Shown here in pieces: positions 1-64,000 of a stretch of DNA of 64,000 nucleotides. Below the pieces are notes generated by a model. It had not been told where the DNA came from, ran no database searches, and saw nothing but the letters and a program-made list of their open reading frames with translations. Source of the DNA: an uncultured Chloroflexia bacterium (GTDB lineage: Bacteria; Chloroflexota; Chloroflexia; QHBQ01; JADMIH01). Location of the stretch: contig CAWCNY010000005.1 of the NCBI GenBank assembly GCA_963797095.1, positions 160,001 to 224,000 of the forward strand, read 5' to 3'. A program made the translations under genes and the position numbers. Every line of letters begins with the position of its first letter. Position 1 is the stretch's first letter.

Positions 1-1204
1 TCGTCTTGCGGTTGCGGCGGGCAGCCAGGATCGCACCTTCGTTCACCAGGTTCTCAAGGTCCGCCCCCGAGAAGCCGGGGGTCTGCTTGGCGAGAGTTTC
101 AAGGCTGACACCCTTGTCCAGCGGCTTGCCCCTGGTGTGGACCTGCAAGATAGCCATTCTGCCCTTGATGTCGGGCCTGTCAAGCACCACCTGTCGGTCG
201 AACCTGCCGGGTCGCAACAGCGCCGGATCTAGCACGTCCGGTCTATTGGTAGCAGCTATCACTATGATGTTAGTCTGGCTGTCGAAGCCATCCATCTCGA
301 CCAGGATCTGGTTGAGCGTCTGCTCGCGCTCGTCGTGGGAGCCACCAAGGCCCGCGCCACGCTGGCGTCCTACGGCGTCTATCTCGTCTATGAAGATGAT
401 ACAGGGGGAATTGCGCTTGGCCTGGTCAAAGAGGTCGCGCACGCGGCTGGCGCCCACACCCACGAACATCTCCACGAACTCGGAACCGGAGATAGAGAAG
501 AAAGGCACGCCTGCTTCACCCGCAACGGCACGCGAAAGCATGGTTTTGCCTGTGCCCGGAGGGCCTACAAGCAGGACGCCACGCGGGATGCGCGCGCCCA
601 GAGAGTTGAACTTGTCCGGATATTTCAGGAACTCAACCACCTCCGCAAGTTCCTGTTTAGCCTCCTCCACACCCGCAACATCAGCAAAGGTGATGGTGGG
701 CTTGTTGCCGGTGAACAGTCGAGCACGAGATTTGCCGAACGACATAGCCTGGCTGTTGGTGCCCTGCGCCTGGCGCATCATAAAGAGGAAGGCTCCAACC
801 AGGATCAGAGTTGGCAACAGGAAGCCCAAAATGCTCAGCAGACTGCCCCAGGACTGGGCAGGCTCTACCTCGATGACGACTGCATCGGGGCCGAGAAGTC
901 GATCTTTGGATACACCGGCCTTCTCAAGGACGCCATAGATACTATCCTGAGGCTCCTTGAGGGAGGTCTTGAAGTTCTTGCAGCTATCAGGTGCGTCATA
1001 GCAGACAGTTATCTCGCTGCTATCCTCGCGTGCCTCGATCTTGGTAACCTTGCCAGCGTTGACGTCCTGCGCGACCTGGGAGATCGGAATCTCCTCGTTT
1101 GTTGGCGGACGGTTGACAAATACAAAAAAGAGCAACAGGATGGCGGCCATAATGATGATCCACACGAAGCTGTTGCGAAGCCAGCGGTTATCGGTCATTT
1201 TCAT
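1..1204 (-). CDS. ftsH: ATP-dependent zinc metalloprotease FtsH (5' part; runs off the window)
   Basis: Hand translation of the minus strand: [18 protein letters not shown], two TM segments, [14 protein letters not shown], Walker A GPPGTGKT, Walker [30 protein letters not shown]. Alternative start at 1198. Confidence 0.97.
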
Positions 1205-1459
1205 GTTTCCTCACGATTGCCATTTTACCGGCGAGCGGCGTCTGAGTCAGGTAACAGCCGATCCGGTGGCACATTTCAAGTTTATTATCCTTGAGGTATG
1301 CAATTTGCGGGCCACGAATAGCAAGATTCGGACAGGCGATACTGTGGTGTAACCCGCCCGCTGGGGACTTACCCTCAAGACCTTCTACAAACCTACTATA
1401 TATGTTAACGCCTTTTGCAACCTTGCGGTTCTCAAGGTCGCCCGGCACTTCTTCTAAAC

Positions 1460-1489
1460 ATTATACTCGCACTTCAAAACCCCTGTCAA
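1460..1489 (-). promoter_or_regulatory. Sigma70-type promoter upstream of ftsH
   Basis: Minus strand reads TTGACA-N18-TATAAT (both hexamers consensus), ~255 bp upstream of ftsH. Confidence 0.7.
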
Positions 1490-2513
1490 AGCGTAAGGCC
1501 GTTGTATGCGGTCAGACTTGAGGTGGAGCAATTTCCACTGTATTCTATGAAGTATGAACCTGGAAGAAGAACTAGCCCATCTGCGGGCAGAGAATGCACA
1601 ACTCAAAGAGCAATTGCGCCTTGCTCTGGAGCGCATCGCCGAGTTGGAAGCCAGGTTGGAGCAGATGCAGACACAGCTAGCCTCTGGCTCTGGCTCGCCA
1701 GGTGCCCCATCATTCGTCAAGCCCTCCACTCCCAAGAAGAACAACACCCCAAAGCCTCCCAGACGCCCCAGAGCTAAAGAGCACAATGGTGCCCGCCGCC
1801 GTGAACAATCGCCCACCTCAACAATTGAGCACCACCTGCAGCAGTGTCCCGATTGTGGCTACACCCTTCGTCAGCACCAACTCGCCTCCAGACGCCAGGT
1901 GATAGAACTCCCTCCACCCCCTCCTGTGCAAGTCACTGAGCACCAGCTATTCAAGGGGTGGTGTGCTCGTTGTGGGAGGTGGCACTACCCCACTGTCGAC
2001 CTTACAGGTCAGGTGATTGGGCAAGGCAGAATGGGGGTGCGTATCGCCTCCCTCATAGCTCATCTGCGCACATCGTTGAGGATGCCCCTCCTCCTCATAA
2101 AAGAGTACCTGTACACCATACACAAGTTGACCATCTCTTCGGGTGAGGTTGTGGAGTTGTTGCATCGAATGGTGCAAGCCGAACCTCTGAAGGAGGCTGC
2201 TGCCTCCATAAAGAAGAGGGTTCGAAGGAGCCATAGCCATGTGGTACATGGTGACGAAACCACCTGGCGAGAAGGGGGACAAAACGGCTATATCTGGGGC
2301 TTCTTCACGCCCGATGGAGAGCGATTGTACGAGTACGACCAGAGCCGAGGGGGAGCGGTAGCCAAACGAATAATGGGGTCTAACTTTGGGGAAAAGGGTC
2401 AAGTAATGTCGAGTGACTTCTACGGTGGCTACAACGACTTCCCAGGAGAGCACCAGCGGTGCTGGGCACATCTGCTCCGTGATTTGCATAAGCTGAAAGA
2501 GGAGCACCCCATC

Positions 2514-2657
2514 AACCCTACCAACCCTACCAACCCTACCAACCCTACCAACCCTACCAACCCTACCAACCCTACCAACCCTACCAACCCTACCAACCCT
2601 ACCAACCCTACCAACCCTACCAACCCTACCAACCCTACCAACCCCACTAACCCCACT
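2514..2657 (+). repeat. 9-bp tandem repeat (AACCCTACC)x14 + (AACCCCACT)x2 encoding (NPT)16
   Basis: Counted directly; in frame inside the IS66 transposase. Confidence 0.97.
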
Positions 2658-2900
2658 AACGAGGAAGTGCATGAATGGGCCAGGGGAGTGCGAGCACTGT
2701 ACGATGATGCCCATAAGCTGTTGGAAGAACACGAACTTGGCCCTCCCACTGCAGACGAAGCCACAAAAGAGCCACACAAGTGGGAGCAGCGTGTAAGAGA
2801 GTACCGGCGGTTGGTGGAAGGGGTTGCCAAGCTAGGTGCGCAGTATGCCGATGCCAAGGAGTTCGGGCCACAGGGCGGGGGCAAACAAGGGCCACAGGGC

Positions 2901-2936
2901 AGGGGCGGGGGCGGGGGCGGGGGCGGGGGCGGGGGC
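2901..2936 (+). repeat. Hexamer repeat AGGGGC(GGGGGC)x5 encoding poly-Gly
   Basis: Read directly; in frame inside the IS66 transposase. Confidence 0.95.
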
Positions 2937-3152
2937 AAGAACGGTAACGGCCCCCAAAGAGCAAGCACCCATGCCACACCTTGTGCAAGAGACTGCTGCG
3001 CCACCAGGAGGAGTTATTCCAGTTCGTGATAGTGCCCACCTTATCCTCTGACAACAACCTGGCGGAACGGTCAATCCGTCCTGTGGTGGGGGTTTTTGCA
3101 TATCCCCCCAAAACGGTGCACTTCCCTTTCAGAGATATTTGGCGCTCCTCTG

Positions 3153-3497
3153 CTATTTGGCGAAGTTGTCCAGGCCGAATTGCTCCATGGGTAGGAAGAC
3201 ATTTTCTGGTTCGGGTTGCCCGCCGAAAATATAGTATGTATCCGCCCCTTTGGTGGCTCCTATCTCATAAACAGCCCACTCATAGCTAATATCGGCGAGG
3301 AAAATGAGCCAGTCTGCGGCTATTGTGGGGAGTTGCCTGGCTTGCACTGTCGCTTCGGTGAAGTATTCCCCCTTCAATTCATGCAGCTTATATAGGGGTG
3401 CAGTCCAAACATAAACTCTGTTATAGTTAAGCCAGCAAATGACGAACGGGCTTGTCTGACTGGCCTTTCTGTTATCTGAGTAAAGAGCCTTTCTCAC
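3153..3497 (-). CDS. Hypothetical protein (possibly a gene fragment)
   Basis: 114-aa ORF of protein-like composition ending ~30 bp inside the left IR; no clear RBS or motif. Confidence 0.3.
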   Translation of the reverse strand: MRKALYSDNRKASQTSPFVICWLNYNRVYVWTAPLYKLHELKGEYFTEATVQARQLPTIAADWLIFLADISYEWAVYEIGATKGADTYYIFGGQPEPENVFLPMEQFGLDNFAK

Positions 3498-3515
3498 TCG
3501 CTTAGGAGGTCAGGT

Positions 3516-3725
3516 GTGAATACTCATGGCATCAGCCCATTTATGGGGCTTTTGTTGATATTTCTGGCTATAATAGCGGCTGTAATCGTGTTCTCAGCAA
3601 ACTCCGATCATAAGCGGCCGACAGAAGTAGCGTTAGTGACTGAACTAACAGCATCGCCAGCTATCAGCATAACGCCTAGTGTTAGCCGGGGTATGAGTAG
3701 CAACGGAGCAGAGAAGTACGTTTAG
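3516..3725 (+). CDS. Small single-TM hypothetical protein
   Basis: AGGAGG RBS before GTG; hydrophobic stretch FMGLLLIFLAIIAAVIVFSA. Confidence 0.45.
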   Translation: MNTHGISPFMGLLLIFLAIIAAVIVFSANSDHKRPTEVALVTELTASPAISITPSVSRGMSSNGAEKYV

Positions 3726-3764
3726 CTGTTCAGTTTGGTGAACATAGTGCCTGGTTAGCGGAGC

Positions 3765-4406
3765 TTACTCGGGTGGTAAACCTGCCTCAGTCCGGAGCAG
3801 CATCCGTTCTTCGCGTAGACTCAGTCGTCGTTTCTGCTCTGGCGGTTCCGATGGTTCCGCTAACCTACGTCGATGTCTTGCTTCTTCAGTTTCTTCAGGC
3901 CCCAAAGGCCCGGAAGGTCCGGATTGAGCTTCCACCCTTCCTTCCCATGTGCCGGCCAACTCATCCACATCTGAGGCGATCCGACCCAAGATCCTGCGTA
4001 TCCGTTTCCCCATCGAATGGCACATATTCGGTTTGGGGTCTGTCTCCAGTCGCAGATTTACTGCTACCTGCTTTCCTTGCTCCAGTTGTTCAAGCCAACC
4101 AATACATTGCCGCAGTGCATCGGATCGTTGCTTAAGTTGCTCACGTTCGACTCCCGTGCTGTATGCAACTCGCACTATGGCTTCGATGAACTGAAACAGG
4201 GCGGATGGCGGCGCTCTAAGAAACGAACGTTTTCCGGTCCTGATACAGGCGGATAGCCGATGTAGCCACATGAGTGCCACACATGAGCCTACTGGCGCTT
4301 CAGCATACCACAAATCATGGGAGGTATGCCCCCGACTTTTCACTGCTCCCCCTTCTTGGGAGGCGAGGGTTTGTAAGACAGCAGTACTTGGGGTAAGTTC
4401 AGGCAT
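3765..4406 (-). CDS. Hypothetical protein, 213 aa
   Basis: AAAGGAG RBS 7 nt before ATG; no recognised domain. Confidence 0.55.
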   Translation of the reverse strand: MPELTPSTAVLQTLASQEGGAVKSRGHTSHDLWYAEAPVGSCVALMWLHRLSACIRTGKRSFLRAPPSALFQFIEAIVRVAYSTGVEREQLKQRSDALRQCIGWLEQLEQGKQVAVNLRLETDPKPNMCHSMGKRIRRILGRIASDVDELAGTWEGRVEAQSGPSGPLGPEETEEARHRRRLAEPSEPPEQKRRLSLREERMLLRTEAGLPPE

Positions 4407-4890
4407 CAGGAACTCCTTTCGGCTGTAGGATTGGGTTTGCTACCTCCTATCATGCCAAAAAGGGTTCCTTTATTCAGTTTGTGAATTGCTTAACTTGACG
4501 CGGATGGGGGTTCTGGCCTATAACCGTTGTGGCAAATGCCGCTGTTGTATAGGCCCCGTTATGGACTACTCTCGTGATATCCACGGCTTTTTAGTGCATT
4601 CCCCAATCACTTATAAAGTACACCTTGGCCTTGGTTATTGATTGGCATCAAGAATAGTGATTACTCACGTATCGATTTTCACCAATCCTTCACCATTCTG
4701 TTACCCGTATTATTACTAATGCTCGTTAAGCTACAGTAAACCAACCATGCAGTTCGGAGCATTGATATGTAACTTACTAATGGCGGACAGTTGGTGATTG
4801 GGTATTAGCTAATGACGCTCTGAGCTATCGGTTTGCTGAGTACCTTGCGGCGCCCTCAACTGTTCTACACGGGTAAAACAGGAGGCTACT

Positions 4891-6237
4891 ATGCGAAGCG
4901 AAAGTTACAAGGATTTCACCAGAGGCTTGCTTTTTACTCTGCTGCTTGGGTTGGCCATGGCGATAGCGCTTGCAGGCATTTTGTCGCGTGGGACTGGTCA
5001 ATCCGCTGGGAGCAAGGATCAGTCATCTCAGGGTGGCAATGTGGCGCAGGTACCGCTTCCACCAGGCACTCAGGAGCCTACTATTATTCCTGAAGTGACG
5101 CCATCGCGACCCGTCCCCTCCAACACACCTCTTCCTGCATCTTTGGGGGCCGCAACTATTGTCACGCCTACAACGTCAACTCTGCTCGTCAACGCGAACC
5201 TAAACCTCGGCGAAAAGATCTCGGTTGATCGTCCAGAACCAGTACATTCCCTTGCTTTTGCTCCGACGGGCGACAAACTCGTATACATGACGATATCGGG
5301 GAACTTGTACTGGTCAGATATTGATGGTTCTAATGCTACATTAATCGATACCTATGACCCAGCTGCGAATTACAGTATCCTTGATGATCAGATGCCAAAG
5401 GGCAATACCCTGTTTGTACCGGGCTATGCAATGCAATTCACTCCCGGCCAAGCACCCCAAATAACCGCTGCGCCTGCTACGTTGGGACTATCTCAGATTC
5501 GTTGGTGGAGCGCAATCAGAGCAAGCGGGGTCACAGGTGGTCCATTGCGCGACGGCTATGTAGGTGGTGAGCAACTGGTTACCCTGGAAGCTAGCGGGGG
5601 AGTCGTATCCACCCTCAATGTGCCCTATATGGAAACTGGTGCTGTGAAACCAGGAGGTCAATGGTTGGCATATGCCACCAGCCAACAAACTACCGATACG
5701 CCATTTGTTGGATCGACACCTCAAACCATTTATTTGCTGAACCTGTTGACCGGTGACCGCCTTCAACTCACCCAACCTGGGATGGGATGGGAAGTCTTTA
5801 GCTGGTCCCCTGATGCAAACTGGATATATGCCAGTGCGATCGTTAACGGCGATTTGTATGGTGTGATGATCAGTGCGGATGGACTTCAATGGGTGGTCGT
5901 TACGCCGCCTGGTCACAGTGGTTACGATGCTGTTTGGAGCCCTAACAGCAGTCTGCTTGCCTTCTCTGTCATAGACGGTGGATGCGACGGTGACACGAGT
6001 CCTTGCCCTCCACGGGAGAGCCAAGTATATGTGGTCAACGTCCCAGAGCGCAAGAAGACGTCAATTGGTACCGGGCCCGGCCCTTTTATGAGTAGCGGTG
6101 CAGAGATGATGCGGCCCAAATGGTCTCCTGATGGCTCTCTGTTAGCTTTGCTATCCTTCAACCCCGACTGTGAGCCGAATTGCCCATGTACAGGGCTTGC
6201 GCCAGCATACTTCATGATGAACGCGCCAACCAATTGA
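4891..6237 (+). CDS. Membrane-anchored TolB/PD40-type beta-propeller protein (module 1)
   Basis: AGGAGG RBS; N-terminal TM helix; Pro/Thr linker; blade motifs FAPTGDKL, WSPDANW, WSPNSSLLAF, WSPDGSLLA. Confidence 0.85.
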   Translation: MRSESYKDFTRGLLFTLLLGLAMAIALAGILSRGTGQSAGSKDQSSQGGNVAQVPLPPGTQEPTIIPEVTPSRPVPSNTPLPASLGAATIVTPTTSTLLVNANLNLGEKISVDRPEPVHSLAFAPTGDKLVYMTISGNLYWSDIDGSNATLIDTYDPAANYSILDDQMPKGNTLFVPGYAMQFTPGQAPQITAAPATLGLSQIRWWSAIRASGVTGGPLRDGYVGGEQLVTLEASGGVVSTLNVPYMETGAVKPGGQWLAYATSQQTTDTPFVGSTPQTIYLLNLLTGDRLQLTQPGMGWEVFSWSPDANWIYASAIVNGDLYGVMISADGLQWVVVTPPGHSGYDAVWSPNSSLLAFSVIDGGCDGDTSPCPPRESQVYVVNVPERKKTSIGTGPGPFMSSGAEMMRPKWSPDGSLLALLSFNPDCEPNCPCTGLAPAYFMMNAPTN

Positions 6238-6338
6238 CCTCAGTCGTGGCTGTAAACTCTATTCTCAAACACACTTCGAAGTATTTGCTCGATCGTATGT
6301 CATGCGATTTTGCAGAGCAAAAGAGGAGCGACGAAACC

Positions 6339-7304
6339 ATGAACCAGAAACTAAGCCGTACTCATCGGAGAATGAGCGTGGCGCTTATATGGTGTGCTGC
6401 ACTGGTCGGACTGCTGGTGTGGTTGACGGCGTCACAAAGCACAGACAGTTTTGCTAGCACAGAAGGTTCGCAGCACAATAGCCAACCAGCTGGATATGCT
6501 GTTCCAACTCCATCAGCGTTTAAGAATCAAGACAACCAGGGCACCGAGGGATCGGATTCACCAACCGTGAATTTCCGTGAATTGACTAATTTCAAGTTTG
6601 TGCTGGATCCAGGACATGGCGGTACAGAACACCATGCGGTGGGACCGCGGGGTTCTCTGGAGAAGAACTGGAATTTGAGCATTTCCGAGAATTTGTACCC
6701 CAAATTGTCGGGTCATGGGGCTGTCGTATATCGTACTCGGACCTGTGACTGCACGGTATCGCTCGATGATCGTGTACGATTTAACAACAATCTGTACCAA
6801 AGTGGTGGCACCATAAATAACTGGCGCCTGATCTCGATCCACTTGAACGGGGCTTCTGATCCGGCGACTAACTATACCAGTACTTGGTATCGATATCAGA
6901 CTCCAAATGCCCCCAGCCAGGAACTGGCACGGGCCTTTGCAACTCAGATTGGAAGGACGACTAATCTGACTTCCTACGCCTGGACTGAAGATCTTGAGAT
7001 GACTAGATGTACGGAGCCGATAGGGTACAACATTCTGACGGAAAGCGGTTTCCTGACCAACGCGGCTTTCGAGAATAGACTGCTTGATCAAGGTTTTGCG
7101 AGTAGCCTGGCCGATGCTCATTATCGTTCGGCAGTGGATTACTGGCTGGTTGGCTATACAGGTCCACATCAGAACCTGAAACAGGACATTTACAACTCCT
7201 ACTGGGATAATCTCAATAATGGGATTGATCCAGGTGTGCCATTCGATAATGGAGGCGGCTATTATGCCCACCAATGGAACGATGCATTCACACAGGAGTT
7301 CAAG
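6339..7304 (+). pseudogene. N-acetylmuramoyl-L-alanine amidase (Amidase_3)-SLH protein, 5' part, split by IS21-family element
   Basis: AGAGGAG RBS; signal/TM segment; LDPGHGG, EKNWNL, TR...SLDDRV, ISIHLN, ILTESGFLTN. Confidence 0.92.
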
Positions 7305-7885
7305 TGTTTTTGTCAATAGAAAAGGGAGCCATTTGATAACCAAAAAGGGAGCCACTTCTCCTCCCCGACGAAAATATTGATAATTAAAAAAGGGAGCCAT
7401 TTGATAATCGAAAAGGGGGCCACACGGAAATCGCAAGTCTAGTGGGGACATCACGGACATGACTCTAGTCGACATTTGGAACAACATGGACCGCAGCACG
7501 GTCGTGGCTTATCGAACGGTCTTTGACGCTTCGCAACAATCGTTTGCATGGTGGGTTGTAATAATCCCTCTGGCGGTTGCGTTCGTCGGTGTTGGAATAT
7601 TGGTCAATCGCAGCCGCATACCCAAGGTACCTAGTGCCATAAGGATATCTGGATCTGTAACCCTGATCTGTGCTGGTTTGTGCGTTGCGATCTTCCTCTT
7701 TGCGTCGACGCTTTCCGCATATCATACTGGCAGCGATTTGCTCGCCACTAATCAGGCACAGGTTGCTGAGGGGCAAGTAATAGACCTAACCAGTACGGCC
7801 AGTGGCAAGGCCGAGAGCTTTAGGGTGCAAGGGGTCCAGTTTAGTTACTCCGAATACAGCGAGAGCCTTGGCTTTCACCATGTAA

Positions 7886-9184
7886 GGGACTCTCGATGAA
7901 TAAACTAGCCTCTTCTGGTGTTATACTCCAGTGATCACACTCTGGAGGTATGTTGATGGAACTAACCAACTCTCTCAAGACAATGCTAATCGAGACCGCT
8001 AAGTCCCTCAAAGGCAGTGACCGCCGCTTGTTTATGGCCCGTACCGTCAAAGAACTCGGTCCTGGTGGTCAAGCTCTCGCAGCCCGTGAACTGCACTGGG
8101 GCCGCATGACTATTCGCAAAGGTATCCATGAACTTGACACTGGCATCAGATGTGTCGATGCTTTCGCTGCGCGTGGCCGCAAGCGGTCAGAAGTTCATCT
8201 GCCCAACCTATTACCGGATCTGCAAGCTATAGTCGATAGCCAGAGCCAGGCTGATCCTCAGTTTCGTACTAACCGCCTCTATACCCGCCTCTCTGCCGCC
8301 GAAGTGCGCCGTCAGTTGATCGCGCAAAAGGGCTACACCGACCCGCAGTTGCCTACCCCAGAAACCATCGGGGGCAAGTTGAATGACCTGGGCTACTACC
8401 CCAAGAAGGTTGCCAAGTCGCAACCCCAAAAAAAGTCCCCCAAACTGATGCCATCTTCGAGCAAGTAAATGCGGTCAATCGCGCAGCCGATGCTAATGAG
8501 AGGGAATTGCGCATTTCTATGGACGCCAAAGCGGCTGTTTTAGTCGGGCCATTCTCCCGTGGTGGTAAGTCTCGTGTGCCGACCGCAGCCGCTGACCACG
8601 ACTTTGAAGCGCTGGCAAAGGTGACGCCAGTGGGGATTATGCTACCCCAGTCGAACGAATTGTTTCTATATGGCATTACTTCCAAAGTGACGAGTGACTG
8701 CCTGGTCGATTGTCTGGAGCAGTGGTGGCAGAGCGTGCGCAGTCGCTTCGCCACAATCAGGACGCTGGTGATCAATCTGGATAATGGACCGGAGAACCAC
8801 AGTCGGCGCACCCAATTCGTGCAGCGACTGCTGAATTTCGCATCGGACTACGGGATAAAGGTGCGGCTGGCTTACTACCCACCGTACCACAGCAAGTACA
8901 ATGCGGTTGAGCGCTGTTGGGGCATCCTGGAAAACCATTGGAACGGTGCATTACTCAACTCCATAGAGGCAGTAATTGCGTATGCGGGGACGATGACCTG
9001 GAAGGGGCGCCGACCGGCAGTGGAACTGGTGACAACAAGGTATGCCAGTGGGGTGAAACTGAGCAAAGAGGCGATGAAGGCAGTAGAAGGGCAACTCATA
9101 CGCCATAAAACGTTGGGCAAATGGTTTCTCGACATCACTCCTGCTCCACTCTACTCCCAGGCTTGTTAATTTCTTGAGAGTCCC
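7886..9184 (+). mobile_element. ISAzo13-family insertion sequence, 1299 bp
   Basis: 25-bp imperfect IRs GGGACTCTCGATGAATAAACTAGCC / GGGACTCTCAAGAAATTAACAAGCC; 3-bp TSD TAA (7883-7885, 9185-9187). Confidence 0.92.
7950..9169 (+). CDS. ISAzo13-family transposase, two ORFs joined by a probable -1 frameshift
   Basis: ORF A 7950-8468; ORF B has ISMDAKA, INLDNGPEN, YYPPYHSKYNAVERCW; slippery AAAAAAAG at 8428-8435 gives PQKK-VPQTDAIF. Confidence 0.9.
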
Positions 9185-9399
9185 TAAGTACACTTGGGGG
9201 GCCAATGAAAGAGGGGCTACAAGTCAAGATTTGGTATGCCCACATAGACGGCGATCCCTCGGATCCGGTGATATTGAAGCTAGAGATATCACAGTGAATG
9301 GTTATAGCCATTTGGCATCGGAAGAGTAGGCACAGGGACCATCCTGCTCATTTACCCAGACGCAATAAGGCTCGGTGTGCCAATTAGGATACGCTCAGT

Positions 9400-9723
9400 T
9401 CACCAATTCCAAGGCTTGCGAGGCCGTCCTACCCGTGGTCGCCATCCGTAGGGGCTAGTGTCTCGCTTGCGCTTCTCCCGCTGGCGCGCCGTGTTCATCG
9501 CCCTTTGGGCTTCCCTTCGGCAACCATCGCAGTAACGCGGAGCTGCCCCTGGATACTGCCACACCTCTCGCTCCTCGCTGCACCACTCGCAACGGAACGA
9601 AACGAGTTGAGCGTGGAGGGTTCGTGTGTAGCCCCGGCAGGTCGTTACCACCTTCGAGGGCGGTTCGACGGCAGGTTCGCTAGCTGGGAGTGCGCTTGGG
9701 TTAGAGCTGGAGTTAGAGGTCAT
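9400..9723 (-). CDS. Small Zn-ribbon (CxxC...CxxC) protein with basic AT-hook-like tail, downstream of istB
   Basis: CEWC...PRYCDGC, basic helix, RPRVGRPRK; 41 bp after the istB stop on the same strand. Confidence 0.75.
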   Translation of the reverse strand: MTSNSSSNPSALPASEPAVEPPSKVVTTCRGYTRTLHAQLVSFRCEWCSEEREVWQYPGAAPRYCDGCRREAQRAMNTARQREKRKRDTSPYGWRPRVGRPRKPWNW

Positions 9724-9764
9724 GACTTAATTTCGGCCATTTTGAGGTCAATTTTGCGAAAAAA

Positions 9765-10868
9765 CTAAGGCCGATCAGCGATGCTTGCCATTTGCGCCGG
9801 TTCTGCTTCCTCTGTCTCCCCGCTCTCCCCGATCTCCCCGCTCTCCCCGCTCTCCCCGCTCTCCCCGATCTCCCCCGCTTCTGCCCCCTCGTCTTCCTCC
9901 CCTCCTTCCATCTCTCGGCTCTCCAGACTCTGAATAGAACCGTACCCGAAATTCCCGTTCGCACCATCACCTGTTCTTTCACTTCGCCCCTGCCCCTGCC
10001 CCTGCACCTGTTGCTGTTGAAGACGCTGGCGAAAACGAAACAACTCTCCAACAAACTCCAGAATGTGTGCTTTGTGCGTGAGCCGGTCCAAAAGTGCAGC
10101 CGTCATTCGCTCATCTCCTAACACACTGTTCCAATCTCCAAATCGCAGGTTCGTAGTTATGATGATTGCCACTCTCTCGTAAAGGGTCGAACAGAACTGG
10201 AAGAGCAACTGCGCACCCGCCGCTGTAAATGGTATGAAGCCTAGCTCGTCCAGCACAATCACCTGCTGCTTGCACATCTGTGTCATGAAACGGGACAATC
10301 GCAGCTCCTGTTGTGCCTGGATCATATCATTGATTAAGCCTGCTACGTTGTAGAAGCGCACATGATGGCCCTGACGGCAAGCCGCAAGGGCAAGACTTGT
10401 GGCAATATGGGTCTTGCCAAGCCCTGGATTGCCAACCAAAAGGATCGGCTCTGCCCTCTGAATGTACCCACCCTGAGCCAGTTCAAGTACCCTCGTCTTG
10501 GCTAAACCCTGCACGACACTGAAATCGAAGTCAGCAAGCTCTTTGAGCACCGGGAATTTGGCGGAGGCGATAGAGCGTTCCACTCGATGCACTTCTCGTT
10601 GGCCTACCTCTCCTTCAGCCAGAGCTAACAGAAAACGTTCATAGCTGAGGTTGGTCTGTGCGGCATCTTGAGCCAACTTCTGGTAGTGTTGCACGAAGCT
10701 GGGCAATCGTAACTGGCGTAGATAGCTTTCCAGCAACATGTGATGTTCTGTCGCCCTTGCTGCCCTTGCTGGCTTTACCGTGTTCGTATTCGCCGTGTTC
10801 ACGGTCTGCGTCCTCTCCGTTCTCTCCCTCTCTTTCTCCAATTCATCCTCCTTGAAGCAGTTGCTCAT
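9765..10868 (-). CDS. istB: IS21-family helper AAA+ ATPase IstB
   Basis: LRQLRLP, FDF, Walker A GNPGLGKT, Walker [20 protein letters not shown]; start uncertain; low-complexity C-tail. Confidence 0.95.
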
Positions 10869-12537
10869 AACGACGTAAGTCGATGGGCTGGCTGCCGATT
10901 TTGCCAATGGCTTGCAGGTGTGGGTGATCGGCCAGCCCTACCAGATCAAGACCTGCAAGCATGGTCAGCTCTGTTTCAGGCGTGGTGAGTTGCCTCAAAC
11001 AATGGGTAACTCCATCAAAATGAACACACCCATACGAAAGAGCCTGCCCAACTGCTCGCTCCACAAGCACAGCGGGATAATCCTGATGAAGTTGCAAGAT
11101 GCGGACAAACTCCTTCACTCCTCTGCCTTCCGGCCACTTCTCCCGTAACAGTTCCAACGCCTTCTCATATGTAGGTGGCCATTTGGCTCGCCACCGGCGC
11201 AATGGTTTGGCATAATCGAATGCCCCTGGCCGCTGAGCGAGCAAAGGCAGGTAATGCAGTGGCTCGAAGATATCCTGCTCTCGCTCGTAGCAGCGGGGAT
11301 GACGGGCAAGCAATCCTGGTAGGCCGGAGCGGCCGGGCTGGTCATGCGATTGATTACGTGGCTGGCCATCGTTGGGATTGGGGTTGGGATTGGGGTCGAA
11401 TATGTCCACATGGAAAGGGTAAGCCTTGACGATCACTTCTCGCCTTGCTCTCTCGACGGGCACCGAGTAGCGATTGGTCTCAAAGATCACCTGGCTGTAT
11501 GGAGTGAGATGTGCCGTGCTCGTCACGCAACATTCATATTGGTAGGAAGGTAGAGGACGCAGATGAGGTAGCTCCTGCTCCCAGGCTTCTTTGATGGTGG
11601 TGGGTTGGCGCGCAACCCGGCGCTGATCATCTCGCAGGCACTCGCTCAGAAGAAAGATGTTCAATGCTTCAAATGAGGCCACATCTGGGATAGGTACCAG
11701 GAAGTTGCGGCGGCTAAACCCTACGCTGTGTTCAACACCTCCCTTCTCATGCCCTTGTCCAGGCGTGCAGAAGTGGCTCTCGAACAGGTAATGACTACGA
11801 AAGGCTACGAATGCTCTCTGCTCTCGTCGTACTCGTCCTTCGATCAGGAGGCGCACCGAGCTGAAAGAGGCAACCGGATCCACCGCCGAGGCCAGGTTGT
11901 CGTAGCTGATACGTTGGGGAACTCCACCAAAGTGCTGGAAAGCTGCCACATGACCGGCAAAGAAGGCTTCTTGTTTCTGCGAGGGGTAGGCCATCACGAA
12001 GGATCGCCTTGAGTAGTTCAGACGCATGATGAACAACTGCACGGTTTGGCGCTCGCCACCGATGACGGCAACAGCTTCACCCCAGTCAACCTGGGCGTCC
12101 TTCCCAGGCTCGAACTCTAGTGGTATGAACAGGGGTGGTGCGTGATGGGCTTTGCGATATCTGCTCACGTGCAATCGCACGCGAGACTCGCTACCCTGGT
12201 AGCCTTCCTTGACCAAAAGTTCAAAGATCTTGCGAGCGGTGTAGCGTTGTTTGCGTGGGAGACGGTCGTTTTGCTGTAGGAGTTCGTCGACACGGGTCTG
12301 GAAAGAGCCGAACACCGGAGCGGGTCTAGGTTTGGTGCGCCGGTAAGTTGGGTAAGGGTACGGTTGGTAGAATTGGGACTGGGATGGGTCCTGAGCCTGG
12401 GCTTGGGCTTGGGCAATGGCTTTGTCAACAGTCTTGCGGGAGTGCCTTTGTTCTCGTGCGATCTGCCTGACACTCTTGTGTTCGAGGTAGAAGGCGCGGC
12501 GGATGGCTTCGTGTTGTTCCACGGTAATCATCTCCAC
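10843..12537 (-). CDS. istA: IS21-family transposase IstA
   Basis: N-terminal HTH (SVRQIAR...SRKTV), [33 protein letters not shown]. Confidence 0.96.
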
Positions 12538-12704
12538 CTCTCTTTGCTATCGTATCGTTTGCGGTCTAACGGTCTAGCCGAGTAACCGAAAGGCAACATC
12601 TTTGCCTTGTCCCAACGATAGCAAAGAGAGAGCTAAGTGGCTCCCTTTTTGACTGTCAAGATTTCATCGAATGGCTCCCTTTTACATTAGCAGAAACATT
12701 CAAG

Positions 12705-13679
12705 AGTGGTGGAGGCCCCTATGGCTCTCCCAAGGGTTCTATATTGGGCCCCTCGGGCGGCGGTAGAGCCTTCTATGTACCGGACCCGATCTGGCAGAAG
12801 TTCATCGATAAAGGAGGTCCAACACGCAGTGGGCCTGGACTTCCCTTCAGTACGGACCCTTATCCTTTGAACTGGAGGGCAGTACATTCGTGGAATCCTG
12901 TGAGAGGCGTGCGGGGCGTGCAGTACCACTATCCGAGCAGTGGTACAGGCCCAGGTGTGGTGAACTTCCAGAACGGCGCGATCACTAATAATAGCTACGA
13001 GGGTACCGTCTTCCTGCCAAACTGCAATGCTGTCGATTTGGTCGTGTACAATCCACCGCATTGGGCACGTGACTTCGCTCTTGGAATGATCAAGCGGTTT
13101 GCTGTCAGCAACGAACCATATTCCAATGGTGCAATCAATCTAGACAACTATCCATTTCGTACTGTGGAACAGCCCGCGACCAGGGCACAAGTAGCACAGA
13201 GCCTAATGCTCGCTGAGGGCTATGCCCCGTACAGCGGTCCTGACCTGTTCACAGACATAGCCAGCCATTGGGGTAGGCAGTGGATAAACATGGCTGCAAG
13301 AGAAGGCACCATCAATGGCTATCCGGACGGCACGTTCCGTCCAAACAATACCGTGACGCGTGGCCAGTTCTCCCAAATGGTCGTACTCGCTCGCAGGCCG
13401 AATTGGCCCATCACTACCCCACCGGCTACACACTTTGACAACCCTGGTTGCCCCAACGGGTATCGCAGTTTCGCTGATATCTGCTATGGCAGCACTTTCT
13501 ATACATACATAGAGATCGCCAAGGATCACGGTCTCATCAGTGGCTATGCATGCGGTGGTCCCGGTGAGCCGTGCCTGCCAAGCCACGCGCCCTACTTCAG
13601 ACAGAATGCTTCGCTTTCCCGCGGGCACATAATGAAGATGATAGACCTAGCGGTCCCACCCTCTGGTGTCTGCTGGTAA
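12705..13679 (+). pseudogene. 3' part of the amidase-SLH gene (middle domain plus SLH domains)
   Basis: Resumes in frame after the TSD (TQEFK|SGGGPYGSPKGSILGPSGG...); SLH motifs FTDIASHW, INGYPDGTFRPNNTVTRGQF, ISGY. Reconstructed protein 646 aa. Confidence 0.9.
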
Positions 13680-13721
13680 GCGATAACCAGAGGGAGTGCG
13701 TCGAGAATAAGAATAACTGAA

Positions 13722-13758
13722 GCGAGCCAGGAGAGGAAGACAGGTTCACCTGGCTCGC
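13722..13758. terminator. Stem-loop between convergent genes
   Basis: GCGAGCCAGG...CCTGGCTCGC 10-bp stem; no clear U-tract. Confidence 0.5.
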
Positions 13759-13808
13759 CCTTACATGGTACACACTCAACCAAGAGCCGCCAGGTATCGT
13801 AGTATGAC

Positions 13809-15665
13809 CTAGCGTTGGCTTGATTGAGCTATTGCTTGGAATGATTGAGCTATTGCTTGGAATACTATTTTTGAAACCTGTGCTCTAGTTGCAGGGCCCA
13901 TGGGGCGGAAAGTGCCATCCTGATAGCCTGAGATCACCCCATGATTGTAAGCCGTTTCCACATAAGTGTAGAAGGTGCTTTCAGGGACAACATCGGAGAA
14001 ATGCGGTCCGCCTTGTGTGTTTATCACCCACTCTTCAGCCAGAACCACAATCTTACACACCTGACTTCTTGCCGCGTCGTCGGCAGGGCGGAAAGTGCCA
14101 TCCGGGTAGCCTGAGATCACCCCATGATTGTAAGCCGTTTCTATATAGATATAGAACGGGTGACTAACGGGCACATCGGAGAAATGTTGTTGTAGTTGCG
14201 TGTCAATGGGCCAGCCTTTGCTCAATACCACAACCTTGGCTAGCTGGCCGCGCGTGGTAGTGTTGGCGGGGCGAAAGGTGCCGTCCGGATAGCCAATCAT
14301 AACCCCATGACAGGCAAGATACTGGGCTGCATCGTAGAAGTAGCTTCCGGGAAGAACATCGAAGAAATGAGGCGTGCGTTGCCCAACATACCGCTCAATT
14401 AGCGATCCTGAGGGAGATACCGATGGGGTGTTGTAACTCCCCACGGCCCATACCATGTCCTTTGATAGCGCGAGGACGGCCATTAGCTGATTTTCGATAG
14501 TGCCTACACTGGGGCTGGGCACAATATTCCACTGGCTGCCATTCCAATGCATTACGATTACCTGTTCTGCATAATAGGGCGCATAAGCTCCCACAGCCCA
14601 CACATCATCGGACGCGGTGGCTGAGACCCCGTAGAGGCGGGTTTCCGTGCCAAAGTTAGGGCTGAGCACAACGCTCCATAATGTGCCGTCCCAATGCATA
14701 ATCAGCCCTTTTTGCACTTGGTCATATCGACCTTGGAATCCAACAGCCCACACGTCATCCGAAGCAAGAGCGAAAACTCCTCGCAAATCGTTGAGATCAC
14801 TATCGGGGTTAGGACTATCGATCTGTACCCAACTCTTGCCGTCCCAATGCACGACAAACGTTTGATCATGACCAGTATCATCGAAGTTATAACCCACAGC
14901 CCATATGTCACTCGGTGAAATTATGGATACGGAGTTCAGTTGGTTGTACAGATTGGGACTTGGAGAAGGGTGCTGGAGCCAGTGGTTACCATCCCAATGT
15001 TCAATCAGAGTTTGATTACCATTGTCGCTTTGATAATAGCCAACTGCCCACACATCGTCAGAAGTGACCGCGCCGACACCAATGAGAAAGTTCGAGCTAC
15101 CTGGATTTGGGCTAGGAACTATGGTCCACTGGTTACCGTCCCAGTGCTCAATGAGAGTCTGTTCCTGGTATAAGCGGCCAAAATATCCCACAGCCCATAC
15201 ATTGTCAGAGGCAATGGCTGCCACACCTGAAAGCTTATTCGTCTGGAGGCCGTTTGGGCTTGGAACCTGAGTCCACCTCATGCCATCCCAGTGTACAGAA
15301 AGCGTTTCTATGCTACCGTATCCCCAGGTATTGCCGACAGCCCATATATCCTGCGTGGAGATCGCCGCAATCCCCGACAGCGCATTGTAAATAGCACCTG
15401 GACTAGGGCTAGACACGACCTCCCAAGGTATGCAGCCCCTAATTGATGGTGGGGCTACAACATGTGAAAGCGGTGAGCGGCCAGTTGAAGGAGCTAAATA
15501 CTTCTTTGCTTCCGAAGTTGCGAGCTGACGCTCATTCGCAGAAGCAGTAGCAACAACCCTATTCGATTGTTCTGCCGGGTTAGCGCCGGCAATTCCGTTA
15601 GTACAAATAAACACGAAGAGGAGCGATGCCCAAACATACACTATAGCATTTATGGCATTTCTCAT
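13809..15665 (-). CDS. Secreted repeat (probable beta-propeller) protein with three SLH domains
   Basis: AGGAGG RBS; signal peptide; seven DVWAVG-type repeats mostly followed by HWDGxxW; three SLH repeats (GYPDGTFRP); 21-bp tandem duplication at 13821-13862 (FQAIAQS x2). Confidence 0.9.
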   Translation of the reverse strand: MRNAINAIVYVWASLLFVFICTNGIAGANPAEQSNRVVATASANERQLATSEAKKYLAPSTGRSPLSHVVAPPSIRGCIPWEVVSSPSPGAIYNALSGIAAISTQDIWAVGNTWGYGSIETLSVHWDGMRWTQVPSPNGLQTNKLSGVAAIASDNVWAVGYFGRLYQEQTLIEHWDGNQWTIVPSPNPGSSNFLIGVGAVTSDDVWAVGYYQSDNGNQTLIEHWDGNHWLQHPSPSPNLYNQLNSVSIISPSDIWAVGYNFDDTGHDQTFVVHWDGKSWVQIDSPNPDSDLNDLRGVFALASDDVWAVGFQGRYDQVQKGLIMHWDGTLWSVVLSPNFGTETRLYGVSATASDDVWAVGAYAPYYAEQVIVMHWNGSQWNIVPSPSVGTIENQLMAVLALSKDMVWAVGSYNTPSVSPSGSLIERYVGQRTPHFFDVLPGSYFYDAAQYLACHGVMIGYPDGTFRPANTTTRGQLAKVVVLSKGWPIDTQLQQHFSDVPVSHPFYIYIETAYNHGVISGYPDGTFRPADDAARSQVCKIVVLAEEWVINTQGGPHFSDVVPESTFYTYVETAYNHGVISGYQDGTFRPMGPATRAQVSKIVFQAIAQSFQAIAQSSQR

Positions 15666-15773
15666 GGAAGCCTCCTGGAGAACACGTAAGCAAGTAGGTA
15701 TGTTCTAAGTTCTGGTGATAGGTTACATCTTACTGGATAACCAGACTGATTGGAGCGTGAAGCAGTCGGTTAG

Positions 15774-16794
15774 GGAAGTGTCAGAAGTGAGGGCTCGCAA
15801 TCTCCCCAGCCATGTCCAATCCGTCTCAGCCAAGCCTCAACCCTGGCTTTCGTCTGCCTTCAGGCTGCCATTAGCATGTTTTACAGGGCACCAAATCGCC
15901 TCAGGAACAGCTGCCGTTGCTCCGATAGGGATAACTTTTCCCTCGACTTGCTACGATAGCGGAAATACTGCCGCTGCTCGCCGTACGCACTGCAGAACCG
16001 GGATGCCGAATCGAAACTACCAAATCCTCTCATTGACTAATATCGCTGCTTGATGCCCCGCTTGATGCCCCGATGATCCTGCTCCATACGGTTATTCAAA
16101 TAGCGATTTGTGCGGTGAACCACTTTCCGGCTAAGTATTCGACGTATGGCTCTTGGATAAGCATTATGCCCGTCTGTGGTCACCAGATCCGGGCGGCAAC
16201 CGGTCACTTCTTTGACCCCTTGAAGAAGCGCTTGGCTGCACCCATGTCCCGCCTCTTGGAGAGCATAGAGTCCACCAAATTGCCGTCCATATCTATGGCG
16301 CTGCACAGATAGCGCCACTTACCACCACCTTGACACAGCTCTCATCAATATACCACGAGCGGCCAGCCTTGCCCCTGCATTTGGGTCGGAGCAGTTATGT
16401 GAGCAAGGGGGCGAAGCGTGCTTCCCAGTCCCTCACCACCTCGTGAGTGAATTCGAACCCGTGGTCCAAGAACATTTCTGCCAGGTCCCTCAGGCTGAGC
16501 TTGTATCGCAATCTCCTCAAGACAACAAGTAGTACAAGGTCGGTTGGAAACTGCAGGTGGTTGAATTGAGTACCAGTGCGCTCATTGAAGACGCGAGTGC
16601 ATACTCTGCAACGGAACACGTTGTAGCCGAGGGAGATTTTCCTGGAGAGAAGGGTAGTGAAAGAGGAGGAGGAGCAGTGAGGGCAATTCATCGGCAGTCC
16701 TTGGGTATTCTTTGCTAGGAGATGGATAGAGTAGGGTAAGCATACCCCATAATCGTCATCATCGCTACCGCCTGTTCTCATTTCTGACCCTTCC
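15774..16794 (-). mobile_element. IS6-family element, degenerate
   Basis: 18-bp IRs GGAAGTGTCAGAAGTGAG / GGAAGGGTCAGAAATGAG; transposase from 16691 (CPHC, LRYKLSLRDLAEM, VTTDGHNAYP, NNRMEQDHRGIK) with stops and frameshifts; no TSD seen. Confidence 0.88.
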
Positions 16795-17225
16795 CCCACA
16801 GTGGGCTCGAGTATATCTCCTCCACTAGTTGGGCGCAATTTGTGCCTGCTATTGGCAGAGAGTAGGACACGAAGTGTGGAAAAATACTAAAGTGCCACTG
16901 CCAAGATGCGATAAGGAACTCTTGATTCGAAACACGGCGATATTCATGGCAAGCTATGTGATTGTATGGCATTCCGAGGAGCAATTGGCCCTGCCACTAG
17001 TGGCAGATTCATTGCATGTACCACATGTATGTTGTCTCCAGCATTGTCCACCTGGTGATATTCGTTGTCAAATGGGTAAAGCTAAAGCGTAAAAATATTA
17101 ACACCATGTCAACTTATTCTTTACCGGCGTTTCAACCTCCAAATGCTAAAGTTGTGATGCAATGGCTTATTGTCACCACAAAGCGGACGTTCCGCGCCAT
17201 GGGAGTTTCAACGAGGAGGTTAATC

Positions 17226-18638
17226 ATGGTAAAGCTTAGAAATATGAAGCGGTATGTCGGGATCTTGCTGACCTTGATAGCAACGGTTCTTGTAGTGTGG
17301 CTTTTGATCGGGCTGACATTTCCACCAAACCGAAATCCGATCAGGGCGGTGAGCGCACAAACAGGAGCAGACATGTTATTTGCGCAGGTGCCGCCACCTC
17401 CTGTCGAGACAGGAGTACCAACCTTCGTACCATTTTCTTCTCCCACTCCGGTTGCTACATACACTACTGAACCGGATCCTCCGCTCGCCCAGCCGCCTGT
17501 GGCGGTCAGCCTACCAAGGGGCGCCCATCCAGCACCGAACATAGCTTGGGCCATCCAAACCAGAAACACCCTGGCTATTTGGATAGGGACATATGCCGAA
17601 GTTGGGTCGCCTAGGGTTCAGGATCCTAGACCAATAGTGCGATGGAATGCTCCGCTTGAAGTCATTGATCTGGTGCCATCACCAGACGGCCAGGCACTTG
17701 CTGTTCTGGCCTATGATCGCCAAGCCAGAGAAACCGGAGATATGCTGCCAAATTGGCTTTGGACTGTGGATCTCAACACGAATGCTGTACAATCTCTGCC
17801 CGATTATACGCATTACGATCTGTACAAATGGTATTACTTTGGTTCGCCCGGTCGTATCCTTGGCTGGATCGATGTGAATCGTCTAGCAGTTCAGCGAACG
17901 GGTGGCTTCCCTGTAATTGCACGCCGGGATGGAACTTCCTATGATGAGGTTACATTCCCACAAGGCGGAGTTGGGCAGGTGGCACTCTCCCCGGATCGTA
18001 CGACGTTTTTCGCGGACGCTTTCAGCAGAGACACCTATGAATACGGCTTATGGTTGAACAACATTGACGGCAGCAATCCGCGCTTGTTGGTGGATGAGGC
18101 TCATGTTCGCCCCGTGGACAATCCTCAATGGTCACCAAATGGTAGATACGTCAGTTTCGGAACTCCTAAGCAGGCCACAATCCCTGATGGCAGCAAACAG
18201 GTCGTACAAGGCTATCGGAGTATCTGCCTGCTAGATGTGTCGACCCACACACTTTCAATTCTGGGCAATGAGGACAGTTGGGATGCTTCTCCGCAATGGT
18301 CTAGTGATAGCTCAACACTTGCGTTCCTACGTGCTCCGGCCCCAGTCGCCAATGACGGTGAGGCCTACTATGGCGCATATGAGAAGGTGAGTACCCACCT
18401 CTATTCAGTAGATGTGCGCGACCCTCAATTGCAGGCCAGGCAGTTGCTTCCACGCGCAGGCAACACCAGTATTCTCAAGTGGATACCCGACGCTGGGCTC
18501 TTGTTAGCTTCGACATTGGACGCACCCGACAACCAGCCAAGGATGGCCCTCTTCTCACTCGGATCAGGTAACCTAATCTCGTTGCTAGAGCGCACACAGG
18601 GTGAGACTATGGTACATCCGGTCTACATCTCTCGTTAG
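17226..18638 (+). CDS. Membrane-anchored TolB/PD40-type beta-propeller protein (module 2)
   Basis: GAGGAGG RBS before ATG 17226; TM helix; Pro/Thr linker; PSPDGQALA, LSPDRTT, WSPNGRYV, WSSDSSTLAF. Confidence 0.85.
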   Translation: MVKLRNMKRYVGILLTLIATVLVVWLLIGLTFPPNRNPIRAVSAQTGADMLFAQVPPPPVETGVPTFVPFSSPTPVATYTTEPDPPLAQPPVAVSLPRGAHPAPNIAWAIQTRNTLAIWIGTYAEVGSPRVQDPRPIVRWNAPLEVIDLVPSPDGQALAVLAYDRQARETGDMLPNWLWTVDLNTNAVQSLPDYTHYDLYKWYYFGSPGRILGWIDVNRLAVQRTGGFPVIARRDGTSYDEVTFPQGGVGQVALSPDRTTFFADAFSRDTYEYGLWLNNIDGSNPRLLVDEAHVRPVDNPQWSPNGRYVSFGTPKQATIPDGSKQVVQGYRSICLLDVSTHTLSILGNEDSWDASPQWSSDSSTLAFLRAPAPVANDGEAYYGAYEKVSTHLYSVDVRDPQLQARQLLPRAGNTSILKWIPDAGLLLASTLDAPDNQPRMALFSLGSGNLISLLERTQGETMVHPVYISR

Positions 18639-18705
18639 CAGCTCCTTCTTTGAGGTTCTATCAAGTATTAATCAAGACATACATGAGCAGTGTCTAGGAG
18701 GATTA

Positions 18706-20556
18706 ATGATATGAAGAGTTCGAACTCTTCTGCGTACCTTGCTCGTCTCAGCTGTCGCTGCTGCCATGTTCCAACTTCCAGTTGTGAATACTTTAGTAGA
18801 TGGCGACCCTACGGCCCAGGCAAGCGGGTTTGTGAGTCCTGTTACGATGCAGGCCCAACGCACCAATGAAAGTAGTGCAAAACCATCCAATCCAGAAGCC
18901 AGTAGTAGCCAAGACATACCTGACAGTGAATTCTTCCTACTCAGCTTCCCACTCTCTTCAAGATGGTATGTGTGGCGAATGCCCTCCGACCAGTGGACTT
19001 ACCAAATCTATACCTCAATGGTCGACCATAACCCCCCCTTCTATAGTGGCAACTCCACTCTTGAACCTTACACTGGTGAGTATGGTCCAACGTCTGGAGC
19101 ACCTCTTGCGAACAGTTGTGGAGATCTGCACTGGACGCATAGAGGTTACTGCTATGATGGCCATCCAGGTTTGGACCTAGCAGTAGTGGAATATACCCCG
19201 GTCTATGCTTCACATAGCGGGCGAGTGATCAGGGCTAGTGACATAGCTGATGGCTATGGTGTCACGGTGCTGCTTCGGGATGAAACCAACCCGAGCTATA
19301 TAACCCGCTACTCGCACTTCTTTGACGCTTCCGTGGTCGTGGGTGCGCATGTTGCTCGTGGTCAACAGATAGGTAGAAGTGGACACTCCGGAAGTGGCAC
19401 CGGCCAACATCTGCACTTTGGACTCTACTACGACAGTACCTGGAACAACAATGATCCCCACGATTGGGTTGGGCAGGTAGTCGACCCCTATGGCTGGTTC
19501 TCGTTGAGGCCCAATGGTTTAGGTGCTCCGGTGAATGACAATAAATGGGCAGGGGGCTATTCCTCGCAAGGAGCCACAAACGAACCGCCGTCAATCAACT
19601 TTAACGATGGTACGCTACAAGGCCACCAATATAGAAGCAAGTCTCTCATCTGGTCGGGTGTCCACAAAGTAGGTGCGTCAGGTCCGGACGAAATTGAGGA
19701 ATGGTGGGCCAACACTTATGGAGCAGCCGGACCACCTCTCAATGACAAATACAATCCTAAAGGCCAGACCTATTGGTGCCAGGACTTTGAAGGTGGAAAG
19801 TACTGCACTAATGGTATTGGCTACCAACCTTACTATGCCTTCACCGACGTGCCTATATCCCAGTGGGCACATCGCGACATTGAATGGGCGAAGCGCGAAG
19901 GTATATCGGATGGATATACAGACCCCTCTCGGTGTCCAAATGGTATACCATGCTTCCGCCCATACGATTTCGTATCAAGGGGGCAGATATCGAAGATGAT
20001 CGTGAACGCCTTCAGCTTCCCCATCAGTACGTCAGGTGGTCCACATTTTGCAGATGTTCCGGTGGGATCTACCTTCTACGACTACATCGAGACTCTTTAC
20101 AATCGGATTGTCGACAGCCAGAGAATAATCTCAGGCTATCCAGGCGATCCAAACCATTGGAATGCATGTCTTAGTCCTCCTGCATACGAGATGTCGGGCC
20201 TCACGTACTTCAGGTGGTGCGAGAACGTCAAACGTGGGCAGATGGCGAAGTTTACCGCCATGTCAATGGTAAGTAAGCTCTGGCTTACTCACGGCCTTGA
20301 TGCGACAACGCTCGGATCCGATCATGGCGCTGATTACTTTGACGTGCCAAGTTACGATACCTACTTCCGCGTTGTTAGGACCTTGCAGGATATTGGCGTC
20401 GTTCAATACCATCGAGCCGATGGTGATCCAGGTTGTACCAGTTACGGCTTTACATCTGAGCAATGCCAGTCTCTGGGGCATTTCTATACCTACTGGGATG
20501 CAACCCGCGCACAAGTGGCTCAGATTCTTCACGAAGCCATTTACTCTGTTCCATAA
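18706..20556 (+). pseudogene. M23-family peptidase with SLH domains; start region disrupted
   Basis: HPGLDLA, YSHF, QHLHFG zinc motifs; SLH motifs FTDVP, FRPYDFVSRGQ, FADVPVGSTFY. The in-frame ATG at 18706 after AGGAGG hits TGA at codon 3; ATG 18711 is out of frame. Could still be translated from TTG 18739. Confidence 0.75.
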
Positions 20557-20569
20557 GCAACGTTTTACG

Positions 20570-20619
20570 TCTTGCGTCGATGCTATGTCTGGCGCGCCAG
20601 ACATAGCATCGACGCAAGA
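20570..20619. repeat. Perfect 50-bp palindrome without spacer
   Basis: TCTTGCGTCGATGCTATGTCTGGCG|CGCCAGACATAGCATCGACGCAAGA. Confidence 0.97.
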
Positions 20620-20786
20620 TTTGCGGAGATATGATGCCAAGCCAAATACCAACCAAGCAGACATCGACTGTTTCCACCTGTGCCTTAACCACTCCTTCGA
20701 CATGATAGATGGGAAAGCATTGGAATTGATGGCCGTTTTGTGCTTCTGTGATATTGTCTCACGCGCTACCAACAAAGGAGGATAAA

Positions 20787-21626
20787 ATGCTTAAGAAATC
20801 ACTGCCACTCGTTCTCATTTCTGCGATCGCGATTGTACTCATTACTACCTATCAGCCAATGTCTCTCGTTCAGTCAATTACCAAAAGTCAACCGGAACAG
20901 GTGCAAAGTACAGACACCGCAACATGTCAACGCTTCAACGAGACTGGTTTCCAAGTGTGTGGGAGGCTATTAGCTTATTGGTATAAGTATGGCGGGCTAC
21001 AGCAGTTCGGTTATCCGGTCAGCGAACCTTTCAAAGAGATCTCCGAAGTGGATGGAGAGGAGCATACTGTACAATACTTCGAGCGTGCAGTATTCGAGTT
21101 ACATCCCAAGAACCAGCCACCTTATGACTTATTGCTCTCCCAGTTGGGAAGACAGAAGTACCAGCAAAAATATCCGTCCGGCACCTCAGGTACTGAATGG
21201 ACAGGAGATCCACAACCAGATCTCAACATAAGCAAGCAATTACGCACCGGAATCAATATCAAGCTGATACGGGCAGAGCAAGGCGCAATAACTGGATTAT
21301 ACTCTGGATACTGTGGGCTCCAGATGACGTGGGTACTGCAAATCGAAAACACAGGCAACACACCCTTTGATGCAGAACTGGATACGGGAAATCTGAGGAT
21401 GGCAGACAGCACTGGCAAGAGCTATTCCCCCACTCGTGAGTGTGGCGGAAGCTCTGTTACTCCTTATAGTGGGTCATTTGCGCAACCTACTCGTATGATG
21501 CCCGGTGACATCCTGAGAGGTACGATAGCTTTCAATGCTAGTGACATTCCGTTGAGCGCATCCTACTTTCAAATCAGAGTCAACTTCTCAGGTATGCCAG
21601 TTGAGTTTCGGTATATGCTACCATAG
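20787..21626 (+). CDS. Secreted protein with GGxxxFGYP/QYFER surface repeat and a C-terminal beta-rich (Ig-like?) domain
   Basis: AAAGGAGG RBS; signal/TM; FNETG...YGGLQQFGYPVSE...VQYFERAVFELHP. Confidence 0.82.
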   Translation: MLKKSLPLVLISAIAIVLITTYQPMSLVQSITKSQPEQVQSTDTATCQRFNETGFQVCGRLLAYWYKYGGLQQFGYPVSEPFKEISEVDGEEHTVQYFERAVFELHPKNQPPYDLLLSQLGRQKYQQKYPSGTSGTEWTGDPQPDLNISKQLRTGINIKLIRAEQGAITGLYSGYCGLQMTWVLQIENTGNTPFDAELDTGNLRMADSTGKSYSPTRECGGSSVTPYSGSFAQPTRMMPGDILRGTIAFNASDIPLSASYFQIRVNFSGMPVEFRYMLP

Positions 21627-21849
21627 CTACCAGGATAACCCAGATGAGCATAATATCAACAAGTCTGGCAATGCAGTGATTATATGAAACGGATGTGGAT
21701 GAAAGGCTCGACATTTCGGCCCTACTCCAACCATGTCAGCCCACAATCCCTGAAAACTCTACTCTTGGTTGAGCCCATTCAAAACCGGGGGCGGGAGGAC
21801 AGGCGTACAACACTTACGCTGCGCATTGCTGATCCTCTACCTTTGGTGG

Positions 21850-22037
21850 CGCTGCCATACCAAGCCAAAAGAGAAGGTGACATTGTCTGAACAACGGCGA
21901 ATGTTCAGGCAGAGATTTGGTGCCCTGCAATACCTGTTGATGGCGACCTAAGGGCACATACTGGTTGTAGTACAGCCATGGCTAAGGCGCCCAAGACGCG
22001 ACAGAGGGGATGGCGAGTTCCCAGTCCTGACACTTCC
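21850..22037 (+). mobile_element. IS6-family remnant (3' end and terminal IR), inverted relative to 15774-16794
   Basis: KEKVTLSEQRRMFRQRFGALQYLLMAT* resembles the first copy's C-terminus REKLSLSEQRQLFLRRFGAL*NMLMAA*; both end in CTGACACTTCC. Left boundary approximate. Confidence 0.75.
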
Positions 22038-22618
22038 ATCCTAGGGCCCAACAGCGTCGATATCCTCAAAACTGTTTGAATCCGGCCCCGGATTCGGGCC
22101 GGTAACTATTATCCAGCCTGGCGTGCAGCTAGGTGTGGCAGTAGGCCTGTTGCTAAGATTACGACGAAAAGCTACATCGTGCTAGATAACCAGACAGATT
22201 CGAGTGTGAATCAGTTGGTCAATGTCTGCTCAAACGCCAACTTTGAGCAGATGCAACGGCAAACGTTGTCCGGTAGTTATCTGGCACCCTGGAGCGTCAC
22301 AACAGCGCAGTTATCTTGTGCGTTGTAGGATTCCGTCAGGATCTTAGCAACAGGCCAATAACTGGGGGATCTTTCCCGGTAGATAATGCTACAAGCTATA
22401 ACTTGCTTGTTAATGGTGGAGCAATTGCAGCAGGACTTAACCGCACGCTAATGTTGAAGTTTCTTGTGTTTGACCGTTCACTACTGCAAGAAGGTGCGAC
22501 GTTGGGCGTGGTTGCCTCACCACCGAGAACCCTGCCGTCACCAGGCGACAACACACTGCCTGAACGGCTCCATTTCCAACCCTAGCAAAGGGGAGTAGAG
22601 ATGAAGACAAGCCATCGT

Positions 22619-23194
22619 TCATGAGGTCATGGAAGCCTGAAGGTAGCGATAAACCGTCGCTTTGGAGACGCCATATTCCTTCATCAGGGTTCGGATCGTC
22701 GTCCCTTGCTGCCGCTTGGTTTGCATATCGGCAATCTGCTGCGCCTTCAAGGTCTTGCGCCGACCAAACGGCACGCCTCGCGCTTTGGCCTTCGCAATGC
22801 CATCCATTTGACGTTCGGCACGGAGCTCTGTCTCAAATTGGCTAATAGCTCCCAACATATTAAACAGTAGCCGTCCGGTGGCATCGTTGGTATTGATTTG
22901 CTGATCCAGCACCTGCAATTGAACTCCTTTGCGTGCGAGCTGTTCAGCAATCTGACACAGATGAAGTGTTGAACGCGCCAGGCGGTCCAGGCGGGTAATG
23001 ACTAGTGTATCGCCTTCACGGGCGTACTCTAGGCAGGCCACCAAGCGTGGGCGTCTATCCGACGTGCCTGTACCACCTGTGCTTGTAGCACTGCGCTTCT
23101 CCTCAAAGAGCTTGTCGCAGTGCTTCAGTTTATCTTGTTGGACTTCGAGACTCTGGCCCACCGAGCTGACCCGGGCATAACCAATCAACGCCAT
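22619..23194 (-). CDS. tnpR: Serine recombinase (resolvase) with C-terminal HTH
   Basis: IGYARVSS catalytic Ser, RLDRLAR, FETELRAERQ, GVSKATVYRYL. Confidence 0.96.
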   Translation of the reverse strand: MALIGYARVSSVGQSLEVQQDKLKHCDKLFEEKRSATSTGGTGTSDRRPRLVACLEYAREGDTLVITRLDRLARSTLHLCQIAEQLARKGVQLQVLDQQINTNDATGRLLFNMLGAISQFETELRAERQMDGIAKAKARGVPFGRRKTLKAQQIADMQTKRQQGTTIRTLMKEYGVSKATVYRYLQASMTS

Positions 23195-23399
23195 TGCATA
23201 CTCCTATACTCCTGTTGTCTTTCCTATCGATTCGTTTCTACTGTTGTCATTGTCTCGGAAGGTCTTAGACGCTATGATAACTGGATTATGAGACATATTC
23301 TGAGACGCGTCAAAGTGCTGGGACTTGATAGGATTTAATTGTATACTTTTTGAGACTTTGGGCGCTGACACGATTGTCCTCTCATAACGAAGGAGCAGT
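23195..23399. promoter_or_regulatory. Probable res site and divergent promoters
   Basis: Between divergent tnpR and tnpA as in Tn3; recurring TGAGAC/GTCTC half-site-like motifs; subsites not mapped. Confidence 0.6.
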
Positions 23400-26300
23400 G
23401 TGACCAATCTTGTGACAAACCTGGAAGTGGGTGAGGCCAAGGCCAGCGAGCCCAGCAAGACACCAAAGCGGCTATACATCCTCGATGACCAGGAAATCGA
23501 GGCCCTCTACGCTAGACCGCTCTTCACTGAAGACGATAGAATCCAAGCTTTCATGCTCACCCAGTCCGAGAAGGACCTACTCGCTTCCTTTTCACCCATT
23601 CACGTCCAGCTATACTTCATCCTCCAACTGGGCTACTTCAAAGCCAAACAGCTTTTCTTCACCTTTACCTTTCATGACGTTGCTAACGATGTGACGCACC
23701 TCCTCCAACGCTATTTCCCTGGGGTGCCACTCGACCCACTTGGGCCAGATAGGCCAGGTGGGTCGAGTGGCACTGATGGCCAACATGAACCACAGCCAAA
23801 ACTGCGCCCTCTCAATAAACGCACCATCCTCAAACAGCGGCAGCGTATCCTGGAACTGTTCCAGTATCGGCTCTGCACGCCTACGGACCGCAAGCGCTTG
23901 TTCCTTCGTGCCCAACAGGCCGCTCGCATCAGCAGCAAACCTGTCTATGTCTTTCGCGAGATACTTCACTATCTGACCGAACAGCGCATTGTCAGCCCCG
24001 GCTATACCGTACTCCAGGAGGAGATCGTCGGCAAGGCGCTAACTGCGGAAGCCAAGCGCTTGATGACCATGCTTCAGACAAAGTTGTCTCCCACTGTGTG
24101 TGTAGCGCTCGACCAACTCGTCGCTCTCGCCGAAACCGAGGGGCTCTATGCCATCACGCTGCTGAAACATCAGCCCAGAGACTTCAGCCTGGGAGAAATG
24201 CGCCGTGAAATAACCTGCGGCGAGCAACTCGCTCCGCTATACCATCTGGCCATGCAGATCGTGCCGCAGTTGGGCATCTCCAACGAAGCCATTACCTACT
24301 ACTCTTCCTTGGTCTCGTACTATTCCGTCTTCCGGCTCAAGCAACTGGACCCATGGATGGTGTACTTGTATCTGCTCTGTTTTATCGTCCATCGATATCA
24401 GTGCTTCTCGGACAATCTGCTCACCTGCTTCATTCATCTGGTGAAGCAGTACAATGATGAAGCCAAAACTGCCGCCAAGGAAGCGGTCTATCAGCAAAGG
24501 GTGCTAAACAACCGGGACTTGCCCAGGGCCGGCCAGGTTCTCAAGCTCTTCACGACCGATTACGCGCCGGAAACCTCATTCAGGGATGTCCAAGCCACAG
24601 CCTTTACCATGCTTGACCGTATGCGCTTGGCTGCGGTTGCGGACTACATTGCAGGGGAGGCGAGCTTTGACGAAACCGACCTTCAATGGGCGCATCTTGA
24701 CCTGATGGCTCGGCGCTTCAAGCAGCATTTACGTCCCATCCTACGAGCGGTCGATCTTGAGGCCACCCGTGCTAATGCCCCCATTCTGGAGGCAGGAGAG
24801 TTTCTCAAGATGGCCTTTCAAAAAGACCGCTCCCTCCGGCAGATAGATGCAGTGGACTTCCCTACCCACTTCATGCCGGTTCGAGACAAACGCTGCCTCT
24901 ATCACCGTCATACCCGCGATCAGCGTGATCGCGACCGTAACGGCACCGGCGCTACTGGCCACAAACAACTCAACCCTGACCGCTACGAGTTTCTTGTCTA
25001 TCGGCTACTACGCAATGGGTTGGAGGCCGGCGATCTCTATTGCCCCACCAGCGTGCGGTTCCGCAGTTTTGAGGATGATCTCATTGATGAACAGGAATGG
25101 CAACAAAACAAGGCCACCTTACTCACCGAAACGGGCTTGTCCTCTCTGTTACAACCCATCCAGGAGCATCTTGCTGACCTCGAATGTCAGTTGGAGGAGC
25201 GTATTGCCGCTGTCAACGCGCGCATCAGTGCCGGGGAGAACAGCCACTTTCAGATCAAGGGCAAGAGCAGGGATAAGGGAGGAGGCAGCCGCACGCCCCG
25301 GACGCGCTGGACCCTGCAGTATCCCAAAAGCACCGAGCCTATCAACCACCCTGTGTTCGACACGCTAGGCCAGGTCAATATTGCCAGTCTGCTCCATTTC
25401 GTTGACTGCCATTGCCACTTCATGGACTGCTTTGAGCATGTTCTCGGGCGTTATAGCAAACAAGAGGTTGATGATCGTATCACCCACGTGATCAGTGCCT
25501 GCCTTGTAGCATGGGGGACCAACATGGGCCTGGGGCGGATGGGCGAAATCTCCGACATTGGCTTCTACACGCTCGCACGCACCTCGGAGAACTTTCTACG
25601 CCTCGAAACTTTGAAAGCTGCCAACGATTGTGTGGCAAACGCCATCGCGGCCCTCCCTATCTTTCGGCAGTATGATCTGGGCGGTGTAGTCCATTCGAGT
25701 AGCGACGGGCAGAAGTTTGAGACAGCTGTGCCTACATTCAATGCCCGTCATTCGCCAAAGTACTTCGGCCTCAAAAAGGGGGTGGTTGCCTACACGCTGA
25801 TTGCCAACCATGTGCCGGTGAATGCAGACATGATAGGCGCTCACGACCATGAGAGCCGTTATGTCTTCGATCTGCTCTTCAACAACACAACGGACATTCA
25901 GCCCGAAGTACATTCCACAGATACCCACGGGACCAACCAGGTGAATTTCGCTCTGCTCTCCATTTTCGGCTACCAGTTTGCTCCGCGCTATGCTGGAATC
26001 GAGGAAAAGGTGCGCACCTCATTGTATGGCTTTGCGCATCCCAGCCAATACAGCGACGTGATCCTCAAACCGGTCCGCAAGCTGAATACAGAGTTGATCC
26101 TGGCGGAATGGGACAACCTGCGGAGGATCTTCGTTTCATTGGCACTGAAAACGACTACGCAGAGTATCATCGTGGGCAAACTCAACGCGTACGCTCGGAG
26201 AAACAAAACTCGCCAGGCTCTGTGGGAATACGACAATATCATCAGCAGTCTGTATCTGCTCGACTTTGTGGACTCGCCGCTCATACGCAAGAACGTGCAG

Positions 26301-26675
26301 AAGGCACTGAACCGGGGCGAGAATTATCATCAGTTGCGCCGAGCGGTCTCCTACGCCAACTTTGGGAAGCTACGCTTTAGGACCACAGAAGATCAAGGGC
26401 TGTGGCACGAGTGCAGTCGATTGATAACCAACTGCATCATCTTCTACAACACAAGCATTCTATCGGGGTTGTGGACACACAAAGAAGCTGCTGGGAATAT
26501 GGCGGGCGCCGAGTTGATCGCTCAGATCTCCCCAGTGGCGTGGCAGCACATCAATTTCCATGGACGCTATGAGTTCACCACCAGCCCGCAATCCATTGAC
26601 CTCGACGCGGTTGTGCAAGAACTTGCCGATCGCCCAATCATTGCAGTAGAGGAAGTGGAAGGGGAAGAGGAATAG
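23400..26675 (+). CDS. tnpA: Tn3-family transposase, apparently intact (1091 aa)
   Basis: AAGGAG RBS with GTG; LQLGYFK, SSSDGQKF, HSTDTHG, ALNRGENYHQL, ISPVAWQHINFHGRY. Confidence 0.97.
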   Translation: MTNLVTNLEVGEAKASEPSKTPKRLYILDDQEIEALYARPLFTEDDRIQAFMLTQSEKDLLASFSPIHVQLYFILQLGYFKAKQLFFTFTFHDVANDVTHLLQRYFPGVPLDPLGPDRPGGSSGTDGQHEPQPKLRPLNKRTILKQRQRILELFQYRLCTPTDRKRLFLRAQQAARISSKPVYVFREILHYLTEQRIVSPGYTVLQEEIVGKALTAEAKRLMTMLQTKLSPTVCVALDQLVALAETEGLYAITLLKHQPRDFSLGEMRREITCGEQLAPLYHLAMQIVPQLGISNEAITYYSSLVSYYSVFRLKQLDPWMVYLYLLCFIVHRYQCFSDNLLTCFIHLVKQYNDEAKTAAKEAVYQQRVLNNRDLPRAGQVLKLFTTDYAPETSFRDVQATAFTMLDRMRLAAVADYIAGEASFDETDLQWAHLDLMARRFKQHLRPILRAVDLEATRANAPILEAGEFLKMAFQKDRSLRQIDAVDFPTHFMPVRDKRCLYHRHTRDQRDRDRNGTGATGHKQLNPDRYEFLVYRLLRNGLEAGDLYCPTSVRFRSFEDDLIDEQEWQQNKATLLTETGLSSLLQPIQEHLADLECQLEERIAAVNARISAGENSHFQIKGKSRDKGGGSRTPRTRWTLQYPKSTEPINHPVFDTLGQVNIASLLHFVDCHCHFMDCFEHVLGRYSKQEVDDRITHVISACLVAWGTNMGLGRMGEISDIGFYTLARTSENFLRLETLKAANDCVANAIAALPIFRQYDLGGVVHSSSDGQKFETAVPTFNARHSPKYFGLKKGVVAYTLIANHVPVNADMIGAHDHESRYVFDLLFNNTTDIQPEVHSTDTHGTNQVNFALLSIFGYQFAPRYAGIEEKVRTSLYGFAHPSQYSDVILKPVRKLNTELILAEWDNLRRIFVSLALKTTTQSIIVGKLNAYARRNKTRQALWEYDNIISSLYLLDFVDSPLIRKNVQKALNRGENYHQLRRAVSYANFGKLRFRTTEDQGLWHECSRLITNCIIFYNTSILSGLWTHKEAAGNMAGAELIAQISPVAWQHINFHGRYEFTTSPQSIDLDAVVQELADRPIIAVEEVEGEEE

Positions 26676-26724
26676 CCGGAGCCAAATGCACCGTTTTGGG
26701 GGGATATGCAAAAACCCCCGTGGT

Positions 26725-26893
26725 GGTGATGCGCAAGGTATCAGGTGGTAGTCAATCGCCCAAGGGATCAGCCACCCGGATGACGTTGGCTACCCTGTTC
26801 GGCACCTGGCGAGCTAAGGGTCTCAACCCCTTCTTTGAGTGTTTCACCCTCCTCTCTCAACCCCAACCCCAGCCCCTCACACCCTTAATCTGA
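26725..26893 (+). pseudogene. IS66-family transposase, 3' part
   Basis: Joins 3087 in frame: NNLAERSIRPVVVMRKVSGGSQSPKGS...LATLFGTWRAKGLNPF. Confidence 0.92.
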
Positions 26894-27245
26894 ACGCTAT
26901 CAGGCCGTTGATATTAAAGATACGATGCGATGGGCTATCAAGGTTTCCTTATTCGAAGTCAATGTTGGCCCGCTCAGGCACTGAAAGGACATGATTTGAG
27001 ATTATCAGCCTGAAATCACACAACCTATTCTGACTGAGTGCGTTAATCATACATACACTCACAGTTACATTGACAGTTACGCCGGTCTGTGGAAAAAGGT
27101 GCTTACAACTCCCCGGCACGCTAACATAGGGCGTGAGCAGTTCTTCCGTTTTTAGAGGCAAACTGGGCAGCCTGAAATGGGCGTCGGGCTATGCAGTAAC
27201 CCTACTGTATTTTCCGTAATAGTACGAAAGAACTACTTGATTGTG

Positions 27246-27275
27246 TTGACAGGCGCGACGGGGATTCCCTATACT
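27246..27275 (+). promoter_or_regulatory. Sigma70-type promoter
   Basis: TTGACA-N18-TATACT. Confidence 0.65.
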
Positions 27276-27281
27276 TGGCAA

Positions 27282-27811
27282 AGCTAGAAGACGCAAATAT
27301 GCCAGCAGAGGTCACCATAAGCGGTACAAGTCACTTTTTTTTTACAGGCCTGCGTAGACCCTGCATCTACTGCCCACCCCCACTCCGGGTCCCGGTCACG
27401 CCATCTGCGCACCACGTCTTACACTTTCTCACAACCGGCAGCCGGTTTGAGGCAGCGTCGCCTCCCAGTGTTTCGCCCGAAACAGAGCCTGGTACTTCGT
27501 ACACCCCAACGCAACCTCAAAGCGATATGTGCACAAGATATGCGTGGCCGCACACGCAGCAGCGAGACTATTAAGGTGGCCTCAGCCGGAGGGCACAGTT
27601 AGCCTCGCGTCACGGCTTTGACTCCTCGACAGAGGGGTGAAGCAACCAAAATCGCCTCCGCACCACCGGTTGGCACGGTGGTCAGCACGAGCGGTAGGCG
27701 ATGCAGTACGGGCAAGCTTGAATTCTCAGATGAAAGCCAGGAAATCGCATTTCCAGCCCGTACCGAATGCCACTCGCGGCGCAAACGGTAAACACGAAAG
27801 GAGACATTTCA
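27282..27811 (+). ncRNA. Candidate long structured 5' leader or ncRNA
   Basis: At least seven stems between the promoter and the next RBS; no convincing ORF; family not recognised. Confidence 0.4.
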
Positions 27812-28597
27812 TTGAAGCTCAATAGACTGTTAATCCCGGTGGTGGCTGTGCTCCTCATCGCGGGGGCAGCCCTTATGCTCGGCGCCCAACCAAAGCCGAG
27901 TTTCCACGTGCCCCCAGGCGACCTTGTCGACTCGCCCAACGCCTCGTCGATGCAGGAAATGGCCCGTAAGCCGGTCCCTGACGCTCCGGCCCTGCCTGAT
28001 GGTAGTCAGGAGGGCGCAACCATAGAGAGTTTCGACGGAAGCTCAACCGACGGCTGGCAGGGCATCAACGAGTTGGAGGTAAACTGGATAGCCAGCGATG
28101 GCAGACTCCAGCAGAACATCCCCGTAAGCGAGGTACCGGGCGAGCAGAACGCCATGTTTGTCACGCGTGACACAAGTTTTGCTGACGGTTCGGTAGAGAC
28201 TTATTTCTACCCAACAGCCGGTTCGCCGCTCGGCATCGTCCTGCGCGGCTCGGCCAATGGCTACTATCGCGTGGTGTTCTACATGAACGTTAACACAAAT
28301 CAATTATCGAAGGCCGAAATCCAGCTTGTAACAACAAACAGCGATGGCAACACGCAGAGCAAGACCCTGACGCAAGCCGATTATGCTACATGGCGCGGTT
28401 ACGACCTCGAGCGTTGGACCCTAGCACAGGCCACCATCAAGGGGGACCGGATAGCGGTTTCCATAGATGGGCACGAGATCATGTCGGCCTCCGATGACAC
28501 GAACGCCTTTACTCAGGGCTGGGCGGGCGTATGGACCCAGTCCGATGGAGGCACCCAATTCGATAACATCCGCATCCAGCGTTCGGCTGGCCGCTAG
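27812..28597 (+). CDS. Secreted protein, probable concanavalin-like/DUF1080-type beta-sandwich
   Basis: GAAAGGAG RBS with TTG start; signal peptide; GIVLR...GYYRV, IAVSIDG, GWAGVW...FDNIRI. Confidence 0.75.
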   Translation: MKLNRLLIPVVAVLLIAGAALMLGAQPKPSFHVPPGDLVDSPNASSMQEMARKPVPDAPALPDGSQEGATIESFDGSSTDGWQGINELEVNWIASDGRLQQNIPVSEVPGEQNAMFVTRDTSFADGSVETYFYPTAGSPLGIVLRGSANGYYRVVFYMNVNTNQLSKAEIQLVTTNSDGNTQSKTLTQADYATWRGYDLERWTLAQATIKGDRIAVSIDGHEIMSASDDTNAFTQGWAGVWTQSDGGTQFDNIRIQRSAGR

Positions 28598-28620
28598 TCA
28601 AGGTAGGAGATAAGAGATTT

Positions 28621-30903
28621 ATGACTGCTAACAACCGAAAACTCAAGTCAGCCTTGCTGGTGCTCATGGGAGTGCTAATCACGACGCTGGCGTTTTGGGC
28701 CCAAAAAGCCAATCCTGGGGGCATCGCGAGTGCCGCAGCGCCCGTGAGCAATGCTGCGACAAGCAACAGTGCTGCGCAGGATGCCCCCGACTCCGATTTC
28801 AGTACACCCGACCTCCTATCATACATCGGCCAGTATGATAGCTTTCCGGGCATCGCGGCCTCGCCCCTGGATGGTTCTATCACAGCCGATTGGGGTGCAG
28901 CCCCCGATGATAGTACCGGCATAATTTATGCGGCCACCAACACGGAGTTTGGTCAGGATACCTTGCCTACAACCATAGATCGAGACGCGCCCAATCTGAT
29001 CAACTGCAAGAATCAGTTTGGCCCATGCCCACTTGTTGCAGACAGCCTGGGCCGCAGGCACTTGCTGTACTGGAACTGGCCTCACGGCGGTAGTTTCTGC
29101 GCCTACTATGTGATGATCTTACCGGGTGGCACGATCGCCACCGACGAGGTAGTACCCGGCAGCTGCGATTCGGGCGTGCCACGCAAGCTCCTCGCTATCG
29201 CAGTCGATAGCAACCTGACGGTGCATATTGCGGCGAGTCGCGACAATCAATACGTCACTCGTTACTGGGAGCGCCTGAACGATGGCACCTGGAGCGTAAT
29301 CAACGAGACGATACCACAGCCATGCGGTCAAACAGGCGACCTTACTTTGGGCGTTTCTAAGAATGGTGTCGTGATGGCCGCGTTCAAAGATTGTGGGGTT
29401 TACGGGAGTGGCACGGATATCTGGACGGCTACACGTACTGCCCCAAACGATTGGCAGCTTGACGACATTTCTGCTTCGTGTTGCGAGGCCTGCCCCAACG
29501 TGTCGAACGCTTATCTGCCAAACCTGGCGGCCTCACCGGACGGCGGACTGAGGATCTCCTGGGCGGACGGCCGGTGCTCGGGGAGTGAGACTGACATATA
29601 TTACAGGGAGTGGAATCCCGGAACGGGGTGGGATGGCACGCCAATTGTGCGGGTCGCGCAAAACTCCGGTAAGTCGTATCACAATGCGATCGCGGTGGAC
29701 GACTCCGGTGAGGCCCATATCGTATGGGCTGACGACACAAGCAGCCCCGTCGGTTACTACCGCGTGTTCTACGCCCACGGGCGAGGCAGCGTATTCACAC
29801 ACGTGGAGCTGCCCTTCGACCATTGGGCCGGGACCGCCTGGCAGCGCGACGTGGCAATCGACTCTGCTTTCGGATATATCCATGTGGCGTTCAGCACGAT
29901 CCGCACCGACCCGAAAAAAGACAATTACTACTCCTATAGTATGGTGGCCCCGCCACCGACGCCCACACCAACGAATACTCCTACACCGCCGTGCCTCGGC
30001 CAGTCGGGATTGGACTTCCAGGATGTGTGTGTTGGCAGTACGTTCTACACTTATGTACATGACATCTACACCGCAGGCATCATGACAGGGTACAACTGCG
30101 GAGGACCCGGCGAACCATGCGCACCTCCGGGTAACAAGCCGTACTTCCGGCCCAACAACAGCACTACAAGAGGCCAGATGGCTAAGATCGTGGTGCTTGG
30201 GGCCAATCTCACCATCCTTTCACCGAATGTGGCGCACTTCGAAGATGTACCCGTTGGCAGTACGTTCTTCACCTATGTAGAAACGGCCTATGCCAACGAT
30301 GTAATCAACGGCTACGCCTGTGGTGGTGAAGGCGAGCCGTGTAATCCACCAGGCAACCGCCCATACTACAGGCCAAACAGCACTGTAACGCGTGGGCAGC
30401 TTACCAAGATGGTGAGCACAGCCTTTGGCTTCGATGAGTCCGTTGTTGGGCAGACCTTCGAAGATGCGCCTCCAGGCTCAACATTCTACACGTTCATACA
30501 AAGACTGAGCAATCGGGGCGTAGTCAATGGATATGCCTGCGGTGGTGAAGGCGAGCCATGCGGCGTCGGAAACAGGCCGTACTTCCGGCCAGGGAGCAGT
30601 GTCACGCGTGCTCAGACGGCCAAGATCGTTGACGAGTCGCGTATGCAGCCAACACCAACGCCAACACCCGCAACACCTACTACCACGCCGACGGCAGCAC
30701 CTACTCATACGCCAACCCCCATCCCCACCACTACACCCACTTCAACCGCAACTGTCACAGAAGAGGCATCGGCAACGCCTGAGGACACGGCCACTGCGAC
30801 ACCTCAGGAAACCGAAACCTCGACCCCAGAGGCTACAGCCACTGAAGAGGCTACGGCGACTGAGACAGAGACGACACTGGCACGTACCGATCCAAACTCA
30901 TAA
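28621..30903 (+). CDS. Secreted Cys-rich beta-propeller-like protein with three SLH domains and Thr/Pro/Glu tail
   Basis: Signal peptide; IAVD..G..HIVW repeats; FxDVxxGSTFY...GY.CGG.GEPC...YFRP SLH repeats; PT-rich tail. Confidence 0.88.
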   Translation: MTANNRKLKSALLVLMGVLITTLAFWAQKANPGGIASAAAPVSNAATSNSAAQDAPDSDFSTPDLLSYIGQYDSFPGIAASPLDGSITADWGAAPDDSTGIIYAATNTEFGQDTLPTTIDRDAPNLINCKNQFGPCPLVADSLGRRHLLYWNWPHGGSFCAYYVMILPGGTIATDEVVPGSCDSGVPRKLLAIAVDSNLTVHIAASRDNQYVTRYWERLNDGTWSVINETIPQPCGQTGDLTLGVSKNGVVMAAFKDCGVYGSGTDIWTATRTAPNDWQLDDISASCCEACPNVSNAYLPNLAASPDGGLRISWADGRCSGSETDIYYREWNPGTGWDGTPIVRVAQNSGKSYHNAIAVDDSGEAHIVWADDTSSPVGYYRVFYAHGRGSVFTHVELPFDHWAGTAWQRDVAIDSAFGYIHVAFSTIRTDPKKDNYYSYSMVAPPPTPTPTNTPTPPCLGQSGLDFQDVCVGSTFYTYVHDIYTAGIMTGYNCGGPGEPCAPPGNKPYFRPNNSTTRGQMAKIVVLGANLTILSPNVAHFEDVPVGSTFFTYVETAYANDVINGYACGGEGEPCNPPGNRPYYRPNSTVTRGQLTKMVSTAFGFDESVVGQTFEDAPPGSTFYTFIQRLSNRGVVNGYACGGEGEPCGVGNRPYFRPGSSVTRAQTAKIVDESRMQPTPTPTPATPTTTPTAAPTHTPTPIPTTTPTSTATVTEEASATPEDTATATPQETETSTPEATATEEATATETETTLARTDPNS

Positions 30904-30916
30904 CCATCTTATGATT

Positions 30917-30953
30917 GGGAACGGGAACTTGTACGAATCAGGTTCCCGTTCTC
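30917..30953 (+). terminator. Intergenic stem-loop
   Basis: GAACGGGAAC...GTTCCCGTTC followed by pyrimidines. Confidence 0.55.
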
Positions 30954-30989
30954 TCTATAGGTGCATAAGGATGGCAGGAGGTAACACCG

Positions 30990-32897
30990 TTGCGTAAGAA
31001 GCAAGCGCTCCTTTTACTCTTCGCGGCATTCCTCTCCACCACGCTCTTGATAACGCCCGCCACGCAGGATGCGCGGGCTAATCCTTTTTCCGGCCATAAG
31101 CCTGGGCAATCCGGCACCATTCCGGAGACAATTGACGCCTGGAGCAGCCCAATTGTTGCCTCTACGCGCAGTGGCTACCAGAACTTTGGCTCAATAGCTG
31201 CTTCGCCCGTCGATGGCTCGGCTGATATAGCTTGGGCATTTGCCGGGTCGAGTAATAACGCGGAGATTATCGTATCGGGCAATTCTTCATTAGGGGGAGC
31301 CTTCTCCGACCGCACCGTAGCAAGCGGCCAGGTAGATCTCCTTGGCGGTGCTGCTACTGCGCACGATAGCCTGGGTCGAACACATGTCCTCTACTGGAAA
31401 TGGCCACCATCCAGTGTTCTTTGTGACTACTATGCACTTCTAGATGCCAACCATAATGTGCTGGTGAACGAGGCGATTCCCGGTACGTGCGAAAATGGCG
31501 TGCCCCGCAAGTTGCTCGCGGTCGCGGTTGACAGCAACTTGACCGTCCATGTGGCCCTGGCCCGCGACCAAACTCCAGGCAGTCTCATGTACTGGGAGCG
31601 TTCCAATTCGGGCACCTGGACCGTGCAACGGGAAACTATACCTGGGACATGTTCGCCAGGCGATATCTCGATTGCCGTCACCACGGCGAACACGGTTATG
31701 GTGGTCCGAAGAGATTGTCCCTTATCAGGAACTGGAACGGACATTTATTCGTCAGTTCGTAATTCACCCGGCAATTGGACGACAGATAATATCTCGTCCT
31801 CCTGTTGCAGCTATTGCCCGAACCAATCAAACGCTTATCTGCCCGACATTTTTGCAGCGTCAGATGGCGGTATCCGTGCAGCCTGGGCTGACGGTCGATG
31901 TGGCTCGCATGATACTGACATCTACTATAGAGAGTGGGTTCCGAGTACCGGCTGGAATGGCAAGCCCATTGTCCAGGTTGTGAACAACAGCGGCGCTTCA
32001 TATTACCCATCAATAGCCGTCGATGAATCAGGTGAAGCCCACATCGTGTGGGCCGATGATTACAACAGTCCGTTCGCCTACTACCGGCTATTTTACTCAC
32101 ATGGGAAGGGGAGCATCTTCTCGGCCCCCGAAATTCCGTTCCAGGGTTGGGCAGGCAATGCGTGGCAGCGCGACCCATCACTTGACTTTGCCGACAACGC
32201 AGTGCATCTCAGTTTCGCAAGCATCTATCTGAATCCGAACAAGAACAATTTCTATTCCTACCGGCAAGTCAGCCCGCCTCCTCCTTGTCCAACCGAGCGG
32301 TTCAAAGATGTATGCCCAGGTAACTACTACTACGATCCCGTTCTTCACCTGAACGATGCCGGTGTCATCGGAGGGTACGCGGCAGCCCCACCTTGCCCAA
32401 ACAGCCAGTGGGTGCCCTGCTTCCTCCCAGGTAACAATGCCACCCGCGCGCAAGTCTCCAAGATCGTGGTGTTGGGAGCCGGGCTGCCGATCAACACGAC
32501 GGGTGGACCGCACTTCAGCGATGTGCAACCAGGCTCAACCTTCTATAACTACATCGAGACTCTGTACAACGCGGGCATTGTGAACGGGTACTCGGACGGC
32601 TCGTTCCGCCCGAACAATAACGTGACCCGAGGACAACTCAGCAAGATGGCCGTGCTGGCATTCGGTTTCAACGAGGCGGTCTCAGGCCAGACATTCCAGG
32701 ATGTCGCACCGGGATCAACGTTCTACACCTATATTCAGCGGCTTGCGGGACGCGGGATCATTAATGGATATGCCTGCGGAGGCGCAGGCGAGCCATGCGT
32801 TGCTCCCAACAACCGCCCTTACTTCCGACCCAACAACAATGTGACACGAGGCCAGATTGCCAAGATCATAGACGCGTGCCGCGCCGAACTCAAATAG
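30990..32897 (+). CDS. Secreted beta-propeller-like SLH protein, paralog of 28621-30903
   Basis: AGGAGG RBS; shared motifs GVPRKLLA.AVDSNLTVH, SNAYLP, TDIYYREW, AWQRD; three SLH repeats. Confidence 0.9.
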   Translation: MRKKQALLLLFAAFLSTTLLITPATQDARANPFSGHKPGQSGTIPETIDAWSSPIVASTRSGYQNFGSIAASPVDGSADIAWAFAGSSNNAEIIVSGNSSLGGAFSDRTVASGQVDLLGGAATAHDSLGRTHVLYWKWPPSSVLCDYYALLDANHNVLVNEAIPGTCENGVPRKLLAVAVDSNLTVHVALARDQTPGSLMYWERSNSGTWTVQRETIPGTCSPGDISIAVTTANTVMVVRRDCPLSGTGTDIYSSVRNSPGNWTTDNISSSCCSYCPNQSNAYLPDIFAASDGGIRAAWADGRCGSHDTDIYYREWVPSTGWNGKPIVQVVNNSGASYYPSIAVDESGEAHIVWADDYNSPFAYYRLFYSHGKGSIFSAPEIPFQGWAGNAWQRDPSLDFADNAVHLSFASIYLNPNKNNFYSYRQVSPPPPCPTERFKDVCPGNYYYDPVLHLNDAGVIGGYAAAPPCPNSQWVPCFLPGNNATRAQVSKIVVLGAGLPINTTGGPHFSDVQPGSTFYNYIETLYNAGIVNGYSDGSFRPNNNVTRGQLSKMAVLAFGFNEAVSGQTFQDVAPGSTFYTYIQRLAGRGIINGYACGGAGEPCVAPNNRPYFRPNNNVTRGQIAKIIDACRAELK

Positions 32898-32943
32898 CTC
32901 GTTGTTTTGCAAGATCGTGCGCTGCCTGTGATAAAATAGTCGC

Positions 32944-34356
32944 ATGCCCGCAGAAGACAAACCACTCGCCCAACATCCCAACGGGCGCACAACGCTTAGT
33001 TCCATCCCTTCGGTGGATCGAGTGCTGGCGCACAAAGCGCTTGCGCAAGCGCGTAGCTTGCTGCCCGGTGTGCTGGTAACTGGAGCAGTGCGCGAAACGT
33101 TAGCTGAGGTGCGTCGGGGGATCACCGGGGGCGATATGGCACTGCCCTCCATAGATGAACTTGCAGTAAGCTCGGCGGAACGGGCTTTTCTAGCGATCAT
33201 GCCAAGCTTGCGCGCCGTTATCAACGCCACCGGGGTGATCATCCATACGAACCTGGGACGCGCACCACTTTCGCAGAGCGCCCTGGATGCGATCCAGCAA
33301 GCAGCGAGCTACAGCAATCTCGAGTACGACCTCACCGAGGGCGAACGCGGCTCGCGCTATGTGCATGCGGTGCAGATATTGCGCCGGGTCGTGGGATGCG
33401 AAGATGCTTTGGTGGTGAATAACAACGCCGCCGCGCTGGTGCTGGTGCTGACCTGCCTCTGTGCGGGACGCGAGGCGATCTTGTCGCGGGGCCAATCGGT
33501 CGAAATTGGTGGGGGGTTTCGCATCCCGGAGGTCATGAAGACGAGCGGCGCGCGCCTCGTCGAGGTAGGTACTACCAACCGCACCTATGCACGCGACTAC
33601 TCCGAAGCCATCAGCGCGGAAACCGCCATAGTAATGCGCGTGCACGCCAGTAATTTCCGCATTGTAGGGTTCACAACTCAGCCTTCGGTGCAAGATCTGG
33701 CCGAACTCGCACACGAACATGACATCCTCCTGGTGGACGACATCGGCAGCGGTGCCCTTCTCGATACTTCTCGCTACGGATTACGGGCTGAACCGACGCC
33801 ACAGGAAAGCCTGACCGCAGGAGCAGACCTGGTGCTGTTCAGCGGAGACAAATTGCTCGGTGGGCCGCAATGCGGCGTGATAGTAGGCAGAGCTGACCTA
33901 ATCGCCAAACTGAGGAAGCACCCCCTAACGCGCGCTTTCCGTGTCGATAAACTTACGCTAGCTGCGCTGGAAGCCACTCTTTTGCACTACCTTAAGGGCG
34001 AAGCCGAACGCGAGGTACCGGTATGGCGAATGCTATCTATCCCAAGTGAGGAGTTGCGCGCGACCGCCGAGTCATGGGCAGATGCGCTGCGCGAGGCAGA
34101 TATCACGTGCGAAATCACCTCTGGCGAATCAGCTGTGGGGGGTGGCGCTCTGCCAGGCGAAACTCTCCCAACTCACTTGCTTTCAATCCCACTTACGGAG
34201 GCGCGGGCAGGGGAAATGGCGCAAGCCCTGCGGGACCGGCCAATTCCGATTATTGCTCGTGTTGAGCATGGTGCGCTGCTGCTCGATCCTCGCACGGTCC
34301 TACCCCAGAAGCATCAGATTTTGGTCGACACTCTGAAGAAGATTCTGGCAGAGTAG
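32944..34356 (+). CDS. selA: L-seryl-tRNA(Sec) selenium transferase
   Basis: VINATGVIIHTNLGRAP, NNNAAA, EIGGGFRIP, EVGTTNRT, FSGDKLLGGPQ. Confidence 0.96.
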   Translation: MPAEDKPLAQHPNGRTTLSSIPSVDRVLAHKALAQARSLLPGVLVTGAVRETLAEVRRGITGGDMALPSIDELAVSSAERAFLAIMPSLRAVINATGVIIHTNLGRAPLSQSALDAIQQAASYSNLEYDLTEGERGSRYVHAVQILRRVVGCEDALVVNNNAAALVLVLTCLCAGREAILSRGQSVEIGGGFRIPEVMKTSGARLVEVGTTNRTYARDYSEAISAETAIVMRVHASNFRIVGFTTQPSVQDLAELAHEHDILLVDDIGSGALLDTSRYGLRAEPTPQESLTAGADLVLFSGDKLLGGPQCGVIVGRADLIAKLRKHPLTRAFRVDKLTLAALEATLLHYLKGEAEREVPVWRMLSIPSEELRATAESWADALREADITCEITSGESAVGGGALPGETLPTHLLSIPLTEARAGEMAQALRDRPIPIIARVEHGALLLDPRTVLPQKHQILVDTLKKILAE

Positions 34357-35538
34357 CTACTGGCGTCCGTGGGCTGCTAGCCACAACTCGCGCTGTTTGA
34401 CCGCGGCCTGGCGGTCGGTGGTCCGGTAGCGAGCCAGGAACTCCTCACGGTAGTCATTGAACGATCCGTCGAGAATAGCAGCCCGGATCTCGCCGATGAT
34501 CCTCGTCATGAAGCGCAGATTGTGTATGCTGTTGAGGCGGTAGGCAAGCAATTCCTCGGCGCGGTAGAGATGGTGCAGATAACCGAGCGAAAAATGCGTG
34601 CATGTGTGACAATCGCAATCAGGTTCAATCGGTGTGTCGAGGGCCGCGAAGCGCGAGCTTTTGATCGGCAGGCGTCCGTCCCTCGTGAGAAGCGCTCCGT
34701 TGCGTGCAACCCGCGTAGGAAGCACGCAATCAAACATATCGATCCCCCTCGCCACGCATTCGACCAGGTCTTCCGGAGACCCCACGCCCATTAGATAGCG
34801 CGGCTTGTCGGTGGGCAGCAATGGCGTGGTGGCTTCGAGGATGCGGTGCATATCTTCCTTTGGTTCGCCTACGCTGAGGCCGCCGATGGCATAGCCGGGA
34901 AAGTCGAGCGCGGAGAGAGTGCGGGCGCTCTCCTGGCGCAGGTCTTCGTAGGTACTCCCCTGCAAAATGGCGAATAGCGCCTGGTCTCCTCGGCTGTGCG
35001 CACGCTGGCAGCGCTCCGCCCAGGCATGCGTCCTGGCGAGGGCGCGCTTGTTGTATTCGTGGGACGAAGGGTGGGGCGTGCATTCGTCCAGCACCATGAT
35101 TATGTCGGCCCCTAGTTGCTCCTCAACCTTCATCACCATTTCGGGCGTGAACCTGTGTCGTGATCCGTCGATGTGAGATTTGAAGGTCACACCATCGCCA
35201 TCGATCCTGCGATTGTGGGCCAGGCTGAAGACCTGAAACCCGCCGCTGTCGGTCAGGATTGGACCGCTCCAGCCCATGAAACGGTGCAGTCCCCCGAAAC
35301 CCTCGATCAGGTCGGCCCCGGGACGCAAGTAGAGATGGTAGGTGTTGGCCAGTATGATCTGCGCTTTCAACCCCCACAGGTCATCGGGCGATACCGATTT
35401 CACGCTGGCCTGTGTGCCGACAGGCATGAACACGGGCGTTTCGATCTCCCCGTGAGGCGTTTCGATCCGGCCCGCCCTTGCCTTCCCGAAAGGCGTGTCG
35501 ATCTCTTTCTGCAACTCAAAGTTAATCGCGCCGGTCAC
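34357..35538 (-). CDS. tgt: Queuine tRNA-ribosyltransferase
   Basis: TPVFMPVGT, NTYHL, TDSGGFQVFSL, DCVLPTR, CDCHTC Zn site; likely GTG start overlapping the queG stop. Confidence 0.97.
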   Translation of the reverse strand: MTGAINFELQKEIDTPFGKARAGRIETPHGEIETPVFMPVGTQASVKSVSPDDLWGLKAQIILANTYHLYLRPGADLIEGFGGLHRFMGWSGPILTDSGGFQVFSLAHNRRIDGDGVTFKSHIDGSRHRFTPEMVMKVEEQLGADIIMVLDECTPHPSSHEYNKRALARTHAWAERCQRAHSRGDQALFAILQGSTYEDLRQESARTLSALDFPGYAIGGLSVGEPKEDMHRILEATTPLLPTDKPRYLMGVGSPEDLVECVARGIDMFDCVLPTRVARNGALLTRDGRLPIKSSRFAALDTPIEPDCDCHTCTHFSLGYLHHLYRAEELLAYRLNSIHNLRFMTRIIGEIRAAILDGSFNDYREEFLARYRTTDRQAAVKQRELWLAAHGRQ

Positions 35539-36698
35539 TCCTGCTCCGGTCCTAGCGCCAGGCTGATTTCCTGGTGAACCCAGTCGTCCTCTTCTCGGCA
35601 ACTTCGCTCACCCAGCGCGGACATGGCGTTTTCCCCACCGATCCGGCCAAGCGCCCACGCCGCGTGCCCTCTTACCAGCGCCTCAGGATCGTTGAGAGCG
35701 CGAATGAGGGCGGGGACAGCGGCTGGGTCCCCGATATTGCCCAGCGCGACTGCCGCGTTACGCCGCAGGCCCGACCACCTCGCTCGTTTGACCGGGCTGT
35801 GCCGGAATCGCTCCTTGAATTCCGCCTGGGTCATTTCGAGTAAGGAAATCAGGTCTGGGCTGGAGCCAATTCCCATTTCCGGGGAGAACTCCGCGTGGTT
35901 GCCGGGCACAGCTTTGCGATTGACGGGGCATACCTCCTGGCAAATGTCGCACCCGAAAACCCAATCACCGATAAGCGGCCTCATTTCGCGTGGAATGGGT
36001 CCGCGCAGTTCAATGGTGAGGTAGGAGATGCACCTGTCGTTGTCCAGCACACCGGGGGCGATCAGAGCGCCGGTAGGGCAGGCAGGCATACATAGTGTGC
36101 AGGATCCACAATGCGTCCTTGCAGGCACGTCGGGTGGCAGTTCGATGTCGAGGAGTAGCTCGCCCAGGAGAACCCAGGAGCCGCGCTCGCGGTTGAGCAG
36201 GTTGGTGTTCTTACCGTACCAACCTAGCCCGGCGCGCTGCGCTACCGCCCGGTCTACGATACGCGCTGTATCTACCAGCGAGCGACACTCTACCCTGCGG
36301 CCCAAACGTTCCTCCAGCCAGCCATGGAGGGCCACCAGCTCTTCTTTGAAGATCTCATGATAGTCGTGACCCCACGCGTAGCGGGCCACCTTGCCTCGCG
36401 GCCTGCCCGGCTCCGATGGGATAAAGCTCCCATTAGAAAGGTAGCTGATCCCAAGCGAGATCAGTGTACGCACCTCAGGCATCAGGTTGCCCGGATTCGC
36501 GGCCACTTTCGCCCTGTCGGCATTGAACCATGTCAGGCCTGACAAAAGGCCTTGAGCAATACGCTCTTCCAGGACCCTTTGAGTTTCTGGAAACGGTTCG
36601 GCACGCGCAAAACCAACAAGATCGAAGCCAAGCTGGATTGCGCGCTCTACGATTTCCTTTTTCAGCGCGTGCGGAACTATGGTAAGGTCATTTTGCAA
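35535..36698 (-). CDS. queG: tRNA epoxyqueuosine(34) reductase
   Basis: ARYAWGHDYH, GLGWYGKN, CGSCTLCMPACPT, CISYLTIE, GCDICQEVCP, HEAT-like tail. Confidence 0.96.
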   Translation of the reverse strand: MQNDLTIVPHALKKEIVERAIQLGFDLVGFARAEPFPETQRVLEERIAQGLLSGLTWFNADRAKVAANPGNLMPEVRTLISLGISYLSNGSFIPSEPGRPRGKVARYAWGHDYHEIFKEELVALHGWLEERLGRRVECRSLVDTARIVDRAVAQRAGLGWYGKNTNLLNRERGSWVLLGELLLDIELPPDVPARTHCGSCTLCMPACPTGALIAPGVLDNDRCISYLTIELRGPIPREMRPLIGDWVFGCDICQEVCPVNRKAVPGNHAEFSPEMGIGSSPDLISLLEMTQAEFKERFRHSPVKRARWSGLRRNAAVALGNIGDPAAVPALIRALNDPEALVRGHAAWALGRIGGENAMSALGERSCREEDDWVHQEISLALGPEQE

Positions 36699-36859
36699 CG
36701 GAATACCTGATAAGTCAGCGCTTGGGCTTTTGCTTGTCTCCCGTGAGGGATGCCAAAGTTCCGAGCTTTGTTCGGGAGCAAGATCGCAGCCAGATCACGT
36801 CTGATTATACCAGACGCTTTGGACGCCCTCCAAAGGTGCCCTCAACCCTAGCGTCTGGG

Positions 36860-37777
36860 TCATTTCGGGTGGATGCCGTTGCCGTTGGTGTAGACCGGGT
36901 CGGGCGCTACATCGGGGCTTTCTATGCGGGCGGCAAGGCTCAAACCTAGCTTCTGCTCGAACTCGCGAAGGAGGCTTTTGCTGCCGTTGAAAGCATCGGC
37001 TGGCATAGGCTCACCATCGAGCATGGTGCGCAGATAAGCCATCTCGGTCTCGGAGAAGGACGCGCCGCGCAATTTGTACTCCTCGAACGCCTCCCAGGCG
37101 ATGGGGGCTACCGCCTTGACACAGGTGGCCACCTGAGTGGCATAGTCGCGGATCTCCTTCTGAGCGTGCGCGTCGAGCCTCAGGCGAAGGAAGTGAAGCA
37201 GGTTGTGCAGGTTCATCTGCCAGTAGAACTCACTATAGAGGGAAAGTGGCAGAACAATGCGCGCAAGCTCGCGGGCCACATTATCCTCCAAAAACCGCTC
37301 GTAGTGGGCGTAGGCGGTCTCGCGGTGGCTCTTTAGATAGTCGAGGAAGCGTTGAACCACTTCCTGGGGTACCTCGTCATTCGAGCGCCCCTGTTTGTTG
37401 TCCTTACTCTGGAACCCGACGTCCTGCCATGCAGGCTCGTGGAACTCCTCTTTCATGATCGAGTAGCGCGCGCTTTCCTCATTGACCGAAGCCGTGCGGT
37501 GGCGGATCCACTGGCGTATAACGAAGATGGGGGCTTTGATGTGGAACTTGAGAACCACCATCTCGAAGGGCGTGGTGTGATCGTGCCGCATCAGGTAGCG
37601 GATGAGGCCGCGATCTTCGCGCACCGATTTTGTGCCCGCGCCGTACGATACGCGCGCAGCCTGCACTATGCTCTGGTCGCTGCCCATATAATCGACCAGG
37701 CGCACGAATCCGTTGCTCGGTACCGGCAGTGCCTGATCCAGCAATTCTTCCGCGACGGATGAAATCACGTGTCCCAT
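36860..37777 (-). CDS. thyX: FAD-dependent thymidylate synthase
   Basis: AARVSY, HTTPFE, RQWIRHRTASVNEESARY, ARELARIVLP, HAQKEIR. Confidence 0.96.
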   Translation of the reverse strand: MGHVISSVAEELLDQALPVPSNGFVRLVDYMGSDQSIVQAARVSYGAGTKSVREDRGLIRYLMRHDHTTPFEMVVLKFHIKAPIFVIRQWIRHRTASVNEESARYSIMKEEFHEPAWQDVGFQSKDNKQGRSNDEVPQEVVQRFLDYLKSHRETAYAHYERFLEDNVARELARIVLPLSLYSEFYWQMNLHNLLHFLRLRLDAHAQKEIRDYATQVATCVKAVAPIAWEAFEEYKLRGASFSETEMAYLRTMLDGEPMPADAFNGSKSLLREFEQKLGLSLAARIESPDVAPDPVYTNGNGIHPK

Positions 37778-37892
37778 GTCAGCCCCCCTTTAAGTATGAC
37801 TTTTCCGTGGGAATTATATAACGTCCGAGGGATGTGCAAAACGGATGCGGACCTAACTAAAAGTCTACTGGCGTGATCGTTTCATGGAAGGG

Positions 37893-37980
37893 GCAAACAG
37901 AAACCCCAGACGATCCTGACGGATCTTCCGGGGTCCTGTTAGTCCGAGAAACGAACCCGAAAGCTCAATCCCTCTGACTG
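37893..37980 (-). ncRNA. Candidate small RNA or attenuator leader
   Basis: UUCG-capped stem with G-U pairs only on the minus strand, then a terminator-like hairpin, directly after a promoter. Confidence 0.5.
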
Positions 37981-37986
37981 ATTTCA

Positions 37987-38015
37987 AGTATAAGGCAAGC
38001 TGTGGTGCCTGTCAA
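37987..38015 (-). promoter_or_regulatory. Sigma70-type promoter
   Basis: Minus strand TTGACA-N17-TATACT. Confidence 0.7.
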
Positions 38016-38098
38016 CGGCTAATCTCAGTAGTTATCCCCAATCGTGTTGTGCTGGAAGGGCCTATCTCAATCAAGAGGGGTTGTGCGTGCTAAATTTG

Positions 38099-38908
38099 TT
38101 AGCTCCAACGCGTAAGGATCGTCTCTCGCGAGAAGAGGCGGGTGGCGATCCAGGTGGCGACCGCCGCAAGCAGCGCCAGGACAAGAGCCACTAACAAAGA
38201 GAAAACGGGGTTGAGAATAAGGAGGCCGGAGATCTGCCCGCCCAACACCAGGAAGACCGGCAAAATGACGACCGCGCTTATCTGTTGGGCAGTGCGCGGA
38301 TCGTTGGCTTTGGAGGAAGCCGCCACCGTAGCGGCCACCGTCGTCAGTGAGAGGAGAGGGCCACATAACAGGAAGAGTATGAGCCAGGAAGGGCTGATAA
38401 TCGCCGTGAAGACGGCAGATGATAGCGTGAGGAAGAACAACGCGATCACGAAAAAGACGCCGAACAGCCAGGTAAGGCCCACAGCCGGAATGAACGCGGT
38501 GAGAATCTTGGCGAGAAGAAGTTCCAGGCTGGTGATCGGGGTGGCAAGTAGTGGCTCAAGCGTGCCCCCCACCTTTTCGCCGACGATGCTGTACGAGGCG
38601 ATTATACTGGGGAGGATCACAGGCAGGAGCAGCATGATTGTGGAGATAGGTTGCCCAACGGCGGCCTGCAAAATCTCCTGAATCGGGCGACCCTGAAGGC
38701 TGGGGTAGAATTGAGTGATATTTAGCAACTGGTCGATACCGTGAAAGGAGTCGGGCGGAGCCTGGCCGAGTCCGACGATGACCGCGAGGGGCACGATCGT
38801 GAGCACTACTGGCAGAAAGATTGCGCTGAGCACCAGCCCGCGTTGCTGGCGCAATTGCGACCAATCTTTCTTCAGGATCAACATTATTTTGCGGAAATCT
38901 ATATCCAT
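38099..38908 (-). CDS. ABC-2 type transporter permease
   Basis: Multiple TM helices; SIVGEK..GTLEPLLATP...LLLAK. Confidence 0.92.
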   Translation of the reverse strand: MDIDFRKIMLILKKDWSQLRQQRGLVLSAIFLPVVLTIVPLAVIVGLGQAPPDSFHGIDQLLNITQFYPSLQGRPIQEILQAAVGQPISTIMLLLPVILPSIIASYSIVGEKVGGTLEPLLATPITSLELLLAKILTAFIPAVGLTWLFGVFFVIALFFLTLSSAVFTAIISPSWLILFLLCGPLLSLTTVAATVAASSKANDPRTAQQISAVVILPVFLVLGGQISGLLILNPVFSLLVALVLALLAAVATWIATRLFSRETILTRWS

Positions 38909-38916
38909 ACCGCCAC

Positions 38917-39894
38917 CTACTTCGTTTTTTGCCGAGAAGCCGCCACAGGCACAGGGGTTTCCTCGGTCTCGCGCACAAGGTCGAGGTACACCTGCTCAAG
39001 TGATGCGCTGATGGGCCTGACATAGCGGATAGGCGCGCCCGCCCCGACCAATGCTGACAGCAATCGCGGGTTTTGAGTGTCGGGATCGTCCAGGTTCACA
39101 GTGAGAGTATCGCCCTCTGACTTGACACCCTTCGCGAATGGCAGCGATCTTGCGATGCCTTCCCACTTGCCGGCTTCTCCCTCTACCTGTACTAGTGTGC
39201 CCTTGCCCGAGAGGCGCAAGCGCAGGTTAGCGGGAGTATCGAGGCTCAAAAGGTGAGTGCGAAACACGGCTATCAGGTCGCAAAGCGCGTCTGCCTCGGT
39301 GAGATTGTGGGTGGTCAAGAAGATGGTGCGTCCCTCGGCGCGCATGCTCATTATGAACTGGTGGACGGTGAGGGCGGCCTCAGGGTCGAGGCCGGCGGTC
39401 GGCTCGTCGAGAAAGACCACCTCCGGCTCGTGAAGCAATGCCCGCACGAGCGCCAGTTTCTGCCGCATCCCTTTGGAAAAGCCACCAACCTTGTCGTCGC
39501 GGCGCTCCCAGAGATCTAGCATCGTTAGGTAGCGCTCGGCCCGAGAACGGGCACGCTCTTCGGGAACCTCGTACAGCCCGGCGAAGAACACCAGATTCTG
39601 GAGGGCGGTGAGGTCGCCGTATAGGCCGGGCGTCTCGGTGAGGATACCTACCGAACGGCGGATAACTTTGTTTTCTTCTCCCAGGGTGTGCCCGGCAACT
39701 TCAGCGGTGCCGGAAGTTGGGGCGATAAGCCCGGCCAGCATCCTGACTGTAGTGGTCTTGCCCGCGCCATTAGGTCCCAGGAATCCAAATACCTTACCTG
39801 TGGGGATGGCGATGCTGAGGCGGTCTACCGCCACCCGGTCGCCAAAGGCGCGGCTCAATTCGTGGGTCTGGATGGCTGGGGGATTGCTGCTCAA
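38917..39894 (-). CDS. ABC transporter ATP-binding protein
   Basis: GPNGAGKT, FSKGMRQ, FLDEPT, TTH. Confidence 0.96.
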   Translation of the reverse strand: MSSNPPAIQTHELSRAFGDRVAVDRLSIAIPTGKVFGFLGPNGAGKTTTVRMLAGLIAPTSGTAEVAGHTLGEENKVIRRSVGILTETPGLYGDLTALQNLVFFAGLYEVPEERARSRAERYLTMLDLWERRDDKVGGFSKGMRQKLALVRALLHEPEVVFLDEPTAGLDPEAALTVHQFIMSMRAEGRTIFLTTHNLTEADALCDLIAVFRTHLLSLDTPANLRLRLSGKGTLVQVEGEAGKWEGIARSLPFAKGVKSEGDTLTVNLDDPDTQNPRLLSALVGAGAPIRYVRPISASLEQVYLDLVRETEETPVPVAASRQKTK

Positions 39895-39900
39895 ATTACA

Positions 39901-41562
39901 TCATAAGGGGATGTTGCCGTGTTTTTTCGGCGGGTTGGAGTCCCTTTTGTTACGGAGCATTTGCAGAGCGCTTATCAGCCTTGGCCTGGTCTGGCGTGGC
40001 TCGATAATGTCGTCGATGAAGCCACGAGCGGCGGGCACATATGGGTTGGCGAACTTTTGCAAATACTCGGCCTCAAGCCGCTTGCGGGTGGCTACCGGGT
40101 CGGGGCTGGCCTCAATCTGGTCTTTGAAGATTATACTTACTGCCCCATCGACGCCCATAACGGCAACTTCGGCGGTGGGCCACGCATAATTGATGTCGCC
40201 GCGCACGTGCTTGGAGTTCATCACGTCGTATGCACCGCCATACGCCTTGCGTGTGATTACGGTGATCTTGGGAACCGTGGCCTCGCAGTAAGCATACAGG
40301 AGCTTGGCACCGTGCCTGATGATGCCACCATGCTCTTGCTTCACTCCTGGGAGGAAACCGGGCACATCCTCGAAGGTTATGATCGGGATATTGAAGCAGT
40401 CGCAGAAGCGGACGAAGCGAGCAGCCTTATCTGCCGAGTTTATGTCGAGCACGCCGGCAAGCACCATCGGTTGTTGGGCCACTATGCCCACCGATTGCCC
40501 GGCCAGGCGTGCGAAGCCTATGATCATGTTGCCCGCGAAATGCTCTTGAATCTCAAGAAACTCGCCGTTGTCCATCACCTTCCTGATCACCGTCTTCATG
40601 TCGTAGCCCTTCGTTGGCTGGTCGGGGATAATGGTGTTCAATTCGTCGTCCATGCGACTGGCGGGGTCGTCGGTCGGCACGAACGGGGGATCATCGAGGT
40701 TGTTTGATGGGATGTAGCTCATGAGTCGGCGGAGCATCATGAGGCACTCTTCTTCGCTGTCGAGGGCGAAATGGGCCACGCCGGACGTGCTGTTGTGGAC
40801 CATCGCGCCGCCAAGCGTCTCGAACGTGACGTCCTCATGCGTGACGGTCTTGACCACGTTTGGCCCGGTGACGAACATATAGGATGTATCTTTGACCATC
40901 AGGATGAAATCGGTCATGGCGGGGGAATAGACCGCGCCACCCGCGCAAGGCCCCATGATAGCCGAGATCTGAGGGACCACTCCCGACGCCAGCACGTTCT
41001 TGAGGAATACATCGGCGTAGCCACCGAGGCTCAGCACACCCTCTTGAATGCGCGCTCCACCCGAATCGTTGAGGCCGATCACAGGCGCGCCGTTCTTCAT
41101 CGCCATATCCATGATCTTGACTATCTTCTCAGCGTGGGCCTCCGAAAGGGAGCCACCGAACACGGTGAAGTCCTGCGAGAAGACGTACACGAGCCTGCCG
41201 TCGATCTTGCCCCAACCGGTGACCACGCCATCGCCCAGCACCATCTGGTCGCCCATGCCGAAGTCGGAGATGCGGTGGGTAACGAACATATCGATCTCCT
41301 CGAACGAGCCTTCGTCCAGCAATAGGTCGACGCGCTCGCGGGCCGTGAGCTTGCCTTTCGCGTGTTGCTGTTGGATGCGCTTTTCACCGCCACCCAAATA
41401 GGCGCGCTCGCGCATTTCCCTAAGAAGAGCGAGATTTTCGGCGGTGCTCAGGCGATGTGGGGTCGATTTCTCAGCGCCATTAGGGACGGAGTTGTTTGTG
41501 CCGGTGGAGTTCGTGATGGACGCGGCGGCGCTATCGGCGTCGCCGGAAGAACCAGAGGACAT
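39901..41562 (-). CDS. Acyl-CoA carboxylase carboxyltransferase beta subunit (PccB-like)
   Basis: [48 protein letters not shown]. Confidence 0.95.
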
Positions 41563-41619
41563 AAAGGTGGCTCCTTGTATCTAGTTGCCGGTTCGCTGCG
41601 CCAACTATTATACAACTTG

Positions 41620-42654
41620 TCACTGCGGCCGGCTTGTGGGGTCGTCGGCGGGTAGATCCAGGGCGTGTTTGAAGAAACCATTGACGCGCCGCCTGTATTC
41701 ATCGCTGGCAACCTCCGGAGCTCGCGCATGCTCACAATTGGGCACCATCCATAGCTCCTTAGGCCCTTGAAGGGCGGCATAAATACGGCGTGCCGAGCGT
41801 GGATCGGTGAGCATATCGTCGGCACCGTGAATGACGAATACCGGCCGGTTGCCTAAATGGTGAGCGGATTTCTCGGGGTTTATGTCGGAGGCTTTGACAT
41901 GCATCATGGTTTCGGCAAACCAGACGATCATCGGTGCGAACAAGGTGGCGGGCGAGCCGACGAAAGCGCGGAGTCCGGGCTGGATCATATCGGCCACATT
42001 GGCATAAGAGGAGTCCGAAACAACAGCTTTGATATGGGGGTCGTTCTCGGCAGCGAGGATAGCAGTAGCAGCGCCCATTGATACGCCAAGCGCACCCAGG
42101 CGGTCCGCGTCCACATCGGCGCGCCCGCCAACGTAGCGAACAGCGTCCATCAGATCCCATTTCTCCCGGTAGCCCAGCGTTACAGGGCGACCTCGCCGTA
42201 AGCCGCTCCCCTGCATATCGAACATGAAGGATGCAAAGCCTCCCGCGTGCACAATGGGGGCATAATAGGCCATTTGCTCCTTGTAGCCCGCATACCCGTA
42301 GACAAGCAGGATGGCGGGCCAGGGCTTGGGGGCGGAAGCAGGTCCTGGGACGAACCATCCGCCGATCTTGCCGCCATCGCGAGAGGCGAATTCTACATAT
42401 TCGGGTTTGACACCGGGCAGATCAAGTTCCAGTTGGCCGGGTTGAGGACCAACCGCAGCGGCTGGGCTTGCCGGGTATATTACGCGCCTGGCGGCCCAGT
42501 AGGGGAACCCACCGAACACTAGTCCTGCGATCCCCAGAGTCGCTAGACCGAGCTTGCCGCGCAGTCGCCCACCCAATCGTGGCGGCAAAACACCGCCTGT
42601 TCCTTCGTCCCAGGGTTCAAGGCGCGTGTCGGCCCACCGCACCGAATTTTCCAT
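41620..42654 (-). CDS. Membrane-anchored alpha/beta hydrolase
   Basis: GVSMG nucleophile elbow, IHGADD, C-terminal His (NCEH). Confidence 0.9.
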   Translation of the reverse strand: MENSVRWADTRLEPWDEGTGGVLPPRLGGRLRGKLGLATLGIAGLVFGGFPYWAARRVIYPASPAAAVGPQPGQLELDLPGVKPEYVEFASRDGGKIGGWFVPGPASAPKPWPAILLVYGYAGYKEQMAYYAPIVHAGGFASFMFDMQGSGLRRGRPVTLGYREKWDLMDAVRYVGGRADVDADRLGALGVSMGAATAILAAENDPHIKAVVSDSSYANVADMIQPGLRAFVGSPATLFAPMIVWFAETMMHVKASDINPEKSAHHLGNRPVFVIHGADDMLTDPRSARRIYAALQGPKELWMVPNCEHARAPEVASDEYRRRVNGFFKHALDLPADDPTSRPQ

Positions 42655-42895
42655 ATCTTGACTCCTGATTGTCTTCCTGCAAGCGGCTAATCTGCCTAAT
42701 ACATAGTAGCATATTGCTAAAGCATGTTACAGGCCATTGACGTGTAATTGATCGCGAACAACGATATTCCACGCACATTGACATACAATAGTAAAGGCAG
42801 TACCATAAATGGGATCCCTCCGTAGCTGCGCGGGTTATGCTCGCCAAACAAGATACGCACAATAAATTCACGTACATCAAAGGAAGGTATTAGCT

Positions 42896-43993
42896 ATGCC
42901 CCTGACAAAAGAAGAAATCTTGCGGGCGTTGAGCGTGGTCAAGGACCCCGACCTGGGGCGCGACCTTGTGACCCTGGGCATGATCGAGAATGTGAACATC
43001 AGCCCTGATGGCGACATTGCATTCACGATCGTTCTGACCACCCCGGCCTGCCCGGTTAAAGAACAACTCAAAGAGCAATCTGAGCATGTGGTAAGCGTGC
43101 TGCCGGGCGTGCGCTCGGTGCAAGCTGAGGTAACTTCGCGCGTGCGCGCAGGCACTATGACGCAACGGGAGGGAATCCCCGGCGTACGCAATATCGTGGC
43201 TGTCGGATCGGGCAAGGGAGGCGTTGGCAAGACCACGGTGGCGGTCAATCTCGCTCTCAGCCTGGCGCGGGATGGCGCGAAGGTGGGACTGCTCGACGCC
43301 GATGTGTACGGCCCGAACGTGCCGCTAATGATGGGCGCGTCCGCCAGGCCGACCCAGGGCGCTGACGAGAAGATCAATCCTATTGAGGCTTACGGGATCA
43401 AGTTGATCTCCATGGGGTTCTTTATCGACGCCGATAGCCCGGTGATCTGGCGTGGCCCCATGTTGACCAAGCTGCTCACGCAGTTCATGTACGACGTGAA
43501 CTGGGGAGAGCTTGATTACCTGATAATGGACATGCCGCCCGGCACAGGCGATATTCAGTTGACTACGGCGCAATCGGTGCCGCTGACTGGCGCGGTGATG
43601 GTATCGACTCCACAGGACGTGGCGCTGCTGGACGCCAGCAAGGCGCTGATGATGTTCAAGAAGCTGAACGTTCCTGTGCTTGGTATCGTGGAAAATATGA
43701 GCATGTTCGTCTGCCCGCATTGCAACCAGCCGACCGATCTGTTTGGGCATGGTGGGGCACAGGTCGCCGCCTCCAAATATGCCGTACCCTTCCTGGGAGA
43801 GATACCGTTGCACCTGCGCATCCGCGAAGGTGGGGACAGCGGTCGCCCTGTTGTGGCCGACGCACCCGACACGCCCGAAGCCGAGGCGTTCATGCGTGTT
43901 GCCCGCAATCTGGCCGCCCAGGTGAGCGTGGTGGCCTACAAGCAGCAGGACGCCAAGCGCGGCGCACCGATGGCCTTCTTCAGCAAGAGATGA
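42896..43993 (+). CDS. mrp: Mrp/NBP35 (ApbC) Fe-S cluster carrier ATPase
   Basis: DPDLGRDLV...TTPACP, GKGGVGKT, DADVYGP, WRGPM, DMPPGTGD, CPHC. Confidence 0.95.
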   Translation: MPLTKEEILRALSVVKDPDLGRDLVTLGMIENVNISPDGDIAFTIVLTTPACPVKEQLKEQSEHVVSVLPGVRSVQAEVTSRVRAGTMTQREGIPGVRNIVAVGSGKGGVGKTTVAVNLALSLARDGAKVGLLDADVYGPNVPLMMGASARPTQGADEKINPIEAYGIKLISMGFFIDADSPVIWRGPMLTKLLTQFMYDVNWGELDYLIMDMPPGTGDIQLTTAQSVPLTGAVMVSTPQDVALLDASKALMMFKKLNVPVLGIVENMSMFVCPHCNQPTDLFGHGGAQVAASKYAVPFLGEIPLHLRIREGGDSGRPVVADAPDTPEAEAFMRVARNLAAQVSVVAYKQQDAKRGAPMAFFSKR

Positions 43994-44002
43994 GCACATA
44001 TC

Positions 44003-44123
44003 GCGTACTGCGTACTGCGTACTGCGTACTGCGTATTGCTTATTCAGTTGGAGAGAAAAGGTCCTTTCACCCATGGGGAACACATTTTTGCAGTGCGGAG
44101 TGCGGAGTACGCAGTACGCAATA
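44003..44123. repeat. Inverted heptamer arrays (GCGTACT)x5 and (AGTRCGS)x4
   Basis: 44003-44037 and 44092-44119 are mutually complementary arrays around a ~54-bp spacer. Confidence 0.9.
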
Positions 44124-44124
44124 G

Positions 44125-45393
44125 ATGATGCTTTCCGAAGATACAGCTACCAGCACAAATTCGCCGCTTGAGAGCGATCTTGAGACCAGCCTGGCCCCTC
44201 GTGAGGGGGAAGCGCTGTCGCTGCCGTTCGACCAGTACGGGCGAATGCGGATCGCGCAGAATCTGGCGCACATCCTCTATAGCGAGATCGTAAGACGGGC
44301 GGGGCACGGCGACGAGCGCTATCGCTTGCGTGTGCTGGACGTGGGCGGCTATCCCGGCAATCTGCGCCAGTTCCTGAACTCCGACCATTTTGATTTGACC
44401 GTGCTCGATGTGGTGCCGGACAACGGTACGATTCCAGGATATATTCAAGGCTCCGGCATGGAGCTACCATTCCCGGAGGGCGAGTTCGACCTGGTGTTCT
44501 CGCTCGACACACTTGAGCATATCCCCGGCCACGAGCGTTCGCGATTTCTTTCTGAAATCATGCGCGTGGCGCGGTTGGGAGTGGTGCTGATCAACCCGAT
44601 CCAATCGCTGCAAGCGGACTTAGCCGAGGAGACACTTGACGAGTATGTGCGTTGGCTGCTGGATGCGCAGCAGGAGCAGTTAGCCGAGCATAGAGCATTC
44701 GGATTGCCGGACTTCGCGGCCACCGCCGAAGCGTTCAGCGTGGAGGGGTGGCAGACGCACACCTTTAAGCTGGCGAATGTATACAACTGGCTTTTCATGA
44801 TGATCGCCAAGCACTACCTCCTTTCGATGCGCGACGAGCGGGCGGCGGCGTTTGAGCGAGCGTTGGATAGGTATTACAATCTCACGTTCTTTGAGACCGA
44901 CCGCTCGGAACCTGCGTACAGGGGAGCGGTAGTGGCAGTGCGGCCAGGGTTGGAGCAGGCGCTGAGCCTCATCGAGGAGGCGTATCCGCCGGTCCTTGAG
45001 CAGGAGAGCTCAAACACCACGCGCGTCGCACTTACGGAAGTGCTGATGAACCTGCTCAACCTGAAGGCGGCCAACCACGAGGACAGGCTGCTTCGGGACC
45101 AGATGGAGCGGCGCGACCGCCACATCGCGGGGCTGGAGACGCGAGTGGCGACGCAGGATATACAGATCGAGACGCTGAACGCGCAGGTTGCGAAACTTGA
45201 AGAGCACATACGTATCCTCGAAGCAACATACAAAGAAGAATTCGCCAACCAGGGCGCGTATATCCAACGGCTGGAAGAAGATGTCAAGAGCAAGGATGAA
45301 CATATCTTGTATCTTGAGCGGCTTCTGAAGGGGATAGAAGCGGGGCGGGTGTTCCGCGTGACCCGCACAGTTTCGCGTTTTCTCAAGAAGTAG
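44125..45393 (+). CDS. SAM-dependent methyltransferase with C-terminal coiled coil
   Basis: VLDVGG motif I, LPFPEGEFDLVFSLDTLEHI; heptad-rich C-terminus. Confidence 0.88.
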   Translation: MMLSEDTATSTNSPLESDLETSLAPREGEALSLPFDQYGRMRIAQNLAHILYSEIVRRAGHGDERYRLRVLDVGGYPGNLRQFLNSDHFDLTVLDVVPDNGTIPGYIQGSGMELPFPEGEFDLVFSLDTLEHIPGHERSRFLSEIMRVARLGVVLINPIQSLQADLAEETLDEYVRWLLDAQQEQLAEHRAFGLPDFAATAEAFSVEGWQTHTFKLANVYNWLFMMIAKHYLLSMRDERAAAFERALDRYYNLTFFETDRSEPAYRGAVVAVRPGLEQALSLIEEAYPPVLEQESSNTTRVALTEVLMNLLNLKAANHEDRLLRDQMERRDRHIAGLETRVATQDIQIETLNAQVAKLEEHIRILEATYKEEFANQGAYIQRLEEDVKSKDEHILYLERLLKGIEAGRVFRVTRTVSRFLKK

Positions 45394-45406
45394 CTGCGCA
45401 CCGTAA

Positions 45407-48400
45407 TTGAACAAGAGCACTAATGACCAAACGTTGAGCAATCCTCAATCCCACAATACAAATCCAATAAGTGAATTGCCAGCGGTGAGCGTGGTGGTTC
45501 TCAATTACAACGGGCTGAAGCACCTTGAGCCTTGCTTTTCCTCCCTGCTCGCCCTCGACTACCCGGCTGACCGCCTCGAATTGATGCTTGTGGATAACGC
45601 TTCTCACGATGAATTTGTCAAGTTCATGCGTGAGCGTTTCCCTGGTGTGCGCGTGGTCGAGGCAGAAAAGAACCTGGGGTTCGCTGCGGGGAACGATTAC
45701 GGGGCGGAGCAAGCTACTGGCGAGTATGTGGCGTTTCTCAATAACGATACCAGGGTCGAGCCGGATTGGCTGATCGAGATGGTCAAGGCGGTGCTCGCGG
45801 GGCGCGAGGATGGATTGGTCTGCACATCGTCGCTCATGCTCGACTGGACCGGCACAAAGATCGACTTCAAGACGAGCGGAGTCAATTTCCACGGCTTCGG
45901 GTTTCAGCCTTCGTACGGCAAGCTGTACAAGCCGGAGGAGATAGCCCCGCGCGACATACTCTTTTCTTGCGGCGGTTCCATGCTTATCGACCGCAAGATC
46001 TTCCTTGACATCGGCGGCTTTGACCCCGACTACTTCGCCTTCTTCGAGGATGTTGACCTGGGTTGGCGACTGTGGCTGCTCGGATATCGCGTGACCCTCA
46101 CACCGACGGCGATCACCTACCACCGCCATCACGGGACGGCGGGGAGTATGTCAGGGCACAGGACTTACGTCCTTTACGAGCGCAACGCCCTCTACACAAT
46201 ATACAAGAACTACGAAGAGGCGCACGTCCATACTCTTCTGAGCGCAGCCTTGATGCTGGTCGGCGGGCGCATGGTACGGTTCCTGGAGGCAGGCGGGTCC
46301 GATCTTTCGGACTTTGAGTGGAACAACCCGGAAAGCGATCCCGAACCCGATATGAACGTGCACAGGCAGGCCGTGGCTGGCTTGCTGGCTGTGAACGAGT
46401 TCATGGACAACCTGGGCAAGTTCCGAGAGAGGCGGGCGTGGCTACAGGCGAGGAGAGTGCGCAGCGACAAGGAATTATTCGCGCTGTTCGGGCAGCCCGG
46501 ACGGGTGAACTGGATCAACCACGTATCGGACGCTAAATATGCCACTACCCACTACGATCTGCTGGACCTGTTCGGGATCGGAGCGTTGTGGAGCGACCTC
46601 CCCAAAGAGGTATTGGTGATCAGCCCTGACGTGCTGCCCGTCGGCAATATCCCCGCCAGCGGATCGGGCATCCGCGCATGGGCGCTTGGCAAGGGGCTTG
46701 AAGGTGAGGGGCACCGCATCCACTACACGATGCCTGCTCCCGCCATCAAGGGGCGCGAAGGAAGCGTGCCTCAGGAATATGTGGATGGGGCGTGGACCCC
46801 TTCCAACCTGCAATCGATCATCGATGATCTTGTGCCGGATGTGATCGTGTCGTGCGGTTGGCCCAACCTGACCTGGACGCCACGCCTAAATGTGCCTGTG
46901 GCGGTGGACCTCACAGGCCCGCACCTCTTCGAGCGCGCGTACCAGGGCTACCGCGACACTCAGACCAACTCGAGGGAGAAGTTGGCCGCACTCGCCAAAG
47001 GAGATTATTTCACCTGCATAGGCGAGCGCCAGAAATACTATTTTGAGGCGTGGCTGGTGCAGGCGGGGATACCTGTGGAGCGACTTGGCGAGTTGCTCGC
47101 GGTAATACCTTACTCGGTGGACCCGCAATTGCCCAGGCACGATTGGCCGCAGGATTGGGGCGATACAGAGGTGCAGTTCGTGTACGGGGGAATATTCTTA
47201 CCCTGGCAGAACCCGGCGTCTGCCCTTATGACGGTGGCGCAAACACTCGAGGACCAGGGGCGCGGCGTTTTGGAGGTAATTGGAGGCAAGCACCCATTCT
47301 ACCCCGTGCACACCGGCGAGTATGGACCGCTTATCGAACGTCTTTCAAACTCCAGCCGGGTTCGGATGAGCGGCCTCTTGCCACATGATAAACTGGTCGG
47401 GCGGTATGCGCACGCGCACGTGGCGGTGGACGTGATGATGCCTAACGCCGAGCGTGAACTTGCCTTCCCAAGCCGCACCGTCAACTACTTTTGGTGCGGG
47501 CTACCCGTGATCCACCCTGCTTACAGCGAGGTCGCCGAATACATACGCCGCTACGAGGCGGGGTGGGTCGTCTCTCACAACGACCCGGAGGCGTTGCGGG
47601 AAGTCGTATTGAGTATACTGGCAAATCCTGGGGAAGCACGCCGTCGCGGGGAGAACGCCCAACGCCTTGCATCGGAGGTTTTCGGGTGGGGTAAGACCGG
47701 TGCCCCCCTAGCGAGATTCGTCAGCGGACCAACCATGCGCCATGAGCGGACCGAGACACGCCAGGCAGGAATGGCGGATACAGATGCCGAACAGAAGCAT
47801 CCTGGGCGTAAGCCAGTGCGGGCAAGCGCACCTGAGGGCTTCCTGATCTCGGATAGCTGGGACAAAAAGCTGCCGGAGAAGTTGGAGAGCGTGTACGGCA
47901 AGCGGCGGCGTCTCCCCGCGCAGCTTGGGGCACGGTCGCGCAGCCTGCTCAGGTCGCTGGTACCCGCGTTGACTGGCGATAGGCCAGCCGCCAGCAAGGG
48001 GGAGATGCGCTTCGCACTGCCGGAGCTGGTGGCGGGACACAGCCACGGGCAGCGCTTTTTCTGCCCGCGCAACGGCCTGTCGGGGATCCTGGTCGCACCT
48101 GCTACCTTCGGGCGGGCCAATACCTGCCGCCTGGTGCTCCACATACGCACCAACCCCGGCGCTGCTGCCGACCTGCACTCGGTCAATCTGCCCGCGCACG
48201 AGATCAAAGAAGGGCAACCGCTCGCCTTCCGGTTCCCTCCGCTGCCGGGTTCCGAGGGAAGGTGGTTCTACTTCGCAGCCGATTCGCCGGACGGCGTGCC
48301 GGGGGATGCGATTTCACTCTATGCGGCATCTCACGCTGAGGATATCCAGGCACAGCGCTATGAAGATGGGCTACCGGCCAGCGGCGCGCTGATCATGATC

Positions 48401-48415
48401 CTTGAGTTCAATTGA
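45407..48415 (+). CDS. Multidomain glycosyltransferase (GT2 + GT4-like + C-terminal beta domain)
   Basis: VVVLNYNG, LVDNAS, FLNND, FFEDVDLGWR; second GT-B-like region (FVYGG, YFWCGLPVI); start uncertain. Confidence 0.92.
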   Translation: MNKSTNDQTLSNPQSHNTNPISELPAVSVVVLNYNGLKHLEPCFSSLLALDYPADRLELMLVDNASHDEFVKFMRERFPGVRVVEAEKNLGFAAGNDYGAEQATGEYVAFLNNDTRVEPDWLIEMVKAVLAGREDGLVCTSSLMLDWTGTKIDFKTSGVNFHGFGFQPSYGKLYKPEEIAPRDILFSCGGSMLIDRKIFLDIGGFDPDYFAFFEDVDLGWRLWLLGYRVTLTPTAITYHRHHGTAGSMSGHRTYVLYERNALYTIYKNYEEAHVHTLLSAALMLVGGRMVRFLEAGGSDLSDFEWNNPESDPEPDMNVHRQAVAGLLAVNEFMDNLGKFRERRAWLQARRVRSDKELFALFGQPGRVNWINHVSDAKYATTHYDLLDLFGIGALWSDLPKEVLVISPDVLPVGNIPASGSGIRAWALGKGLEGEGHRIHYTMPAPAIKGREGSVPQEYVDGAWTPSNLQSIIDDLVPDVIVSCGWPNLTWTPRLNVPVAVDLTGPHLFERAYQGYRDTQTNSREKLAALAKGDYFTCIGERQKYYFEAWLVQAGIPVERLGELLAVIPYSVDPQLPRHDWPQDWGDTEVQFVYGGIFLPWQNPASALMTVAQTLEDQGRGVLEVIGGKHPFYPVHTGEYGPLIERLSNSSRVRMSGLLPHDKLVGRYAHAHVAVDVMMPNAERELAFPSRTVNYFWCGLPVIHPAYSEVAEYIRRYEAGWVVSHNDPEALREVVLSILANPGEARRRGENAQRLASEVFGWGKTGAPLARFVSGPTMRHERTETRQAGMADTDAEQKHPGRKPVRASAPEGFLISDSWDKKLPEKLESVYGKRRRLPAQLGARSRSLLRSLVPALTGDRPAASKGEMRFALPELVAGHSHGQRFFCPRNGLSGILVAPATFGRANTCRLVLHIRTNPGAAADLHSVNLPAHEIKEGQPLAFRFPPLPGSEGRWFYFAADSPDGVPGDAISLYAASHAEDIQAQRYEDGLPASGALIMILEFN

Positions 48416-48478
48416 GATCCTTGTTCCTGGTTCGGGTTGTGGACAGTTCGACATATGGAACCTCACAGTAAGGATTAG

Positions 48479-49960
48479 ATGACCGATCTAGACCTGAAAA
48501 CTGATAGCATAGACTCAGTATTGCCAACTGTGGCGGTTGTTATCCCCACGCACAACAACCTGAGCCTGCTGTTGGAGTGCCTGGCATCCGTGCGCGGGCT
48601 GGACTACCCACGCGAACGGCTGGAAGTGATTGTCGTGGACAACGGTTCCACAGACAGAACGCAGGCTGTGCTTGCGAGCAAATATTCTCATATCAAAGCG
48701 GTTAGATTTGACACGAACACCGGATTTGCGCCCGCTTGCAATCGAGGGGCCGAGGAAGCTGAGTCCGAATTGGTGGCCTTCCTCAACAACGATGCCGTGG
48801 TCGATCCTGGCTGGCTTCGTGCCCTCCTGGCGGCACTGGAAGCGGGAGGTGAAGGGACGGTGTGCGCCGCCTCCACCATCCTTTCACGCGAAGGCGACGA
48901 AGTGGAGTTCGATGGCGCGGCCTCGAACCTGTTCGGAGCGGGGAGGCCGCGTTCGGTATGGGGCTGGCCCGATCTCCCGGCTCCTCCGACCACCGGGACG
49001 CCTGTACTTTTCGCATCTGGCGGCGCGATGCTTATCCGGCGGGACATATTCCTGGAGGTCGGGGGCTTCGACCCGGCCTATTTCGCCTATTTTGAGGATG
49101 TGGACCTCGGTTGGAGGTTGTGGGTGCTCGGATACCGGGTGGTTTACGCGCCGGAGGCCGTGGTGCGCCATATAGGCGGGGCTACAGGCAAGCGCACAGG
49201 TGTGCATCGCAGATATACGCTATGGGAGAGCAACGCGCTGGCGACCGTGCTCAAGAATTATGAGGGCGGCAACATGGAGCGCATATTATCGGCGGCTCTC
49301 ATGTTGGAATACAGGCGCGCCCTGCTGGCGGCTGGAGATGCCTTCGATGCGGGCGATTACCATCTGGGCGCACCGCCCGATACCAGCCATTCAAATATCG
49401 AGCGGCTACCAAAAGTGAGCGTGGCACACCTGGCAGGTGTGGCCCGGTTGAATTCCATGCTTCCCCACCTGATGAGCGAACGGAGACGGATCCAGGCGTC
49501 GCGCAAGAGGACTGATGCCGAGATTTTGCCGCTGCTGGGCAGGGCTTTCGAGCCTCAATTCGAGGGGAGCGCCTATGCTGAGGCTGCAAAGGCACTCTTT
49601 TCCGCGCTCGACTTATATGGCATTACCTGGGCTGCCGCGCCAAATCGGGTGCTGCTCGTAGGCATGCAGGACGATCTTCCCGCGTTGGAATCGCTCGCGA
49701 CCAGCCTGAAAGAGCGCTTGCTCGTCGCCATCGCGATTGTAGGCGGAGGGACCTCGGAGAGCGCGCCGATCTCCACGGATGGGTACACGGTGCACAGGCT
49801 GGCTGCAAATAATGAGCGACTGAGCATGCTGGTCCGATATGCTGACGCAATCGTTGCTTCTCCTCGTGGTGGAGAGCTGACTGAGGTTAAGTCGGCACCG
49901 ATTCCGATTGCGATCTGGAGCGCCAATGAAGGTCCGGCGGCAATCGAGCTTGGCATTTAG
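48479..49960 (+). CDS. GT2-family glycosyltransferase, paralog of the upstream gene's N-terminal part
   Basis: VVDNGSTD, FLNND, YFEDVDLGWRLW. Confidence 0.92.
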   Translation: MTDLDLKTDSIDSVLPTVAVVIPTHNNLSLLLECLASVRGLDYPRERLEVIVVDNGSTDRTQAVLASKYSHIKAVRFDTNTGFAPACNRGAEEAESELVAFLNNDAVVDPGWLRALLAALEAGGEGTVCAASTILSREGDEVEFDGAASNLFGAGRPRSVWGWPDLPAPPTTGTPVLFASGGAMLIRRDIFLEVGGFDPAYFAYFEDVDLGWRLWVLGYRVVYAPEAVVRHIGGATGKRTGVHRRYTLWESNALATVLKNYEGGNMERILSAALMLEYRRALLAAGDAFDAGDYHLGAPPDTSHSNIERLPKVSVAHLAGVARLNSMLPHLMSERRRIQASRKRTDAEILPLLGRAFEPQFEGSAYAEAAKALFSALDLYGITWAAAPNRVLLVGMQDDLPALESLATSLKERLLVAIAIVGGGTSESAPISTDGYTVHRLAANNERLSMLVRYADAIVASPRGGELTEVKSAPIPIAIWSANEGPAAIELGI

Positions 49961-50018
49961 TCACCAATTCGCGCTGTGGTATACTCATCGTTGAGCACGT
50001 GCCTGTGAGAGGAGCGAT

Positions 50019-50576
50019 TTGGACAGGGAAAAGCTAATGACGGCTACCAGGCTGATCCTGGAGGCCATAGGAGAGGACCCGGACCGCGAGGGGTTGCGCG
50101 ATACACCCCGCCGCGTGGCCGACATGTACGCCGAGGTGTTTGAAGGATTAGCGGTCGATCCGAGCGACTATCTTGCGGTCGGCTTTGAGGAGCAGCATAA
50201 GGAGATGGTGATCCTGAAGGATATACCGTTCCATTCGATGTGCGAGCACCACCTTCTGCCCTTTATCGGCAAGGCTCACGTGGGCTACATACCAAATGGG
50301 CGGATCGTCGGTCTATCGAAACTGGCGCGTGTGGTTGAAGGGTTCGCTCGACGTCCGCAACTCCAGGAACGACTCACCAGCCAGATCGCGGACACAATCG
50401 TGGAGGCGGTCAACCCACGTGGGGTAGGTGTAGTGATCGAAGCGCAGCACATGTGCATGATAATCAGGGGCGTGAAAAAGCCGGGGAGCACGATGGTTAC
50501 TTCGGCGATGCGAGGCATCTTCCGCAACAACCCACCGACGCGGGCCGAGTTCTTGCACTTCATCCACGATCGATAG
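50019..50576 (+). CDS. folE: GTP cyclohydrolase I
   Basis: [34 protein letters not shown]. Confidence 0.97.
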
Positions 50577-50591
50577 GGAAAGACGCACGAC

Positions 50592-51449
50592 GTGGCTATC
50601 AGGCAGTTTGACATAGGTAAGCGCACTCTCATAGTGGGCATCATAAACGCCACACCCAACTCGTTCTCCGGCGATGGGCTGGGAGAGGATGTGGGTGCGG
50701 CGCTGGGCCAGGGTGCGCGTATGGTGGTCGAGGGCGCGGACATCCTCGATGTTGGCGGTCAGAGCACGCGGCCAGGCTCCGACCCTATTCCCGTAGAGGA
50801 GGAGTTGCGCCGCGTGATCCCGGCCATCGAGGGCTTGTCGGCCAACCACGGGGCAGAAATAGCGATTTCAGTAGACACCAACAGAGCAAGCGTGGCGGAA
50901 GAAGCCCTGCGTGCGGGCGCAAGCATCGTGAACGACATATCAGGCTTGCGAGACGACCCTGAGATCGCACAGGTGGCAGCAAAGTACGGCGCTGGCTTGG
51001 TGCTGATGCATATCCAGGGCACGCCACGAACGATGCAATTGAACCCCCACTATGACGACTTGTTAGGTGACGTGATCGCTTATTTGCGTGGGGGGATAGA
51101 GCATGCGCTGGAGGCTGGAGTGGCACGCGAGCGAATCTGGGTCGATCCGGGCATCGGCTTTGGCAAGACTATCGAGCACAACCTTGAGCTTCTGCGACGG
51201 CTTGGCGAACTGCGCGTGCTCGGCTGTCCCATACTGGTGGGCACGTCGCGCAAGGGGTTCATAGGGCGCATCCTGGCTCCATTGTACGGTGGCGACCCGC
51301 CACCCCCACAGGAGCGCGTGGTGGGTACGGGAGCCACCATCGCGATAAGCATCGCCAACGGCGCAGACGTGGTGAGAGTGCACGACGTTGCCCATGCGGT
51401 GCAGGTAGCGCGCGTGGCAGATGCTATCGTGCGAGGCAGGGACGCATAA
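50592..51449 (+). CDS. folP: Dihydropteroate synthase
   Basis: GIINATPNSFSGDG, GGQSTRPG, DPGIGFGK, GTSRK, RVHDV. Confidence 0.96.
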   Translation: MAIRQFDIGKRTLIVGIINATPNSFSGDGLGEDVGAALGQGARMVVEGADILDVGGQSTRPGSDPIPVEEELRRVIPAIEGLSANHGAEIAISVDTNRASVAEEALRAGASIVNDISGLRDDPEIAQVAAKYGAGLVLMHIQGTPRTMQLNPHYDDLLGDVIAYLRGGIEHALEAGVARERIWVDPGIGFGKTIEHNLELLRRLGELRVLGCPILVGTSRKGFIGRILAPLYGGDPPPPQERVVGTGATIAISIANGADVVRVHDVAHAVQVARVADAIVRGRDA

Positions 51450-51946
51450 TGGCTCTCACTTACCTGGGACTAGGCTCCAACATGGACGATCCGCCCGCGC
51501 AAATGGAGCAGGCGATTGCGGCTATTGGGCGGCTGCCATCTACACGGATTTTCAGGCGTTCCCAGCTCTATGTCAGCAAGCCCTGGGGTAAGATCGACCA
51601 ACCGGACTTCCTCAATATGGTGATAGAGATAGAAACGGGGCTGCTGCCGCACACGCTTCTGAAACACTGCAAGCACATCGAAACTGAGCAGGGGCGCGTT
51701 GTGGGGGAGCTATGGGGGCCGCGACCCGTTGACATAGATATATTGTTGTATGGCAACCGGACACTGAGGACGGCCAGCCTGGTTGTGCCGCACCCGCATA
51801 TGTGGGATAGGGCGTTTGTGCTCCGGCCCCTTGCCGATTTGCGGCCCGATTTGCGAGGCCCAAACGGCTCGTCAATCACGACTTATCTCGCAAGCGAACC
51901 GATCTCATTGCAGGGCGTATGGCCTTTTGAGGAGCAGCACGATTAG
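51449..51946 (+). CDS. folK: 6-hydroxymethyl-7,8-dihydropterin pyrophosphokinase
   Basis: LGLGSN, QPDFLN, WGPRPVDIDIL, PHP...RAFVL. Confidence 0.96.
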   Translation: MALTYLGLGSNMDDPPAQMEQAIAAIGRLPSTRIFRRSQLYVSKPWGKIDQPDFLNMVIEIETGLLPHTLLKHCKHIETEQGRVVGELWGPRPVDIDILLYGNRTLRTASLVVPHPHMWDRAFVLRPLADLRPDLRGPNGSSITTYLASEPISLQGVWPFEEQHD

Positions 51947-52014
51947 TCTGGAGCCGTCTGAGCGCCTGGAATTGCGCAAAGGTTCCGGTTGGATACTTAT
52001 AGAAAGCAGCGCTT

Positions 52015-53790
52015 ATGAAGAAGGTACGATTTATCAATGTATATGTAATAGCTTTGTTGCTGCTGGCAGCAATCGTTTTACACGCTGGGAATCAGGCAGC
52101 GGCAGCAGACACCTGGGCACGCCTGGGAAGCCTGCCGCAGGGCACTTCGCTGCTTGCCTCGGACGGCGCGAATACATCGGTGCTGTACGCGTATGGCGGT
52201 GGGATCCAGCGCACGACCGATGGGGGCACGACATGGTCGGCATGCAATAAAGAAGCGCGGGCCATGTTCGTTTTGACGCCGCTGCCGGGGGCGAGCGGAA
52301 GCGCCAAGCTCTATGCGACTACGGCGAGCGGACTGCGCACAACAGATGACGGTTGCAAGACCTGGCATGACGTACCTACCTCCGACATTGCGCCTTCGGG
52401 AGCGCACATCCGCTGGCTTGCCTCCTACCCGAATAACCAATCTGTGTTGTACGCAGGGCTGGACGGACTCGGCGGACTCTACCGCTCCACCGATGCTGGC
52501 AGCACGTGGGAACCGGCATCAACGGGCTTGCCCGCCGGAGCATGGGTCACGTCGCTGGTAGCAGACCCTGACGCTCCGGCGAATATCATGATCGGGGTGC
52601 GCTTCACCGGGCGAGACCATCCCCCCTCTTATATCTACCGGTCTACTGACGGTGGCCTTAGCTGGCGCTCGTCGGGCATGGGCGTGTATGTAACGCCAAA
52701 CAGCGAAGCCTGGATAGCCGGGTTAGCGTGGAGCGGAGGCAACCTTGTGGCGGCGACCGCCCACGATGGTTTGTATCTTTCGACTGACAGGGGCGTAAGT
52801 TGGGCAGCGTCCACGACGCCACGTGGCAGCGAGGCATCTTCAACGGGTGACGGCACCGGGCCCACCGGCCTCAGAGTTGACTCGTTGCAGGGCACATGGG
52901 AAGGCGCGCTTGTGATCAACACTTCGGAGGGCGCGTTCGCCTCGATGGACGGCGCGCACACATGGCAAGCGTTCGGCCCTGAGGCGACTGCCGGTGTGCC
53001 CGCTCTCGTTACACTTGATATGAACAGCGGGCAGGTGCTGGTTGGGTCGGCAGGCTCTCTATATTCGTATCGCATCCCGAACGGCGCTACCCTGGTCTCA
53101 ACTGCCACCCCCAGGCCGGTCGACACAGCAACACCCACTCCGCCCCCACCACCGCAGATTCCAACCTCTACGCAAATACCGCCTACTGCAACACCTACCG
53201 CATCGCCGACGGCTCCGCCACCATCGCCAACTGAACCGGCGGTCAACGGCAAGGAAATCACAGCACGCGCCGAACCGCTCGACCCATCAATCGCCGATTA
53301 CTTTGAGCAGACCGGGCATAACATCGCGCATGGGTTCCGCGATTTCTGGAAGGCCAACGGCGGCGTCAGCCAGTTCGGCTATCCGATTACCGAAGAGTTC
53401 ACCGAGAACGGGGTGATAGTCCAGTACTTCGAGCGTGCGCGCTTCGAGTACAGAGACGGACAGGTTGTGCTTGGGCGGCTCGGCACCGAACTGACGGCAG
53501 GCACATTCTACAGGCCGATCCCGTTCTTCCCCAGCGAGGATACAAACGTCTTCTTCGGGGCGACAGGCCATTCGGTCAGCGGGCCGTTCCTTGAGTTCTG
53601 GCGAGACAACGGCGAAGAGGCATTTCTGGGCTACCCTCTGAGCGAAAGCTTCAAGGACGACGGCAGCGAATACCAGTGGTTCGAGCGCGCGCGCTTTGAG
53701 TGGCACCCATACCTCCCTGAGAGCAAGCGCATCGTGCTAGGGAACGTTGGCACAGAACTACTACAGAAGCGCGGCTGGCTGCCGAAGTAG
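52015..53790 (+). CDS. Secreted Asp-box (BNR) beta-propeller protein with PT linker and two GGxxxFGYP/YFERARFE repeats
   Basis: Signal peptide; STDxGxxW repeats; FEQTGHNI...FGYPITEEF...QYFERARFE. Confidence 0.88.
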   Translation: MKKVRFINVYVIALLLLAAIVLHAGNQAAAADTWARLGSLPQGTSLLASDGANTSVLYAYGGGIQRTTDGGTTWSACNKEARAMFVLTPLPGASGSAKLYATTASGLRTTDDGCKTWHDVPTSDIAPSGAHIRWLASYPNNQSVLYAGLDGLGGLYRSTDAGSTWEPASTGLPAGAWVTSLVADPDAPANIMIGVRFTGRDHPPSYIYRSTDGGLSWRSSGMGVYVTPNSEAWIAGLAWSGGNLVAATAHDGLYLSTDRGVSWAASTTPRGSEASSTGDGTGPTGLRVDSLQGTWEGALVINTSEGAFASMDGAHTWQAFGPEATAGVPALVTLDMNSGQVLVGSAGSLYSYRIPNGATLVSTATPRPVDTATPTPPPPPQIPTSTQIPPTATPTASPTAPPPSPTEPAVNGKEITARAEPLDPSIADYFEQTGHNIAHGFRDFWKANGGVSQFGYPITEEFTENGVIVQYFERARFEYRDGQVVLGRLGTELTAGTFYRPIPFFPSEDTNVFFGATGHSVSGPFLEFWRDNGEEAFLGYPLSESFKDDGSEYQWFERARFEWHPYLPESKRIVLGNVGTELLQKRGWLPK

Positions 53791-53805
53791 GCGGGGAAAG
53801 CGCAC

Positions 53806-54763
53806 ATGGCGCGACCGATCATAGATCGTATCCTGGGCGACGGCGGCATGGAGGGCCTGACCGAATACCTCGGTCAGCGGGTCGCCCCCACCGACCTGCA
53901 ATCGTTGCTGCTGGCCGTGTACAGGCAGCGAGCCGCCCGGCAGACGCCTGCGCGCCTGCTCGACCAATATGCCAACAACCGCTTTGTGCGCCCTGGAACA
54001 ACCGATCCACGTGCGCGTGTCGAAGTAGACCGGTTGGCGTTTGCGTGTGCACCCGATTTTGATGCGGTTGAGTTGTCACCTGTGTGCCCTCTCGGCACGA
54101 CATCCTCCCTGGGACCGGTTGACCAGAACAGTGTGGTCGCTACCATCCGGAATACAGAGGTGGTGTCCGACTGCACGAATGTCCTGGCTCTCGAATGCGC
54201 GATGCGGAGACGCGCTCTCCGCAAAGAGGCCGAAACCGCAGGCGATGTTGTCAGGCTCTGCACAAGCCAGCGCCTGCTGAGGGCACAGAACTACAACCGC
54301 CCAGGTATGAGCGCCCATTTTCATATATTCGCTATGTGTACGGCGGGGCGCGCACTGGACGGCTACAGGTTCGAGTTGCAAGCCCTCAACGAGCAGATCG
54401 CTTGCCATATCAAGTTGCTGGAGGCAATCGGTGAGATCGGCTATCAGGCCCGCGATATAAGGGTGGCCTTTACCGATCTGCCGGACTCAGCGTTCAATGA
54501 GCGGCTACAGGATGTGCCAATCGCATCTCTGCCTGCCAGGTTTTGGCGATATGAAGATCGAGTACCAACCGGAGAAAGTCACCGCAAAGGGCTACTATCA
54601 GCCGGCAAGATTCCACCTATACGCTCGTGACAGGGCGGGAACAGAGCATGAATTGGCCGATGGTGGCTTCACCAGTTGGATACAGCAGCTACTGAGCGAC
54701 CGCAAGGAGCGTCTTCTGATCAGCGGCATTGCCACAGAGCGAATCTGTGCTCTGCTGGCGTAA
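53806..54763 (+). pseudogene. Hypothetical protein, possibly class II aaRS-like fold, frameshifted near 54541-54544
   Basis: Removing one T from TTTT joins ORF 53806 to ...KGYY...ELADGGFTSW...ERLLISGIATERI. Confidence 0.65.
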
Positions 54764-54842
54764 ATATGGAGAGTGGCCTACCACAATCCTATCCACACTC
54801 GATTGCCATTTGCGCAAGCGCAGTTGTGGTACAATGCCCCAA

Positions 54843-57323
54843 ATGAAGCTGACTCAACTTATCGACCACATGCGCCGCTCGACCCTCTGGAAGGAGCGAG
54901 TCACCTGCTGGTACGACACGCCGCCACGCCCGGCGCAAACCGCACCCTTCCCCGAATGGGTGCACCCCGACCTGGTGAGGATTCTCAAAGAGCGCGGGGT
55001 CCGCGAGCTATATACCCACCAGCGCGATGCGGTGGACGCCGTTCATCGCGGCGAGCACGTGGTGGTGGTCACGCCCACCGCATCCGGCAAGACCCTCTGC
55101 TACAACCTGCCGGTTCTCAACACGATCCTTGAGGACCCGGACGCGCGCGCCCTCTATCTCTTCCCGACGAAGGCATTGGCCCAGGACCAGCTTGCGAGCC
55201 TGCACGAAATCTCTAGGGCCCTTGACCGGGAGATCAAGACTTTCACCTACGATGGCGACACATCGCCCTCGGCGCGGAAACTGGTGCGCACCGCCGGGCA
55301 TGTTGTGATCTCCAACCCAGACATGTTGCACACCGGCGTGCTGCCGCATCACACCAAGTGGGTGCGCCTGTTCGAGAATTTGCGCTATGTCGTGATAGAC
55401 GAATTGCACAACTACCGGGGCGTATTTGGTTCCCATGTGGCGAATTTGATGCGCCGCCTTGTTCGCATCTGCGAGTTCTACGGCTCAAGCCCGCAGTTTA
55501 TTTGTGCGTCCGCTACCATCGGCAACCCCGGTGAGCTAGCGGCACGGGTACTTGGTATCTCCGGCGAAGAGCAAGCAGAGTTTGCCCTCTCTGATGGTGG
55601 CTCGCGATCCTTGCGGACGATCAGCAACAACGGCGCACCGCAAGGCCCAAAGACCTTCATCTTTTACAACCCACCCGTGATCAACAAGGAGCTTGGCATC
55701 CGGCGCTCGGCTCTGCTGGAAGCCACCGACATTGCATCGCAACTCCTCGCCAACGATATCCAGACGGTAGTGTTCGGGCGCACCAGGCAAACCGTTGAGG
55801 TGCTCCTATCATACCTGCGAGAGGCCTACGCCCGCAGGCGGCAAACCATAGACGGCAGGCCGCAGAACGTCAGCCGCCAGTTCGCGACAGGCAGCGCCCC
55901 ACCCTCCACAGTGCGGCGGCCATCATCCAGCGTCGAGACTGCGATCAGAGGCTACCGGGGCGGGTACTTGCCGACCCAGCGCCGCGAGATCGAGCGGGGT
56001 CTGCGCGACGGCACGGTACGCACCGTGGTCAGCACCAATGCGCTTGAGCTTGGCGTTGATATCGGCGCGCTTGAAGCATCTGTGCTCGTTGGATACCCTG
56101 GCACGGTAGCCTCCATGTGGCAGCAGGCGGGACGGGCGGGCAGGCGCAATAGCCATTCGATGGCTGTGATGGTCGCAGGGTCGTCGGCCCTCGACCAGTA
56201 TGTAGTCAATAATCCCGAATACTTCTTCGAGAGGTCGCCAGAAAACGGGCTGATCAACCCCGACAACCTCTACATCCTGATGTCGCATCTCCAGTGCGCG
56301 GCTTTCGAGTTACCGTTCCGCGACGGAGAGTCTTTCGGCACGCTCCCTGCCACCGAGGCTGCCGCCATGCTGGCCTATCTTGAAGAATCGCTGGTGGTAC
56401 GCCATGCAGGCGGGATGTGGCACTGGTCGTCTGAAAACTTCCCCGCAGAAAACATAAGTTTGCGTACCGCAGCAAGCGAGAACTTTGTTATAATAGACAC
56501 CACCGACGCGACCCCGCGTATTATCGGTGAGATGGATCGCTTCTCGGTGCTGACTATGCTGCACGAAGATGCAATCTACCTGCACGAAGGTCAGCAATAT
56601 CACGTAGACAAGCTCGAATGGGAGGAGCAAAAGGCTTACGTCCGGGCGGTGGAGGCCGATTACTATACCGACGCCGAACTGGTGGTTGCCCTCAAAATCC
56701 TTGAGGTCGCCCAATCCGACGGCCTACAATTGGCAACGGACTATGGGGTTGCAAACAGTGACACATGGCCTCCTGATACGACCGTTCAGCCGCCCGTTCT
56801 GCGAGGTCACGGCGACGTAATGGTGACGGCGCAGCCCACCATCTACAAAAAGATCAAGCTGGGCACGCACGAAAACGTCGGATGGGGTAAAATACACCTG
56901 CCCGAACAGGAGCTACACACAACTGCATACTGGCTCTCAATCCCATCGACCGTTGCCGACAGCCTACCTACGAAGGTGGCGCTGCAATCCGGGCTGGTGG
57001 GTGTGGCAAATGCTCTGTCGGGGATAGCGCCACTCTACCTGATGTGCGACCCCCGCGACCTGGGCGTGGTACCCCAGATGAAGAATCCTTTCACGAACCA
57101 GAGCACGATCTTCATCTACGATACCTACCCCGGAGGAATTGGCTTTAGCAAGAAGCTCTATGAGATGCACAAGACGCTTCTGGAAGCCGCTGATGAACTG
57201 ATCGCGGCTTGTCCTTGTGTAGAAGGATGTCCGTCCTGTGTAGGCCCAGCCTTACAGGTCGGTCCTGACGGCAAACGCCATGCGCAGGAACTTATCCGGG
57301 GCCTGCTGGCGGCGACCCGATAA
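54843..57323 (+). CDS. DEAD/DEAH-box helicase with C-terminal Zn (DUF1998-type) domain, MrfA/YprA/Hrq1-like
   Basis: PTASGKT, DELH, SAT, QQAGRAGR, CPCVEGCPSC; ATG 54843 preferred. Confidence 0.93.
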   Translation: MKLTQLIDHMRRSTLWKERVTCWYDTPPRPAQTAPFPEWVHPDLVRILKERGVRELYTHQRDAVDAVHRGEHVVVVTPTASGKTLCYNLPVLNTILEDPDARALYLFPTKALAQDQLASLHEISRALDREIKTFTYDGDTSPSARKLVRTAGHVVISNPDMLHTGVLPHHTKWVRLFENLRYVVIDELHNYRGVFGSHVANLMRRLVRICEFYGSSPQFICASATIGNPGELAARVLGISGEEQAEFALSDGGSRSLRTISNNGAPQGPKTFIFYNPPVINKELGIRRSALLEATDIASQLLANDIQTVVFGRTRQTVEVLLSYLREAYARRRQTIDGRPQNVSRQFATGSAPPSTVRRPSSSVETAIRGYRGGYLPTQRREIERGLRDGTVRTVVSTNALELGVDIGALEASVLVGYPGTVASMWQQAGRAGRRNSHSMAVMVAGSSALDQYVVNNPEYFFERSPENGLINPDNLYILMSHLQCAAFELPFRDGESFGTLPATEAAAMLAYLEESLVVRHAGGMWHWSSENFPAENISLRTAASENFVIIDTTDATPRIIGEMDRFSVLTMLHEDAIYLHEGQQYHVDKLEWEEQKAYVRAVEADYYTDAELVVALKILEVAQSDGLQLATDYGVANSDTWPPDTTVQPPVLRGHGDVMVTAQPTIYKKIKLGTHENVGWGKIHLPEQELHTTAYWLSIPSTVADSLPTKVALQSGLVGVANALSGIAPLYLMCDPRDLGVVPQMKNPFTNQSTIFIYDTYPGGIGFSKKLYEMHKTLLEAADELIAACPCVEGCPSCVGPALQVGPDGKRHAQELIRGLLAATR

Positions 57324-57469
57324 ATGCATAGTGGAATCGGGGCGCGGGGACCAACAAACGCCGCCCGTCAGCGATAATAGTTTAGCAAGTAATGTCGCGC
57401 CGCCGGCCTCTAAGCTGGCAACGCGACCGGTGCCGAAAAGCCGATTACCCGACATCAAAGGAGACTTCC

Positions 57470-57643
57470 ATGATCATGCGCAAGAAGGTAAGGGAAAACC
57501 CGCTCAAGGGCTGCCTGATCTCGCTACTTACTATCGTAGGGCTGCTCATAGCTTGTTTCCTGTTCTGCACAGTAATGTTCCAGTTGAATCAGGTCGCCAC
57601 GGGCGCTAATTCCTCGGACATAATGACGCTTCTGTTCGGTTGA
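57470..57643 (+). CDS. Small single-TM protein
   Basis: AAAGGAG RBS; basic N-terminus then a hydrophobic helix. Confidence 0.6.
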   Translation: MIMRKKVRENPLKGCLISLLTIVGLLIACFLFCTVMFQLNQVATGANSSDIMTLLFG

Positions 57644-57701
57644 TAACTCAAGGCCCAGGTCCGACATCAATCTGGCCCTGAGCCTTGACTCTGGACCAAT
57701 C

Positions 57702-58691
57702 ATGCGTATTTTGATGACCCAACTGGCCCCACGGGTTGCGGTAGAGCGCCTTCGCTCGGCGCTCGAACCGCCCGATGTGCTGGACATCAACCCCGATCCG
57801 GACCGTATATGGACCAGGAGCGAGCTTATCGAGCGCCTGCGGCAAGGCAACTACGATGCGCTCTATTGCATGCTCACCAATCCGATCGATGCCGAGGTGC
57901 TGGACGCGGCTCCAGGGCTGAAGATCATCGCCAACATGGCCGTTGGCTACAACAACATCGACATCAAGGAAGCCACGCGCCGGGGTATCCCCGTATCCAA
58001 CACACCGGGCGTCCTGACCGATACCACAGCCGACTTCGCCTGGACCCTCCTGATGGCCTCTGCGCGCCGCCTGGGAGAAGCCGAACGCTTCCTTAGAGCG
58101 GGCAAGTTCCACGGCTGGGGCCCTCTTATGATGGTCGGCCACGATGTTCACGGCAAGACCCTGGGCATTATCGGATTCGGGCGCATCGGGCGTGCGGTCG
58201 CCAGGCGAGCCACAGGTTTCAACATGCGCGTCCTCTACCACGACAAGTACGTGGCCGACCCCGACGCCGAGCGCACCCTCAATGCACGCTCGGCCACCCT
58301 GGACGAGCTATTATCCGAATCGGACTTCGTAACGATCCACACCGACTACAACCCCGAATCGCACCACCTTATCGGCGCGCCGCAACTCGCTATGATGAAG
58401 CCAACCGCTCACCTTATCAACAGCGCTCGCGGCCCTATCGTAGACGAGGCGGCCCTGGCCGCCGCCCTGAAACAGGGCACAATCGCGGGCGCGGGGCTGG
58501 ACGTTTACGAGGAAGAACCAAGAGTTCACCCAGGGTTACTTGAGTTGGATAACGTGGTGCTAGCGCCCCACATAGCCTCTGCCTCTCTCGATACGCGCAA
58601 CTCGATGGCCCTCACAGCCGCCGAAAATATCCTCGCGGCCCTTGAGGGGAAGCGCGCACCCGATTGCGTCAATCCGGAAGCATACGGTTGA
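57702..58691 (+). CDS. D-2-hydroxyacid dehydrogenase (D-glycerate dehydrogenase/glyoxylate reductase family)
   Basis: AVGYNNID, GIIGFGRIG, INSARG, LDVYEEEP, PHIAS. Confidence 0.94.
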   Translation: MRILMTQLAPRVAVERLRSALEPPDVLDINPDPDRIWTRSELIERLRQGNYDALYCMLTNPIDAEVLDAAPGLKIIANMAVGYNNIDIKEATRRGIPVSNTPGVLTDTTADFAWTLLMASARRLGEAERFLRAGKFHGWGPLMMVGHDVHGKTLGIIGFGRIGRAVARRATGFNMRVLYHDKYVADPDAERTLNARSATLDELLSESDFVTIHTDYNPESHHLIGAPQLAMMKPTAHLINSARGPIVDEAALAAALKQGTIAGAGLDVYEEEPRVHPGLLELDNVVLAPHIASASLDTRNSMALTAAENILAALEGKRAPDCVNPEAYG

Positions 58692-58709
58692 TGCAATATC
58701 CTGCGGCGC

Positions 58710-59048
58710 TCAGGATTGTACCGCCAGCAAGAACTCCCGCAAGGCATCCAGGCAAGCCGATACACGTGGGAAGGTGCGCAACGTCATAACGCGCCCATCC
58801 AGGAATAACGAGATAAAGAAGCACGCGTGAGGCTCACCTTCCATTCCCCAACCGGGCTTTGTAGTATCAACGTGCTGCACCCCGAGGTAAGCCTTGATCC
58901 TGCCCGATCTATAGACGCCCAATCTTCGCGTGCGACCCCACCCTACTATCCCGGCGCGCTCGTATTCGTCGGGTGAGTCGTCCCATTGCGGGCGGTACTC
59001 GCGGTGCCACTCGATTGATCGCCTCAATTCATCGTGGGTGAAGGTCAT
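58710..59048 (-). CDS. Hypothetical protein
   Basis: Start overlaps the upstream stop (ATGA coupling); no motif. Confidence 0.65.
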   Translation of the reverse strand: MTFTHDELRRSIEWHREYRPQWDDSPDEYERAGIVGWGRTRRLGVYRSGRIKAYLGVQHVDTTKPGWGMEGEPHACFFISLFLDGRVMTLRTFPRVSACLDALREFLLAVQS

Positions 59049-59746
59049 GCTGCTTTATCGGCGCGCTCCAGCACAGCCCACCCTTCGGACCACCTGGGGT
59101 CCTCACCATTGGGGTCGTAGTATTCCACAAGGTCGGGTAGCGCGCTCTGTGCGTCAGTAAATGTCAGCTTCAGCAGCGCCCCTTTGCCGGGGTACGGGTG
59201 AGGCAGCCTGATCGAGGAAATATCAATCGGCAAGCCCGTGAAGCCTGCACGGGATACCGCGAAGATATCCCCATGTGTGACGGCCACTACCACCTCACCC
59301 TGGTGGGCGCGCCGCACGCGCCGGACAAACCTGCTGATGCGCGCCCATATAGCGTCCAGGCCTTCATCGTGGAGATATATGCGCCGGTTGTAGAAATCGA
59401 ACCGAATCTGCTCAAGCTCCGCGTGTGGCCTCCCCTGCCAGCCGGTGCGCACCTCGTTCAGCCACTGCGACACGTGTATCGGCACACCGGGGTGCCTGCT
59501 CGCAAGCACCCCGGTGGTCTGGCGAGCGCGCAACATAGGCGAAGTATAGAACGCGCTCACCGGCACGCCCGCCAGCACCTCCGCCGTGACCCATGCCTGT
59601 TTCCGGCCTATCTCACTCAGGCCGAACCTGGGAAGACGACCGTAAAGTATGTCGGCGGGGTTGTGAACGTCTGTGTGACGGACTATGTATATTATTGCCG
59701 GTGGGCTACTCTTCGCGCTCAACTCGGCGTCGTGCATAGTGGTCAT
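59045..59746 (-). CDS. Histidine phosphatase family protein
   Basis: IVRHT, TSPMLRARQT, VTHGD. Confidence 0.9.
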   Translation of the reverse strand: MTTMHDAELSAKSSPPAIIYIVRHTDVHNPADILYGRLPRFGLSEIGRKQAWVTAEVLAGVPVSAFYTSPMLRARQTTGVLASRHPGVPIHVSQWLNEVRTGWQGRPHAELEQIRFDFYNRRIYLHDEGLDAIWARISRFVRRVRRAHQGEVVVAVTHGDIFAVSRAGFTGLPIDISSIRLPHPYPGKGALLKLTFTDAQSALPDLVEYYDPNGEDPRWSEGWAVLERADKAA

Positions 59747-60555
59747 GCTCGCATGACGATCCGGCGGAACGCCTCGGCGTATTTGACGCCGAACGGCTCA
59801 CCGATCATGGCCGCCCGCTGCTTGATCCTATCCGCAAGCTCGACAGCGTCCCCTACCTGGCTCTTGTGGCACTTCAACGCCTCCACCTTGTCTTCAATCA
59901 CATCACTGATATCTACAAGCACATTGGCGTGGTCACTGCCCCACAGGTAAATCTCCTTCACCTTGTGCGGCTCCAAACCTTCCCTGATCTGCTCGTTGAA
60001 CTGGAGGGGATCGCGCGCCGTCGGATAGATAGCATCCACTGTAGACAGCCCTACCGCCCGGTGGTCCGGGTGGTTGATGAACTCATTGCCGTGAAAGAGA
60101 GCCAGCGGGTCATGCGTAATCACCGCGTAGGGCTTGTACTTCCTGATCATCTTCGTGATCGCGCCGCGCAACTCCAGGTTGGGCAGCAGTTCACCGTCCG
60201 GAAACCTCAAAAACTCCACCGTGGTGACCCCTACCCTTGCTGCCGCCGCCTTCTGCTCGTCCTCTCTCTGCGAACTAAGTCGCTGGCGGGTCATATCCTT
60301 ATCGGGTGTGCCCTTGTCACCACTCGTCACCAGTACGAACACAACCTCGATACCATTCCGCACCCAGCTGGCAACCGTCCCTGCCGACGAAAATTCGGGG
60401 TCATCGGGGTGGGCAGCCACCAGCATGACACGCTTCTGCTCCGGCGTAAGTTCGGCGTCCGCGGGTCCGGGCCTCAAAATTGGTGATAGAGTCGGACCCG
60501 TCCAGGCATTCGATGGCATACCACTTGCTGTGGCTTGACTCTGTTGATCTGACAT
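59743..60555 (-). CDS. PIG-L family deacetylase
   Basis: AHPDDPE, TSGDKG, HPDHRAVG, HKSQ. Confidence 0.93.
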   Translation of the reverse strand: MSDQQSQATASGMPSNAWTGPTLSPILRPGPADAELTPEQKRVMLVAAHPDDPEFSSAGTVASWVRNGIEVVFVLVTSGDKGTPDKDMTRQRLSSQREDEQKAAAARVGVTTVEFLRFPDGELLPNLELRGAITKMIRKYKPYAVITHDPLALFHGNEFINHPDHRAVGLSTVDAIYPTARDPLQFNEQIREGLEPHKVKEIYLWGSDHANVLVDISDVIEDKVEALKCHKSQVGDAVELADRIKQRAAMIGEPFGVKYAEAFRRIVMRA

Positions 60556-60714
60556 TATTGGACTCCCTTTTAGTGTGGATTACTTGATCAAGTATCCTCT
60601 GAGTAAGTATATTATGAGGAGGTTTTCAACCGTCAATTCTGAGTAGTCCGCGAAAAGCAACCTTTTAGAGATTAGCACGCTTGTGCAGCACCGTCAAGGT
60701 GACCAAATCCCATT

Positions 60715-61083
60715 ATGGACGAAATTGCACTCACAGGGCTGACCTTCTTCGGCACACACGGCGCTAACCCTGAAGAGACATCCCTGGGCCAACGCTTCGG
60801 AGTGGACATTTCGGTCTGGCTGGATCTCTCCGAAGCGGCCTCGTCAGACACGTTGGCCGATACTGTTAGCTACTCCGCTATCTTCAAGATCGCCCGCAAG
60901 GAGGTGGAGGGCAGCCCAAGCCAATTGCTGGAACATCTCGCGGGCAGGCTCCTCACCGCCATACTGGCCCACGACCGCCGCATCAAGAAAGCTCGCGTAA
61001 AAGTATCGAAACTGAATCCTCCCCTCAAAGGAAGCGCCACAGGTCACGTTTCGGTCATAATGGAACTTTTGCAGAAAAATTAG
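60715..61083 (+). CDS. folB: Dihydroneopterin aldolase
   Basis: FFGTHG...E..LGQRF, DTVSY, LLEHLA, VSKLNPP. Confidence 0.93.
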   Translation: MDEIALTGLTFFGTHGANPEETSLGQRFGVDISVWLDLSEAASSDTLADTVSYSAIFKIARKEVEGSPSQLLEHLAGRLLTAILAHDRRIKKARVKVSKLNPPLKGSATGHVSVIMELLQKN

Positions 61084-61086
61084 CTG

Positions 61087-61539
61087 ATGGATTCTACGCT
61101 TCAGATTAGGGCCCTATACTCTCCATCAGGCAAATCCGCCACGTTTGTTACGCCGGAAAGGGTTCCGCCACCCCACAACTCAGCCAAAGACATACTCATT
61201 GTCGAGGATGAGCAGGCGCTCTGCGACCTGCTGGCCGACATCCTGGAAGGCGAGGGGTATGTCGCTCGCAAAGCTGCCAATGGCCTCGAAGCCCTGCAAT
61301 TGATCGCGGAGCGAAGGCCCAACCTTATCTTTTTGGACATGATGATGCCGGTGATGGATGGCTGGCAATTCCTCAACGAGTTGCACGCCAACCCTATGTG
61401 GACAGCTATTCCCGTGGTGCTGATGACTGCTGTTTACGACATGGCTTCTCTTGAGCACAAAACAGGCGCGCGGGCCATACTCTCCAAGCCTTTCGACATA
61501 GAGCTTATCATTGAGTCGGTCAGGTTCTTTGCGGATTGA
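61087..61539 (+). CDS. Single-domain response regulator
   Basis: ILIVEDE, FLDMMMPVMDG, MTA, KPF. Confidence 0.92.
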   Translation: MDSTLQIRALYSPSGKSATFVTPERVPPPHNSAKDILIVEDEQALCDLLADILEGEGYVARKAANGLEALQLIAERRPNLIFLDMMMPVMDGWQFLNELHANPMWTAIPVVLMTAVYDMASLEHKTGARAILSKPFDIELIIESVRFFAD

Positions 61540-61669
61540 GTTGCTTGAGGCCGCTGCCCGGTCCCGTCCGGTCCGTGTGCGCCTGTATCCTTTGTCGTGT
61601 ATAATTGACTAAAGCGCGCCCGGCACACTGAGGCGCGCGCTGTTTGTACGGAAAGGGTACTCGGACTTA

Positions 61670-62926
61670 ATGTCCTCCGGAAAATCACGCCGACGCGCGG
61701 GAGGCAACCGCAAGGCTCGGCAACCTGCTTCCCAGCAATCCACACAACCAGGAACCTCGCCAACCATGCCCGCAGGCACAGGCGCGCCCGGAGCGCGCTC
61801 GCCGCTTGTGCTATGGGGCACAACCATACTTATCGTGCTGGCGATTGCGTTCGTAGCCTTTCTCTTCGTCGCGCAGATAGTCCTGCGGCCACAGGACCCC
61901 ACCCCCACACCCACCGCCGGTTCAAACACAAACCAAACTTCCGGCGCGTCAACTTCTGCGAGCCGCATTGCCTTCGTGCGCGTACCTGCTGATGGCGGCC
62001 CGCGCAATCTGTACGTGGTGAACGCCGACGGCACCAACCAGCAGCAGGTAACCGAAGGCTACGACATCAACGGCACGCCAGCCTGGTCGCCCGACGGCAA
62101 AAGCATCCTTATCCAGACCGACATCGACAAAGTAACCACCATAGTTCGTCTGACAATTGGCCCCGACAATAAGATGGCCGACTCGGCCCAACTTACGGCA
62201 GACATAAAGGCCGATAGCGTGCTTGCCACGTGGTCACCTGATGGCAGCATGATCGCCTTCCAATCGAAGCAGGATGGCCCCCTTTCTCAGATATACGTCA
62301 TGAATACCGACGGCAGCAACAAGCGCCGCGTGTCCGACGGCAACGGCTTCGCCGGGCAACCGGCCTGGTCTCCCGACAGCAAGATGGTCACTTACGTCTC
62401 GGGCGCAGAGCAGGTTGCCGGGGCCGAGCGCGAGGTCTACATCGCTCCTGTAGATGGTGGAACGCCAACTCAGGTCTCAAGCATCGGCGGGAGTCTCACC
62501 AACCCTATCTGGTCGCCCGACGGCAAGACAATCGCGTGCTTACAGGTACTTGGCGACCGTGATTACAAGCTTCTCTTGATGAACACCGACGGCGCTAACC
62601 TGCGCACCCTCGATGAAGGCCTGGTTATACGCGCGCCGAGCTTTTCGCCGGCTGGCGATGCCATAGTTTACTATACGGTCAGCGACGTGAACAACAACAT
62701 CAACATCTACGACCTGACCACCGACCGCAACCTGAGCGTAACCAAGAGCCAGGGTGATAATTACAATCCTGTCTGGTCGCCTGACGGCAGCATGATCGCA
62801 TGGGCAAGCACGCCTGGCAATTCACCTCACAAGATCGCGATTGCAAACCGAGATGGGACCAACCGCCAGACGGTATCGAGCGGCGATGGCGACGATTCCC
62901 AGGTAGCGTGGGGCGTTGTGAAGTAG
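61670..62926 (+). CDS. Membrane-anchored TolB/PD40 beta-propeller protein
   Basis: TM helix; six (W/F)SP(D/A)G-type repeats. Confidence 0.92.
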   Translation: MSSGKSRRRAGGNRKARQPASQQSTQPGTSPTMPAGTGAPGARSPLVLWGTTILIVLAIAFVAFLFVAQIVLRPQDPTPTPTAGSNTNQTSGASTSASRIAFVRVPADGGPRNLYVVNADGTNQQQVTEGYDINGTPAWSPDGKSILIQTDIDKVTTIVRLTIGPDNKMADSAQLTADIKADSVLATWSPDGSMIAFQSKQDGPLSQIYVMNTDGSNKRRVSDGNGFAGQPAWSPDSKMVTYVSGAEQVAGAEREVYIAPVDGGTPTQVSSIGGSLTNPIWSPDGKTIACLQVLGDRDYKLLLMNTDGANLRTLDEGLVIRAPSFSPAGDAIVYYTVSDVNNNINIYDLTTDRNLSVTKSQGDNYNPVWSPDGSMIAWASTPGNSPHKIAIANRDGTNRQTVSSGDGDDSQVAWGVVK

Positions 62927-62954
62927 GGTCTTCCACATTACCAACGAGACAAGA

Positions 62955-64000
62955 ATGCACAAACCCGGAGCACTCTACACAATATATCTGGCTCTACTTG
63001 CGCTTATCATCCTGGTCGCGCTTGCAGCCTGCGACGCGGCGGGCATCCCCCAATCTGGCACGCCGGAAACCGCTTCAACCTCGACCCCTAAAACGGTTGC
63101 CATCGCAGAGCCAACATCTACGGAGAGTCGCCCGGCACCTGAGCCGACCAACACTTCTGTCGTCGGAGGCTCGTCCCAACACCAGCCTACCGCGACGAGC
63201 CCCCGCGCCACCTTTACAGCAGTTGAGCCTACAGAGGAACCAACCGCCGAGCCTGCTACCCCGATCTTCAGCGGCGACGAGGCGACACCCACCATCCTAC
63301 CCGAAGATGAGCGCGTCAGCCTGTTCCAGCAGGTGTGGGACACCGTTAGCGAACACTACCTTTATCGCGACTTTAACGGACTCGATTGGAACGCGGTGCA
63401 CGACAAGTACGAGCCTATTGTCCGCAACGCCAAAACTTCTACGGAGTTCTACAAGGCCATCAGCGACATGGTCGATGAGTTGAACGATGATCACTCGCGC
63501 TTCCTGTCACCTGAGGAAAGGCAGGAGGAAGACGACCTTCAGAGCGGCAACGCCAACTATGTGGGGGTAGGCATCGTTTCGGCACCGGCCGATAAGTCGG
63601 TGATGGTGGTCTTCGTCTTTCCGGGAAGCCCGGCAGGCAAGGCCGGCATAATACGACGCGACCGCATCATGGCAGTGGATGGTAGGCCGATTGAGGACCC
63701 GCAAAACATAGCGGACATGATCAGGGGTGAGGAGGGCACGACTGTCAACCTCACGATCCGCTCGCCTGGACAGGACGAGCGAGTGGTACCTGTCGTGCGC
63801 GGCAGAATCACCGGAGCAATTGTACCCTCAAGCTCGCGCCTGGAACGAGACCCATCAATCGGCTACCTGATCATCCCCGACCTGTGGACCGACGACATGG
63901 GCGACCGGGTCGAGAACGAGCTTGACAGCCTCCTCACAGGAAGCCCTGACCTCAAGGGGCTGGTGGTGGATCTGCGCGGTAACGGTGGCGGCTTCCGCAG
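62955..64000 (+). CDS. S41-family peptidase lipoprotein (partial)
   Basis: Hand translation: MHKPGALY...lipobox LAAC, Pro/Thr linker, VWDTVSEHY...NGLDW...LNDDHSRF, PDZ (GVGI...GSPAGKAGI...DRIMAVDG), DLRGNGGG. Confidence 0.92.
   Translation, partial: MHKPGALYTIYLALLALIILVALAACDAAGIPQSGTPETASTSTPKTVAIAEPTSTESRPAPEPTNTSVVGGSSQHQPTATSPRATFTAVEPTEEPTAEPATPIFSGDEATPTILPEDERVSLFQQVWDTVSEHYLYRDFNGLDWNAVHDKYEPIVRNAKTSTEFYKAISDMVDELNDDHSRFLSPEERQEEDDLQSGNANYVGVGIVSAPADKSVMVVFVFPGSPAGKAGIIRRDRIMAVDGRPIEDPQNIADMIRGEEGTTVNLTIRSPGQDERVVPVVRGRITGAIVPSSSRLERDPSIGYLIIPDLWTDDMGDRVENELDSLLTGSPDLKGLVVDLRGNGGGFR

Follow-up and report, generated by a model that had tools for sequence, protein, structure and literature searches.

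Two gene pairs within the window (the whole 64,000-nucleotide stretch of uncultured Chloroflexia DNA analysed here) each encode a membrane-tethered PD40-type propeller followed on the same strand by a peptidoglycan hydrolase carrying SLH domains. The pairing was found to be conserved among relatives and specific to the propeller family, and its distribution to be restricted to one order. Each pair may represent an autolysin with its own controller, the propeller binding its cognate hydrolase and most likely restraining it near the membrane, a reading to which a probability of roughly 40% was assigned.

Organization of the two gene pairs

A sequence-only reading of this DNA had described the same two-gene layout twice, a propeller gene and then an SLH hydrolase gene, and ORFs and domain matches confirmed both where that reading had put them. 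The features concerned are as follows.

4891..6237, + strand: prop1, 448 aa, with TM helix, Pro/Thr linker and PD40-type propeller (ORF, weak PD40 match, family alignment)
6339..7304, + strand: 5' part of the amidase gene, 322 codons, with signal peptide or anchor and Amidase_3 catalytic domain
7305..12698: IS21-family element with istA (10843-12537, - strand) and istB (9765-10907, - strand); Pfam IstB_IS21 and rve/Mu-transposase C-terminal domain
about 7887-9184: nested ISAzo13-type IS inside the IS21-family element; Pfam DDE_Tnp_ISAZ013
12705..13679, + strand: 3' part of the amidase gene, in frame with 6339-7304, with family-specific middle region and SLH domains
13809..15665, - strand: convergent neighbour gene, 618 aa, with WAVG-repeat propeller-like region and three SLH domains
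17226..18638, + strand: prop2, 470 aa, with TM helix, disordered Pro-rich linker and a propeller of about seven blades (AlphaFold2 and Foldseek)
18706..20556, + strand: M23-SLH hydrolase gene, ORF from TTG 18739, with Peptidase_M23 and SLH domains

The linker of prop1 carries VAQVPLPP with an N-terminal hydrophobic helix ahead of it, and that of prop2 carries FAQVPPPP. PD40 scores of 19 bits (prop1) and 19-20 bits (prop2) were obtained against a Pfam cut-off of 20.9 bits, which was passed by other family members (P0010 with 35 bits, P0004 with 27.6 bits, L167 and L168 with 42-46 bits). An AlphaFold2 model of prop2 (pLDDT 80.9, pTM 0.75) contained 29 strands in residues 93-467, and Foldseek matched it to S9-peptidase propellers and TolB at E values of 1e-10 to 1e-9. 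Together, the PD40-passing homologues, the model and the Foldseek matches support a predicted beta-propeller fold for prop2. In the alignment of the prop2 family, a lipobox-like Cys was identified in 10 of 14 complete N-termini. A duplicate of prop1, 100% identical, was found in the same genome (G000:C3:86278-87621).

A 5.4-kb IS21 element has divided the hydrolase gene of module 1, a single gene, at codon 322. An Amidase_3 match (E 1.1e-22; 81 bits against a Pfam cut-off of 27) was found in ORF 6180-7319, for which 6339 is the likely start, and an SLH match (E 1.1e-15) in 12744-13679. The 5' part was found to align to residues 50-322 of an intact 636-aa relative (L060) and the 3' part to residues 324-634, immediately past it; the origin of the two halves in a single gene follows from their end-to-end alignment on uninterrupted relatives. 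A 6-bp target duplication (TTCAAG, at 7299-7304 and 12699-12704) flanks the element, of which the genome holds four further copies (99.4-100% identical), along with two further copies of the nested IS.

The solved chains nearest to the amidase were 4rn7, 7rag_B and 1jwq, with 7tj4_B also among the closest. Alignment with the compact 180-aa enzymes 4rn7 and 1jwq was near gap-free over the whole domain and matched the DPGHGG, E-K, SIHLN and ESGFL positions, which we take to be the metal and catalytic positions of the amidase. Alignment with AmiA (8c2o) and AmiB (3ne8) was limited to the first 65-90 residues, so that an insertion of the AmiA/B type is not evident in the amidase. In module 2, ORF 18739-20556 gave a Peptidase_M23 match (E 6.8e-21; 74.7 bits against a cut-off of 28.7), and residues H142, D146, H224 and H226 (HxxxD, HxH) were invariant in 13 M23 sequences, as were D96 and H97 within a conserved N-terminal extension of about 80 residues in this family. 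Judged by their residues, the amidase and the M23 enzyme both look catalytically complete. SLH scores of the two window hydrolases were 57.7 and 28.9 bits against a cut-off of 20.8. The hydrolase model was poor in the stretches that count, with pLDDT below 50 at residues 1-144 and 248-317.

The sole start of the M23 ORF is TTG 18739. Upstream of it, a stop or frame problem affects the region that holds a ribosome-binding site and two ATGs (18706 and 18711), the one at 18711, behind the ribosome-binding site, being one base out of frame. With the amidase gene split by IS21, the M23 gene affected by this frame problem at its start and the propeller genes intact, the system is probably disabled in this genome, in which three intact propeller genes were found and every hydrolase copy was damaged.

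Between prop1 and prop2, no significant likeness was detected by BLASTP (E 0.18), and a profile match (hhalign) was obtained at 97.9% probability over 117 columns. For the two hydrolases, hhalign aligned the SLH region alone, and the Gly/aromatic middle domain that the sequence-only reading had taken to be shared is thus not homologous between them. The two modules are linked by generic PD40 and SLH homology only and so are not polymorphic alleles. The suggestion of a polymorphic lysin with swapped catalytic heads was accordingly dropped, trafficking or delivery domains and spare cassettes being absent from the loci scanned as well.

Conservation and distribution of the pairs

The survey sample comprised 40 genomes of the order to which the window belongs; these genomes are kin, and counts from them are not independent. 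All nine M23-SLH orthologues with a catalytic-domain match (one each in G000, G007, G019, G014, G024, G002 and G039, and two in G038) were found directly downstream of a same-strand gene of the prop2 family, and all three amidase orthologues at E <1e-20 (G017, G007 and G019) directly downstream of a prop1-family gene, in agreement with the conserved pairing that had been proposed. A further amidase pair in G024 is fragmented, which may be explained by an assembly error. Among the loci scanned, amidases occurred only behind prop1-type propellers and M23 enzymes only behind prop2-type propellers. No such upstream propeller gene was found at the other five M23 genes (over the Pfam cut-off) and two Amidase_3 genes of this genome. 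The pairs of G002 come from a genome flagged as unpublished.

In most loci the paired genes lie on the same strand with an intergenic gap of 12-143 bp, and scans of the plus strand for sites resembling terminators or promoters identified none between them, the number of sites in these scans being at shuffle level. The pair persists while flanking genes vary between genomes, and G038 holds two diverged pairs. Recurrence of the pairing in relatives whose flanking genes differ shows that it goes beyond chance. Propellers and hydrolases were also found to correlate in pairwise identity across eight pairs (Mantel r 0.64, p 0.006), a relationship confounded by shared ancestry.

The association does not run equally in both directions. 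Every hydrolase orthologue has its upstream propeller, but the expectation that a propeller gene would always be followed by an SLH hydrolase failed, the hydrolase being missing at 8 of 13 prop1 loci and 17 of 26 examined prop2 loci; intact prop2 genes with no cognate hydrolase found anywhere in the genome were identified in G015 and G017. Genes for prop2 were present in 19-20 of the 40 genomes and those for prop1 in 10, and this order alone yielded full-length members of both families.

The prop2-M23 locus keeps its position beside SelA and TGT in two families of the order. This conserved chromosomal position argues against a mobile cassette, as the locus had been called; the IS and Tn3 elements of the window are later arrivals. 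Within the genus, identities were 37-39% for prop2 and 42-44% for the N-terminal part of the M23 protein, compared with 76-88% for seven housekeeping proteins, and positional orthologues in family f3 showed 29-33% (prop2) and 38-40% (M23 N-terminal part) against 53% for SelA and 65% for TGT. Such divergence is not specific to the propeller-hydrolase pairs, since other SLH surface proteins are fast-evolving too (50-64% identity).

Many relatives of the propellers were found in unrelated contexts, indicating that the propeller fold is a general module and not specific to hydrolases. EamA and ABC-exporter genes flank seven of these relatives, an ECF sigma factor is coupled to two, and two have HTH and topoisomerase genes next to them. 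In L167 and L168, the propeller forms the outer domain of a protein of 605-608 aa; the gene for this protein and an ECF sigma-factor gene overlap by 4 nt. Anchoring by SLH domains is likewise not distinctive, as at least 135 SLH domain matches were found in this genome. Pyruvylation of wall polymers is linked to SLH anchoring, and a pyruvyl-transferase gene in the genome (PF04230, 108 bits) is compatible with anchoring to a wall polymer.

Predicted complex of prop2 and the M23 hydrolase

Prediction of a complex between residues 55-365 of the M23 protein and residues 95-470 of prop2 gave a score of 0.46, compared with 0.00 for the best of three controls. One of three runs scored 0.00, contact agreement between runs was at least 0%, the pLDDT of the partner was at least 76, and no interface was returned. 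In a benchmark, the mark for this score was passed by 116 of 157 solved complexes and by 2 of 215 mismatched pairs, with passing scores of 0.60 or less in 18 of the 157 solved complexes and in both mismatches. These predictions weakly suggest that prop2 may bind its cognate M23 enzyme directly. Of the cognate pair put forward in the sequence-only reading, co-inheritance and family specificity therefore stand, and binding receives weak support from modelling.

Proposed function and alternative explanations

In the mechanism that we infer, each locus would be a putative two-gene operon of a lineage-specific cell-wall system. Its second gene would encode a Sec-exported peptidoglycan hydrolase, either an Amidase_3 N-acetylmuramoyl-L-alanine amidase or an M23 endopeptidase, which its SLH domains would hold on the wall polymer of the producer itself. 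The first gene would encode a dedicated partner of about seven PD40-type blades, placed at the cytoplasmic membrane by a TM helix (in many relatives by a lipid anchor instead) and tethered through a disordered, Pro-rich stretch of 60-100 residues. By direct binding, this propeller would most likely restrain the cognate hydrolase near the membrane, rather than activate it, so that the enzyme's cutting would be confined to the sites and times at which wall turnover or cell separation requires it. Inhibition of a peptidoglycan hydrolase by a propeller-type protein has been seen before with Tsi1, a partial propeller resembling those of DPP IV, which blocks Tse1 according to the available text of PMC3391265.

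The conserved pairing and the score of 0.46 against a best control of 0.00 would fit equally well if the membrane-tethered propeller were to activate or position a latent hydrolase, with cutting only near the membrane or septum, a possibility that we hold to be real but doubtful. Enzymes of the Amidase_3 and M23 families are known to rely on partner proteins in a like manner. Two of the closest solved amidases, 7rag_B (CwlD) and 7tj4_B (LytH), are enzymes that work with a membrane-associated activator, and the requirement of CwlD, a compact Amidase_3 enzyme, for a lipoprotein activator counts against preferring restraint. So does the N-terminal extension of the M23 family, which could occlude the active site before binding as an autoinhibitory segment freed by the partner. 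In a screen for loss of the NlpD-dependent activation of amidases in E. coli, a phenotype of tolB mutants, 11 tolB insertions were recovered (available text of PMC5533458). Intact propellers lacking a cognate hydrolase (prop2 in G015 and G017, and the 8 of 13 prop1 loci) would be odd for a dedicated activator, however, and the lack of an evident AmiA/B-type regulatory insertion in the amidase and our failure to find any propeller-type hydrolase activator in the literature searched also count against activation. Rather unlikely, in our estimation, is an absence of direct partnership, with the propeller acting as a general envelope-binding or sensing module (for example of wall fragments) that is merely co-transcribed with the hydrolase and shares its compartment. 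The use of the same propeller family elsewhere (the arrangement in L167 and L168, which resembles that of an anti-sigma sensor, and the seven EamA/ABC-exporter loci) and the complex run that scored 0.00 beside the score of 0.46 are consistent with it. Yet every hydrolase orthologue has the adjacent propeller (9 of 9 and 3 of 3), the adjacency is specific to the family, and it survives duplication in G038 as well as changes of flank; this is hard to explain without functional dependence.

A surface-displayed lysin directed against neighbours or prey, with the propeller as cognate immunity protecting the producer and its kin, was judged quite unlikely. Several observations are of the kind expected from immunity: all hydrolases found had their propeller whereas propellers are often orphans, both families are patchily distributed, the pairs are far more diverged than housekeeping genes, and Tsi1 provides a propeller-like immunity protein (available text of PMC3391265). 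Against these stand the SLH domains, which would keep the enzyme on the producer's own wall, a sole export signal of Sec type, and the loci scanned, none of which contained a domain for delivery or trafficking, a gene of a secretion system or a spare cassette for a toxin. The supposed immunity gene moreover lies upstream and has a product of 450-540 aa, there is no common scaffold on which catalytic domains are swapped, the prop2-M23 locus occupies a conserved chromosomal site and the divergence of the pairs is shared with other SLH surface proteins. According to the available text of a 2012 survey of polymorphic toxins (PMC3482391), beta-propellers had not been found among immunity proteins, which also counts against immunity. 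More improbable still is the fuller proposal that the propellers are protein inhibitors of peptidoglycan hydrolases and make up a new family, that each has diversified together with a single surface-displayed lysin, and that they confer immunity where filamentous Chloroflexia engage in contact-dependent antagonism or in kin discrimination; were inhibition and immunity the case, orphan propellers would be retained defences against the lysins of neighbours.

Comparison with known systems

TolB of the Tol-Pal system resembles prop2 as an envelope PD40-type propeller (Foldseek matches 4r40, 2w8b and 2hqs at E of about 1e-9). The TolB propeller has six blades and binds a peptidoglycan-associated protein; the window propellers, unlike TolB, are membrane-tethered (TM helix or lipid, with a Pro-rich linker), and the model shows about seven blades. 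Assignment as TolB was rejected on scores of 25 and 29 bits against the TIGR02800 equivalog cut-off of 343, a cut-off exceeded by none of 15 TIGR02800 matches in the genome, and the window propellers and their neighbours gave no Pfam match to the TolB N-terminal domain, tolQRA or pal.

Dependence of an Amidase_3 enzyme on a membrane- or lipid-anchored partner is seen in CwlD-GerS, LytH-ActH and AmiA/B/C with EnvC or NlpD. GerS, ActH, EnvC and NlpD serve as such partners, and the known ones are LolA-like, TPR or LytM-domain proteins, not propellers. The amidase is not assignable to CwlD (65 bits against an equivalog cut-off of 221), nor the M23 protein to LytM-type activators such as EnvC and NlpD, whose M23 domain is degenerate and lacks the metal ligands, unlike this protein with its metal and catalytic residues all kept. 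The M23 and amidase genes also lie in different modules, each with its own propeller, unlike a LytM activator and its separate amidase.

BLIP-II, a soluble secreted seven-bladed propeller, is a tight proteinaceous inhibitor of beta-lactamases and is likened to the window propellers by analogy only. Xanthomonas X-Tfe effectors are delivered by a T4SS, and X-Tfi is not known to have a PD40 propeller fold. There, the immunity protein guards the producer against its own wall-degrading effector, termed cis-intoxication in the available text of PMC10933484. As described in the available text of PMC3391265, Tse1-Tsi1 offers a propeller-like protein that directly inhibits a peptidoglycan hydrolase encoded next to it. 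The fold neighbours (DPP IV propellers for Tsi1, S9-peptidase propellers for prop2) are comparable. Tsi1 is a small partial propeller of three sheets from a T6SS effector-then-immunity operon, whereas the window propeller is complete (about 380 aa) and encoded upstream, with no secretion system nearby and a hydrolase that is held on the wall of the producer. The Foldseek matches listed for prop2 did not include Tsi1. Polymorphic toxin systems are defined by an N-terminal trafficking domain, a variable C-terminal toxin, an immunity gene immediately downstream and spare cassettes (available text of PMC3482391); the window genes were not assigned to them, the catalytic domain being N-terminal, the anchor C-terminal and the partner gene upstream.

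Significance and a neighbouring gene

Bacteria must keep their own wall-cutting enzymes in check. Proteobacteria and Firmicutes are, to our knowledge, the source of nearly all known hydrolase controllers (LytM factors, FtsEX, GerS, ActH and immunity proteins). In the uncultured Chloroflexia order studied here, whose SLH surface proteome is very large, two unrelated types of hydrolase each appear to have a dedicated membrane-tethered PD40 propeller. If confirmed, binding and control would bring a new class of fold to the regulators or inhibitors of hydrolases and offer a way into wall turnover in a phylum with a poorly understood envelope. The principle is not new, the system occurs in a single lineage only and neither enzyme is unusual for its family.

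The product of the convergent gene at 13809-15665 was found to match SLH in three stretches (E 1.6e-34), with DUF2510 and Rax2 matches too, and its relatives adjoin prop1 in L060 (51% identity), L057 (36%) and L059 (37%).

Organization of the two propeller-hydrolase pairs

A layout in which a membrane-anchored propeller gene is followed on the same strand by a gene for an SLH-bearing hydrolase, as described in the sequence-only reading, was found twice in the window, with an Amidase_3 enzyme in pair 1 and an M23 enzyme in pair 2. The features concerned are listed here.

1504-3089: IS66 element, with other genomic copies
4891-6237, plus strand: prop1, 448 aa; N-terminal hydrophobic helix, Pro/Thr linker with VAQVPLPP, weak PD40 signal
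About 100 bp after prop1, plus strand: Amidase_3 gene (E 1.1e-22)
7305-12698, istA and istB on the minus strand: IS21-family element, 5.4 kb including a nested IS, between the amidase halves
17226-18638, plus strand: prop2, 470 aa; layout like that of prop1, linker with FAQVPPPP
18739-20556, plus strand, about 70-100 bp after prop2: M23 peptidase gene with SLH domains (M23 E 6.8e-21)
22619-26675: resolvase and Tn3 transposase
32944-34356: SelA, 12.4 kb downstream of the prop2-M23 pair
34357-35601: TGT, after SelA

The amidase reading frame was found to stop at 7319 and to resume in frame at 12705, from where it runs into SLH domains (E 1.1e-15). The IS21-family element lying between ends in imperfect inverted repeats with a 6-bp target duplication (TTCAAG) on both sides, and nested within this copy is an ISAzo13-type IS of approximately 1.3 kb (about 7887-9184) with an apparent 4-bp duplication. 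Four further copies of the IS21 element and two of the nested IS were identified in the genome (99.4-100% identity). The amidase halves mapped head to tail onto the uninterrupted 636-aa protein of locus L060 in a relative (residues 50-322 and 324-634), and this collinearity with intact relatives shows them to be one gene that was recently broken. Without the nested IS, the IS21-family element measures approximately 4.1 kb and holds around 2.4 kb of sequence besides istA and istB, including an ORF for a TM protein (7459-7899) and a 107-aa ORF (9400-9723), neither of which matches any family.

A 3.3-kb segment (3087-6395), in which prop1 is accompanied by an unknown 213-aa ORF and the initial 57 nt of the amidase gene, was found duplicated with 99.97% identity at C3:86117-89425 of the same genome. 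The window copy starts at the exact end of the IS66 copy, and the C3 copy has an integrase-like ORF on one side and, abutting it on the other, a Tn3-type transposase (1002 aa). Both amidase copies have thus been cut, each by a different mobile element.

The M23 gene looks compromised at its start, judging from its reading frame. A good ribosome-binding site precedes ATG 18706, which meets a stop two codons on, and ATG 18711, which lies out of frame by a single base; 5' of TTG 18739, the in-frame sequence appears to encode the signal-peptide portion that is missing, and it is similar to the N-terminus of the closest homologue (P0014). This frame problem may reflect a genuine mutation or a homopolymer error made in long-read assembly. 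Among public reads, a soil-metagenome run (X1) contained 6% of the sampled words and gave five contigs of 151-220 bp, none of which covers the M23 start or the amidase junctions; no RNA data set was listed as containing the sequence.

Hydrolases and SLH anchoring

Both hydrolases look catalytically complete from their sequences. The HxxxD and HxH motifs are kept in the M23 family, with H142, D146, H224 and H226 invariant among 13 sequences. Alignment of the amidase with 4rn7 and 1jwq, both compact enzymes, was close to gap-free and showed the metal and catalytic positions to be present; with AmiA and AmiB it extended over only their first 65-90 residues. AlphaFold2 modelled the M23 hydrolase poorly (mean pLDDT 55.8, with the N-terminal extension and middle region below 50), and an ESM Atlas look-up of its middle region returned no usable match.

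The SLH region was identified as the only part common to the two hydrolase families (BLASTP 35% over 171 aa; hhalign over SLH only), and the middle domains were unrelated to each other and to any Pfam or NCBIfam model. The Gly/aromatic middle domain which the two enzymes had been thought to share is therefore rejected, as hhalign of the families aligns the SLH region alone, and with no shared polymorphic scaffold the description of the enzymes as a polymorphic lysin is not supported either. SLH anchoring is generic in this organism, with at least 135 SLH domain matches in the genome (150 of 330 candidates scored) and a pyruvyl-transferase gene present. The SLH surface proteome is very large, many of the matches lying in open frames of 600-4000 aa. 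One review (PMC6403190) includes SLH in its list of wall-binding domains that accompany Amidase_3 enzymes.

Structure and relationships of the propellers

An AlphaFold2 model of prop2 built from 19 sequences (pLDDT 80.9, pTM 0.75) comprised a TM helix (residues 5-28), a low-confidence linker up to approximately residue 90 and then 29 beta-strands, which may be read as about seven four-stranded blades. Foldseek neighbours of the model were S9 peptidase propellers (8wt1, E 1e-10) and TolB (4r40, 2w8b, 2hqs, E approximately 1e-9). Identity as TolB was rejected: the scores were 25-29 bits where the equivalog cut-off is 343, a value that no protein of the genome exceeded. A lipobox-like Cys replaces the plain TM helix of the window's protein in 10 of the 14 complete N-termini of the prop2 family alignment.

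BLASTP of prop1 against prop2 gave no significant match (E 0.18, over anchor and linker only), and their family profiles were found to have 117 PD40-blade columns in common (hhalign probability 97.9%, E 5.7e-13). None of the six forks of the prop1 tree was supported, and the paired genes are not claimed as a clade. A motif P-x-P-V-x-T was observed at the start of the linker (approximately residues 52-60 of prop1 and 53-62 of the 470-aa form of prop2), conserved among the homologues in the prop2 and prop1 family alignments (A1 and A4) and in the sigma-coupled forms described below, with the rest of the linker variable and disordered. The pattern P-x-P-[VI]-x-T behind a hydrophobic stretch occurs in 14 of 5035 genome ORFs of at least 200 aa, being rare rather than a general feature.

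Conservation of the pairing across the order

Pairing was surveyed in 40 genomes of the window's order (families f1-f3), for which loci were fetched and their neighbours scanned with Pfam. A prop2-family gene immediately precedes each of the nine M23-SLH orthologues, counted as such where the match included the catalytic domain (G000, the window's own genome; G007, G019, G014, G024, G002, G039; and two loci in G038). For the amidase, three orthologues have E below 1e-20 (G017, G007, G019), and each has a prop1-family gene immediately upstream; two weaker Amidase_3 matches (G029, E 1e-13; G028, E 1e-11) fall outside this count. A fourth, fragmented prop1-amidase pair was found in G024. Amidases occur with prop1-type propellers only and M23 enzymes with prop2-type only, and the other M23 genes (five over the cut-off) and Amidase_3 genes (two) of the window's genome have no propeller neighbour. 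The pairing is real and conserved. Both pairs of G024 (L068, L064) are split into several frames, which may be assembly error rather than pseudogenes; this assembly consists of 20 contigs at 71% completeness. Some counts draw on genomes flagged as unpublished, namely G002 (one M23 pair, one EamA-type locus), G003 (one EamA-type locus) and G026 (two unpaired loci).

The expectation that the next gene of a propeller homologue would always be an SLH hydrolase held from the side of the hydrolases, each orthologue having its propeller upstream, but failed from that of the propellers. The amidase was present at five of 13 prop1 loci and absent from eight (G000:C3:194843, G012, G017:C7, G010, G033, G026, G020, G017:C350), besides which the C3 duplicate retains only the first 57 nt of the gene. 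Nine of 26 prop2-family loci, a count that leaves out three fragments, have the M23 gene and 17 do not. The latter comprise five close relatives (two in G015, with G017:C114, G026 and G036, where the next gene encodes an SLH-only protein), seven loci with a divergent EamA gene on one side and convergent ABC exporters on the other, two coupled to an ECF sigma factor, two beside an HTH gene and topoisomerase I, and one near an integrase fragment. Promoter and terminator scans gave background levels.

The EamA-linked paralogue (L162-L166, L173, L175) is a second-tier relative of prop2 (27-34% identity) with a context conserved in seven genomes; one or two convergent ABC exporter genes were seen in four of the seven loci, those where the contig continues past the propeller. 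At the sigma-coupled loci (L167:2953-5492, L168:3824-6366), the ECF sigma-factor gene overlaps the propeller-protein gene by 4 nt. In the product (605-608 aa), a cytoplasmic N-terminal region of approximately 100 aa is joined through a TM helix and a Pro/Thr linker to a propeller of the prop2 type. This architecture resembles that of an anti-sigma factor whose sensor is a propeller, but neither protein gave a match to an anti-sigma Pfam domain.

Distribution, chromosomal site and divergence

In a sample of 401 genomes of the class, neither propeller family had a full-length match outside the window's order, where prop2 occurs in 19-20 and prop1 in 10 of the 40 genomes. The 361 genomes from outside the order gave partial matches only, namely PD40 matches to prop2 in 13 of them (approximately 110-190 profile positions) and a single match to prop1. 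A word-indexed search of 5.8 billion proteins returned 12 prop2 relatives. An exhaustive profile search of 1.84 billion representatives returned 446 proteins at E up to 1e-30, the best 150 of which included 49 single-stretch, family-type matches, the others being multi-repeat PD40 proteins. A search of genome contigs with profile A2 identified three true relatives, all labelled 'MAG: Chloroflexia bacterium', the other 76 loci being generic PD40, and metagenome contig scans with the M23 family alignment (A3) and P0014 gave no confirmed relative.

In family f3, the prop2-M23 pair is followed directly by SelA in G038 and by TGT in G039. In the window, a Tn3 unit, a glycosidase-like gene and two SLH genes lie between the M23 gene and SelA/TGT. 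As the site is common to the window and f3, the pair is ancestral to at least two families of the order, with the mobile elements arriving later; the proposal that the pair itself is mobile is thereby contradicted. Elsewhere in the genus, pairs lie beside GDH (G007) and ThrRS (G014), and in f3, G038 has two pairs; these differing sites, together with the two pairs of G038, indicate several old paralogous pairs, each still paired.

Compared with the window's genome, members of the same genus (G007, G014, G019) showed 37-39% identity for prop2 and 42-44% for the N-terminal part of M23, against 76-88% for seven housekeeping proteins. The f3 positional orthologues showed 29-33% and 38-40%, respectively, against 53% for SelA and 65% for TGT. 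Of all 17 reference queries, 16 gave a match. Other SLH surface proteins are likewise fast-evolving (50-64% identity).

Predicted binding and possible roles of the propellers

A complex was predicted between M23 residues 55-365 and the prop2 ectodomain (95-470), with an own alignment for each. The median score was 0.46 (runs 0.46, 0.54, 0.00), and the best of three controls scored 0.00. In the calibration, 116 of 157 solved complexes and 2 of 215 mismatches reached the mark; scores of 0.60 or under accounted for only 18 of the 157 and for both mismatches that passed. Contact agreement between runs was at least 0% and partner pLDDT at least 76. The prediction lends weak support to prop2-M23 binding, and no interface was reported.

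The strict, family-specific adjacency that has survived duplication argues that each hydrolase depends on its propeller, and each pair would consist of an autolysin and a dedicated membrane-tethered partner. The tentative reading preferred here, to which a probability of roughly 40% is given, is that the propeller restrains its hydrolase. The lean towards restraint over activation is weak, and is taken because both enzymes look constitutively competent, because propellers persist without hydrolases but not the reverse, and because a propeller-like hydrolase inhibitor is known, namely Tsi1, which acts on a peptidoglycan hydrolase (PMC3391265). Activation of the hydrolase by its propeller is somewhat unlikely; in the M23 family, however, the N-terminal extension is conserved and could act as an autoinhibitory segment that such a partner would relieve. 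CwlD-type compact amidases require activators, which would also fit this alternative.

The sigma-coupled and transporter-linked paralogues show the propeller to be a general extracytoplasmic binding module, and so leave some room for the absence of any direct propeller-hydrolase partnership, an unlikely explanation set against the adjacency described. The proposed weapon with an immunity partner draws on the orphan propellers, the patchy distribution and the strong divergence of the proteins, but is quite improbable: SLH domains retain the hydrolase on its producer, no delivery feature is present, the order of the genes and their resident locus speak against it, and no polymorphic scaffold is shared. 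Restraint or otherwise, the pairs vary a known theme, in which a wall hydrolase has its cognate partner protein, and are confined to one uncultured Chloroflexia order; in the openly readable full-text literature, no description was found of a PD40- or TolB-like propeller that serves a peptidoglycan hydrolase as its dedicated partner.

Open reading frames neighbouring the pairs

Directly 3' of the M23 gene lies a 292-aa ORF (20748-21626) with an N-terminal hydrophobic segment, which has no Pfam or NCBIfam match and whose position is not conserved in relatives. Between the modules, a 147-aa ORF (16395-16838, minus strand) with a zinc-ribbon match and a DNA relative of 78% identity at C3:767631-768302 resembles, by eye, the N-terminal part of an IS transposase. 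A 618-aa protein (13809-15665, minus strand) was found to carry WAVG-type repeats (DUF2510 and Rax2 propeller matches) and three SLH domains. It adjoins prop1 loci in four genomes (G000, G007, G017, G012), and the amidase module may therefore include this protein as a third member.
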